From assembly GCA_965153285.1 (NCBI GenBank), contig OZ229116.1: DNA of 64,000 nt; one strand, written 5' to 3'. The DNA is from Podarcis tiliguerta. Its lineage: Eukaryota. This document shows, in pieces, positions 1 through 64,000 of this stretch (positions are counted from its first letter, which is position 1; every line of letters starts with the position of its first letter). Made by a program: the position numbers and the translations under genes. A model generated the notes under the pieces. It was not told where the DNA came from, made no database searches, and was given only the letters and a program-made list of their open reading frames with translations.

Positions 1-991
1 TACTTTGACTCGCACACTATGTCCACTTATAATCCATTCGGTAAAATACTTCTTTCACAAATCTACAGAGTATTAAACTCTCGAATGCTGCTACCATTCA
101 CAACTCTAAAGGCATGATGGGGAGGAAATCAGATGATACTTTATGGGAAGAAGTGATGAGCAACTATCAGCTCTTCATGGCAGGAGGAGGAAGCGAACAC
201 TGAACTCAGTCTTGACACTCATTCCTATCTGAATGGCACATTCCAATACTTGAGATTTGCCTGAAATTTAGAATGGCAGTTTCTAAAAGGAGAGATTGTC
301 ATTCCACACCCACTTTTCACCTTTTCTCGGTTGGCCGTCCTTGGCTTGGAGCCACATAGCAATTCATGTCTTTCTGCTCATGTCACTTCACAGCACCCGC
401 CCACCCAGTGGTGTTCTGAGGAAGGGCTGGTTCTGTTGTCACATCCTGCAAGTGCAGCACCACATGGTGCAATTAAGTAGGTGGAGAGATAACTTTTAAT
501 CTTGTTGGGAATCATCATCATCAAGAGCAGGAGCAGCTCATTGTTTATATGGGCTTTAATAAAGGGAAGATTAGCGTTTGCTATTGTTTTTTCATTCCTA
601 CCATTTGTTCATTCAAAAATCTCCAAGCTGACTTTCTCCCTCTATCTCTCCATGAATGAGAATGCAACCAGGGAGGCTTGTTTTCAGCAAACAGCAGGAA
701 GAGAAAGAGGCAGCAGTCCTTTGCACTTCCAGGTACAGCCTCCGAGTCTGCTTTTTGAGTTGACAGAAAAACCTCACCTGAAGATTGTTGTTGTGTATTA
801 TCTCCTGGACAATAACTAGGCTGACTCTTACTGAAGTCTTGTTTCCCCAAAATACTATGGTGTTTTATCAAATATGATATTTTGCAGCCAAGATTATGGT
901 GTCCTTTGGTATTCGTTGATATTACGTATATTCTAGTATTTTGGGGGGTTTCTCTGTACCAATATTCATAGAATCATAGAGCTTGAAGGGA

Positions 992-1033
992 CCATGGCCC
1001 TGAGGTTAAGAGTCTCATGCTCTACTGACTAAG
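992..1033 (-). repeat. tRNA-Lys(CTT)-derived fragment (SINE head relic), abutting a CR1 3'-end fragment at about 968-994
   Basis: Minus strand cttagtcagtagagcatgagactcttaacctcaggg matches the D and anticodon arms of tRNA-Lys-CTT; no T-arm or acceptor stem. Confidence 0.6.
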
Positions 1034-1509
1034 ATATATTGACAATCATTGTCACTGAAAATGTTGTGATTTACAGCATTTCCCCAATTAGTTTAGCCAG
1101 TTAGTCAAGTTGTGATGTATGTATAATATTTTAGTATTCTTGATATTGCTTGCTCACCTTTGGCCTGAATCTCTTACATTGTATTACTTTTAATTCCTGC
1201 TTCTCCTCCCCAAAATTAATTAAATTTGTATATTATTTAAGTATTGAATTAGAACTGTTAGGGGAGAAGGGAAAGAGAACCCTGGTTACACATTCCTTTA
1301 ATAATGCAACTTTACCAAATCAACATGGAGTTAATTAGGACCAGGTTTCTTAATTCTTCCTAATTTTGTGTGAGTGTAAGGGTTGGTAACTGTCTTTAAT
1401 AACTCACTGAAATTAGAAGAAATATTTTAAAATAAATATAATTAATTCTCATTTGTTTCCAGGGGGTAGGATTTAGTTATCATTTCATTTTCTTTACTAG
1501 ATGTGTAGT

Positions 1510-1875
1510 CTGACCCATAATTTTGGAACTTCGTCTCCACCCCCATCATTCTGCCCGAATACTGAGGTCCAGCGCCAAGGGCCTTCTGGTGGTTCCCTCA
1601 TTGCAAGAAGTGAGGTTACAGGGAACCAGGCAGAGGGCCTTCTTGGTAGTGGCCCCTGCCCTGTGGAACGCCCTCCCATCAGATGTCAAGGCAATAAGCG
1701 ACTATCTTACTTTTAAAAGACATCTGAAGGCTGCCCTGTTTATGGAAGTTTTTAATGTTTGATGCTGTGTTTTTAATATTCAGTTGGAAGCCACCCAGAG
1801 TGGCTGGGGAAAGCCAGCAAGATGGGTGGGGTATAAATAATATATTAGTAGTAGTAGTAGTAGCAGCAGCAGTAT
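1510..1875 (+). mobile_element. L2/CR1-group LINE 3' end
   Basis: ORF2 C-terminal motif LRS...RAFLVVAPALWNALP...FKRHLKAALF, then a short 3' UTR and a (TAG)n-like tail. Confidence 0.8.
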
Positions 1876-2604
1876 TATATCTAGATTTTTTCGCTATACC
1901 TTTATTTGCCTGAAGGATAGTATTAGTTTAGACAATGAGATAACAATGCCATTAGTCTATAATAGTATTTATGCTCCATATTCCCATATCTAGTACCAAA
2001 TGTCCCAGGATTTAGCCTTAGTGTTAGGCACAGAATATTGATAGGATTAAAGATAAATGTGCCCCCCACCTCCCTTGCTCTCTTAGATACAGGAGGATGG
2101 CTAGGGCAGCTCAGAAAGGCCCTTGCACAAATGCACACTCATGCAATGGTAGAAGGCTGGCGGGACAGCTTAAAACCCACTGCTGCTACACAGCAGACGG
2201 ATTGAAGAAAAGGAAGTACAAATTAGTCCTGTAGTCAAGTCCTAACCTTGACCAATCATGGCTAAGAGCGGGTAGGAGCTGGTTGGAATAATAGATCTTT
2301 AAAAAGTGTAGACACACTGGGCAGCTTCCGTTTTGACTTGAAATGTTAGCTTGGGGCTTCTCAGAAATATGTTAAGGCATGAAGTGGGGGGGGGGGAGGC
2401 GCCAGCCCACAATGGCGCCCACCTGAGAGGTGCCAGAACTGCACTCCAGTGCACTCCAGCTGAAAAAAAGCACCGGATATCATTAACAATTAATGAAAGT
2501 AAAAATTACACATTTTATGTTCCCTGTTACAACAATTTTTGGATATAGAGCTATTGCTGATTTGTTTTACTAATGTTATTTCATATATATGTGTGTTCTT
2601 TCTC

Positions 2605-2659
2605 ATAGATAGATGATAGAGATAGAGAGATAGATGATAGATAGATATAGATAGATAGT
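2605..2659. repeat. Imperfect (GATA)n microsatellite
   Basis: atagatagatgatagagatagagagatagatgatagatagat... Confidence 0.85.
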
Positions 2660-3116
2660 TAATACAAACTTCTTCAAATAAAAAACAAAAACAAGATAAA
2701 TATAGCATTTACGTTGACCAGCACCATGGTGCCAAAGAACTGAAGCCTGAATGTATTTGATGAAAAGGGGAGCATCAATTTATAATCCCACATAAAATTG
2801 TTGAGAAAAAGGGAGCATTGCACCTACAGGCATTCAGAAGGTCAACAATGGAACGTTTTCAAAAGGCAAAGTTCATTGTGCACATGGTAGAAATGCACTA
2901 CAGAATATGCAAGATGACTTCACCTGCCATCAGCACTACAAAACATACCATCAAGACATAGAGTAAGAAAGACAACCTATCTGTTCTAGAGATTGTTAAA
3001 CATTGTTAAACAATGGCAGTAGCAGCCTTCAGGAAATCTTTATACTCAGGAAAGTTTCCTATGCATTTTAGAATACTGGGAGATCAAATAGGAAGTACTG
3101 AAATTTATGTGCTCAC

Positions 3117-5540
3117 CTGATGGATTGCTGCCTCCTCCGTAACTGTGTTAGAATCACCTATGAGTAACACAGGGCCTGGCTTATCAGAAGCCTGTTGTGG
3201 TGTCAGAGTATTGGTACAGCTTCCAATTGGAAAAAGAATCTGACTTTTCCGAGAGCCTGAAGTCAGTGAAACCTCATGGCAATAAGACTGAAGAAATGCC
3301 CGGACTCCGTCAATCCCCACAAACTGGGAGATGGGAGCACCATCAAAATGCACACTTCCATTGTCACACAACTGAGAATTTTTCCATCTGCGAAGTTTGA
3401 GTGCCAATAACACAAGGAGGAAGGCGAGGAACAAGCAGGAGACAAAAGCCACTGCAGTCACCAAATAGAAGGTAAGATCTGACTGTGGGTCTTCAGATAC
3501 TGGGACGCTGCTCAGATCAGTCAGCATGTCAGGGATGCTGTCAGCCAAGACCACAGTGACAGTGACTGATGCCGACATTGGAGGCTGCCCATTGTCCTTG
3601 ACTAAAACCACCAGGCTTTGCTTGAGGGCATCTTTCTCCAGGAAGAAACGGGCTGTCCTGATCTCTCCCGTGTGGAGCCCCAGAGTGAAGAGCCCTGGCT
3701 CGGTGGCCTTGATCAGCTGGTAGGAGAGCCAGGCATTCTGGCCAGAGTCCGCATCCACGGCCACCACCTTAGTGACCAGGTAACCTGGCTCTGAGGAGCG
3801 AGGGGCCAGCTCTATCCCCGTGGAGCCATCGGTGGGAGGGGAAGGGTGAAGGATTTGGGGAGCATTGTCATTCTGGTCCAGGATGAAGAGAGTCACTGAG
3901 ACATTGGAGCTGAGTGGTGGAGAACCTCCATCCTGAGCCTTGACTAGGAACTTCAGCTCCCTGATCTCTTCATAGTCAAAAGAACTCAAAGCATAGATGA
4001 CCCCTGTCTCAGAGTTAATGGAGAGGTAGGAGGTAATAAGGAATTTGTCCATGTTCCCTTCAATTATGGAATAACTTATTCTGGCATTTTCCTCCCAGTC
4101 TGGATCGTTTGCTTTTAAGGAAAATACTTGAGCTCCTCTTGGATTGTTCTCTGTAAAATAAGCCAAGTAAGATGGTTCTGCAAAAACAGGAGGGTTGTCA
4201 TTTGTGTCTTGGATTCGAAGTAGGATAAAAGTTGACACAGAAAGTGGTGGAATTCCATGGTCAGTAGCTGTGATAGTGATGTTGTAGTCTGCTTTGTTCT
4301 CTCTGTCAAGGTTGCTGTGTGTCACCAAACTATAAAAGTTATCAAAAGACTGTTTTAGTTGGAAAGGGAGCTTACTGGGAATTGAACATGTGACCTCCCC
4401 ATTGACCCCTGAATCTTCATCTTGTACATTTAGAAGGGCAATAACTGTTCCTATTGGTGAATTCTCAGAAATGGTATTGATGAAAAAGGTTATTGATAGT
4501 TCAGGTGCATTGTCATTAACATCCGTAACAATTATCACAACTTTTGACCAGTCACTCAGCCCTCCTCCATCCTCAGCCTTCACCTCAAAGTCATATGAGG
4601 ATGATTCCTCATAATCAAGGTTTCCCATTAAGGTAATTGTACCAGTCGTTGAGTTTAAAATAAACATTTTGGAATCCTTCTTTGTAATTTTTTTGAATGA
4701 ATATTTTATCTCTCCGTTTTGTCCTTCATCCAGATCAGTAGCACTAACTGTAGCAATGCTGGACCCGTTCAGAATGTTCTCCTTGATGCTCATTTCATAG
4801 ATTGGTTTGCTGAAAACAGGTGCATTGTCATTTGCATCTAAAACAATGACTTGGATGTTAGCAGTGCTGGACCTGACTGGATCGCCTCCATCAGTAGCTG
4901 TGAGGATCAGGTTGAAAACTGATTGCTCTTCCCGGTCCAGATTTTCCCCCAACACCAGCTCAGCAGATTTGGCACCATTTTCTTCAACTTGCACCTCCAG
5001 AGAAAAATGGCTACTGCCTGTGAGTTGGTAGGTCTGTATAGAATTTATCCCTAGGTCTGGATCCTGAGCTTCAGGCAGAGGGAACCGGGATCCGGCAGTA
5101 GATGCCTCACTGATTTTCAGTTCCTGTTTCCCCGATGAGAACTGGGGAGCATTATCGTTTATATCAATAATTTCCACTTGAACCCCATAGATCTCTATTT
5201 TGCTCTCAACTATAACATCAAAACTTAAAACACACCTTTCTGCCCTTCCACAGACTTCCTCTCTGTCTATTCTCTGAGAGGTTTGTAAATGGCCACTGTT
5301 GTAATTCAAAGCAAAATACTGACTCGTACCTGTCCTGGTAACAATCCGTAGTCCGTGGTCTGAAAGATGATTTCTATCCACTCCTAGATCCTTTGCAATA
5401 TTCCCCACAAAAGAGCCTTTCTGCATCTCCTCAGGAATGGAATAATGAATCTTCCCAGAAACTATCTTCCAAGCAAGCACAATTATGAGGCATCGCAAGA
5501 CCCTTTCTTTGCAGATCCACAGCCTCTGATTTTCTTCCAT
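3117..5540 (-). CDS. PCDHGA: Protocadherin gamma-A-like variable exon (signal peptide, EC1-EC6, TM, variable cytoplasmic part)
   Basis: 811-aa ORF 3105-5540 with six cadherin repeats (YSIPEE, DxNDNxP, LDRE/LDYE), a TM segment and the gamma-A-type tail [22 protein letters not shown]. Phase-0 donor CAG|GTGAGC, last exon base 3117; read-through stop at 3105. Symbol is family-level only. Confidence 0.95.
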
Positions 5541-5740
5541 TATCTTGCAACACTATCAATTCTAGGACTCAGGAGCTTCTGGGTTTTAAATTAGTGGTTT
5601 TTAAAAAATAAAAAATAGAAGTCTCTCTTAACAGTGCCTACAATATCTGTGCAAGTTTGATGCATCAGATATTTTGTGCCTGTGTTTAAGAATACTGCGG
5701 CTGGGTTAGCTGAATATCTCTCTTCCTGTGCCAGATTAGT

Positions 5741-5777
5741 AAACAGCGACACTCAGAGGCTCAATTGAAAACTGGAG
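5741..5777 (-). promoter_or_regulatory. Pcdh conserved sequence element (CSE, promoter CTCF site)
   Basis: Plus strand aaacagcgacactcagaggctcaattgaaaactgga (CGCT core on minus), about 205 bp upstream of ATG 5540; the same motif precedes every gamma exon. Confidence 0.85.
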
Positions 5778-6527
5778 ATTATTTTTCCTACAATGGTAGT
5801 CCTGTGTTTGCCATCATAAAAGAAATATTTTGCTTTAAGAAGGGGCATAATACGAGTATAAATTTTTAGAAGTAAAAAATTGCCCTAAAGAAACAACATC
5901 AAACATTTAGACTTCAGATAAATCTGTACTGGTGGTTGTTGTTGGCTATTACAATTTTTTCAAAAAATAGACTGGTGTTTTATGCATTTATTGACAACTC
6001 TGTGTAAAATAGTGCGTATAAGAGATTATTCACTTATTTTAATAAAATAGGACTAAATTCCATGCATGAACACCAATCTTAATTCATTGGCTTCAATCTT
6101 CAAAAGTCAGGCATCAGAGCCTTGAGAGCTATTTATTCTGATGCTCCACATTAGAATATCCTTCTACCATAGTTCACTAGATGGAATTACTATCTATTAA
6201 AGCATATAGATTTTTTGTCACTGATCTGATGTTTCCATCAGATTTGCCCAGTCTGTAGCCTAGCCACAAAGAAATAAAGGTTACTTTAAAATGTGTAGAA
6301 TTAGATGTGGGTCTTTTCTTCCTTAGCCTATGTAAATATAGTTACGGTAGTTATGCTTAAACCCTTTCAGTGTAGAAATAGTTATGTCCATGGTGGAAGG
6401 AAGAAGTTTGTGTTCCAAGCTATACTGAAGGAATGGGTTTCTGTGTAGTAAGTTTAAAAACTGACTCAACCCCCCCCCCCTTTTGTTCTTTCAAAAGAGA
6501 GCACTTTTAAATGCGTAAAACTTGAAC

Positions 6528-7082
6528 TGTTGAGCAAAACCATAATAAGGACACAACTGCATAAACAGTTCTGTCCTTTATCAGGACAGGCAAGGGATGG
6601 CCTTGGCTCCCCAGGGGAACAACGAAAACACGTCAGAACTTTATCTTATGTGCTGACCACAAAGACGCGCAGACCCACGTCTGGGAATAACGCCAGAGTG
6701 TGTTCTTGGAAATGGTGACCTCTGCGTCCCAGATAAGAGTAGGAAGAGGAAGATCCTTTTATGGTCAGAAGTACAGGAAGGAAGATCCTTTTATGGTTGA
6801 GAGTACCAGAGCAGGAACATATGTGATGTCGATCTGTGTACGTAGGCCGACGTGGTTGGGCTCCTAGGGGAGGAGTGAGAGGGTGCCTGAAGGATATATA
6901 AACTGCATGAAACCTGTCATTTCTTTGGACTTGCTGTGGACTTGATCACGCAAGTGCCTTCTGCTATCCGGAGAGCAGAATAAACTCTTTCTTTGAACCA
7001 ACTCGGTGTCATTTTGACTTCCTTCCTCCTGTCACGGAGCAACGCAGACCCAATCGGTGAACTCCAATAAGGCTTCAATACA
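6528..7082 (+). mobile_element. Probable solo LTR
   Basis: Starts TGTTG and ends ...AATACA; internal tandem repeat ggaagatccttttatggt x2, TATA-like ggatatataaa near 6895, AATAAA near 6979. No clear TSD found, so the ends are approximate. Confidence 0.45.
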
Positions 7083-7222
7083 AATAAATCTATACTTATT
7101 TGTGCTTGTGAATCGTCCTTTAAGACTTCTGGAGGAAGGATATACACATGCCCTGTAAGAGAGCTGAAGCTTGGAGCAGCCGCCATCATGGGCAATTATC
7201 CCTTTGTACAGATCACTTACCT

Positions 7223-7560
7223 AGAATCATAGAATCATAGAGTTGGAAGAGACCACAAGGGCCATCGAGTCCAACCCCCTGCCAAGCAGGAAACACCATC
7301 AGAGCACTCCTGACATATGGTTGTCAAGCCTCTGCTTAAAGACCTCCAAAGAAGGAGACTCCACCACACTCCTTGGCAGCAAATTCCACTGTCAAACAGC
7401 TCTTACTGTCAGGAAGTTCTTCCTAATGTTTAGGTGGAATCTTCTTCCTTGTAGTTTGGATCCATTGCTCCGTGTCCGCTTCTCTGGAGCAGCAGAAAAC
7501 AACCTTTCTCCCTCCTCTATGTGACATCCTTTTATATATTTGAACATGGCTATCATATCA
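7223..7560 (-). mobile_element. Young CR1 LINE 3' end
   Basis: (ATTCTATG)n tail; reverse-complement near-identity to 48696-49018, which encodes the CR1 ORF2 C-terminus. Confidence 0.9.
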
Positions 7561-7974
7561 TCCTCAGCCAGTGAGGATGAAGTTTGGCCATCTCTGTAAG
7601 GCCCTGAGCCCTTAACTGCAGGTCAGGACTGAGGTTTGATTTAAAAATTCAAAACAAACTACACAGTTCCCAAAGGTGTAATTCCCTGTCTGCTTTGCTT
7701 CTTTTACTTTATAAAGGACTTGTTCCTTTCATTTCCCTGAGTTGTTGGTGTTGACAGCCTTTTGGGAAGGCGGCTGTGGAGCTGAAGCCAGTGGACAGAG
7801 GCAGTCTTCCTCCCACTGTGGCCAGTAGCCAGGCCAAGGCTCTGATGGCAACCAAGGAAGGAGTGGCACTATTTTTTCATTTTGTGTCATTTATGTAAAT
7901 TGTGCTGTTTATGTATAAACCTAGTACACATCATTTTTATTATTTGATGTTTCTCTGTATTTGCTGTGACTGTG

Positions 7975-8306
7975 AGACCATACCCTCCAGCATTTCTCTG
8001 ATGAAAAAAGGGACGTCCAGTGTCATTTTCCTAGAAAAAGAGGTTCCGGAACTCACCATGAATGCCTCCCTTGTTCTCTTGCAATGGCAATGGTGCCCAC
8101 CTGAGAGGTGCTGGAACTGAGCTCTGGTGAGTTCTGGCTGAAAAAAAGCCCCTTGGCCATCCCATTCCATGTCCCTCCAACATTTCTTTGATGAAAATAG
8201 GAACATCCTAAGGAAAAGTTGGACATTCCAGGATCAAATCAGAAACCAGGATGGCTTCTGTAAATTGGGGTCTGTCCCTGGAAAACAGGGATACTTGGCG
8301 GGTCTG
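7975..8306. repeat. Nested non-autonomous DNA-transposon-like repeats
   Basis: Inner unit at about 8018-8152 whose right end (aatggtgcccacctgagaggtgc...ctgaaaaaaagc) recurs at about 2411-2474; flanked by a duplicated ccctcca-catttct-tgatgaaaa motif. Confidence 0.55.
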
Positions 8307-9730
8307 TGAGTCTCTCCAGACACCCTGAATAAATTTCTTTTGCGCAGAAAAGCACAGTGGAATTTCATAAATGAGTTGCATTTGCTTTCAATAATCATCT
8401 CTTAACATTTTGTTCTAAAATATTTGTGGAAAATGTTCAGTTAAGACACATGTTTATTTTCCATTTTAAAGGAAACATTTTCGAGAATATGACCATAGAT
8501 AGTCTAAAGATTTAGAAGACTAAATGTGGTAGACAATACCACACTGAATGAATGCCCTGAATTCATGTAATGCAGTTTCCCTTGCCATCAAAGCTCGCTT
8601 CAAGCATGAATAGTAAATAGTAGGTACATGATTGAGACAGTAATACAAGGATGCAAGGCTGGCACCACCACACATATCCCTCTGTGGCTGGTTCCATGGC
8701 CTTCCAACTTGTGGTAGATGACTGAAGCCTTTTGGGCATCTAGAGGCACCAATTTATGGGAAGTGGAAGCAGCTGAGCACATGTTCTCTGCCAGTGAGGG
8801 ACCACCACATTCTTCACCAGAGCACACAAGGCCTCTTGCAGGGCTTCTTAATGTCACATAACTGAAGCATTACATAGGAACATTGTGTCCCATTGCTGCC
8901 ACTGCTTGTAGAACCAGCTAAACTGGCTGCATATGCACACCCACCCACAGAATCCTAGAAACTGTAGGTTGTTAAGGATGTTGGGAATTTTAGCTCTGTG
9001 AGGGGTAAAATATGGTTCCCAGGATTCTTTGAGGAAAGCCATGTGCTTTAAGTGTGTGCTGTGTACACAGCCTAAAAGGGAGGGAGAATTTGCTGCTGTT
9101 GCTTTCACTAGTAAGCTCCTTAACCCATTTCTCAACATTTGTCCTCCTTAGCACCGCAATGTCCCATTTTCCATGGTAAAAGGTTCATTTTGAAAGCTCA
9201 TTCAGCTCAGCTCTATATTTCATCATGTACAGGATCCTATCTGAATTTCAACCTAGCCTTTTCATGTGGGTAATTTAATATGACCTGATGAAGTGAGTGT
9301 TTGAACCTTCATTGCTGTTTAGTGTTGGAGCCTGGGCCACTGGAGAATCCTTCAGTGAATGCTTGCTTAGATTCACCTGTCACACACCAATGTGGAAATC
9401 ATTAGACCAAAAAGTACCAACAAAGGAGCTTCTGTGTGCACGTGTATAACATTGAGGCCAACCTAGATTAAGATCATGAAATTACTGCTATGCGATCTAA
9501 ATGCAGAAGCTTGGCATGTACCAGTTTTGATTCACCTTATGAAATCCATAGAACCATGACCACTAAAAAGGAGGAACAGATCAAAGCAAAATTGATTTTT
9601 TACAACTATAGTAACTGTAGTTCTAATCTCAGGACCATAAGATTAAATCAGCGAAAGATTAAATCAATCAAGTTAATGTCTGTTTTACACACTTACTGAT
9701 TTCAATACCATGTCCTTTTTCCTGGATTGC

Positions 9731-9835
9731 ATCTGCAGTGTGCCAACCTCACTGCTGCATTGCCCCATCATGGTGAAGGGCAGCGACTCACCTGCCAGGA
9801 GGTCAGGCTGTCCACCATGCTGTGTCCACTGCTGC
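9731..9835 (-). pseudogene. Possible highly decayed EC2 relic
   Basis: atctgcagtgtgccaacctcac...ccatca...ctgtcca resembles atctgcagagtgccagacctcac...ccatca...ctgtcca at about 18761-18845 (LD...DGG..VRSGTLQI) with similar spacing and frameshifts. Confidence 0.35.
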
Positions 9836-10841
9836 CTGAAGCTATGCAAGAATGATTAGAACTCTCCTCATAAGGATGCATTTTCATCACTGAAAATCGT
9901 TATTGTCCTTCTCCACACTTTTTTCAGTCATGCTATAACTTTTTATGGTGGAAGTAATCCAAACGGCATGATATTGGTGGCTACATCATTATAACAACAT
10001 TATCTTCTTGCATTGCAATGAGCCAACCATTTAAAGGAACTCCAAAATAACTTTTATTGAGTTTCAATAGCAAAAGTTGTACATTCCTAAACAAAACCTC
10101 ATGTGAAGGCTGTTCTATCACTTGCACGCCCTCTTATCTGCTGAAAAGATAACTGTGGGCAAGCGTTCTGCTGTAGGATCACTGAGTGGTTTGGCTACAA
10201 ACCTGAGTAGCTTCACAGAAAAGAGACAAATGTCTGTTCTTGCAGACCACCCATCACTGACAACTGTATTATAAAAGGTTAAAAAGAAATACTAGGTCAC
10301 AAAGCTGTGCTGATGTATGTGCCTGTCTATTGCCTTAAATATAGTTCAGATTGTATGCAGCTGACCAGACCTTAGTATTGCTCGTTTCCCCTCTCCAGCA
10401 ACCTCCTGCATTGCGGCAAACAAGTGGAAAAGCCAAGGATCATTGCCAGCCTCCTAAACACTTCTGTGATAGAACGAAGACTATTGGGCTTCCTGTGACT
10501 GTTTCTAACCTGGTCAGAAGGTGGATTTCAATGTACGTTATGCACAATAAAGGTCTTTAGGAATAGTACACAAGTTTCCTTTCAAAACAAAATCTGATCC
10601 AGCTTTCCATTATCCTTGGAGAATTTGTTAAAAATATCACATAGATCAAAATACATTATTTATTAGAATCAATAAAGTAAGTGCTTCATCATTTAATGAA
10701 ACACCATCTCTCTTTACATCTTTATTACATAAAGCATAAACAGATATTTCCAGGATTTGTTATTTTAGAAATTCTTTTAAATTTCATAAAATAAAATCTA
10801 TTGAATAATGAGGGCCAAAGTATTGAAATTTATGTGCTCAC

Positions 10842-13271
10842 CTGATGGGTTGCTGCATCCTCCATAACTGTGTTAGACTCACCTATGAGTAACACAGGGC
10901 CTGGCTTATCAGAAGCCTGTTGTGGTGTCAGAGTATTGGTACAACTTCCAATTGGAAAAAGAATCTGGCTTTTCCGAGAGCCTGAAGTCAGTGAAACCTC
11001 ATGGCAATAAGACTGAAGAAATGCCCGGACTCCATCAATCCCCACAAACTGTGAAACTGGTGCACCACTGAAATTCAAACTTGCATTATCACACAGCTGA
11101 GAATTTTTCCACCTGCGAAGTTTGAGTGCCAGTAGCACAAGGAGGAAGGCGAGGAACAAGCAGGAGACAAAAGCCACTGCAGTCACCAAGTAGAAGGTGA
11201 GATCTGACTGTGGGTCTTCAGATACTGGGACACTGCTCAGATCAGTCAGCATGTCAGGGATGCTGTCAGCCAAGACCACAGTGACAGTGACTGATGCCGA
11301 CATTGGAGGCTGCCCATTGTCCTTGACTAAAACCACCAGGTTTTGCTTGAGGGCATCTTTCTCCAGAAAGAAGCGGGCTGTCCTGATCTCTCCTGTGTGG
11401 AGCCCCAGAGTGAAGAGCCCTGGCTCAGTGGCCTTGATCAGCTGGTAGGAGAGCCAGGCATTCTGGCCAGAGTCCGCATCCACCGCCACCACCTTAGTGA
11501 CCAGGTAGCCTGGCTCAGAGGAGCGAGGGGCCAGCTCTATCCCCGTGGAACCGTCGTTGGGAGGGGAGGGGTACAGGATTTGGGGAGCATTGTCATTCTG
11601 GTCCAGGATGAAGAGAGTCACTGAGACGTTGGAGCTGAGTGGTGGAGAACCTCCGTCCTGAGCCCTTACATGGAACTTAATCTCCCGAAACTCTTCATAA
11701 TCAAAGGTTTTCAAGGCATAGCCAACCCCTGTTTCCGAATTAATGGAAAGGTAGGAAGAGAGTGAGGAATCAAACATTTGACTTTCAATGATGGAATAGG
11801 TTGTTTTTGAATTCTCCCCCCAGTCTGGATCCTCTGTTTTCAGAGAAAATATAGTGTCCCCTCTCTGGTTGTTCTCTACAAGGTAAAAAGTGTACTCTGG
11901 TTGCATAAAGTATGGAGCATTGTCATTCTTGTCTAAAACCTGAAGGAGGATTAAGGTGGTTGATGAAAGAGGTGGCATGCCTTGATCTGAGGCTGTGATG
12001 GTGATGTTGTAGGCTGCTACTTGCTCCCTGTCCAGCGGTCTAGCAATGACCATAGTGTAATAGTTAGCATTTGCTTTTGTTAATTGGAAAGGGATATTAC
12101 TAGGAATAGAGCATATGACTTTCCCATTCTCTCCAGAATCATCATCGTGCACGTTTATCAAGGCAATGGCAGTTCCTGCTTGAGAATCCTCAGGAACTGA
12201 ACTGGCAAGTGATCTGACAGTTATTTCAGGTGCGTTGTCATTAACATCACTTACAAAAATCACAGCTTTTGATATATTAAATAGTCCTCCCCCATCAATG
12301 GCCTGAATCTCTATTTCATACAACGTAGATTCTTCATAATCCAGCTTCCCCACAAGAATAATTTCACCTGTCTCTGAGTTTATGTGGAAGTTCTGAGAAG
12401 CTTTGTCAGATATTTTTCTGAAGGAGTATGTTATTTCTCTGTTGATTCCTTCATCCAGGTCAGTGGCTTTTACTGTGACTACTGTATAGCCTGTGGGCGC
12501 ATTTTCTGCAATGGTCACTTTGTATACAGGTTGGCTAAAAATGGGTGCATTGTCATTTGCATCAAGGACAATAATATGGATTTGGGTTGTGCCAGATTTG
12601 GGTGGATCCCCCCCATCAAAGGCGGTGAGAATAAGGTCATGCACATTTTGTTCTTCTCGGTCCAATGATGTTTCCAGTACAATCTCTGCATATATTGCAC
12701 TATCCAATCCAGTTTGCACATCCAGAGAAAAGTGTTTGTTTGCACTGAGTTTATAATTCTGGACAGAATTCATCCCTAAATCTGGATCCTGGGCATCTTC
12801 CAGACGGAATCGTGTCCCACCTTCAGTCATCTCACTGATTTTTATCTGAAGTTGAGCTGATTTGAAGCTTGGAGCATTGTCGTTGACATCAATTATTTCT
12901 ACTTCAATTGTATAAATCTTCATTGCATCTTCTATAATAACTTCACAATTAAAGAGGCATCTTTGTATCTGAGGACAGGTCTGCTCTCTGTCCAGTCTTT
13001 CCTTAATGTATAAATGGCCATTCTTATTGTTTAAAGCAAAATATTCCATCTTACCTCTGCAAACAAAGCTGACTCCATAATGTGAGAAATCCTTTATATC
13101 CAGTCTAAGATCCTTTGCAATATTCCCCACAAAGGAACCTTTTGGCATTTCCTCGGGAACTGAATAATGAATCTGTTCAGCAGCAGTCTCACATGCGATG
13201 CAAAAAAATATGATGGAAATGAAAGCTGTGTCCTTGTAGAACCTAAGACAGAAATGTGTTGCAATAGCCAT
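10842..13271 (-). CDS. PCDHGA: Protocadherin gamma-A-like variable exon
   Basis: 813-aa ORF 10830-13271, six EC repeats plus TM plus gamma-A tail; phase-0 donor CAG|GTGAGC at 10842/10841. Family-level symbol. Confidence 0.95.
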
Positions 13272-13477
13272 TTCCAGATGTTATCTTCTTACTTTCAGTC
13301 CCTTAAACCTGGATGGTCCAATATCTTAGCAAAAATAAAATAAAATAAAATAGCAAATCCAATGGATCTAGATCTTCCTAGATCTTCTTTGTTTCTGTTC
13401 CCTTGCATTCTCTTTCTAGGTGGAGCAGCAGCACTGAGATGGCAACATCTCTCAGTGCATTTCTCTGCCTGGTTAGG

Positions 13478-13513
13478 GAGCAGCGACACCCAGAGTCTCA
13501 ACCAAAAACTGCA
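13478..13513 (-). promoter_or_regulatory. Pcdh CSE (promoter CTCF site)
   Basis: cagcgacacccagagtctcaaccaaaaactgca, about 210 bp upstream of ATG 13271. Confidence 0.85.
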
Positions 13514-15159
13514 CCAGCATGTTACAATAATTCCTCAGATGGGGTGTATGCCTTTTGTACTTTCATTCTGATGTAGGAATATCTATCATTCCAAGCAAAT
13601 GATCCTCCTCGGAGAAGCACCAAAGTAAAACAACTCAGAGGATCTTGCTTTACTTACAATAACAATGCATAAAATTGTCCAGCATGTTCCTGCTGCAATG
13701 CGTTTAGGTACATGCTCATATATGCTAGTGATGTTGGTTGAGATTTACAAATTATAATTGTCTTCTTCTCTCCTCCCACCCCATAGCAAGCAATGGACAC
13801 AGGGCAGTCAGGTGCATGACCCAAACATTTCAGTTATTGATTCAAAAAAAATGTGGATTACACTGCAGCAAACTGTAGCTTTTTATATAGGTATGCTGTG
13901 TCCTAGGTATTTTGCATGGTGCTTTATATTATGACAGGATTATTTTATGGATGATTCCCACCTACCCAAACATCTCACATACACTTTTAATGATCAGTGT
14001 GTTAATTGTTATATTTCCTAAATATAACGAAGTCCCACTTGTATAGCTGTTATCCAGGTAACAGGATTACAGTTCCACACAGTCTTTCTCGGAGCGCAGC
14101 AACCTTATGTGTATTCCATATGTTCTAAAAAAATATTCAGTGTCAAAATTTCTGTTATATGTAACACCGAGACATACATTAAAGATGACATTAAAAAAAA
14201 CAACTGAATGAAATCTGGTACTGTATTGCATAGCTTATTGCATATGTTGTTGTTATTTGCTGGTGTATTGAATCTGAGTTTGTTTTAGCATTGTGTAAAA
14301 TGGTTGGAAATGGCTATTGAGTGTGGTGATCCCAGTGTGAACAAGGAAAAAAATGCCCTATAGCCTCTCCATAGCGCTTCCACTTCTTTGCTCCCCTGCA
14401 GGTATGCAGTGTGGCTTAGGATCAGCATTAATCTTTTAAACTTACCTCATATGGAAGACTTGTCTTTCTTGATAGTTTTCATTGGCCTTTTCTTTACTTC
14501 TTTTGAGTTATGCTATATTCTTTTTAAGCATGATCAGGAACAGCACAATATTCTCAAAGCATGTGTAGACCTTTATAACAGCTTTTGCATTATGTTCTTG
14601 CTCTGTTCTGATTTCTGATTGACAACTGCAGTGCACTTACCTGACCATTTCAAGTGGCAATTCATAATGATTCCAAAAGGTCTTTATTGATAACTGGTAA
14701 CTAATACAATGCCAGCGCCCCTCACACAACACATTTTTTATTTGTACCTGTGATATAGTTCTATATTCCAATGTAGCTCAAAGGTGCCATCTAGAGTGCC
14801 TGGAAATTCACACCACCACAGTGAACCCTAAATAGACAGCAATTCCCTGTTTCAGTTTGAATATGCATCCTTAAGTTGGTTCATTTCTCTCACTGGCCAG
14901 AACTAGCTGATTTTCTCTCTCTCACTCACTTTTTAATTGTTTTTGTTAAAGATTATTAAAGATTGTATTGGGCTACAAAAGTGTGTACATTGTCTTTATT
15001 TTCAGATCATAAAGTCCTTTCTGCAGATCAGTTATATTCTGATATGCAAGTTCAGGGTTGTTAAGAAGGTGGAACAAGCTTATAAGTAAATTTCTGATTT
15101 GCCTCAGAAACCACAGAACTGATCTCATGTTTTGACTAAGAAACAATTCATCTCCACCA

Positions 15160-15285
15160 AAGATCCTTTGCAATATTCCCCACAAAGGAACCTTTTGCCA
15201 TTTCCTTGGGAACTGAATAATCATTAGCAGTCTCACATACGATGCAAAAATTATATATGATGAAAATGAAAACGGCATTTCCATG
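15160..15285 (-). pseudogene. Short relic copy of the signal peptide/EC1 start of the neighbouring gamma exon
   Basis: Translates as ...[30 protein letters not shown], matching [33 protein letters not shown] at about 13108-13235; similarity stops after AKDL. Confidence 0.85.
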
Positions 15286-15319
15286 TGCTCTGGCACTCGT
15301 CATGGTGTCATGTTGCACC

Positions 15320-15472
15320 AGAAGCAGTTTAGACATGCTGGCCACATGATCTGGAAAGCTGTCAGAGGACAAATACCGGCTGCTTTGGCCCGAAGTAAGA
15401 TGAGCACTGCATCCCATATTCACCTTTGACTGGACTTAACCATCCAGGGGTCTTTTACCTTTACCTTTACCT
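15320..15472 (+). mobile_element. 5'-truncated Sauria-type SINE
   Basis: catgctggccacatga core shared with the 34.4 kb and 50.3 kb copies; (ACCTTT)n tail. Confidence 0.8.
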
Positions 15473-16039
15473 TTCTTTTCCACTTTAACCAACCTCCTCT
15501 CCACCCATTTTTCAATACTGGACACAGTGAAATGGCAATTACCGCACCCTAACATTATGGCACACAGCTTGTGAAGCCAATCACTATTGCAAACATAGGT
15601 GTTGGGACCAAGACACACTGGTCTTTTCATTACTGATCACAGTTCTATTAGGATATGTTTTCCAATATAAAAGTAGTGCCTTCTGGAACATGAGAGTCCT
15701 TGCTTCTGTTTGTAAAACCGCCCCTCATCATTGATCCCAGGGAGAGTTACAACAAAATATAGAGCAGATCAAATACCATAAAACACAATACAAAACATGT
15801 GAAACATACACAGTAACTCTAAAAAATGGACCCTTACGTTGCAGGTGATACCCTAACAACTACTGGCCACAGTACCAACCCCTCTCCAAAAGCCTGAGCA
15901 AAGAGGTTTGTCCTTAAGTGGCACAGAAAGCGCAATAAGGGGCAAAAGTGAAGTTCTCAAATAAAGAAGGTATTTGTCCTGCATGCTCCCCCCCTCCACT
16001 TCATTAGATAGGCGAACAATGAGAATGCACACACAGAGA

Positions 16040-16700
16040 GACACCAAACTGGACAGTTTCATACAGAATCAGATATTCCTTCCTTGAATTGGGGTCAGAA
16101 ATGTACAGACACTCAGCATCAGTTCTTCAGGACCAGTGCTGTTTGGACAAGACTGGCTGTAGCATTCAGGAATCTGGGAGGTGCATTCTGTGCTTAGCTG
16201 TATCTTCTGAGCCATCTACAGGGATAGCTCCATGTAGAGTTCATTACTGTATAGTAATCCGTTCAGGGGATTACCTGAGCCTGGGTCATAGTAGCAGAAC
16301 AACAACTGTAGCTGAAGAACCTGCCAAAGCAGGTAATAGGCATTCTTCACCAGATATGTCACTTCAGACTCCAGTGACAATGTAGAATTCAACAACAGCC
16401 CCAGGCTACAATGTGGTTCCTTTAAATACAATTGTTACCTCTTCCAAAACAGGCTATCAACCTAGTCCTCAGATCTGGAAACTGCCAACATACCATGCCT
16501 GCATCTTTTCAGAATTTAGGTTCAACTTAATGGCCCATATCCAGCTCAATACTACCTGCAGACAGTGATTCAGGACCTGAACAGCTTCTCTTGCTTCTGA
16601 TGATATGCAAAAATGGACCTGAGTGCCATCTAAGTGTCATTGACACTGCCCTCCAAATCCCTTGATGACACCCCGAGAATCTTCTTACAACCATCTTATA
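16040..16700 (-). mobile_element. Degenerate L2-like reverse-transcriptase fragment
   Basis: Residual translation SLGLLLNSTLSLESEVTYLVKNAYYLL resembles LINE RT C-terminal LGV.LD..LS; many stops, boundaries approximate. Confidence 0.5.
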
Positions 16701-17022
16701 GAAATTCCGCAAGTAAGATTACTTTGATGCAATACATGATCTGGCTTTGCTATCCCCATCAATAGCAAATTTTACACTCAGAGGAATCATTAAAACACTA
16801 CCTAGATAAAATGCAATATTTATTTTAATTAATGAAGTAGTTGCTTCATCTGTTAAAAAAAGGAAATGACACTAAAATTTATTGCAAAGAATTAAATTAA
16901 GCTTTGTAATTTTAAAAAAATAATTAAATTACATAAAATGAAACCTATTGAATAAGGACAAATAAAAGAACTGACTTTCTGAACTTTAAAATAAACGGAA
17001 GTACTCAAATTCATGTACTCAC

Positions 17023-19437
17023 TTGACAGGTTGCTGCCTGCTCCTGAACAGTGTTAGAATCACCTATGAGTAATATAGGATCTGGCTTATCCGGAGCCTG
17101 TTGTGGTGTCAGAGTATTGGTACAGCTTCCAATTGGAAAAAAAATCTGACTTTTCCGAGAGCCTGAAGTCAGTGAAACCTCATGGCAATAAGACTGAAGA
17201 AATGCCCGGACTCCGTCAATCCCCACAAACTGTGAAACTGGTGCACCACTGAAATTCAAACTTGCATTATCACACAGCTGAGAATTTTTCCACCTGCGAA
17301 GTTTGAGTGCAAGTAACACAAGGAGGAAGGCAAGGAACAAGCAGGAGACAAAAGCCACTGCAGTCACCAAGTAGAAGGTGAGATCTGACTGTGGGTCTTC
17401 AGATACTGGGACGCTGCTCAGATCAGTCAGCATGTCAGGGATGCTGTCAGCCAAGACCACAGTGACAGTAACTGACGCCGACATTGGAGGCTGCCCATTG
17501 TCCTTGACTAAAACCACCAGGCTTTGCTTGAGGGCATCTTTCTCCAGAAAGAAGCGGGCTGTCCTGATCTCTCCCGTGTGGAGCCCCAGAGTGAAGAGCC
17601 CTGGCTCGGTGGCCTTGATCAGCTGGTAGGAGAGCCAGGCATTCTGGCCAGAGTCTGCATCCACGGCCACCACCTTAGTGACCAGGTAGCCTGGCTCTGA
17701 GGAGCGAGGGGCCAGCTCTATCCCTGTGGAGCCGTCAGTGGGAGGGGAGGGGTAAAGGATTTGGGGAGCATTGTCATTCTGGTCCAGGATGAAGAGAGTC
17801 ACTGAGACGTTGGAGCTGAGTGGTGGAGAACCTCCATCCTGGGCCTTGACCAGGAAATTAATCTCTTTAATCTCTTCATAATCAAAGGAGATCAAGGCAT
17901 AAACAACCCCCGTTTCAGAGTTAATAGAAAGGTAGGATGAAAGAGTAGAATCGCCAACAATTTGATCAATGATTGAAAACGTGATTGTAGCATTTTCCAT
18001 GCAGTCAGGATCACTTGCTTTCATGTAGTAAACAGATGCTCCTCTAATATTATTCTCAGTTACATAAGAAGTATATTGTATGCTATTGAAGATTGGGGCA
18101 TTGTCATTTACATCTGAAATTTCTACAAAGAACACTGTAGTGGTTGATAATGGAGGGTTCCCTTTGTCTGTAGCCATGATAGTTATACTATAATTTGATG
18201 TTTCTTCTCTGTCGAGAACTCTGTCAGTCATCAAATGGTAATAGTTATCAAAGGATTTCTCTAAGTGGAAAGGAAGAGTTTTAGGAACTGAGCACAAGAT
18301 TTCTCCATTCTCACCCATATCTCTGTCTTGTATGTTTAGTAGAGCAACCACAGTTCCTGGAGAGCTTCCTTCACTGATTGAACTGAAGAAGGTAGTAATA
18401 GTTATCTTGGGAACATTGTCATTAACATCAATAAGGATGATCAAGACTTTAGCCCTGTCGGAGAGACCTCCATTGTCCTTTGCTTGAATTTCCATTTCAT
18501 GTAATGCATCTTCTTCATAGTCCAACTTCCCTGTTGTTGATATCTCCCCATTTCTAGAATTTATTTGAAAGAGTTGTGATGCTTTCTCCTTTATTTTTAG
18601 GAATGAGTAAATCACCTCAGAATTTGTTTCCGCATCGGCATCTGTAGCATTTACAGTAAGCAGCAGAGAGCCTACGGAAACACTTTCCAAAACACTCACT
18701 TTATAGAGAGGTTGGTTGAAAATAGGTGCGTTATCATTTGCATCAAGAACCGTTACATAGATCTGCAGAGTGCCAGACCTCACAGGATGCCCACCATCAG
18801 TGGCCGTTAGGATGAGTGAGTAAAATGCTTCCGCTTCTCTGTCCAAAGATTTCTCTAGCACCAGTTCAGGAAATTTGTCCTTATCAGATCTGCTCTGTAG
18901 TTTCAGGGAGAAAAACCTGCTGCTGCTCAGATGGTAGTTCTGAAGGGAATAATCTCCAATGTCAGAATCCTGAGCTTCTTGCAAGGCAATACGAGTCCCT
19001 ACAATGGCCGTTTCACTTATTTTAAGATCTAAGCGTTCCTGGGTGAAAGTTGGAGCATTGTCATTTATATCTGTGATTTCAATGTCTACGGTGAACAGTT
19101 TCATTTTATCCTCAACAAGGACTTCAAGACTTAAAACACACTTCTCTTCCCACCCGCATATTTCTTCTCTGTCTATCCTTTCGGAGACATATAACTGGCC
19201 ATTCTTAGACTTCAAAGTAAAATATTGAAGCATACCTTCAGAGATGATGCGAACTCTGCTGTCTGACAATTTCTTGGAACCCAGTCCCAGGTCCTCTGCT
19301 ATATTCCCAATGAAAGAGCCTTTGGGGACTTCCTCAGGAACTGAGTAGTGGAGCTGCCCATAATTTGCCTGCCAGATGGCAATAAAAGCAAACCAGAAGG
19401 AGCCACTGTGTTGTCGGAGTCTCAGCATAGCTGCCAT
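17023..19437 (-). CDS. PCDHGA: Protocadherin gamma-A-like variable exon
   Basis: 808-aa ORF 17011-19437, six EC repeats plus TM plus gamma-A tail; phase-0 donor CAA|GTGAGT at 17023/17022. Family-level symbol. Confidence 0.95.
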
Positions 19438-19634
19438 TTCAAAGAATTACCTTTGGAGCGTCTACCTATTTCTCTTTCTCGTGGCAAAGGATCTTGTAGC
19501 AAAGAACCAGCAAATCCTTTTGTTAATCTATACTGTTTCACTGAGAGAGAGGACGTGTGCCAATTTAGCTGCCTTTCTAGCAATGTGCAAGAACTTACCC
19601 TGCATATTTCGTTTCAGTTTGCTTTCTCATTGGT

Positions 19635-19670
19635 AAACAGCGGCGCCCAGAGTCTCAACCAAAAACTGCA
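19635..19670 (-). promoter_or_regulatory. Pcdh CSE (promoter CTCF site)
   Basis: cagcggcgcccagagtctcaaccaaaaactgca, about 200 bp upstream of ATG 19437; the last 25 nt are identical to the 13.5 kb element. Confidence 0.85.
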
Positions 19671-19861
19671 ATGGCTAAAGTCATACAAAAGGCAAAGACA
19701 GCCTAGTTGACACGATTAAGCAGTTTACTTCCTGCATGTGTCGATAACTTTTACCAATAATATTACCAACGCATATTTAATGTTGTATTTAATGATATTT
19801 TCTTTGCTGTGTTTCTTTGCTTTGCTCCAGTAAAGGATCACTGTAGCTAATAGAACATTAA

Positions 19862-19945
19862 GGCTGCAATCCTACACAAACTTACCTGGGAATAAATCAC
19901 ATTGGAAATTTACTTGTGAGTAACCATATATAGGATTGTACTGTA
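19862..19945. repeat. Short palindromic MITE-like repeat
   Basis: ggctgcaatcctacacaaacttacctggg...tacttgtgagtaaccatatataggattgtactg with terminal inverted caatccta/taggattg; same family as the insert at 31907-31998. Confidence 0.7.
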
Positions 19946-20478
19946 AATTAAAGTAACATTCCAAATATCACCATTTCATTGTGTGTAACTTATAACATTA
20001 TTTCAGTAAAATCAGGCACCCTTCCTGATCATTTCATTCCTGGCCTATTCACTACTTTAGTTTAGACATTTTAGAAGCCCCATATATTTATATATTTTTT
20101 CATTTCTTACCACAAATAACTTCTAGAAATTAGAAATATATCTGATTTTATTGCCATCTTGTCTTTAAAATCTCTACCCAGTTAGACTAAAGGACATGAA
20201 TTAAAAAGATAATAAGCATTTTGCTTCCATATCTAGAATGAGCATACCAGGAGGACAACAAAATGCAGATTGAAGTAGAGCCACAATTTCGTCCACAATT
20301 TCACTAAGTAAAAGAGTTTATATGCAACATGGTTAACTACTTAACTGACAGCCTCCCTTGCGGTCTGCAACTGTAGGAGCTGGAAAAGAATTTTCTGCTA
20401 CCTACCTTGGTCCGACAACCTTACCTTGACTCTGGTCATAGGAGCCAACTCCTACAGGCCTTTGGCCCCAACAATAAA

Positions 20479-20481
<3 letters not shown>

Positions 20482-20527
<46 letters not shown>
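20482..20527. repeat. (AAT)n microsatellite
   Basis: Perfect ataataata run of about 45 bp. Confidence 0.95.
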
Positions 20528-20528
<1 letters not shown>

Positions 20529-20588
20529 TTTATACCCCGCTGTGGCAATCATACAGGGTCCCCGGACGTTTGATGGTCTATTGATCCC

Positions 20589-20999
20589 TGTGCCACCACT
20601 GTGCTCGCTTCCCCGCTGCCACCAACCCGTTTCTCTCAGGTACACACTGAGTCCAGACAGTTGTTAAAATTAAATCAAATAAACAAGTTTATTTTGTAAG
20701 CATTAACAAGTATGATTTCTCAGTTAATTTTCTTGTCAGTTTCTTATCCTTAGTTTCTTTACCGGCCTATACCTTCCTAATACCTTCTGGCTGATTATCT
20801 CAACTTAACAGTTTCTCTCACTCTCTCACATCAGACTAGCCCAACCCACAGACTTATCCTCCCTTTCTCTTCTCTGACTCCAGACTGACTTCTTAACAAC
20901 TCCAACTCTACCTTCTAACTCTAGCTCCTCCGCTTGGGTTCCTATAGGTTCCTTATGAACCCAGTATGATGTCACACACCTAGGAGGGCAAATGCCACA
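20589..20999 (-). mobile_element. Possible solo LTR inserted into another repeat
   Basis: TGTG...CACA ends, minus-strand AATAAA near 20690, purine-rich U3-like part on minus; TSD not clear. Confidence 0.35.
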
Positions 21000-21433
21000 C
21001 CCGCCCATCTGGCTGGGTTTCTTCAGCCACTCTGGGGGAAATGCTGGAGGGGGCTGGACCCCTACAAAATTGATGGGCATTCCCATTCAAATATGGGTGT
21101 TCTGCATCATGTGATCAATTATGCAGGGCAGGGCCTACACGAACCTTCACAGTATTTTATTCAAGTTGGCACACCTGATCAACTGAAGAAGTTTGCTGTT
21201 TCTTGCCTATGCACATTCAAGGTGTGCTGGGAAGATTTTGCAGGGCCATCTGCCTGTAAGGTGTTTTTTTTGAGGATGTGTGTGTGTGTGTGAATGAGCC
21301 CAAGCATTGTCCAAGAGTGCCACTCATCTGAGGTCCCCACAAGTCACTGGAAGGCTGGGTTAGATAAGCAATTCTTAATGCTTTGGGTGTTTTTGATTTC
21401 CACCTTCTGCTGGTCATATCTAATTATATAGAT

Positions 21434-21619
21434 CAGGGGTTGTCAACCTGGTCCCTACCACCCACTACTGGGTGTTTTAGGATTCTAGGTGGGCGGTAGG
21501 GGGTTCTACGGCACAAGCTGAATCCTCCTTCTATTGAGCACTGGCGGGAGGTAAGAAAAGTTTACCATCAAGAAAGATGCATTAGTGGGTGGTAGGTATA
21601 AAAAGGTTGACTACCCCTG
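21434..21619. mobile_element. hAT-type MITE
   Basis: TIR caggggttgtcaacct / aggttgactacccctg; degenerate 8-bp TSD atatagat / gtctagat. Confidence 0.8.
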
Positions 21620-22729
21620 GTCTAGATGCTTAAGAAAATGACTTGCTTAATTTGGAACAAATACACACTCAATAGTGCAGAGTTGACAAAAATAATTCCC
21701 TTCAAGGCTGATCAGGGAATGAGAGTCAAAAGATTCCCACTTCACCTGCGTACAGCTAACATTGTACTGCCTGAGATACTGTGGGTTTCTCCAGGGTTTC
21801 TTCAGAGAGGAGACTTTCCAAGCTTTTCTGGAGATTATATGGATTGTACCTGAGATCTTTTGCACACAAAGCATATGCTGGGCTACAGTCTTTTAGTTTA
21901 TTTCAGTTTAAATCCAAATACCTTGGTTTTATTAAGTTATGCATCAGAAGCAATTATCTGATTATGTCATTTCCTTCTTACTAGCTGCTTATAGTTAAAC
22001 GCATGTTTACCTTCTTAGTTTAACTCCTTACAGTTAAAATATTGCTTTGTTGTATAACAGAAATCATTTTTATCCTTACTAACCATATGGTTGTGAGCAT
22101 TTAAAGCACTGCCTTTAAAATATGGTTCTACGTCTCATTCAGACATTCAAAGAAGTAGAAATGCTGGTGTACCTCCATCCACATTTATTAGATAATGCTG
22201 ATTCATCCATCATTTTTTCAAATTAAAAGATCACAGGAGTCATGAATGAAATGTCTAGAACACAGGGTGTAGGAGCAGATGTTACTGCACACAGGCTAAA
22301 GCCTGTTTTACATGTTCAGTCATGGTTATGATTGTGGTGAACAGAGATTCCTTCACATCTACCAGAGTTGTATCTGAGAAATGCCATCCAGAGGAGCTGC
22401 TAAGTAGCAATGAAGCTTATTCATCTGCAATTTACAAGAATCCTCAATGATCCAGTGTGCCTTATTCCCAAAGCATTTCATAGAAAAATGACTTGAGTGA
22501 TGGATTGCTTATAGGACTGGAAGTTCCTGTGGCCCCATCCAGACCATTTTGCTGGAATGAATTTTCACTATTGCAACTTAATGTTATTTGCAGCTTAATA
22601 TTATCGGAGAGGTGTGCCCCCTCTATGTTCAACTCTTGTTGCCCACCACAGTGTCAACCCAGAAGGAGTAGTAAATTGGGTTCAGGTGGTAATAAGTACT
22701 TCCTTAAAAGAAGAGAAGATACCAGCAGC

Positions 22730-23290
22730 CTTGAAGGAGGCACCTCTGAAACCACTCCTTAAAAATATATGGATGATTCCCCACCACCACCACCCCGCAA
22801 TTGGCCAGTTGCTAATCCCCCTTTCTTGGGCAAGTGGCTTTACTAGACAGTGGCTTCTCAACCTCAGACATGCCTGGATGAAATGGATTATTTGGATCTA
22901 TTTCAGTCTGAATTCTGTCATGGTTTAGGGGCACTTTGGTCACCCCCACAGAAAATGTGCTAGTAGAGGAACACATGGAGTGCAATCTTGTTGATTCTTC
23001 TGGATCTCTCAAAGTTTATCAATTTGATGTTTTGATATATCAATTATAATATACTTCTGAATCATCTTCTGGTTTGGGGGCATTGTGTCCCCTTGGTTCT
23101 GTTCTTGTCTGTCATGTTAGTCCCAAACAGTTACACTGTTATGCTAACGACACCCAGCTCTATTTCTCCTCTTTGTCTAGTGTAGATGACACAATGAATG
23201 TTCTTAAAAGGTGCTTGGTATAGTAATGTGTTGGATATGGGCTAATAAACCAAAGCTCAGTCCAGACAAGATAGATGTTCTGTAGGAAGG
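22730..23290 (+). mobile_element. Degenerate L2-like reverse-transcriptase fragment
   Basis: Residual motifs KPLLKK, PFLGK, ILLILLDLS and tatgctaacgacacccagctctat (YAxDTQLY). Confidence 0.6.
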
Positions 23291-24396
23291 CAATGAAGTT
23301 GATTAGTGATTCAGTGTTCATCCTGTTTTGTATAAAGTTGCTTTCCCCCCAAAAAATCAACTTTTCATTCTCTCTGCATTAGGATGGGGAAACAACTGGT
23401 GGGAGTGGGGTGAGAGTGAGAATACTGTCACCATTTCATTCATGTGTAGAAAAAAAACTAGAATATAGAATATAAATAAAGGAAAACTTCCATGCCTCTG
23501 ACATTATGAACAACACTACTGATTTTGCTGTTACAAAATGATAGTAATAGAGCTCCATAACATGGAAATAACACCTTGATACCAATAAAACTTAACAATG
23601 GTAAAATAGAATAAAATTCACTAAATAAATTGATGCAAGATGTCTGCCAGTGGAACCCCATGTGCAGCTGCAATGTAGATGAGGTGCAATTTTTGCTATA
23701 AAGCAAGGGTTATATTGCCATCCCACAAATGCTGACCCACTGCCAGTGCCTACCCATCTACAATCTGTAGCATACTGCAACAAAAAACTGATTTTAATAT
23801 TTATTCCTGCCCTGCTACTAGGGGTGCTCCCTGTGGTTGGACTGCTCATCTGTCAGATGATCATTATGATAGGGAGAAATAGGGCAATGAAGTGCCTGGG
23901 CATGTCAGTTTAGTCCAACATGGAGTTAAAGATTTAAAAGCTTGGCACTTTTAAAATTCTTGATTAAGATACAGGCAGTGGAAGTAGTCTTCTTTTACTT
24001 TCCCAAAAAAGCATGTGATAGAGTAGAATGTGAGTTATCATCTACAATCATGAAAAAATGAACTTTAGTGTTGCAGATACATAAAAGCTCAGCTGCATTT
24101 TAAGAGGGTCTTATTAGAGAGTCCAGAGATTTTTTTTAATAGCCAAAGCACATACCAAATTGACAATTTCATCAACCATCTTGCTGACCACATATGAAGT
24201 TGTTGCTTTATTCTTGAGCCCCTACTCCTGTGCTTCCCATATTCAGTCCATCACTTTCTCCTTCAACGCGTTCAGCTATCTATCCCCTTACCTAAAATTC
24301 TCTAGGCATCTCCCACCTTGACTACTGATATGTTTTACTCTCTGGCTTGGACTTTGAAGCAGATGAAGACCTCCCTGTTTCTTCTTATTTAAATAC

Positions 24397-24871
24397 TGTT
24401 ATGCCCCCCTTCTAATTCATGGGTCCAGCATGGATTCAATTCCTGGAATAGTTAGGCTAACTTCCTGATGAGATAATGGCCCTCTAAGTATGGACCTTTA
24501 AGGTAACAAAGGAAGTGTCTCTGTGCTGCATGACAAAGGGTAGGCTTCCCTCCCTCAACAAACCTGTAGTTAGGAAGACAAAGGCCAGAATTGAGAGTTT
24601 AGTTACATGAGCTGGAAGGTAGAAGAGAGTCTGCAGGCTGGGAAGCTGGGATACAGAGTTACGCCTGATTTCTGGTTGAATCCAAGGTTTGGCTATGGTG
24701 GAAGCAAAACCCCTCCATCATAGGCTCAGGTTGTATATATGTGTAAATAAACAATATATCATAAAGACACCACAGTCTCCACTGTCCCTCATTCCAAAAG
24801 GAAACACGAACACTGGGTAAGCACCTAGAATTCATGGAATCTCACATTGCTTGGAGATTGGGGCGGCAACA
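24397..24871 (+). mobile_element. Solo LTR (Gypsy/ERV-like)
   Basis: 475 bp bounded by TGTT...AACA with a perfect 4-bp TSD atac (24393-24396 and 24872-24875); AATAAA at 24746. Confidence 0.75.
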
Positions 24872-25193
24872 ATACATATGAAGATCCACTTTTATTTAAA
24901 CCCAAACATTAAACAAAGGAGAGGTTTCTTAAGAAGTGAGTTAAACTTAGATTAAATGAGAAACAGCAAATTACAGTGTGAATTAAGTCAAAAAAGGGAA
25001 AATTATCTTCAAGATGATCAAGATTTTTAAATGTTTCAGTTCTTACGGTGATTCTTACAGAAACACTTGTTCAGTTGCAGTGAAGTTATTCTTGAACATC
25101 AAATTAAAGGTAAAAATAATTCAACTAAATAAATACTATATTGACATAAGCTCTTATAAAACCTTTTCAAAGTTTAGTGAAAGCAAAACATAC

Positions 25194-27611
25194 CTGTTCG
25201 CAGCTCTGCCCTTCCTTATTGATATCTGAATCATTTGCAGTAAACAGAGGTCCAGAGATTTGAGAAGCCTGATGTCCTGTCAGTGTGTTTGTACAGCTTT
25301 CAATGGGGAAAAAAATCTGACTTTTCCGAGAGCCCGAAGTTAGTGAAAATTCATGGCAATAAGTCTGAAGAAATGCCCTGACTCCATCAATCCCCACAAA
25401 CTGTGAAACAGGAACCCCATTTAAATTTGCACTTCCAGTGTCACACAACTGAGAATGTCTCCACTTGCGAAGCCTTAGTACCAATAATACAAGGAGGAAA
25501 GTGAAGAACAAGCAGGAGACAAAAGCCACTGCAGTCACCAGGTAGAAAGTGAGGTCAGACTCAAGACTGATAGGAGCTGAGATGGTGCCCAGATCAGTCA
25601 GCATGTCAGGGATGTTGTCAGCCAAGACCACAGTGACAGTGACTGAAGCCGACATTGGAGGCTGCCCATTGTCCTTGACTAAAACCACCAAGCTTTGCTT
25701 GAGAGCATCTTTCTCCAGAAAGAAGCGGGCTGTCCTGATCTCTCCCGTGTGGAGCCCCAGAGTGAAGAGCCCTGGCTCGGTGGCCTTGATCAGCTGGTAG
25801 GAGAGCCAGGCATTCTGGCCAGAGTCCGCATCCACGGCCACCACCTTAGTGACCAGGTAGCCTGGCTCAGAAGAGCGAGGGGCCAGCTCTATCCCTGTGG
25901 AGCCGTCAGTGGGAGGGGAAGGGTAAAGGATTTGGGGAGCATTGTCATTCTGATCGAGGATGAAGAGAGTCACTGAGACATTGGAGCTGAGTGGTGGAGA
26001 ACCTCCATCCTGGGCCTTGACCACAAACTTAATCTCTTGGATCTCTTCATAATCAAAGGATCGTAGGGCATAGATTACTCCAGTCTCAGAGTTTATAGAA
26101 AGGCAGGAGGAGAAGTAGGAGTAACTCATCTCACCTTCAGTGATTGAATAAGTAATTTTGCCATTCATCTCCCAGTCAGGATCAGTTGCTTTTAGTGTTA
26201 AAACAGAGGATCCAGCTGAAGTATTTTCTGTAATTGAAGTAACATAGGACCTCTTTTCAAAGGTGGGTGGATTATCATTTTTATCTAATATTTTCAGCTG
26301 AATAGCGGTGGTTGTGGAGAGAGGAGGATTTCCTTTATCTGTTGCAATAACTGTAACATTGTAATAAGATACATCTTCTCGGTCCAGGGTTCCGCTAGTC
26401 ACTAAACTGTAATAATTATCAAACGTTTTCTCTAAATGAAATGGCGGGTTGCCAAAGATGGAGCATGTAACCAGCCCATTGTCTTCTGAATCCCTGTCTA
26501 TTACTTTTAACAGTGCAATTACAGTTCCTTCTGGGCAGTCTTCACTCACAGCATTAGTAAGAGATGTGACTGCAATTTCTGGTGCATTATCATTTATATC
26601 GGTAATAGCCAACAGAATATTTGCTCGACCTGATAAGCCTCTTCCATCACGAGCCTGAACCTCCATTTCATACAAAGCACATTCCTCAAAATCTATCTGC
26701 TGCCTCACCCTTACGTCTCCAGTTCTCGGATCCAAATGGAAACTGTTCGAAGCCTTTTCTGATACCTGCCTGAATGCATATGTTATCTCTGAATTAATGC
26801 CTTCATCCAGATCGGTAGCATTGACTGTTACAAGCAGGGAATTAACAGGAATGTTTTCTGCAGTGGTCACTTTATAAACAGATGCTGAAAAAACTGGTGC
26901 ATTGTCATTTGCATCTTCAACGGAAACTTTGATGTGTGCAGTTCCGGATTTGACAGGATTCCCCCCATCACTGGCTGTAAGGATTAAGTCATGAAAAGCT
27001 TCTACTTCTCGATCCATAGACTTTTCCAGTACTAACTCAGCATATTTGGCTCCACTTGCTGTCATTTGCACATCAAGGAAGAAGTGTCTGTTAGGGCTGA
27101 TTTGATAGCTCTGTAAAGAGTTCACTCCTAAGTCTGGGTCCTGTGCATCTGGAAGAAGAAATCGAGATCCCACAGCTGTATTTTCTCGGATATTTAGCTG
27201 CAATGTCTCCACTTGGAATGTTGGTGCATTGTCATTGATATCTTCGATTTCAATTTCTACTGTATAGACTTTTAGCTGCTCCTGAATAAGAATCTCCAAC
27301 TTCAAAATACAAGTTAACAGACGTCCACATATTTCTTCTCTATCTAGTCTTTCATTAATATATAAATGACCATTTTGGAAATTGAGGGCAAAATATTGTG
27401 TCCTACCTTCTGTAATAATCCGGACACCACCAGGCAAGAGTTGCTTCATATCCAATCCCAGATCCTGCGAGAGATCCCCAACAAAAGAACCTTCCTGCAG
27501 TTCCTCAGGAACTGAATAATGGATCTGTGCAGTAACTGCCTGAAAAACAGCTAGCAGAACAAGGCAGGATGTCTGTCTCCTTCTATCCAAGAGTGTCTGT
27601 ATACAAGCCAT
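25194..27611 (-). CDS. PCDHGA: Protocadherin gamma-A-like variable exon
   Basis: 814-aa ORF 25167-27611, six EC repeats plus TM plus gamma-A tail; phase-0 donor CAG|GTATGT at 25194/25193. Family-level symbol. Confidence 0.95.
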
Positions 27612-27820
27612 TTCAGCCTCTGCCAGGTCCTATCAGTCCACAGATAACAGGCACCAAACTAGGCTCTCTTAACAGACTAATGTGCCTATTTAAGACTTCC
27701 TTTTATTTTCCATCAAACAAGATCCTCTTTTTTCTTTTAGGTCAGAGATTATAATAAACCTTTTGTGTTTTTGCATCTCGGTGGTCTAGCTGGTTCAATC
27801 CAGTTTCTCTCCTTACTGGT

Positions 27821-27856
27821 GAACAGTGACACCCAATGGATCAGTCAGTAAATGCA
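27821..27856 (-). promoter_or_regulatory. Pcdh CSE variant (CGCT core changed to CACT)
   Basis: gaacagtgacacccaatggatcagtcagtaaatgca, about 213 bp upstream of ATG 27611, with the same spacing to the distal TGCA module. Confidence 0.75.
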
Positions 27857-28288
27857 GTGTTTTAAAAAACTGCAAAATAACATTTCATTCCTTTTTATTT
27901 AATAATAGGTATAAAAACAAACTTCCATTAACATACTGCACCCTGTCTAGAAAGCTCAATGGAGATTGGATAAGCACCACAATGGATGAGTAACACAGTG
28001 TACCTCCTCATCAACAGGATTGTGTCAAAAGTAATCAGTGACTATTGATCTAATGTCAATTTCCACCTTATATATATATTTAATCAACCTAATTCAGAGT
28101 ACAGTCACATGGGTTTTTTTGAAGTGTCTTCTCCCAGTGTGGGAGTAGGGTTGCTGGGATGAGGGAGAGAAGGGGGAGGAGCCGTGTGTGTGTGTGTTTG
28201 GAGATGCGGGCCCAGATTTTACGCTACATAGCCTTGCCTATGCCTTCACTCAGATGTAACCTGCTGGTGAATATTTAGTGTGTAGGGT

Positions 28289-28423
28289 GGACAGATCCTG
28301 AAGCTGAGGCTCCAATACTTTGGCAACCTCATGAGAAGAGAAGACTCCATGGAAAAGACCCTGATGTTGGGAAAGATGGAGGGCACAAGGAGAAGGGGAC
28401 GACAGAGGACGAGATGGTTGGAC
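28289..28423 (+). mobile_element. RTE-BovB LINE 3' fragment
   Basis: Translates QILKLRLQYFGNLMRREDSMEKTLMLGKMEGTRRRGRQRTRWLD, the typical BovB ORF C-terminus. Confidence 0.9.
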
Positions 28424-28574
28424 AACTTTGTGGGGTCAGTGTCAGCTTCTGCAGCCTGAAGACATGGACAGGGTGCTTGCAGGGATACCCTCTCAATCCC
28501 TGCCCATCTTGGCTGTTGAAACTGAGCCTGGGGCTTGACTGGATGGGTCCAAGTGGCAAAGGTCTTTATTTTTA

Positions 28575-28875
28575 TTTTTGCATGAAGGAGTGGCACTTGC
28601 TGACTTAAAGAAGTTGGTGTGGGCACTACTGAAAAAGCCAGCCCTGGACAAATTGGCTTGCAGCAACTATTACCAAGTCACAAGTAGCTTCATTCTGGGG
28701 AAGGTGATTGAAAGAGTTGTAGTGGAACAACTGCAACATGAGAATGATTTTCTGGATCCATTCCTGTCTGGTTGATGCCTGGGTTCAGGACTGAATAAGC
28801 CTTGGTCTCTCTGACGGATGATAATCCTTGATTCTTTTGCTTGATATCTCAGCAGCTTTCAGTACCATTGATAAA
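28575..28875 (+). mobile_element. Degenerate L2-like reverse-transcriptase fragment
   Basis: LLKKPALD..NY..V...LGKVIERVV..QL...FLDPF.SG and LLLDISAAFSTID remnants. Confidence 0.7.
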
Positions 28876-28986
28876 GTGCACCAGTGAAGACATCTTGGAC
28901 CCTGCCCCCTCTCTGGTGTGTGCAGCAATGTGCAAATGTGACTTGAAATGCAGCTAGGAAAATCTACCTCACTGTGTTTTAAGCTA

Positions 28987-29327
28987 CAGTGGTGCCCCGC
29001 AAGACGAATGCCTCGCAAGACGGAAAACCCGCAAGACGAAAGGGTTTTCCGTTTTCAGAGGCGCTTCGCAAGACAAATTTCCCTATGGGCTTGCTTCGCA
29101 AGACAAAAATTGACGAAAATTTTTGAGGGTTTTTCCCGCTCCAAAACCCCTTTTTCTGAAGCGCTAAACCGCCAATTCCTTAAGCCTTTAATAGGCGTTA
29201 ATAGCCCTTAAACTGCAAATAGCGCTAATAGCCCTAATCCGCTAATGGGCTTGCTTCACAAGATGAAAAAACCACAAGACGAAAAGACTCGCGGAATGGA
29301 TTATTTTGGTCTTGCGAGGCACCACTG
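28987..29327. mobile_element. Tc1/mariner (Tigger-like) MITE
   Basis: TIR cagtggtgcc(c/t)cgcaagac, TA target duplication, internal cgcaagacg repeats. Confidence 0.9.
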
Positions 29328-29480
29328 TACTAGTGTTTACATAGCCTTAGTGTACACCAACAGAAAGGCATGGCAGATAAGGATGGTATAAAATTCACTA
29401 GCTCCCAGGGGATTAGCAATCTGCCCTTCCCTCCCTCAGTGTCCTTTCTACCCAAGCACAGGCATCTCATCTTAAGAATC

Positions 29481-29722
29481 ATAGCCAGTGTAGTGTAGTG
29501 GTTAAGAGCAGTGGACTCACAATCTGGTGAACCAGGTTCGCATCTCCACTCCTCCACATGCAGCTGCTGGGTGACCTTGGGCTAGTCATACTTCTCTGAA
29601 GTCTCTCAGCCTCATTCACCTCACAGAGTGTTTGTTGTGGGGAAGGAAGTGAAAGGAGATTGTTAGCTGCTTTGAGACTCCTTAGGGTAGTGATAAAGCA
29701 GGATATCAAGTCCAAACTCTTC
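29481..29722 (+). mobile_element. tRNA-derived SINE (Squam3-like)
   Basis: A-box tagtgtagtgg and B-box ggttcgcatct; ends ccaaactcttc; homologous to 48015-48268. Confidence 0.85.
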
Positions 29723-30967
29723 ATAGTGGGAAAGAATCCATTTTTATATTGTGTTGCATTGCTGTCAGATGGCTAGTGGAGTGCAAGTAGATTCAGGTTT
29801 GGTGGTCAGTCTCAGCTTCAGGTTTTGGAGGGCCTTGGGCAGGACCTTGCTCAGTAAGCCCACCTGCTCCCCACTCCCATAATCACCAGGTACTACTGCT
29901 TTCCCCCAAGCCGGAAAGGACAGGGTAGCCTTCTGGTCATTGCCTGGTCTGACCTGACCTAAAGTACAACCACCTACTAACTAAATGCAGTTCACTAATA
30001 TATGGAAACTTTTCTTTCCAATTCTGGTGCCTCAATTGTGGTCCAGCAGAGTTTTTGTAATGACAGTAGAAAAGAAGTGTTCCAAAAGTGGGGAAGGCAA
30101 GAAGTTAAGGAAATGCCAGCAGAGAACTGAAACCAAGGATTGATCAGTTGTAGCCAGAGTTGTTGAATGTTAAGGAAAGTTACTTTGTTTGCAGCAGCAA
30201 ATATTTCAGTTGTCTGCTCCATATATCTAAAACCATCTGTCACCAGAGATTTCAAGACAATTTAGAAAAATTAGAACAAGTAGAACAATAATAAATACAC
30301 TCAGCTCTTGCCTCCTCCAGCCATGTTCAATGACCAGAGGGAGAGAAGTGGCAGCTGCACATTTTCCTCCCTCCTATCTCTGCTCATTGACTCAGAGACA
30401 GCATCCGAACAAGCAAGGAGAAGCACCTGGAATCAGAGACCTCAGGGATTGCTTGTAGGCAACTTGCTGTGGCCCAATAATGCCAGTTCCAATGCCACCT
30501 TGACTTAGGATAGTTCAAGCAGCTACTTGCCAAGAGCAACAAACCTCTCCCTGGTGATATAGATAAATCCAACCCAGTAACGAACCCAAATGACATCTGT
30601 TAAGGAAATACTTTAACAGGAACTCTTGTCTGCAAGTGTTTGTTCCTTTATGCCCATTTCTTTCCCTTTACTTGCCATTAAAAAACCCTAACCCTAGACA
30701 GCAAAGAAAGTGCAAAGAAAGCGGGGGGGGGGGGGGGAGGCAAATGCCACTCACTTTCTGAATTTATGAAGTGCAAAAATCAACTAATGTTTGGTGGGGT
30801 ATTACTCAAAATACATGGCTAAACGCTTGTAAAATAAATACAAATCCACTCTGCACAATTCTTAGCTCAGTGCCCAATGAGCTCTGCAGACTGTATCACA
30901 TTCAACTTGTTTCTGCTTTGTACATTGTAAAATGTGAGCAATCTTAATTTTAGAAAATGAAACTCAC

Positions 30968-33481
30968 CTGCTCAGAGTTTTGTCGTACTGTATCAGTGCT
31001 TGGATCTTCCATAGTTAATAAAGGACCTAAATTATCGGCAGCTGGATGAGATGAGAGAATATCTGTACAACTTCCAATTGGAAAAACAATTTTATTGTTT
31101 TGGGAGCAGGTAGTTAGTGAGCCGTCAGGGCAGTAAGACTGAAGAAAAGCCCGGACACCATCAATGCCCACAAACTGTGAAACAGGTACTCCATTGAAAT
31201 TTCCAAATCCTGAGTCACACAATTGTGAGTTTCTCCACCTATAAAGTCTAAAAGCTAGTAACAAAAGCAGAAAGGTGAAGAACAAGCAGGAGACAGCAGC
31301 TACTGCAGTCACCAGGTACGAAGTGAGCTCACCATCAGATTGTGGGTCTTCAGATACTGAGATGCTGCTCAGGTCTGAGAGGATTGCAGGGATGGTGTCA
31401 GCCAGCACCACAGTCAGAGTGGCTGAAGCAGAGAGAGGTGGCTGCCCATTGTCCTTGACTAAAACCACCAGGCTTTGCTTGAGGGTATCTTTCTCCAAAA
31501 AGAAGCGGGCTGTCCTGATCTCTCCTGTGTGGAGCCCCAGAGTGAAGAGCCCTGGCTCGGTGGCCTTGATCAGCTGGTAGGAGAGCCAGGCATTCTGGCC
31601 AGAGTCCGCATCCACGGCCACCACCTTAGTGACCAGGTAGCCTGGCTCAGAGGAGCGAGGGGCCAGCTCTATCCCTGTGGAACCGTCGGTGGGAGGTGAA
31701 GGGTAAAGGATTTGGGGAGCATTGTCATTCTGGTCAAGGATGAAGAGAGTCACTGAGACGTTGGAGCTGAGTGGTGGAGAGCCTCCGTCCTGGGCCTTGA
31801 CAAGGAAATTAATCTCCCTGATCTCTTCATAATCAAAGGAGTGTAGGGCATAGATTGCTCCAGTTTCAGAGTTAATTGAAAGGTATGTAGGAAGGAAGGA
31901 ATTTCTGACTTTAGTCTCATGCTCACTTATCTGAGAGTAAGTCCCATTGAGCTCATTGGAATTCACTTCTGAGTAGGCTTTCTTAGCATTGGGCTGCACA
32001 ATATCTCTTTCAATGATAGAGTAAATTATTCTGCCATTTTCCTCACAATCAGAGTCATGTGCCTTCAAAATAGTAATGAATTCACTTCTGTGGTTATTTT
32101 CCTCAAGATAAAAAGTGAATGCTGTATTTTTAAAGGTGGGTGGGTTGTCATTTTCATCTAATATTTCTAGTGGGAAGTAAGCAGTTGTTGAGAGAGAAGG
32201 AATCCCTTGGTCACTTGCTATTATTGTGATGTTATAGTCTGAGACCCTCTCCCTGTCAAGGACACTTGCAATCTCCAAGTTGTAATAGTTGTCAAATGCT
32301 TTCTTCAACAGAAACGGAAGTCCTGCTGGTATAGAACATGAGACTTCTCCATTTCCCCCATCATCTCTGTCATTTATATTTATAAGACCTAGTACAGTTC
32401 CTGGAGGAGAACTTTCTTCAACCTTGCTGAAAAGTGGTGTAATTGCAATCTCCGGTGGATTGTCATTCGCATCCATGACTCTTATGACTACTCTAGCGCG
32501 AGTAGACAAGCCAGCCCCATCTTGTGCTTGGACTTCCATTTCATGTGCTATAGATTCTTCAAAGTCAATATTCCCAATGACTGATATTTGCCCTGTTGCA
32601 GAATCCAAGTGGAATATTTTGGAAGCTTTGTCTGAAATTTTTCTGAATGAATACATTACCTTTGAGTTTATTCCCTCATCAAGGTCGGTTGCATTCAGAA
32701 TTAACACGTGCGACCCTTTAAGCATGTTTTCCATAACGTCTGCTTCATACAGAGACTTACTGAAAATAGGAGCATTGTCATTTACATCTGCAACAGCAAC
32801 ACGGATTTGCACCGTACCAGACCTGGCAGGTTCTCCTTTGTCAGCAGCAGTGAGAATTAGTTGGTGCACTTTTTGTTCTTCTCGATCTAACAGCTTTTCA
32901 AGGACTAGTTCTGCGTATTTGATCCCATCAACTCCAGTTTGTACATCCAAGGAAAAGTGTCTGTTGCTACTGAGATGGTAGCTCTGGAGAGAATTCGTCC
33001 CTAGATCTGGATCCTGAGCCCCTGGTAAAAGAAACCTTGCCCCAAGACCTGAGTTTTCAGCAATTGTTAATTCAAACTCTTCTACAGGGAAGCTGGGTGA
33101 GTTGTCATTAATATCAGTTATTTCAACTTTAGCCATAAAAAACTTCACTTTATCCTTCACAAGAATCTCAAAATTTAACAGACATTTTTCTACCTGGTGG
33201 CAAATCTGCTCCCTGTCAATTACTTCCTTGATAAACAAATGTCCATTTCTCAAATCAAGTGAAAAATATTGCTTCATACCTCTGGAAATTATCCTGGTGT
33301 CTCCACTTGATAACTCCTTTACGCTCAGTCCAAGATCCTTTGCAATATCTCCTACAAAAGAACCTTCCTCCATTTCCTCAGGAATCAAATAATGTATTTG
33401 CCCAGAAGCTACCTCCCAGACCATCACCAGCACAAAGCAAAGCACACTATTCTTTTGATAACATAGAATCCTTCCAGCCAT
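30968..33481 (-). CDS. PCDHGA: Protocadherin gamma-A-like variable exon, first gamma exon after the beta subcluster; 31-aa insertion in EC5
   Basis: 843-aa ORF 30950-33481, six EC repeats plus TM plus [15 protein letters not shown] tail; phase-0 donor CAG|GTGAGT at 30968/30967. Family-level symbol. Confidence 0.95.
31907..31998. repeat. Palindromic MITE-like repeat embedded in frame in a coding exon
   Basis: cacttatctgagagtaagtcccattgagctcattggaattcacttctgagtag...tagcattgggctgca; colinear with the intergenic copy at 19862-19945; absent from paralogous exons. Confidence 0.7.
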
Positions 33482-33661
33482 TTCCAGGTAGACTGTCGGA
33501 TTGTTGTGCCCTTATTGTCCAGTTTGGACCTTACAAAGGTTCCAAATGCTACCTAGATATTTCCTCCTGCAAATCCAGACTTGCTGAACGCGGATGTGAG
33601 CTTTTTGTATTCTTTGCGGAATGAGAGCAGAACAGGGATTTGTAGTTCTTGGCTTATGAGC

Positions 33662-33697
33662 AAACAGCGACACTTAGAGGTTCAATGAATAATTACA
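33662..33697 (-). promoter_or_regulatory. Pcdh CSE (promoter CTCF site)
   Basis: aaacagcgacacttagaggttcaatgaataattaca, about 184 bp upstream of ATG 33481. Confidence 0.8.
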
Positions 33698-34423
33698 ACA
33701 GTTTTAGTCCTTCCTCCGTGTTTGGGGGGGGGGGAGGGACTTCAAGCAAAACCCAATTAATTTTAGATAATAGTCTATTATTCCCAAGGAACGTCAAATA
33801 GCAACTAGTCATGTGTACCAATTTGCTTTACAATTTTTAAGTCAACCTATGGAAAGATGCTGTTATGTTAATTGTTCTGATCTATCTCCCAATTTCATGC
33901 CTATGATCCTCAAGGTGGATATGTTTTCTTAGATCTGATGAACTGGGCCACAAAACTGTTGTTTCTTTCTGCAACAAGCTAAGATGACTAGCCCTCTGAA
34001 TATGTTTCCCTATTGTTCCTATTTTTCATCAGTAATAATAATAATTTTATTATTTATACCCCACTGATCTAGACAGCTTGCCCCAGAGTATTGAAAATAA
34101 ACACTGAGCATGCAATAAATACATATATAATACTGGGAGAAAGCAAGTGAGAGGGGACAGATTTTGAACTATGTAAACAATCTTTTTAAATTTCTATTTT
34201 CATTATCAGTTGTAGAAGGGGAGTATGCTTAGTAAAATAGTGAATTTTTAAGTGTTGTACAATGCATGACTGCAGTGACTACATTATGACATGAGCACTG
34301 TTCCACATTCATTCGAAATAAGATGGGTTTATGAAGCATTCTATATCCACCCACCATGCTGATGAAGAATTCTACGAAACAGTAGTCAATATCTGGAATT
34401 ACTGTTCAGTATTGAACATTATA

Positions 34424-34772
34424 GGGACGCGGGTGGCGCTGTGGGTTAAACCACAGAGCCTAGGACTTGCTGATCAGAAGGTCGGTGGTTCGAATCCCCG
34501 CGATGAGGTGAGCTCCCGTTGCTCGGTCCCTGCTCCTGCCAGCCTAGCAGTACGAAAGCACAGCAAGTGCAAGTAGATAAATAGGTACCGCTCTGGCAGG
34601 AAGGTAAACGGCGTTTCCGTGTGCTGCTCCGGTTCACCAAAAGCAGCTTAGTCATGCTGGCCGCATGACCCGGAAGCTGCACGCCGGCTCCCTCGGCCAA
34701 TAAACCAAGATGAGCGCCGCCACCCTAGAGTCGGACATGACTGTACCTAATGGTCAGGGGTCACTTTATATT
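34424..34772 (+). mobile_element. Full-length Sauria-type SINE
   Basis: gggacgcgggtggcgctgtgggttaaaccac head, B-box ggttcgaatcc, BovB-like 3' part; highly similar to 50312-50662. Confidence 0.9.
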
Positions 34773-35313
34773 TTTATTGGAGATCATTGTTGAATACACA
34801 AAGCTTCACAGTTTGTCTTCCACCATACAAAGTTTGGTACCTCGCTTTATTTAAAGATTTTCAGAGACTTTGAGACTAAAGATTTCATTTTGAACTTTTT
34901 ATGATTTGAAGGAATTCTATAAAGATTGTCTATTATATGGTCATTGTTGATGTTCTCTTTGCAACACAGGGGTTTGATTGGATACCAGCAGGGACCCAGG
35001 CAGATGAGCCAAGCCAGACAGATCTTAAGCTGGTTTAAGTCCTCGAAAGTGGACATGGTGGGGGAGGAGCCGGGGGAGGACTTAGGCTGGATCCTAAGCT
35101 CATTGAGAATGGTTAGATAACCCAGGTTAGCAAGGAGGGTGATGTAACCCAAACACCCACTTTCAAGGCTTGTTTTCCCTCCGTCAGGCTTAGACATGCT
35201 TCAGAATGGAGTTTGGCTCTGGCATACTTTACCCCAGCTTAACTTCACACCAGGTTTTTATGTATAGGATTGCCCTAACCCTCACCTGGCCTCTGTATTA
35301 CTATTTGTTCTCT

Positions 35314-35535
35314 GAGAGCCAGTGTGGTGCAGTGGTTAGAGTGTCAGACTAGGACCTGGGAGACGCAGGTTCAAATCCAGACTTGGCCTTGAAGCTCACT
35401 GTGTGACCTTGGCCATTCACAGTCTATCAGCCTAACCTACCTTGTCGTGAAGGCAAGATAGGAAGGAAGAGAACTATGTATGAGCTCCTTGCGCCCCTTG
35501 GAGGAAAGTGGGATACAAATGAAATAAATGAATAA
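35314..35535 (+). mobile_element. Older tRNA-derived SINE (Squam3/MIR-like)
   Basis: gagagccagtgtggtgcagtggttagagtgtcagact...ggttcaaatcc...gtgaccttgg core and an A-rich tail. Confidence 0.75.
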
Positions 35536-37925
35536 TACATTCAAATAAAAGAAAGAAAATGAATCTTAGTTTCCCCACCCCCAAAACAAGGGAAGAATAC
35601 CGGGTTGATATTTAACCTTCTTGGGGCACAGTTCAAATCCTGATAAAAGTCGGAAATACCCAAACATTTCTTGGCATATCTGGCATATCAGGATTTGTGT
35701 AGAGCCCAAAAAAGGTGAAATCATATTTAAAGAATACTAGTTAAGCCCCTTGTTGAATCAAATGCAATAGGAGCTCAGGAATTGGACAAAATAGAATTTA
35801 TATCGACTTGGACATTGTCAGAATAATGTAATTGTCAAAATTCCTGTTCCTGTTCCAGAACTTGCCAACCTCGATCTCTCCCAAACAATTTAAGATCTGG
35901 CCAAGTAAATATATGCATGGGGGTAAAAAGCCCAGAGTCAACAATCAGATTCTGTAGATTCCAAATTTACAGCCCTTACTTTGATGCAGTTCAGATTAGA
36001 CATTTATGTTCCTTAATCAATAATGAAGATGGCAAACCTTGTGTTGGGATAGTGTTATTGCACCCATCTTACAGAGCAATTCCATTTCTCCCAAGAGAAC
36101 CAATTTCCTTACAACCTTCTAACCCATCCCTGCAGGTGGCTCTCAATATCTGGAACTTATTACAGCTAAATCCCTTTGCCTTTACTATTTCTGTGTAAAC
36201 AACTTACCTATCGAGGAGAAACGGATCCCAGAAGTGCACTAAAAACTGGTTTCAGTATAATCAATTAATGCACTTCCTGTTAGATCTGGGGATAGCAGCC
36301 CAGGCAACCTGCGGTTTTGTGGGAAATATGATGTTTTTGTTGGGAACCAAGACTATGTGAACTAGACATTGCAGCCACAGAAGATGAAATTGTGGGTGAA
36401 AAAAAAACTTTTTGCTCCTTGTCAGTCCATATATGAGAAATTATTTAAAACTGATACCTAAATGGTGTCTTACTCCCATGAAACTTTTCAGAATCACTAA
36501 TACAGCAAGCTCACATTGAAGGAGATTATGTGGTGAACTTGGGACTTACCTTCATATGTGATGGCACTGTCCAGTGGAACAAATCTTTTCGTCAAGTGTA
36601 TTTTCAGAGATTATTCTTAGCACAGGTTAACCTTTGAAGATGGCACCAGTTTTAGCTGTGTTAAACTTTTCTGATAGTCCTAATCAAGATGTGTGGTTTA
36701 AAGATCTAATACTCCTACTAGTGGCTACATACTTAGAAGCAGAACACAAATGGTGGACTCTGGAGGGTATATTCCTAAACTCATAGGTGTGTCTGGAAAA
36801 TGGCTTTAATCAAAGAATTCACATGTCAAACCAGAAAATGAAATAAACTTTGCTTTCCGAAACTGATTGCATGATCCTTACGTATACGGGCTGCTGCATA
36901 TTTTATTTGTTTAGGAATGTATATTTTTACCTGTCTCTTCATTGGAGGGGATTATGGAATTAACTTGGAAACCCAGCAAATATCCTAAGGCTTAAATATT
37001 AAGGTAGTGAATACCTCATTGTTTATGTAAGAACTGGCACATCTCTTAACCTGTGGTTGACAAGGGGAGCCATTGTGGAGGTTCTTTAGTTCAATGTGGA
37101 ATTCAACATAATAAAGGAAAATCTTTGTAAGCCTGGGAGATAGGCAAACAGAGGGCTGCTACTTAGGAGTAAGATTCTCCTGAGAGTCTGGTGAGTTGAA
37201 GGACTGCTTAGTCCCAGGAAAGTAGATGGTGCTTTAATTGGCTTTATTTTGCTATTTTGCTCCAAGGGGGGTGGTTTTCAGTAACTTTTGCATTACACAT
37301 CTTTCTTTTAAAACTCCATATTTCCCCCCGTCTTTCTAAACACTTTATTTGTTTCATAACCAATGTGGCCTCAGCTTATTTTAACACCCTCACACTTAGA
37401 AGCTATGTTACATTACCTTAAAAGGCATCAGGGAAAGCACAGGAAATTAGGAGACTGATAAGGGACAGTCTTGTGGGAATAACCTCTTGTCACTACACTT
37501 GGTAGCAATCTGGGAAATGTTCCAAGGACTTAACTGTGACTTTGTTGTTGTCTTCTTATGTATGATTGTTTGAAGACCAAGTTATATGGTGAAAGTTTGA
37601 AGGAGCTAGGTATATATAATCTGGAGAAGAGAAGATTAAGAGGACATGATATCTGTCTTCAAATGTTTGAAGGCTTTTCACTTCCTTCTTTTTTGTGTCT
37701 TATCTTATTCTGTGCACTTGTAATTTTGTGCTTTTTATTTAAAGTGTATGTTTGTGTGTATAGGCAGCAGGGTAAGCTATAAAGTATCCCAGCAGTTAGT
37801 AATACAAGTAGTAATATAATATAGTCAAGCTGAGAGAAACTGACAGAATGCCTTCATTCTCCAGGTGTCCTCCCATCCCAATGTTTCTTGTAAGTAAATG
37901 TCTCTAAATTATTACAACCACAATA

Positions 37926-38172
37926 CAGTGGTGCCTCGCAAGACGAAATTAATTTGTTCTGCAAGTTTTTTCGTCTTGCGAAGCACCAATGTGTATTGGC
38001 GGTTTCCCATAGGAATGCATTGGCAGTTTTTTTAAAAAAAGGTGCAAGACGTTTCGTCTTGCGAATAAGCCCATAGGGAAATCCGTCTTGCAAAGCAGCT
38101 CAGAAAATGAAAAACTCTTTCGTCTTGCAAGTTTTTCGACTTCCGAGGCATTCGTCTTGCGGGGCACCACTG
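37926..38172. mobile_element. Tc1/mariner MITE (same family as 28987-29327)
   Basis: TIR cagtggtgcc(t/c)cgcaagacgaa with TA TSD; opposite orientation to the 29 kb copy. Confidence 0.9.
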
Positions 38173-40613
38173 TAGGTTGGTAATGCAGATCAGGGAGAAT
38201 TTCTTCCCTCTGGCCCATGCCTGGTCTGTAAAGCAGGCTATGGTTTGTGGCCTTTGCAGTTTGCCTTGCTGATGCTTGCTACCCCACCCCAGGGATCCTG
38301 TTTCACAAAGCATTTCCATCCATAGATTTTAGAAAGTGATTTTATTATTTTATGAACATACAAAAATGATATTCAAATCTAGCAAACAATATGTAAAAGT
38401 ACACAGCATCTTTTTCATCTTCTCATAACAAAAAGATGACATTGACAGTGCATAAAAAGAAATATGTGCATATCTTAAAACTAGCATGTTTCCCTGCTGA
38501 TTCCAGTTGTATATAAATTGTACTCTTTCCTATCCTGTTTCACTATAATACTACTTCCCACTTCCTTTCATCCACAGACTTCAAAATGCTTCACTATTGT
38601 GAATTTTTGTCATTGAAAGAATATAATACAATTCCCAAAACACAAAGGTTTACTGAAAATTCTATTCCAAACTGCACAATTACATAACCACATAACTGTG
38701 AAACCACACTGTTATAATATAGTCTATAATTCCTGTTTTAGAGTGTTTACAGTAGCAGTTTATCATAGGCTGACAGCTGGGTTTAACACTAAATTGTCCC
38801 TGTCACTGTAGAGAATGGAGATTGGAATCAATTTGGTGTTAAGTCCATCTAGTTACCACCGGAGTAGTTCCAAACACCATAAATAAACCAACATTAAAGG
38901 CCAGCTTTAAATAATGTGATTTAGCATAGTTTACATTGTTCTTTTCAAATACAGTATGCTTCATTATTCCATTGCTGGAAAGAAGTATTGATTAGCTTGC
39001 AAACAATTTCTCAGCATCAGCCGCAGTGTTCGAAACTCCCATTTTTCTAGGCACATTTTGCGGCAGGGAATTTCATTAGCGCGAGCAGTTTCAGAGCTCT
39101 GGGCGCACTTCTGTGACTAAGATTTCAGATTAAAACTGCAGAGTGGAAGGAAAAGAGGACCTTTTTCTGTCTCCCTACTTCCAGCTACTCTCTGAAGACT
39201 GGAGAAGTGACCCTCTTAAGAATATTAGGGGGTTGGGCAGGGGAAGGACTAGACCATGTGAAAAATGAACATAATATTTTATCTGCAGTTCATTTTCAGT
39301 TTTGTATTCTTCCTATAAAAAAGCATGCCTAGACATTTCATTGTTGCGCCCATAACCTAGGTTTAAGGTTCCTTTTCGCTCCTAGCTTTCATATCTCAAT
39401 TTTTTAACACTGGCCGCAGATTGTGGGTCAATTGCAGGAAAACAGGAATAGTTAAATTTCAGAGAAAACATGTGCACATGTATGTGTATGCACACATGAG
39501 GTGTGTATGTGGACTCGACAGCCTGGTTTGCACATAACATTAAGCTATGGTTTATTAATTTATGGTTCATTAAACTACAGCTGACTGTTATGTGTGAACC
39601 CAGCTCAACAGTTTAACTATGGTGCATTAACCAAAATTTGTAGCTGGTTTATATATCTTAGTATTAACCAGAATGTAAGCACTACATGTCAGCCTGGACC
39701 TCCTCCAAAAGCTACAGAGCTGCAAGTGACAAGTGGCAAAAAATTCAAACTGTTCTCTAGGCTTGACTGCTCTTGCTTGTGCTTTTAACTGTTCTGTGAT
39801 ATAATAATCAAGTGAGCATCTAGATTTAGTTCAGTGTTATGTGCAAACTAGGCCAATGAAAGAGAAGTTGCTAACACAAATATAGCTACAGGAAACGGTA
39901 GAATTGAGCATTTAGACAGGAAAGTGCACACACAGTGTAACTATGACTAGAAAATAAAGTGTAAATTCACTGAGAAATGGAAGTCCTATGTGCAAGCTTC
40001 ACTGAAATAAATGGGAGAAATATTCTCTTACAAAGCTCCCATTCCTTTCAATGTCCCAGTGGACTATGTCCAGACTTCTCCCCCCTTACTGATTATACTC
40101 ATTCATTTGTCTCGCTAGGTCTTCAAATGAAGCTACTGGATACTACTAACAGCTGCATTACAACCAGCAAACAGAATTTCTGAGAAATTGCTATAACCAT
40201 TGAAAATATTTGAAGGAAAGCAGCAAAGCTAGCATAAAAATAAACTAAGGAATAATTACAACAATGAGCATGCAATAAAGTCACCTACATTTCTTTAACC
40301 AGCTAGATCAAAAGAGCAGTGGGCTACTGTAAAATTCTACAAAGCATAAATATAATTGTCTACTAGGTCAATGTATGTGGACAATCCAGCTACACATTCT
40401 CCTACATAAGCTCCATCGAAATGAATGAGAACAGCACAAGAGCATTTCTGTTCCTTTCTATTTTGCTTGCACAAGAGAGTTCCTGGTATCTTTCTCCTTT
40501 AGGCAGAGGACCCATTTTTTTCCAGGCCAGGGGTCAAGTTTCTTGCATGAGACTTGATCATTTGGTTATTTGTCTTCAGAGAAAGAATGATGGATGGAGT
40601 TGGTCGTCCTCAT

Positions 40614-40733
40614 CTATTGATAGGTAAGCCAGTCATTTTGACCACAGTTTATATTTGCCCCAGTTGCCTGATTGACAATGCAACCCGGGGCTGCAGATCT
40701 GGGAGCAGCGTCTTCAGAGAGAGATGCTCTGGC
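40614..40733 (-). CDS. Candidate shared terminal (constant) exon for the beta variable exons, derived from an EC6 relic
   Basis: Acceptor cttttttgtgtcctttgcag|GCC; phase-0 frame ARASLSEDAAPRSAAPGCIVNQATGANINCGQNDWLTYQ-stop (120 nt). Ungapped match to beta EC6 [39 protein letters not shown] (14/39 identical). The homology is firm; use as an exon is inferred. Confidence 0.6.
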   Translation of the reverse strand, partial: ARASLSEDAAPRSAAPGCIVNQATGANINCGQNDWLTYQ

Positions 40734-42857
40734 CTGCAAAGGACACAAAAAAGTGCATTGTAATTTTCTGAAAGCTGATGTGGTTTTCATTAGATAAATG
40801 CTGCCAAGGCATTAAGCTGCAGTAAGAAGAGTGTAATGAAATGCCATGCTTACCAGACAGGAACATAGCAAACGTTTTCTGAAAACCCAAAATATGAACT
40901 GTGACTGTGTGATACAACAACGTTGTACTGCCAAGGATGGTAGTACTATGAGTTTGGTGACAATCCCGTTTCTTTTCAGCTTGAACGAACTCAAGACAAT
41001 GCCTGAGATCATAGCAGGGAACTCATTATACCAAAAAACAACTATACCTTTTGTCCAGCAGCAGCTTTGTAGCATTTATGTTTGCTACTAACCTCCATTC
41101 CCAAGCCTTCTTTCCTTCATTAGAGTGACACAAATAGTTGTTAGCTTGTTTACACAATCTGTACCCTACTTCTCTATGAGGCAGCTCACAACATTTTCAA
41201 TAAAACAAGAATAAAATCCAAAATCAGGAAAGCAGCCCAGCTCAAAATAAATACACCAGCTAAGAGCCTTTTGCCACAATTACTTACCAACAATCACCAA
41301 AAAAATAATCTACAGCTAACCCAAGGTTTGGCTTAGATGGTGGAGGAAAATGGAGCATAGCAGTTGATCTAGATTTGAAGGCAAATATGCATGGGAGGAC
41401 ACAACCCTTAAGGCATGCAAGCAATGTTCAACATATTTTATCAGACATATTTTGACCACTATGGCAGGGAATGATTCCTTCCCGAAACCTTAAAAAGTGT
41501 TTGCAATGCTGGACTAGAGGGACCAATGGTCTGGCTTGGTATAAGGCAGCTTTCTATGGGCCAACTGAAGTTTTCAAGTGCTCTGCAAATACAGCCCCAG
41601 GTTAATTCACATTATAGCAGTCTAATGTGGATATTACTTTGGTGTGGGTCATTGTTGCCAGAAAGGGCACGGCTGGCACACTGGTCAGAGTTAATGAAGA
41701 GGTTCTCCTGCTCAGACTGCCACCTGGAGATCCAGGAGCCTCCTCCCAAATAGGCCCCGGTTCCTAAGAGGGAGGAGCACAATGCCGTCATTAAAAAGTT
41801 ATGATCTTGGATGATATGATTACCTGGCTGACAGTACTTCCTTGTTATCTAGATGAAGTTTCAACTTTCGTTCTATCGCTATACGCCTCTACTTTCTCCA
41901 GTATCACTCATGGAGTTTAAGTGGCTGAATGAAAGATGTGAAGTTACTGCTCTAGTTACTGCGCACCTTAGCACCAAATGAATGACTCCTCATAATTGTC
42001 TTCATGATTCTTTTGAGTCTTACACCATACTTTAATAATGAGTTTTTATCTTCATAACTCTCACCTTTTAAAAAAATATATATCTTTTGTTTCCTAAATG
42101 GTTCTCTTACCCAGTTTCTGTTCAGCCAATTTTAGTCTTCCATGGTGCTGTTGGAAACTGGGACTTCCTTCCGGAAGATTTATTGTATTGTTCTAATCCC
42201 CATATTCACACCAAGGAATGTCATATCTTCAATAACTCCCCATAATTATCATTCTTCCACTCACCGTATATTCTCCTCCCCTTTAGCAAGAACATAATTT
42301 ACACAGAGCATTCAGAATATATTCATGAAAAGTCTCATTGCCAATAATGTATTCCAGTTTCATTAATTCACAATCTGTCTTACATTTCTCTGAAATAATA
42401 TTTACTATGTAGTGATGAATATATTGGATTCTCAATTTACTACCCTATTTAAGCCATATATAGCAAAACCCAATTGATTTGCAAATTAAGCCTCCAACTT
42501 AAAGCATTCTCTCTTTTCAAAAAGGCTTCCCTTAGGTAAAATACCCTAACTCAGAGTTATTTTCAGAAGTGGAAAGAATGAATTTCTGGGTAAATGTGAT
42601 TAATGAACTTTGGTAGTCAATGGACAGACATTATATATGAAGAATCTGCAACGAAATACTGCAATCCATTTTCACAAATGACATGTAAACTGGTTTTTGT
42701 CTTTCCCATATATGTAATGATAAATCTGGTCTCAAAGTTTGGGGAATGTGCAGTGCAACAAAAGGAGGGAAGTATATTGTGTGAGTGTTTTGACTATTGA
42801 TCCAAACCCCTAAAATGTATTTTATATAATTGACTTTTCATTTCTATTCTTTGTATA

Positions 42858-43082
42858 CAGTGGTACCTCAGGTTACGAACTAAATTCGTTCTGCAGGTCC
42901 GTTCTTAACCCGAAACAGTTCTTAACCTGAGGCGCGCTTTCGCTAAGGGGGCCTCTTGCTGCCGTCTTGCCACCGGCGTGCGGTTTCCGTTCTCATCCTG
43001 GGGCAAAGTTCAGAACCTGAGGTACTACTTCTGGGTTAGTGGAGTTTGTAACCCAAAGTGTTTGTAACCCGAGGTATCACTG
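42858..43082. mobile_element. Tc1/mariner MITE
   Basis: TIR cagtggtacctcaggttac / gtaacccgaggtatcactg with TA TSD. Confidence 0.85.
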
Positions 43083-43253
43083 TATCATATTGTTTTATTG
43101 CTATGACCGATGGCTGACGCAAATGAAGATTTATTCATTCATTCATTGTGTGAGTGAACCTCATTCCACACAAGCATACCCCACTTAGCACTTTGTTGAA
43201 TCCCATCCTTAAAAATTAAATATTAGAAAAGAAATTCCCAGCAGTGTTCTCAC

Positions 43254-45677
43254 CTGAACCACATGTTGATTTTCACCTACATGTCTGGGGACTCCGTCAG
43301 AATCATTGGAACTCCTTGGATTCACCTGAGTGTTAGGAGGCTCCACAGAGAAAACAGGAAACAGGGGCCTGAGAAACCGGAACTCGCTGTTCAGAGACCC
43401 ACCAGCTAAGCACACCTCATAGTTGTAAACCTGGGATAGAGATCCAGCACCAGAATCCGCAGAGTTCTCCTGGGAATCAGGTCCCACCGGGAAATTGGCT
43501 CCAGAGTTGTAGGTTCCTGTGAACTTTTCACGTTTCTGCAACTTGATTACAACAAAGGCCACTACAGAAATGAGAAAGATGCTTGAGATGGCAGCCAAGC
43601 AGATGATCAAATACATCGTCAGGCTGGGGTCTTCCTCCTCCACGGTTTCCTCCTTTGGGAGAGCCACACTTTTCAGATAAGGGTCAGAGAAGCCGTCCAC
43701 TAGAAGGATTCTGAGCGTGGCAGAGGTGGACTGGGGAGGATGGCCGTTGTCTCGGACCACCACAATCAGATTCTGCTTGAAGCTGTCTCGGTTGCTGACC
43801 GGCCTCAGGGTGGTCACTTCTCCATTCTGGGCCCCCACCGTGAACAGACCCGGCTCTGTGGCCTTCAGCAGCTGGTAGGAAAGCCAAGAGTTCTGCGCAG
43901 AATCCCTGTCCACAGCCACCACCTTGGTGACCAGGTAGCCAGTCTCTGCCCCTCGGGGAACCAGGTCATTCGAGGGGGAAGTGCCATTCTGGAGAGGGTA
44001 GAGGATGAAGGGGGCATTGTCATTTTCATCCACGACCTGAACGCGGATGGGAACTTCTGAGCTCAGTGGAGGGGAACCTGAATCCACAGCCCTCACCCTC
44101 ACCTGGAAATCTTGTACTTCCTCATAATCCAGAGACCGGATGGCATACAGGTTCCCCGTTTCAGAGTTGATGGAGATGTAAGAGGATGTGGGGCCATCAT
44201 TGACCTTCCCAGGCAAAAGCGAGTAGGTCACTTTGGCATTCTGCGCTGTGTCCAGATCAACAGCATGGATGAAACCGATCAGAAGACCAGGAATATTGTT
44301 TTCTCTTAACTGCATTTGATAGAACGGCTTTTCAAACACTGGAGGGTTGTCATTGACATCTGAAATTTGAACATGAAGTATTCTTGTGGAAGTGAGTCTG
44401 GGAGAGCCCTTGTCAGTGGCTGTGATGGTGATGTTATACTCAGAGGCTTGTTCTCTGTCCAGTGGTTGTTGAGTCACCAGCTGGTAATAGTTGTTCTCCG
44501 TGGGTTTGAGCACAAATGGAAGGTTGACTTCAGTGGTGCAGGCAGTTCTGCCACTGTCCCCAGAGTCCACGTCTGTGACACTGAAGAGGGCCACCACTGT
44601 GTCTGGGGGAGAGTCCTCAGGTAAGGGACTGGTGATGGAAGTGATGGTAATCTCTGGGGCATTGTCATTCTCATCCTCAATCTCTACAATGACTTTGCAG
44701 TAAGCAGAAAGGCCTCCTCCATCTGTAGCTCTGATATTCATCTCATATTTTGTTCTTTCTTCATAATCTATTATACCTGAGATAGTAAGTTCACCTGTCT
44801 TTTTGTTTAAGTTGAATAATCTCTGCACATTCTCTGGCACTTGGCTGAATGAGTAAGTGATGTGAGCATTGGAACCAATATCCTTGTCTCTGGCTTCAAC
44901 TTTTGTGACTAATGTTTCCAATGGGCTGTTTTCCACCAGTTTTTCCTGGTACACGGATTTATTAAATAGAGGAGCATTATCATTGATGTCCAGAACATCT
45001 ATGATGATTTGTGCTGTTCCAGTTTTGCGGGGTATTCCTCCATCAACAGCTGATAGGATTAGGAAAAGCTGTGCTTCCACCTCACGGTCTAATGGTTTCT
45101 CCAATACTAGGTCTGCATATTTAGTACCATCACTGTGACTCTGCACATCCAACCTAAAATACTTATTAGGACTAAGTGTGTAATTCTGAACAGTATTTTC
45201 TCCTTTGTCTGAATCTTGAGCTGTTTCCAAAGGGAATACAGTATTTATGTGAGTTTGCTCAGGTATTTCAAAAATAAATTGATCTTTCGAGAATTTGGGA
45301 GAATTATCATTCACATCCTCTATTTGAACTTCAATTCTATATAGCTTCAATGGATCTTCTAGCACAATTTCAGAGAGCAGAACACAATGGTCATTCTGAC
45401 CACAGAGAGCCTCTCGATCTATTCTATCCTTTAATATCATGTTGCCAGAATGGGGATCCAGCTGGAAAAACTGCTTGCTGCTCTTAGAAACCAGCCGGGC
45501 TCTCCGAGCAGAAAGGTTCTTTACATCCACTTTCAAATCTTTCAGCACATTAGCCACCAGGGACCCTGTTTTCCTTTCCTCTGGCACTGAATATTGGATG
45601 GAATTGCATATTGCCCCATACATGCAGAGAGACAGAAAGAAAAAAGTCACTTGCCTGTTCCTGTTATTCATTTCCAT
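43254..45677 (-). CDS. PCDHB: Protocadherin beta-like variable exon, subtype A (last intact beta exon)
   Basis: ORF 43209-45773; first in-frame ATG at 45677 (acaATGG, MEMNNRNRQV) precedes the signal peptide. Beta hallmarks YPLQNG at the EC6 start and SLSQVYNYEVCLAGGSLNSEFRFLRP in the tail. Phase-0 donor CAG|GTGAGA at 43254/43253; read-through stop at 43209. Family-level symbol. Confidence 0.93.
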
Positions 45678-45894
45678 TGTTCCAGATTCACTCAAGACAG
45701 ATTGAACAACAGAAAAATATGTTGTTGTACTTAGCTGTATCCCTTTGCTGTATTTATTCCTGAAAATGCACACTGCTGTCTCCCTCCTCCTGATTTTTTT
45801 GCAATGAAGAGCTGTATCCCTTTTGCTTCCAGATTGTTTTGCCCTTGTCTACGCTTTCCAAACATTAATCTTTTCTTTAAGAATATGTGCTGTG

Positions 45895-45933
45895 CAATGG
45901 CACCATCTTGTGTTTGAAATACATATAACTGCA
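45895..45933 (-). promoter_or_regulatory. Beta promoter CTCF-like element
   Basis: Minus strand TGCAGT...acacaagatggtgccattg, about 220 bp upstream of ATG 45677; shared by all four complete beta exons. Confidence 0.7.
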
Positions 45934-48014
45934 ATCTTTGTCAGTTAGCTGGTCCTCAGCCCTTACTATTAATATCTATACAAAGTTCCTTATAGAGAAA
46001 GATAAGGATGCAGATCTTGGGGTTTGCAGTTAATGTGAGCCTGTTTGTGAAGGTGCATAAATAACATTGACCCCATATTAACTGGAAGGTATGGAATGCG
46101 TATACAAATTCATTATATGAACATGGAATTTTGCACACAGCTCAGACCATCATCAACTAAAGCCAGATAATGTAAACTAACCTCTGGATACATTTCACAC
46201 ATTAATGAGACAATATCTGAAAAATACAAACAATTGCCGATAATGGAGGCTGGCATGTTAAGGCAAATGGGGAACTGCCCCATCCACCTCTCTGTCTTGA
46301 TTCTTACATACTACCAGTTCTGGAGGTGGCACTGCTCCTCACATTCTCCCCACTTAGTTTCAGTGTTGCCCTTGCAGACCTCAGAATGGAGTTTGGATCT
46401 TGCTATCATTAGTTCTGGCTCCACCTACTGTTGGTCTCCCTGCCTTCTGCCCTACCAGTCCCAGTAGATATGGTGGTGTTAGATGTATATATAGGTGGCA
46501 CCGTGCAAGGAGGTTAGAGGTCGCAAGCAGGATATTTAAGTTAGTCAAATTTAAGTTACTTGGCGCTCTGTTAATCCCACATGGTGTCAGAATGGAGACT
46601 TTCTATATTCCCTGCAATATTCTGACAGCCTCACAAAACAGAAAGGTAGTCACAGGTTAATACTCAGGGAATACTAGGATGCCCAGCTACTGCAGCCACA
46701 GTGTTTATCTCTCAAAATACAGGCAAAAGAGAGGCCTGGAAACTGAGAGTACCTGCAGGAAGGCTCTGCTGGTGCAGCTACTGATGGGGTATCACTCCAG
46801 AAAAGGAGGAAAGAAAACAGAGGGAGAGGAGAGACCTGGAACTAAGAGTCTACAATGACCCATAAAGGTGAGTCCAAGCCATCTATGACCCCTTTGAACG
46901 GGGCTACTCCATCCCTGGTTGATTTCCACATTGCACGAATAGTTTGATTTCCAGCACCCTGAAGGCTGGCCACTTTGGATAAGCAGATTCCAGAGGTTCT
47001 TCCTGGACACAGGAACAGCAAGTAAACACTCTTTTGTGCACTATGGAGCCAGCAGAAGGGAATATAATCCTCTCAAGGAGACTCACAAATGTCCAGATGA
47101 AACAGTTTTAAAACAGACAAAGAAGAGCTAAAGAACCACTTTCTAGCTCATTGCAAAGTAATTTTTGAGCCGGTCTAATTCCACTCTCGCAAGCAGGATG
47201 GTCAAAGAAAGAAAATTTGGGAGTCAGCAGGAGGTTGCAGACTTAGACACTACAAACTAACTCATGTGATGTTAACCTGGCAAAGGGAAGGAATACAGCA
47301 GGTAACCCAAAGACTGCCCTTAGTGTGGCAAGTGACCCTACAGCAAGAGGACAGTCAGACATTATCAGAAAAGGGGGCATTATGCTGTTCTAAACACATC
47401 ATAGCACTGGTTCTCCAAAAAGATCACCTGGGAGCCATTGGTAATGGTCAGAATGAGCCTCCATGGATTACCACCATTGTCTTGGGAGAGCTTTCAATTG
47501 AATTTAAAATTGTCATGGGGCAGGTGTCAAAGTGACCCCAACTTCATTGTACAGGAAGCTAAAGGCTTCTACTTCTACTTTATTTTGCTCTCGAAAAGGG
47601 TTGGGTCCTTCTGCAGAGTAAAGCATTCTGGGGGAGGTTGCCCAGGAAAATGCCTGTACCACACCTACACCTACATTTCAGAAACAGCTAAACACCCTTT
47701 AAAAACGTTGGAATCCTAGAAGCCAAGACCCCAGTTTTGAGCAAGGACTCTTTGGTGAGAGAACCTCAGCAGAGATTTAACATCACACAACAAGCAGCAG
47801 AGAAAAACATGGAAATTTAAGGAAAACCTTAAAATGTGCCCTTCAAGTAAGTCCCCAAATGCCCAGTTTTCAAAGTTCTTTTCATTGTATCCCATTTCCC
47901 TAGCATATCAACCACATTTTTTGCAAGCCATAACATAGTTTACTAGCAAAACTCTTCAGAGGTCAGATTCATGTGTTTTTCCATACAGCAGCCAGAAAAG
48001 ATGCACAATCAGTT

Positions 48015-48268
48015 AAGAAGAAGAAGAAGAGTTTGGATTTGATATCCCGCCTTTCACTCCCTTTAAGGAGTCTCAAAGCGGCTAACATTCTCCTTTCCCT
48101 TCCTCCCCCACAACAAACACTCTGTGAGGTGAGTGGGGCTGAGAGACTTCAGAGAAGTGTGACTGGCCCAAGGTCACCCAGCAGCTGCATGTGGAGGAGC
48201 GGAGACGCGAACCCGGTTCACCAGATTACGAGACTACCGCTCTTAACCACTACACCACACTGGCTCTC
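48015..48268 (-). mobile_element. tRNA-derived SINE (Squam3-like) with (CTT)n tail
   Basis: Minus strand gagagccagtgtggtgtagtggttaagagc head, B-box ggttcgcgtct, CpG-rich (young). Confidence 0.88.
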
Positions 48269-48695
48269 AAACATTGCTTAGCTATAAAAGGTAAAAGTTT
48301 TTAAATATTGATAGACAAAAACACTAGTTTGAGCCTCTGTTCTCGTATGAAGTTTAAACCATGAGGGTAGAATGACCTCCTTACAACAAAGGCTTATTGA
48401 CCCATTTCCTCTCAAGGTGAGCAGTGATGACATAGGCAAAGCCTGGCATGACAGCTTACTCTATGGTTTAACCCCCTTATCTGCTATCTAGATTCAAACG
48501 TGCTAGAGGTATATGTGACTGGAACCCTACCATAAAAAACTACTTAAAAATTAAGAGAGAATGACTAACCACTAGAGCTGTATGTTGGCTCTGCACGAAG
48601 CACAAATTCTGAGGTGTTCATGGGTGATTTGGGTGAGATTTTCACACCCTTGATTGTGTCATTAACAAGGTGTCTGGAGTTGGAGCAGAACTGCT

Positions 48696-49018
48696 ATAGC
48701 CATGTTCAAATATATAAAAGGATGTCACATAGAGGAGGGAGAAAGGTTGTTTTCTGCTGCTCCAGAGAAGCGGACACGGAGCAATGGATCCAAACTACAA
48801 GAAAGAAGATTCCACCTAAACATTAGGAAGAACTTCCCGACAGTAAGAGCTGTTCGACAGTGGAATTTGCTGCCAAGGAGTGTGGTGGAGTCTCCTTCTT
48901 TGGAGGTCTTTAAGCAGAGGCTTGACAACCATATGTCAGGAGTGCTCTGATGGTGTTTCCTGCTTGGCAGGGGGTTGGACTCGATGGCCCTTGTGGTCTC
49001 TTCCAACTCTATGATTCT
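48696..49018 (+). mobile_element. Young CR1 LINE 3' end
   Basis: Encodes FKYIKGCH...RTRSNGSKL..RRFHLNIRKNFPTVRAVRQWNLLPRSVVESPSLEVFKQRLDNHMSG; ends tctatgattct. Confidence 0.9.
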
Positions 49019-49135
49019 AAGTCCTGAGTCTCAGACTGCTACTTTGTTGTTGTTTTTTTAAAAAGAGAATAAGTCAGTAACTTAGTCATCTATAAATATA
49101 TTTAGAAAGCAAAATGTTGAGGGAATGTTCTAGGG

Positions 49136-49612
49136 CAGGGGTCTGCAACCTTTAAGACAAAAAGAGCCACTTGGACCCGTTTCTGAAGGAAAAAAAAACT
49201 GGGAGCCGCAAAACTCATCATTCTAAAAATAACTTTTTTGTCACTTTTTAAAAATTATTTCTTTGTTTGACCCCTCAGAATTACTCCTCCTCATAGAAAT
49301 AAACGTTAAATTAACAAGTTACCTTTTTGTGTGTGTGTTCTTCACTCCCCTTCAAAACAGTGACCAGCGTACATGCCCCCTTTCAATGCAGTGACCAGCG
49401 TACATGCCCCTTACAATGTAGCGGACGGGCGGGAAGGTGACTAATGCACGCACCGCCCCCATGCGACGTCACAGCCAGTGCAGCACCCGCCACAGTGGGG
49501 AGTGTCAGGGCGCACAATGCGCCTCCTCCCCTCGCTAGTATCCGCCCTGGAGCCGCGGCAAAGGTGTAAAAGAGCCACATGCGGCTCCGGAGCCGCGGGT
49601 TGCAGACCCCTG
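49136..49612. mobile_element. hAT (Charlie-like) non-autonomous DNA transposon
   Basis: TIR caggggtctgcaacc / ggttgcagaccctg with a perfect 8-bp TSD ttctaggg; internal tandem cagtgaccagcgtacatgcccc x2. Confidence 0.9.
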
Positions 49613-50311
49613 TTCTAGGGTTTATTAGGCAGATATGGAGGTGCTGCAATTGCTAAGGTCACTTTGTTACGTTGCTAAGCAATCAGAAGGAAAGAATCAG
49701 AGGCATTTTCTCCATCTTTGCTTTCTTTCAACAGGAGCAGCCTGCAGTGAGAGGTACAGCAATGGGAATAAAGCAAATTATGGCTAGCACCTTTAGTATA
49801 CAGTATGTCTATCTTACAAATATTGATTAAGGCAAGCCTTTTCTTTTATGGAAATAAAATTATGGATAAAGCTTCACCCTTTGATATTCTGTCGGTCAGG
49901 CAACTTATTACCTGTGTGATGTACTTTTGAACCTTTTACTTAAGAACAGCAGCTTGTGACATTATGAATGCTGAAAACATGTTGAGACTGAATTGAAACT
50001 TGAACTGGACAAATTCATTTTGTAAAGGGACAAACTGGAACTAGAACTAATCCCTTTTTGGACAGGATAAAGTAGAACTTTCCAAGCACTGCTAGTAACA
50101 TGCAGAATCTTAAATCAATTACAGAAACATAGCATTAATTCATAAATTAATCTGGTTAAAAAGTAAGCGCAATCTAGAAACTTCCTTTATATCTTAATAC
50201 CCAAATATAATGTTTTCCTTTTCATATCAGGTTATTAAATGTGGCCAGCTTCTTCATTAACCAGATATAAATTGGATATGTTCTTTGATATCAAGTAGGC
50301 AGTGAGGATAC

Positions 50312-50662
50312 GGGACGCGGGTGGCGCTGTGGTTCAAACCACAGAGCCTAGGGCTTGCCGATCAGAAGGTCGGCAGTTCGAATCCCCGCCACGGGGTGAG
50401 CTCCCATTGCTCGGTCCATGCTCCTGCCAACCTAGCAGTTCGAAAGCACGTCAAAGTGCAAGTGGATTAATAGGTACCGCTCTGGCGGGAAGGTAAACGG
50501 CATTTCTGTGCGCTGCTCTGGTTCGCCAAAAGCGGCTTAGTCATGCTGGCCACATGACCCGGAAGCTGTACGCCGGCTCCCTCGGTCAGTAAAGCGAGAT
50601 GAGCGCTGCAACCCGAGAGTCGGCCACGACTGGACCTAATGGTCAGGTGTCCCTTTACCTCC
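50312..50662 (+). mobile_element. Full-length Sauria-type SINE
   Basis: Same structure as 34424-34772; 12-bp TSD taggcagtgagg at 50296-50307 and 50667-50678. Confidence 0.92.
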
Positions 50663-51288
50663 CTTTTAGGCAGTGAGGTTAACCAATTAAATTTTAGATA
50701 TTGACAGTATGGAAGAACTGAAACACTTAAAATAATAATTCTGAATTCCTGGCACAGTTTTAGGATTGAAAGAGATGTTTCTGCACTTTCCTGGTAAACA
50801 AGGCAAGAGTTTTTAAAGTTTAAGAGAAGCTTGTAAGCATACAGAAAAGGTGGGATCATAAGACAGATGTTCAGGAGAGAAATGGAGAAATCATTGGGTT
50901 CTAGGTCACTTGGTTCTACGAATTTGGATATTAGTCATACCCACTTCAGCCTTGGAAATTTGGCCAGAGAAGAATGTGGTCCTTGACAGGAAGGCCCCCA
51001 ACCCCCTGTTCTACAGAGAAGTAAAAACAATAATGCCCTGAAAAATAAAAATAACAGAAGATCAAAGAGAGGTTCAGGGGAACCAAAAAAGCTCCAAGTG
51101 AAGAGAGTAGATGGGTTAAAAAAGAAAGGCAAGAACAAATATTATTAAATGGCTATAAAAGAGGCATTTCAAAATTTACAAACTGCAACATAAAGAATTA
51201 ACCAAAATAGGATGATGTGAAGAAACAGATAAGAAAAGTCACTTATGATGTAACATGCTTTCTTCGACTATAATTACTAATTGCTCAC

Positions 51289-53709
51289 CTCTTTCCCTGG
51301 TTCTGTTTTCCCCACCTGGTCAGGAATATCTTGGGAAGCAGATGGAGGGGCCTGGTTCACATTGAGGTTTGGGTCCCCCACAGAAAAAACAGGAATGAGG
51401 GGCCTGAGGAACCTGAACTCGCTGCTCAAGGACCCCCCGGTTAAGCACACGTCGTAGTGGTAACTCCTGGAAAGCGACCCGCTCTGAGAATCGCCACAGT
51501 TCTCTGGGATGTCGGGTCTGGCAGGGGGGAAGTGAGGAGGGGCAGCAATAAAACTTCCCCTGGGATCCCTCCTGCAGATCTTGATGGCAGCAAAGGAAAC
51601 AATGCAAACGAGGAACACAAAGGAGACTGCAGCAAGGCAGATCACCAAATACAAGGTCAAGGTCCCATCTTCTTCGTGCTCCTCTTTCCTGACCTCCACA
51701 GCCTTCATATAAGGATCCGAAAAGCCACCCACGGGAAGGACATGGAGCATGGCAGTGCTGCTCTGGGGAGGGAGCCCGTTGTCCCTGACCACTATCAGGA
51801 GTCTCTGCTTGCTGGTGTCTCGCTCGCTCAGGGCTCTCTTGGTTCTCACTTCCCCGTTCTGGGCTCCTATGCTGAAAAGACCAGGGTCTGTGGCCTTCAG
51901 CAGCTCATAGGAAAGCCACGAGTTCTGGCCAGAATCTCCATCCACAGCCACCACCTTGGTGACCAGGTAGCCGGCCTCCACCGACTTGGGCACCAGCTCA
52001 TTGCAGGGGGATGTGCTGTTCTGAAGAGGGTAGAGGAAGAAGGGAGCGTTGTCGTTTTCGTCTAGGATTACGACTCGGACAGTAACTTCTGAGCTGAGGG
52101 GAGGAGACCCTCCATCTGTAGCCCTCACCGTCACTTTGAAATCTTTGATCTGCTCGTAATCCAGAGATCGGAGGGCATACAGATTTCCGCTTTCAGAGTT
52201 GACTGAGATGTAAGAGGCCACAAGGCCATCAGTGACCTTCCCAGGCAAAAGTGAGTAGGTGACCTTGGCATTCTTCTCGGTGTCCAGATCAGCAGCACGG
52301 ACTGAGCCAATGAGCAGTCCTGGAATATTGTTTTCCCGTATCTGCATTTCACATGAAGACTTTTCAAATACTGGAGGGTTGTCGTTGACGTCTGAGATCT
52401 GAACATTAATAATTCTTGTTGAAGTGAGCCTGGGGGAGCCTTGGTCAACTGCTGTGATGGTGATATTATATTCTGGGACCTTTTCTCTGTCCAGGTAGCT
52501 TTGGACCAGAAGTTGGTAATAGTTATTCATAGTGGGTTTTAAGACAAAGGGAAGGTTTGTCTCCACAGAGCACACAGTTCTGCCGTTTTCTCCGGAGTCT
52601 CGGTCAGTGACACTGAAGAGAGCCACAAGTGTCTCCAGGGGAGAATCCTCTGCCAAAGGACTAGTGATGGATATGATGGACACTTCAGGGATATTGTCAT
52701 TCACGTCTTCAATCTCTACCAGGACCTTGCAGTGACCTGAAAGACCCCCTCCATCTGTTGCTTTGATGCTCATGCTGTAACTGGTTTCTTTTTCATAATC
52801 AATTTGTCCCAAAACAGTTATTTCCCCAGTGAGATCATTTAAGTGGAAGCAACGGTGTATTTTTTCAGGTACCCGATCAAATGAGTACGTTATTCGTGCA
52901 TTTGAGCCAAAATCCGAATCTCTGGCTTCTACTTTGGAGACCAGGGTGTCCCTAGGGCTGTTTTCCTTTAACCTTACTTTATATTCAGAATGAGTAAACT
53001 GGGGGAAATTATCATTGATGTCCAAAACCTTGATATTTATCTGAACTGTGCCTGTTCTCTGTGCCTCTCCTCCATCCGCAGCTGTGAGAGTCAGTCCAAA
53101 CTCTGCTGCTTCTTCCCTATCTAGAGGTTTCACCAAAATAAGGTCCAAATATTTGTTTCCACTTTCATCACTTTTTACTTGGAGCCAGAAATGCTCATTG
53201 GAACTGAGAGTGTAGTTTTGGACGTTATTTTTATCCAAATCTGTATCTTGTGCAGATTCCAAAGGGAAGTGGGTATTGATAGGGACATTCTCTGGAATAT
53301 CTATCTTGAATTCCTTTTTTGAGAATTTGGGTGTATTGTCATTTACATCTTTTATTTCCATTTCTATACTGTAGATCTTTAAGGGGTTTTGGAGCACAAT
53401 TTCAGAGAGCAGCAAGCAAGGATCAGTCTCACCGCACAAAGCTTCCCTGTCTACATTATCATTTATCAGCAGATTCCCAGAGTGGGTATCAAGGTGAAAA
53501 TATTGCTTACTGTTCTTAGAAACCAGCTGGGCTCTGCGAGCAGAGAGCTCCCCTGTTCCCAGTTTCAAATCCTTCAGCACATTAGCCACCAGAAATCCAC
53601 TTTTCTTTTCTTCAGGCACAGAATAACGTATTGAGATACACATCACTCTAGACACAGAGAATAAGACGAAGAGATACAGACCTTGCCTGTTCCTGGTGCA
53701 GTCTTCCAT
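51289..53709 (-). CDS. PCDHB: Protocadherin beta-like variable exon, subtype B
   Basis: ORF 51277-53751; first in-frame ATG at 53709 (accATGG, MEDCTRNRQ). Six EC repeats, TM, tail SLSRSYHYDVCLTGGSLSSEFRFLRPLIP. Phase-0 donor GAG|GTGAGC at 51289/51288; read-through stop at 51277. Confidence 0.93.
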
Positions 53710-53963
53710 GGTTTCTCTCCCTTCTTGGTAAGATATATAGGTTCCGGCCAAAAGACCAATTTTTAGGTTTTCTCCAGTGGCTCCCTGTGCTGTTGTGTAA
53801 ATTGTTTCTTTTTTCCCCTGTGGTGGTCAATGCTTGCTCCCTTGAATTTTGTATTTCCTTTCTAGAAAAGGAGTCTGCACCTCTCTAGTTCAGTTTTGTC
53901 TGTTCATAGCTTCCTCTCAGTGCTGCTACAATGCAATATTGTGAATAAAAAATAATGTGCTTG

Positions 53964-54002
53964 CCAATATTGCCACCTTGTGGTTCATCTAAGAAAAATG
54001 CA
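53964..54002 (-). promoter_or_regulatory. Beta promoter CTCF-like element with adjacent CCAAT
   Basis: Minus strand TGCA...ccacaaggtggcaatattgg, about 260 bp upstream of ATG 53709; close to the canonical CTCF core CCASYAGRKGGC. Confidence 0.75.
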
Positions 54003-54287
54003 TCAATAGCCTATAAAGTCCACTTAACACCAGCCCAGTGAAAATTGAGTTTAGATTCATGCTCATTTAACTGTTAGCTCATGTGTACATGCGATAATAA
54101 TTTTCTTAATCATGCCAATAAATGGGAAAAAGAATAATTTGATAAGTACATTACATTTCAAACCTTACTTACATTTCCGCGTATCCTGTTCTTTCAGTGA
54201 GCTTAAGTCATCAACCAAGTATTATTGATTGAATATAATTATTTTTATTCATTCAGAATATAATCATATTATACTAATTATCCTCAC

Positions 54288-56699
54288 CTGACATCTCAGA
54301 CGTGTTTCTTCTTCATTACAAGGCACTTCTTGGGACCTTGGATTCACCTGAGTGTTAGGAGGCTCCACAGAGAAAACAGGAAACAGGGGCCTGAGAAACC
54401 GGAACTCGCTGTTCAGAGACCCACCAGCTAAGCACACCTCATAGTTGTAAGCCTGGGATAGAGATCCAGCACCAGAATCCGCAGAGTTCTCCTGGGAATC
54501 AGGTCCCACCGGGAAACTGGCTCCAGAGTTGTAGGTTCCTGTGAACTTTTCACGTTTCTGCAACTTGATTACAACAAAGGCCACCACAGAAATGAGAAAG
54601 ATGCTTGAGATGGCAGCCAAGCAGATGATCAAATACATCGTCAGGCTGGGGTCTTCCTCCTCCACGGTTTCCTCCTTTGGGAGAGCCACACTTTTCAGAT
54701 AAGGGTCAGAGAAGCCGTCCACTAGAAGGATTCTGAGCGTGGCAGAGGTGGACTGGGGAGGATGGCCGTTGTCTCGGACCACCACAATCAGATTCTGCTT
54801 GAAGCTGTCTCGGTTGCTGACCGGCCTCAGGGTGGTCACTTCTCCATTCTGGGCCCCCACCGTGAACAGACCCGGCTCTGTGGCCTTCAGCAGCTGGTAG
54901 GAAAGCCAAGAGTTCTGCGCAGAATCCCTGTCCACAGCCACCACCTTGGTGACCAGGTAGCCAGTCTCTGCCCCTCGGGGAACCAGGTCATTGGAGGGGG
55001 AAGTGCCATTCTGGAGAGGGTAGAGGATGAAGGGGGCATTGTCATTTTCATCCACGACCTGAACGCGGATGGGAACTTCTGAGCTCAGTGGAGGGGAACC
55101 TGAATCCACAGCCCTCACCGTCACCTGGAAATCTTTCACTTCCTCATAATCCAGAGACCGGATGGCATACAGGTTCCCCGTTTCAGAGTTGATGGAGATG
55201 TAAGAGGATGTGGGGCCATCATTGACCTTCCCAGGCAAAAGTGAGTAGGTCACTTTGGCATTCTGCGCTGTGTCCAGATCAACAGCATGGACGTAACCGA
55301 TCAGAAGACCAGGAATATTGTTTTCTCTTAACTGCATTTCATAGAATGGCTTTTCAAACACTGGAGGGTTGTCATTGACATCTGACACTTCAACATGAAG
55401 TATTCTTGTGGAAGTGAGTCTGGGAGAGCCCCTGTCTGTGGCTGTGATGGTGATGTTATACTCAGGGGCTTGTTCTCTGTCCAGTGGTTGTTGGGTCACC
55501 AGCTGGTAATAGTTGTTCTCTGTGGATTTGAGCACAAATGGCACGTTGACTTCAGTGGTGCAGGCAGTTCTGCCACTGTCCCCAGAGTCCACGTCTGTGA
55601 CACTGAAGAGGGCCACCACTGTGTCTGGAGGAGAGTCCTCACGTAAGGGACTGGTGATGGATGTGATTGATATCTCTGGAGCATTGTCATTCTCATCTTC
55701 AATGTCTACAATGACTTTGCAGTAAGCAGAAAGTCCCCCTCCATCTGTGGCTCTGATGTTCATCTCATAATTTGTGTTTTCTTCATAATCAATTGTTGCT
55801 GCAGTAGTAAGTTCCCCGGTGTGTTTATTTAATTTGAATATTCTCAACACATTTTCTGAGACTTGCCTGAATGAATAAGTGATATGTGCGAAGGAACCAA
55901 GATCCCTGTCAGTGGCTTCAACTTTGGTGACCAGTGTATCTGGTGGAATGTTTTCGAGTAGTTGCACATTATATACTGATTTATTAAAGTGAGGGGCATT
56001 GTCATTGGTGTCCAGAACTTGAACAATAATTTGTGTACTTCCGCTTCTTATTGGGACCCCTCCATCAACAGCTGACAGCATTAATGTAATCTGTGGCTTC
56101 TCCTCACGGTCCAAAGGCTTTTCTAATACCAGTTCTGCATATTTGCTACCATCACTGTGACTTTCCACATCCAGCCTAAAATGTTCATTTGGACTAAGGG
56201 TGTAGTTCTGAACAGCATTTTCTCCTTTATCTGAATCTTCAGCTTTTTCCAAAAGGAATCGGGTATTCGTGGGTGTCTGCTCAGGTATTTCCAAGACAAA
56301 TAGTTTTTCAGAGAATATTGGGGAATTATCATTCACGTCCTCTATTTCAATCTCAATTCTGTGCAGCTGCCATGGCTTTTCCAACACCATTTCACAAAGC
56401 AGAACACAAGGGTCATTCTGACCACACAGGGACTCTCGGTCTATTTTATTTTTTATTATCACATCCCCAGACTGGGAATCCAGCTCAAAATACTGCTTGG
56501 CAGTCTTCGAAAGCAGCTGCGCTCTCCGAGCAGACAGCTCCTTTACTTCCATTTTCAAATCTTTCAGCAGATTAGCCACCAGAGACCCAATTTTCTTTTC
56601 CTCAGGCACTGAATAGCGGAAGGACTCACACACCACACCACAGGTACAGAGACAGATAAAGAAGAGACAAACTTGCCTGCTATAATGGAGGATTTTCAT
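54288..56699 (-). CDS. PCDHB: Protocadherin beta-like variable exon, subtype A
   Basis: ORF 54264-56933; first in-frame ATG at 56699 (MKILHYSRQV). Six EC repeats, TM, beta tail. Phase-0 donor CAG|GTGAGG at 54288/54287; read-through stop at 54264. Confidence 0.93.
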
Positions 56700-56959
56700 T
56701 TTCTTTCCCAGCTTTGTTCTCAAGGCAGATTGGAATCCAAGGTGCCTCTTTGTAAAGCAGTTGGCAGAATTGCCCTTTTCTCTGTTATAAGGTCCCTTTG
56801 TTGTCCTTGTTTCATGAAGTAGATGCAGCAGTGCCTGCCTCCTACAGATTCTGCAGATTTTGTTGCAATCAAGAGCTGCTACCCCTTTTTCAGATTCCTT
56901 TCTTCTAATGGTCACAGCTTCCTGACATGGCACAGCAGCTCTGATTTCTACTGCCTGTG

Positions 56960-56996
56960 CAATTGCACCACCTTGTGTTAGAAGTTAAACGCAGCA
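56960..56996 (-). promoter_or_regulatory. Beta promoter CTCF-like element
   Basis: Minus strand acacaaggtggtgcaattg, about 263 bp upstream of ATG 56699. Confidence 0.7.
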
Positions 56997-57967
56997 GCTG
57001 TAAGAGCACTCAGACATTGTTGATAAGCACAGAACAGTTCTTCTCAAACTCTTTCCGCCCCCTGCACCAAGACTGATCACTGCCAAATAGCTGAGTGTCT
57101 TGGTCGACCACCTAATGATTTTTTAGCTTGTTGTAGCAACTGTAATGAGCTGTTGCTAGATTGTATTTGTATAGTGTTGTAATCTGAATTCCATAGACAA
57201 AATACAAAATACTGTAATACTGCAATACTGTAAAGCAAAATTCAACACAAGAAGTAAAATAAGCAATAAAAGTACAACGGGAAGCTAATGTGCTAAACCC
57301 ACCATTCATAGGCGCTGGTCTCCACGGATGACCTAAATAAAGCTTGCAGACCACTGGTGGTCTACAGGCAACAGTTTGGAAACCCCTAGCATAGAATATT
57401 CTTCGATATTTAATGCCTGTTACGTTTACATTTTATAAACAGTAAATAATTATACTCATACATACACACAAACACATTTCTTCATCATAAAACTCAGTGA
57501 GCTGTTTAGAATATGAAGGGAACAACATTGGCATGACTATAACCTCATAGCAAAAAGGTATGCAGGGAGGCCAAGGAAAAAGAAATGAAAGATGAACACT
57601 GATCTTTAAGGTCCCTCTTCATCTGATAATGTTTAGGATGCCCAGGGAAAACCACGAAGATGTCCAGCCCTCATCTAGACCTATCATCAGAAAGTTCACA
57701 GTTCCATTCACAGAGATTCAGGAACTGAAATTCCATTAGTAAAATGTCTCCAGCATCCCCTTGTGGAAGTGACCCTGGCAAGGCTCTCTCATTACTTCAT
57801 TTAAGATGGCCTTTAACCTTCTCGCCCAAGCCATGCTGCTTTGCTATGAATCTCTGATTGAGTTCTAGAAGTGCCTGTTGCTGATGATGCAATGACGAGG
57901 AGAAATAGAGCAGCTGGAACTCTCACTTGGTCCCCGCTAGTAAACCCACCACCACTTTGGCCAGGTA

Positions 57968-57970
<3 letters not shown>

Positions 57971-58013
<43 letters not shown>
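57971..58013. repeat. (CA)n microsatellite
   Basis: Perfect CA run of about 43 bp. Confidence 0.95.
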
Positions 58014-58014
<1 letters not shown>

Positions 58015-60638
58015 AAATGGCTCTGGAGAAAAGGCTTTTTATTTCCCACCAAACCTATTCTGCATTGCAATGGTGGGAGGCAGCCTGCCTTGATGAATGG
58101 GACTGGTGTCAATTGCATTTGGCTATCTAACTAAAAAGGCAGTGGCTTGCTAATAATGATGGGAGAGGAAGTAAAGAGCTGTAACTTGGTGAATACCCTG
58201 AGTCACCATTTGGGTTATTTAGATGAGTAAGGGGGCTTCTTCTGAAAAGTCAGAATCCTCTGCTCAGTTACATAAAACTAGTTGAGCTCAGAGAAGGTGT
58301 GACTCTGATCTGGTCTGCCTTGGCAAGTCTTTGGCTCTGTGTGCATGGAGGAGCAGGATGGGGTCTCCCTGACTAGTGTCTCCACCATCTCACCCAAGTG
58401 GTTTTTTTGCCCTGGGCAACTACCATGAAAAAGAATGTATCTCACTGCGGTCTTACAAAATAATGCAGCTCCAGCCCTTATTTAATCCTAAAATCTTGAG
58501 TCCTCTTTCCTTATTCTTGGGTTGATGTACTGTATAACTCTGCAATACTCACTTCCCATAAATATGCATCTGCACTTTCAGTTGCCTGCAGACTTCGGAG
58601 CTGAATAAAGCATCTAACATTTTGTAATGCTGCCCCTAATATCTGCAGTTCCCAGCGCCTATACCTAACCCTATGACAGTAGACTTCTTCCACCGAAAAG
58701 GCCCTAAGCACCTGGCTGCCCCACTTCCTGCCTGCCTCAGTCTCAACTCCCTCTCCACATCCTGCATCATCTGTCAGCCTTGATCACCACTCTCCCAAAC
58801 CGAAATAAAAGCATACAAAGAAAGCGTCAGGAAGTCAAGTGAGTGGCAGCACCTGAGTGCCCACAGCCCCCATATTGTTGTCAGGTTTAGTACTGCCCCA
58901 CACCTGCTGAAGGAGGAGAGTATTGGAGCTGAAAGACAAATGCTAAGTATTGATACACACAGGCTAAGGTGTAAGAAGCGCAAAATTTGAGACTCTACAT
59001 CGTCTTTACATGGCTTTTGGGAACATGAGTGAACTTACAGGTTGCAACTGTGACCTGCAGCTGTTTACAAATAACATGCTATGCGCTGAATGGTGTGAGG
59101 GGTTGGATTTTGAGTGAAGAAATATACTGTTAGCTAGAACAAGAAAGACTAACTGTGAGACAGATTAATTAATTAAATATGTTTCAACAAAGTTCCGGAA
59201 AAGTTGTCAAAAAGAGATCAATATCAGGTAGTATATTTTTTCCTGTATGATTCCTGCATTTACTCTATTAGAATTCTTATATTTTCAGGGTTTGTTTAAA
59301 CATGAAAGCTATTCAGCCAACAACCTGTCCCATATGTTTAAAATATTCCACATTTACACATTAAGCTCTTGTTCTCAAATGTGATGAAGATCACTGAACA
59401 TGTTAGAGACAACACACTGTTGTCTTGCTTTCTGTTACACCTCTTCTGCATATACCATATCAGATTTGGGGGATAAAGCATGATTAGTAATAGAGACAAG
59501 CAATTTAAACATACACAAACAAATCACCCTGTTTAATTATTTGAATCAGTACTTGCAATCTTAACTCAAAACCTCAACTAAAACTCTGAACATATCTTAA
59601 CCATACATTTAAAGCACAAGGCTTCCTCCAAATAATAACAGGAACTGCAGTTTATCTCTCATAAAGCTTTAGATGTGCTATAAATATATGGTGCGGATGT
59701 GGCCTCCATTTCAGCCTGCACTTTTAAGGAATCTGGGTGAGTATAAACTGAAAAGGAAGATATGTGCTGTTGGGAGAAGAGAAGAGAAACCTGGACCAAG
59801 AGTAGACAGAGGCAGTGGGAGAGGGGAACCAGAGAGGTGATGTGAGAAGGGGCACTGAAGGATAAAGGAAGGTGGCCTCATGTAAAACACCTACATAATG
59901 GAAAGCATTCAGGGAAGAGATATCCGGTGGGCAGAGAAACAATAGCTTGTGGTGGAGTCAAGTCACCCCATTATCTCTACATTGGGTTACTTTAAAATGT
60001 TGCAGGATCTGAAGGTGTTGCCAGCGGGGATTTGGGACTTACTCAATATTTGACCGGCTTCCATACATTTATACTTTTGTGCTTATGGTTCCTATCCTCC
60101 ACCATCACCCTTCCAGGTTGTTACATTCTTATTCCTTTTTCGCTCATAACACAAAATCCTACCACTGGTTTATCTACGCCAGTAATGTCTGATTAGAAGT
60201 CGCTCTCCAAGTTTTCAATGCCTTGGTGGACTAGGACTGAGATACAATAGATTTCAGAGACCATCTAGTGAGTTAATGGCTCAACAGAGATTTGAAACAA
60301 GGTCTCTGAGTGCAACCCCCCTAATAAGGGCACAAGGATGCCTGAAAGGAAAGAGCAGGATCCTAAAACAGGTGCAATGGGACAGTTAAGACCTGCATCT
60401 GTGGAATAACTACAGGCAAAAAACCATCACTGATCCACAATGGATGTGTGAGGGTAACTGCAATCAAAACCCCACTCAGCCCTAACCAGCTCTCACATAT
60501 AGTCGTCTCACTTTACCAAATAGTACAGCCAGGTTGTTCAGGTGTTTCACAGAATATCATTGCAGAAATCATATTTGAATCATTCCCTCCCTCCCCCCCT
60601 CTCTATATTCAGCAAAAGGTTCTTTAAAATTATCTCAC

Positions 60639-63059
60639 CTGTTCCATTGGCTTCCTGCTCTCCAGAGCATCAGGAATATCTTGGGAAGCAGACGGAGGGG
60701 TCTGGTTCACATTGAGGTTTGGGTCCCCCACAGAAAAAACAGGAATGAGGGGCCGGAGGAACCTGAACTCGCTGCTCAAGGACCCCCCAGTTAAGCACAC
60801 ATCGTAGTGGTAACTCCTGGAAAGCGACCCGCTCTGAGAATTGCCACAGTTCTCTGGGATGTCGGGCCTGGCAGGGGGGAAGTGAGGAGGGGCAGCGATA
60901 AAACTTCCCCTGGGATCCCTCCTGCAGATCTTGATGGCAGCAAAGGAAACAATGCAAACGAGGAACACAAAGGAGACTGCAGCCAGGCAGATCACCAAGT
61001 ACAAGGTCAAGGTCCCATCTTCTTCCTGCTCCTCTTTCCTGACCTCCACAGCCTTCATATAAGGATCCGAAAAGCCACCCACGGGAAGGACATGGAGCAT
61101 GGCAGTGCTGCTCTGGGGAGGGAGCCCGTTGTCCCTGACCACTATCAGGAGTCTCTGCTTGCTGGTGTCTCGCTCGCTCAGGGCTCTCCTGGTTCTCACT
61201 TCCCCGTTCTGGGCTCCTATGCTGAAAAGACCAGGGTCTGTGGCCTTCAGCAGCTCATAGGAAAGCCACGAGTTCTGGCCAGAATCTCCATCCACAGCCA
61301 CCACCTTGGTGACCAGGTAGCCGGCCTCCACCGACTTGGGCACCAGCTCATTGCAGGGGGATGTGCTGTTCTGAAGAGGGTAGAGGAAGAAGGGAGCGTT
61401 GTCGTTTTCGTCTATGACAATGACTTGGACATTAACTTCTGAGCTGAGGGGAGGAGACCCTCCATCTGTAGCCCTCACCGTCACTTTGAAATCTTTGATC
61501 TGCTCATAATCCAGAGATCGGAGGGCATACAGATTTCCGCTTTCAGAGTTGACTGAGATGTAAGAGGCCACAAGGCCATCAGGGACCTTCCCAGGCAAAA
61601 GGGAGTAGGTGACCTTGGCATTCTTCTCGGTGTCCAGATCAGCAGCACGGACTGAGCCAATGAGCAGTCCTGGAATATTGTTTTCCCGTATCTGCATTTC
61701 ACATGAAGACTTTTCAAATACTGGAGGGTTGTCATTGACGTCTGAGATCTGAACATTAATGACTCTTGTTGAAGTCAGCCTGGGGGAGCCCTGGTCAACT
61801 GCTGTGATGGTGATATTATACTCTGAGACCTTCTCTCTGTCCAAGGGACTTTGGACCACAAGCTGGTAATAGTTATTCATAGTGGATTTTAACATAAAAG
61901 GAAGGTTTGCCTCCACAGAGCACACGGTTCTGCCATTGTCTCCGGAGTCTCGGTCTGTGACAGTGAAGAGAGCCACAAGTGTCTCCAGGGGAGAATCCTC
62001 TGCCAAAGGACTAGTGATGGATATGATGGACACTTCAGGGACATTGTCATTCACATCCTCAATCTCTACCAGGACCTTGCAGTGACTTGAAAGGCCCCCT
62101 CCATCTGTTGCTCTAATGTTCATCTCATACCTGGTTTCTTTTTCATAATCAAGCTGACCAGAAAGAGTGATTTCCCCCGTGATTTCATTTAAATAAAAGA
62201 AACTGTATATTGTTTCCGGTGCCTGGTGGAATGAGTAGGTGATCTGTGCATTCGAACCAACATCCAAATCTGTAGCTTCCACTTTGAAGACCAGAGTGCC
62301 CTGTGGGCTGTTTTCTTTTAACCTAGCTTTATATTCAGGCTGGGTAAAGAGAGGAAAGTTGTCATTATTGTCAAGAACATTAATATTTATTTGAACTGTG
62401 CCTGTTCTCTGTGGCACCCCTCCATCCACAGCTGTGAGAATCAGTCCAAAGTGTGAGACCTTCTCCCTGTCCAGTGGCTTCTCCAGGACAAGATCCACAT
62501 ATTTCCTTCCATCCTTGTTGCTTTTCACATGTAGTCGGAAATGCTCATTGGGACTGAGTGTGTAGTTTTGGATACCGTTTTCTCCTAAGTCCTCATCTTG
62601 GGCAGATTCCAAGAGGAACTGAGTGTTTGTAGGAACAATCTCTGGAATTTCCAGATCAAATTTATCTTTAGAAAATTTGGGAGTATTGTCATTCACATCT
62701 TCTATCTTCATTTCTATACTGTAGATATTTAAGGGGTTTTGAAGCACAATTTCAGAGAGCAGCATACAAGGATCAGTCTGGCCACATAAAGCTTCTCTGT
62801 CTATTTTATCATTTATCAGCAGATTCCCAGACTGGGTATCAAGGTGGAAATATTGCTTTGTGCTTTTGGACACTAGCTGGGCTCTGTGAGCAGAGAGTTC
62901 CCCTTTTCCCAGTTTCAGATCCTCCAGCACATTAGCCACCAAAAACCCCTTCTTCTTTTCTTCAGGTACAGAATAGCGAAATGAAATGCAGACTGTTTTC
63001 AACACAAAGAGAAAAAGCAAAAGATACAGACCTTTCATCTTTCTGAAGCTATCGTTCAT
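60639..63059 (-). CDS. PCDHB: Protocadherin beta-like variable exon, subtype B
   Basis: 809-aa ORF 60630-63059, six EC repeats, TM, beta tail. Phase-0 donor CAG|GTGAGA at 60639/60638. Confidence 0.93.
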
Positions 63060-63288
63060 GGTTTCCCCCTCTTCCAGAGTGTTAAAGCACTGACCAAAGC
63101 TTCTTTCATCCTCTGATCATCTTTGCAGCTTGATGAATAATCTTTGTGCTGCAATTTTTATGTTTTTCATTCTCCTGAGCCTCATATCTTCACACCAGCA
63201 TCTACCTCCCATATCATTGCTATACTGCCTCTTCAAGGTTTCAATAAACGCAACAATACAATATTCTCAGCATCCATGAAAATGTTGG

Positions 63289-63310
63289 CCAATTCTGCCA
63301 CCTTGTGGTT
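63289..63310 (-). promoter_or_regulatory. Beta promoter CTCF-like element with adjacent CCAAT
   Basis: Minus strand ccacaaggtggcagaattgg, about 233 bp upstream of ATG 63059. Confidence 0.75.
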
Positions 63311-63613
63311 AAATAAAAATAAAACCAATCTTGCACTTATACAAGAGATACACTTGTGTGGAAATCTCCATTTTATTCCTAATAATCTATTATGTGGTTT
63401 AATTGTCAGCAGCTAATATATACATAGGTTCATTAAGAATTACCAAAATCAATGGATGAATGAAAAAAAAAAAGAGAGAACAACATTCCCCCCATTTACA
63501 ATTCATTGTGCTCATGCTTAAATGCCTCTGTAATAACTAGATTATAGTACAGAGAGGGAACTAATCATAAACATACCTTGCAATGTTAAAAATAAAGAAA
63601 AGTATATTCTCAC

Positions 63614-64000
63614 CTGGAGGATATGTTGACTTTCACCTGCATGACTGGGGACTCCCTCAGAATCATTGGAACTCCTTGGATTCACCTGAGTGTTAGGAGG
63701 CTCCACAGAGAAAACAGGAAACAGGGGCCTGAGAAACCGGAACTCGCTGTTCAGAGACCCACCAGCTAAGCACACCTCATAGTTGTAAGCCTGGGATAGA
63801 GATCCAGCACCAGAATCCGCAGAGTTCTCCTGGGAATCAGGTCCCACCGGGAAATTGGCTGCAGAGTTGTAGGTTCCTGTGAACTTTTCACGTTTCTGCA
63901 ACTTGATTACAACAAAGGCCACTACAGAAATGAGAAAGATGCTTGAGATGGCAGCCAAGCAGATGATCAGATACATCGTCAGGCTGGGGTCTTCCTCCTC
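63614..64000 (-). CDS. PCDHB: Protocadherin beta-like variable exon, subtype A, 3' part only (truncated by the window edge)
   Basis: TM and cytoplasmic tail nearly identical to those of the 43.2 kb and 54.3 kb exons. Phase-0 donor CAG|GTGAGA at 63614/63613; read-through stop at 63542. Confidence 0.9.

What the first reader, a model, noticed from the sequence alone, without database searches (positions are those of the whole stretch)
40614..40770. Candidate Pcdh-beta constant exon exapted from the EC6 of a dead variable exon
Seen: 2.5 kb downstream (minus strand) of the last beta exon is a strong acceptor, gcacttttttgtgtcctttgcag|G, with a 34-nt zone back to the previous AG. It opens a phase-0 frame ARASLSEDAAPRSAAPGCIVNQATGANINCGQNDWLTYQ-TAG, too short for the ORF track. 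With the five codons before it, the peptide aligns without gaps to beta EC6: LCPLQARASLSEDAAPRSAAPGCIVNQATGANINCGQNDWLTYQ versus [44 protein letters not shown] (18/44 identical). The acceptor CAG is the old Gln codon of YPLQ and the pyrimidine tract is the old PFILYPL codons. Upstream, the calcium-linker remnant ENYNA (from ENDNA) is out of frame by a 4-nt deletion, and homology fades soon after the stop. So only the acceptor-to-stop segment kept its frame, in the phase that fits all five beta donors. Established: mammalian Pcdh-beta genes are described as lacking constant exons, unlike alpha and gamma. Inference: this lineage built a common 39-aa cytoplasmic C-terminus and 3' UTR for the beta family by exonising an extracellular-domain fragment. 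The first downstream AATAAA I found is at 39556-39551. I cannot tell whether automated annotations already model this exon.
Basis: partly seen in the sequence, partly recalled or inferred. Interest (0 to 1): 0.92.

Follow-up and report, generated by a model that had tools for sequence, protein, structure and literature searches.

The report
Reptile protocadherin-beta shared last exon
A 39-codon exon just downstream of the lizard's protocadherin-beta genes very likely gives them a common tail, was recycled from a fragment of an extracellular cadherin repeat, and is shared by lizards and turtles, although papers say beta genes have no shared exon.

Summary
These are the acceptor, the 39-codon frame ending in TAG, the likeness to EC6, the 4-nt gap, five in-phase beta donors and the AATAAA.

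The exon is not a neutral relic. Its peptide is the C-terminus of 65 retrieved gene models. These come from 19 named squamate and turtle genera, from NCBI and UniProt/UniRef records, plus one unnamed assembly contig. Within each species every isoform carries the same tail.

Frame length and stop position are kept, and the only indels are in frame. Lizard-turtle identity is 49-64% in the exon, against 25-33% in the 45 variable-tail residues before it.

Origin from EC6 is statistically supported (hhalign E 6e-10). Among 1.84 billion proteins the peptide matches only its own kind and protocadherin EC6 segments.

It predates the squamate-turtle split. Automated annotation already models it. The papers I could search, including the anole cluster paper, say beta has no constant exons.

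I obtained no RNA reads.

The parts
40617..40733 (-). Coding part of the beta constant exon: 39 codons in phase 0
   Evidence: Read directly. The same peptide family ends 65 retrieved models. It evolves about as slowly as the variable exon.
40614..40616 (-). TAG stop codon, at the position conserved in all 29 distinct tails
   Evidence: Every tail ends in W-L-x-Y/H-Q followed by the stop.
40734..40770 (-). 3' splice site region. It holds the AG at 40735-40734, the pyrimidine tract, a 32-base AG-free zone, and the relic of the ENDNA linker codons at 40768-40754.
   Evidence: The intron end aligns without indels for 25 codons with a read-through ORF from another lizard, P0124.
40590..40613 (-). 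Fading EC6 likeness just past the stop; start of the presumed 3' UTR
   Evidence: The tblastn alignments run on to 40602-40599 in the same frame. See also the DNA alignment.
39551..39556 (-). First AATAAA after the stop, 1060 bases downstream; candidate poly(A) signal
   Evidence: Pattern scan. Its use was not tested.
43254..45677 (-). Last beta variable exon (808 codons, ATG to donor). The donor is CAG|GTGAGA after 43254.
   Evidence: Podarcis models 95% identical to this exon carry the constant-exon tail.
51289..53709 (-). Beta variable exon of the second subtype; donor GAG|GTGAGC after 51289
   Evidence: No retrieved model of this subtype carries the tail.
54288..56699 (-). Beta variable exon; donor CAG|GTGAGG after 54288
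   Evidence: The 96%-identical model P0017 carries the tail.
60639..63059 (-). Beta variable exon of the second subtype; donor CAG|GTGAGA after 60639
   Evidence: No retrieved model of this subtype carries the tail.
63614..64000 (-). 3' part of a fifth beta variable exon, cut by the window end; donor CAG|GTGAGA after 63614
   Evidence: The 99%-identical model P0013 carries the tail.

Best explanation
This is the single constant, 3'-terminal coding exon of the protocadherin-beta subcluster of a lacertid lizard.

How it most likely works:
- A beta promoter is chosen and transcription runs through the downstream beta variable exons.
- Only the first variable exon has a usable 5' splice site in context. 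The later ones have no acceptor and are removed as intron.
- That donor is joined in phase 0 to the acceptor at 40734/40733.
- The message then ends with 39 shared codons, a TAG and a shared 3' UTR, possibly closed by the AATAAA at 39556-39551.
- Every beta isoform thereby gains the same short cytoplasmic end. Its conserved features are an R-x-S-x-S-E-D stretch and a W-L-x-Y-Q end.

Origin: the exon arose from a beta-type fragment spanning the EC5/EC6 boundary. A Gln codon became the acceptor CAG, Pro/Phe/Leu-rich codons became the pyrimidine tract, and a point change made the stop. This happened before squamates and turtles split.

Shown: the sequence anatomy, the EC6 homology, and the conservation and presence of the tail in many species' gene models.

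Inferred: actual splicing in this genome, the poly(A) site, and any role of the peptide. I guess it is a docking or phosphorylation tail.
For: - Donors: all five beta exons keep a consensus-like donor in phase 0, although the residues just before it differ widely between paralogues.
- Acceptor and frame: read directly.
- Gene models: 65 of 65 occurrences of the peptide are at a protein C-terminus. Isoforms of one species share one identical tail, for example 8 in Heteronotia, 8 in Paroedura, 6 in Hemicordylus and 5 in Podarcis.
- Breadth: six turtle families and at least nine squamate families. NCBI and UniProt/UniRef (TrEMBL-type) records both carry it.
- Constraint on the frame: the only indels are minus 3 codons in Rhineura and plus 1 codon in Eublepharis. 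The stop is always at the same place.
- Rate: the exon is 49-64% identical between window and turtles. The preceding 45 variable residues are 25-33% identical and the whole variable exon is 58-62%.
- EC6 origin.
- No beta model carries gamma constant exons.
Against: - No RNA reads were laid.
- I could not inspect the transcript support behind those models.
- Models only exist where the frame is open, so species with a broken exon would be invisible. None of the few snake, Varanus, Tiliqua or Gekko models listed has the tail.
- The second beta subtype in the window (51289-53709 and 60639-63059) was never seen joined to the exon.
- dN/dS could not be computed, because no DNA from other species could be fetched.
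- Many models of the same genes are read-through forms that stop a few codons after the donor, so splicing may not be constitutive.
Confidence: 0.8

Rival explanations
1. It is a true shared terminal exon, but its selected role is at the RNA level: 3' end formation, a common 3' UTR, or keeping the stop in the last exon. The 39-residue peptide would be incidental.
For: - The peptide is short, has no Pfam match and comes from an extracellular strand region that cannot fold as such in the cytoplasm.
- The intron end just upstream is also conserved without indels, so some of the constraint is on nucleotides.
Against: - Only in-frame indels occur and the stop position is fixed in 29 distinct tails.
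- Residue-level conservation is far above that of the adjacent variable tail.
- Several columns are invariant from lacertids to pleurodire turtles.
Confidence: 0.1
2. It is an ordinary decaying remnant of a dead variable exon whose open frame and AG are chance. The gene models are artefacts carried from species to species by homology-based prediction.
For: - No transcript evidence was seen here.
- Intact beta exons already carry a pyrimidine tract plus CAG at this spot, so the acceptor is inherited rather than built.
Against: - A neutral 117-base stretch would not keep its frame, length and stop in both squamates and turtles.
- Everything else of the presumed dead exon has vanished, so decay did act outside the exon.
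- NCBI and UniProt/UniRef records and an assembly-contig ORF all contain it.
- Beta donors are conserved although the neighbouring residues are not.
Confidence: 0.03
3. Beta variable exons splice mainly to the gamma constant exons far downstream, which are also entered in phase 0. The 39-codon exon would then be a minor alternative end.
For: - Beta and gamma donors have the same form and phase.
- No gene separates the beta and gamma arrays in the window.
- A review considers that beta arose from gamma variable exons (PMC7811963).
Against: - None of the about 240 retrieved beta-like models has a gamma-type constant tail or the matching length of about 930 residues.
- The Pfam constant-tail family PF15974 is listed only for a gar gamma model.
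- The exon's strong conservation argues for regular use.
Confidence: 0.05

Closest known systems
Constant exons of the protocadherin alpha and gamma clusters (three exons each, Pfam Cadherin_tail)
   Same: - A shared exon lies 3' of a tandem array of about 2.4-kb variable first exons on the same strand.
- Each variable exon ends in a phase-0 donor of the CAG|GTGAG type.
- All isoforms of the subcluster receive an identical cytoplasmic end.
   Different: - It is one exon of 39 codons, not three exons of about 125-150 codons.
- It has no sequence likeness to the alpha or gamma constant domain (no Pfam hit).
- It derives from ectodomain coding sequence.
- It is not described in the papers I could search.
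Mammalian protocadherin-beta single-exon genes
   Same: - The variable exon family is the same. Best hits are named protocadherin beta, with the beta-type YPLQN linker and the EF(R/K)FL(R/K)P cytoplasmic motif.
- The position is the same, directly upstream of the gamma-type variable exons in this window. The alpha side lies outside the window.
   Different: Mammalian beta genes are described as ending inside the variable exon with no splice and no common domain (PMC2764143, PMC7811963, PMC4978886). Here the exons keep donors, and relatives' models join them to a shared exon.
Exonisation of non-exonic or pseudogene sequence through a pre-existing cryptic acceptor (for example Alu exonisation)
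   Same: A pyrimidine-rich stretch followed by CAG, present for unrelated reasons (here as codons), became a working 3' splice site and a new coding exon.
   Different: Typical exonisations are young, lineage-restricted and included at low level. This one is shared by squamates and turtles and evolves as slowly as the rest of the protein.
Anole protocadherin cluster as published (Jiang et al. 2009, PMC2764143)
   Same: The organisation is the same: a beta array followed directly by gamma with no intervening genes, and pseudogenised variable exons are common.
   Different: That paper states that beta lacks constant exons and confirmed splice sites by RT-PCR only for delta, alpha and gamma. An Anolis sagrei model (P0118) and a Sceloporus model (P0043) carry the beta constant exon.

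Membership tests
Constant exon of a clustered-protocadherin subcluster (functional class) | Lies 3' of the variable exons it serves, on the same strand | tested here: met
   The exon at 40733-40617 is 2.5 kb downstream of the last beta variable exon and upstream of the first gamma-type exon. All are on the minus strand.
Constant exon of a clustered-protocadherin subcluster (functional class) | A 3' splice site whose phase fits the 5' splice sites of the variable exons | tested here: met
   The acceptor opens phase 0. All five beta donors end on a complete codon.
Constant exon of a clustered-protocadherin subcluster (functional class) | Joined to several different variable exons in transcripts | tested here: inconclusive
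   In relatives, 4-8 isoform models per species share one identical tail.
Constant exon of a clustered-protocadherin subcluster (functional class) | Reading frame conserved between distant species | tested here: met
   There are 29 distinct tails from squamates and turtles. They have the same stop, only in-frame indels, and 49-64% lizard-turtle identity.
Alpha/gamma constant domain (Pfam Cadherin_tail, PF15974) | Sequence homology to the alpha/gamma constant region | tested here: not met
   hmmscan of the 39- and 45-residue translations at E up to 10 found no family. The full model P0007 has no such domain.
Cadherin extracellular repeat (as the source of the sequence) | Significant likeness to a cadherin repeat of clustered protocadherins | tested here: met
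   - tblastn E about 1e-6 to EC6 of all nine ORFs.
- hhalign Prob 96.6, E 6.4e-10, to columns 577-608 of 811.
- phmmer against 1.84 billion proteins returns only EC6 segments besides one true copy.
Cadherin extracellular repeat (as the source of the sequence) | A complete repeat of about 100 residues with calcium-binding motifs | tested here: not met
   Only about 45-50 residues align. The ENDNA linker relic is out of frame and intronic. Pfam Cadherin does not match.
Single-exon protocadherin-beta gene (mammalian type) | Coding sequence ends inside the variable exon, with no splice to a shared exon | tested here: not met
   Donors are conserved in all five exons, and models 95-99% identical to them are spliced to the shared exon. 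Read-through models that stop 2-17 codons after the donor also exist.

The most novel reading that the evidence does not exclude
The beta constant exon is older than reptiles. It would then be ancestral to amniotes, or to all animals with a beta cluster. The textbook mammalian state, beta genes without any constant exon, would be a secondary loss of splicing. On this reading the beta cluster was born as a full variable-plus-constant unit whose original constant exons were replaced by a recycled EC6 fragment.
Probability: 0.25. Interest if true: 0.75.

Novelty: new variant of a known kind. Interest (0 to 1): 0.6.

Why it matters
Reviews and the only reptile cluster paper state that the beta subcluster has no constant region, so beta proteins lack any common cytoplasmic part (PMC2764143, PMC7811963, PMC4978886).

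Wu and Jia (PMC7811963) leave open how beta arose from gamma and how it lost splicing or its constant exons.

- **An intermediate state.** Reptile beta exons keep gamma-like donors and use their own constant exon, which is unrelated to the gamma one. That makes the question testable by comparing reptiles, birds, monotremes, amphibians and lungfish or coelacanth.
- **An unusual exaptation.** Extracellular-domain coding sequence became a cytoplasmic tail and was then kept from before the squamate-turtle split.
- **A practical handle.** All reptile beta isoforms share one peptide and one 3' UTR. That gives a single target for an antibody, a probe or a knock-in tag covering the whole beta family in lizard models such as Anolis sagrei or Paroedura picta.

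Tried and rejected

No acceptor comparison and no dN/dS were possible.
- A region-limited homologue search with the turtle tail returned only 13 turtle proteins. It did not recover squamates either, so it says nothing about crocodilians, birds or tuatara.
- The exhaustive 39-residue search runs on 50%-identity representatives. It can hide tail-bearing proteins under tail-less representatives, so it too is silent on other clades.
- Pfam on the peptide found nothing.

**Searches in the window**
- A search for further protocadherin relics in the 9.7-kb gap found none that are collinear or significant.
- Alternative ends seen in some models (P0015 Podarcis, P0031 Tiliqua) have no significant match in the window.

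**Readings rejected**
- A chance ORF.
- A neutral pseudogene remnant.
- A lineage-specific invention.
- A gamma-constant-exon target as the main route. See the rival explanations.

**Left out on purpose**
- Each exon was searched by its own reference.

**Scan notes**
- The scan's earlier notes hold nothing on this feature.

Full report
**What the window holds.** On the minus strand there are ten protocadherin variable exons of about 2.4 kb.
- Five are beta-type: a partial one ending at 63614, then 60639-63059, 54288-56699, 51289-53709 and 43254-45677.
- After a 9.7-kb gap come five gamma-type exons: 30950-33481, 25167-27611, 17011-19437, 10830-13271 and 3105-5540.
- The beta assignment rests on three things: best database hits named protocadherin beta, the beta-type YPLQN linker before EC6, and the EF(R/K)FL(R/K)P cytoplasmic motif.
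- The closest proteins are from Podarcis, Lacerta and Zootoca at 93-96% identity, so the animal is a lacertid lizard. It is not one of the species whose proteins were retrieved.

**Check of the observation.**
- The acceptor AG is at 40735-40734. 15 of the 20 preceding bases are pyrimidines, and 32 AG-free bases lie behind it.
- The frame from 40733 has 39 codons and stops with TAG at 40616-40614.
- tblastn of all nine ORFs against the gap gives one significant place only, 40751-40599. It always aligns to the same EC6 segment, with E about 1e-6.
- In the DNA alignment the acceptor CAG sits on the Gln codon of the beta YPLQ motif and the pyrimidine tract sits on the codons before it.
- The relic shares the beta-specific length of this linker, which is three bases shorter than in gamma.
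- The 15 bases at 40768-40754 match the ENDNA calcium-linker codons at 13 of 15 positions, with a 4-base gap after them. Likeness fades about 25 bases after the stop.
- All five beta exons end in CAG or GAG followed by GTGAG on a codon boundary, like the gamma exons. The residues just before the donor differ strongly among the paralogues.
- The first AATAAA after the stop is at 39556-39551.

**Is it a working exon?** The decisive result came from the homologue search with the last beta exon.
- Many proteins named 'protocadherin beta-16-like isoform X...' have about 845-848 residues, that is 808 plus 39.
- They end in the peptide family encoded at 40733-40617.
- The named squamate species are Podarcis muralis and P. 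raffonei, Lacerta agilis, Zootoca vivipara, Rhineura floridana, Elgaria multicarinata, Pogona vitticeps, Sceloporus undulatus, Anolis sagrei, Salvator merianae and Hemicordylus capensis.
- The geckos are Euleptes, Eublepharis, Heteronotia, Paroedura and Sphaerodactylus.
- Within a species all isoforms carry one identical tail, up to eight isoforms, as expected for a shared exon.
- A second search started from a turtle beta protein. The same 39-residue tail with the same end closes beta models in Chrysemys, Trachemys, Malaclemys, Gopherus, Chelonoidis, Mauremys, Pangshura, Pelodiscus, Caretta and Dermochelys. It also does so in the pleurodire Emydura.
- All 65 occurrences among the proteins fetched are at the very C-terminus.

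**Conservation.** There are 29 distinct tails.
- The stop is always at the same place. The only length changes are three codons missing in Rhineura and one extra in Eublepharis, both in frame.
- The window's exon is 59-65% identical to gecko tails and 49-64% identical to turtle tails.
- The 45 residues of the variable cytoplasmic tail just before it drop to 25-33% against turtles. The whole variable exon stands at 58-62%.
- The variable parts compared are paralogues rather than strict orthologues, which makes that contrast somewhat generous.
- Even so, the rest of the presumed source exon has decayed beyond detection. A neutral stretch beside it would not have kept frame, length and stop in both squamates and turtles.
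- Invariant or nearly invariant positions form an R-x-S-x-S-E-D stretch near the start and a Q-N-x-W-L-x-Y-Q end.

**Origin from EC6.**
- A profile of the 29 tails aligned to a profile of the window's variable exons maps to EC6 columns 577-608 of 811, with probability 96.6% and E 6.4e-10.
- phmmer of the 39 residues against every one of 1.84 billion representative proteins found 13 proteins at E up to 0.001.
- One is a true copy of the exon: P0124, a 74-residue ORF on a short assembly contig.
- The other twelve are protocadherins matched at their EC6 segment. They include ordinary single-copy ones at E about 1e-4.
- Turtle tails, which evolve slowly, look more like EC6 than lizard tails do. 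That fits descent from EC6.
- Intact beta exons already carry a pyrimidine-rich run followed by CAG at this place, so the acceptor was inherited rather than built.
- Only about 180 bases of likeness remain. I cannot say whether a complete variable exon died here or only a fragment was copied.

**The intron end is also constrained.** P0124 reads through the acceptor in another lizard. Its 25 upstream codons align with the window's upstream sequence in the same frame without any indel (tblastn E 1e-25 over 64 residues including the exon). This probably reflects the branch-point and pyrimidine-tract region. It also explains why the ENDNA relic, 21-35 bases upstream of the acceptor, is still recognisable.

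**Mechanism proposed.**
- As in the alpha and gamma clusters, the promoter of one variable exon fires.
- That exon's donor is spliced in cis to the first downstream acceptor, which for beta is the one at 40734/40733.
- Intervening variable exons have no acceptor and leave with the intron.
- The product gains a common 39-residue cytoplasmic end and a common 3' UTR.
- The role of the peptide is unknown. I guess that the serine-acidic stretch is a phosphorylation site and the aromatic end a docking site. That is inference from the conserved columns only.
- Read-through models that stop 2-17 codons after the donor are also annotated in many species, so both forms may exist.

**Limits.**
- I have no RNA evidence.
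No orthologous DNA, no acceptor comparison and no dN/dS were possible.
- Splicing in this genome is therefore inferred from the sequence and from gene models in relatives, whose transcript support I could not inspect.
- The window has two beta subtypes in alternating order. Only the subtype of 43254-45677, 54288-56699 and the partial exon has near-identical models with the tail.
- For the subtype of 51289-53709 and 60639-63059, no retrieved model has the tail, although its donors are equally good.
- The tail was not seen in the few listed snake, Varanus, Tiliqua and Gekko models. That may be loss or only incomplete annotation.
- Crocodilians, birds, tuatara, mammals and amphibians could not be assessed. 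The last homologue search recovered turtles only, and not even squamates.
The exons were handled separately by reference.

**Comparison with what is known.**
- The papers I could search all describe the beta subcluster as lacking constant exons.
- Jiang et al. 2009 say so for the anole. They confirmed splice sites by RT-PCR only for delta, alpha and gamma (PMC2764143).
- Wu and Jia 2020 leave open whether beta exons lost the ability to splice to gamma constant exon 1 or a duplicated cluster lost its constant exons (PMC7811963).
- Etlioglu et al. 2016 call beta genes single-exon genes (PMC4978886).
- Searches combining beta, constant exon and lizard or reptile or coelacanth found nothing else.
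- The exon is thus present in public automated annotation but, as far as I could search, not described.
- It works like an alpha or gamma constant exon but is not homologous to them. I therefore file it as a new variant of a known kind.

**Verdict.**
It is wrong about its age and its restriction to this lineage.
- Confidence that it is a used, selected beta constant exon derived from EC6 is about 0.8.
- Interest is 0.6. It corrects a textbook statement for reptiles and opens the beta-origin question to test. It is already modelled in databases, and transcript proof is still missing here.

Noticed in passing
window 43254-64000 (-): The five beta exons alternate between two subtypes. One has a cytoplasmic tail with SVEPPNTQ (63614-, 54288-56699, 43254-45677). 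The other has SVGDPNLN (60639-63059, 51289-53709). This suggests tandem duplication of a two-exon unit. Only the first subtype was found with the constant-exon tail in relatives' models.
   Followed up: partly
window 30950-33481 (-): The first gamma-type exon is about 30 residues longer than its four neighbours, upstream of EC6. The W-L-S-Y-Q motif is at residue 632 against 601-606 in the others.
   Followed up: no
window 3105-33481 (-): The 90-residue stretch printed around the EC6 motif is almost identical in all five gamma-type exons, differing at two positions only. The N-terminal residues printed differ. This is the pattern expected from gene conversion homogenising the 3' part of the variable exons.
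   Followed up: no
P0124 (74-residue ORF on a 2258-base assembly contig, unnamed species) against window 40808-40617: An ORF called on a short public contig reads through the acceptor into the constant exon. Its tail is closest to the Pogona type. The 25 codons upstream align with the window without indels, so the 3' end of the intron is conserved between distant lizards.
   Followed up: partly
Proteins P0015 (Podarcis muralis) and P0165, P0191, P0199 (sea turtles): Some beta models join the same donor to other downstream exons that encode unrelated tails. The sea-turtle ones are shared by several isoforms. No significant match to the P0015 tail was found in the window (best tblastn E 0.099). 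The turtle tails were not searched against it.
   Followed up: partly
Protein P0113 (Hemicordylus capensis isoform X16): One model reaches the constant exon from an alternative donor inside the variable cytoplasmic region, right after the Y-N-Y-E motif. It skips about 55 residues of the variable tail.
   Followed up: no
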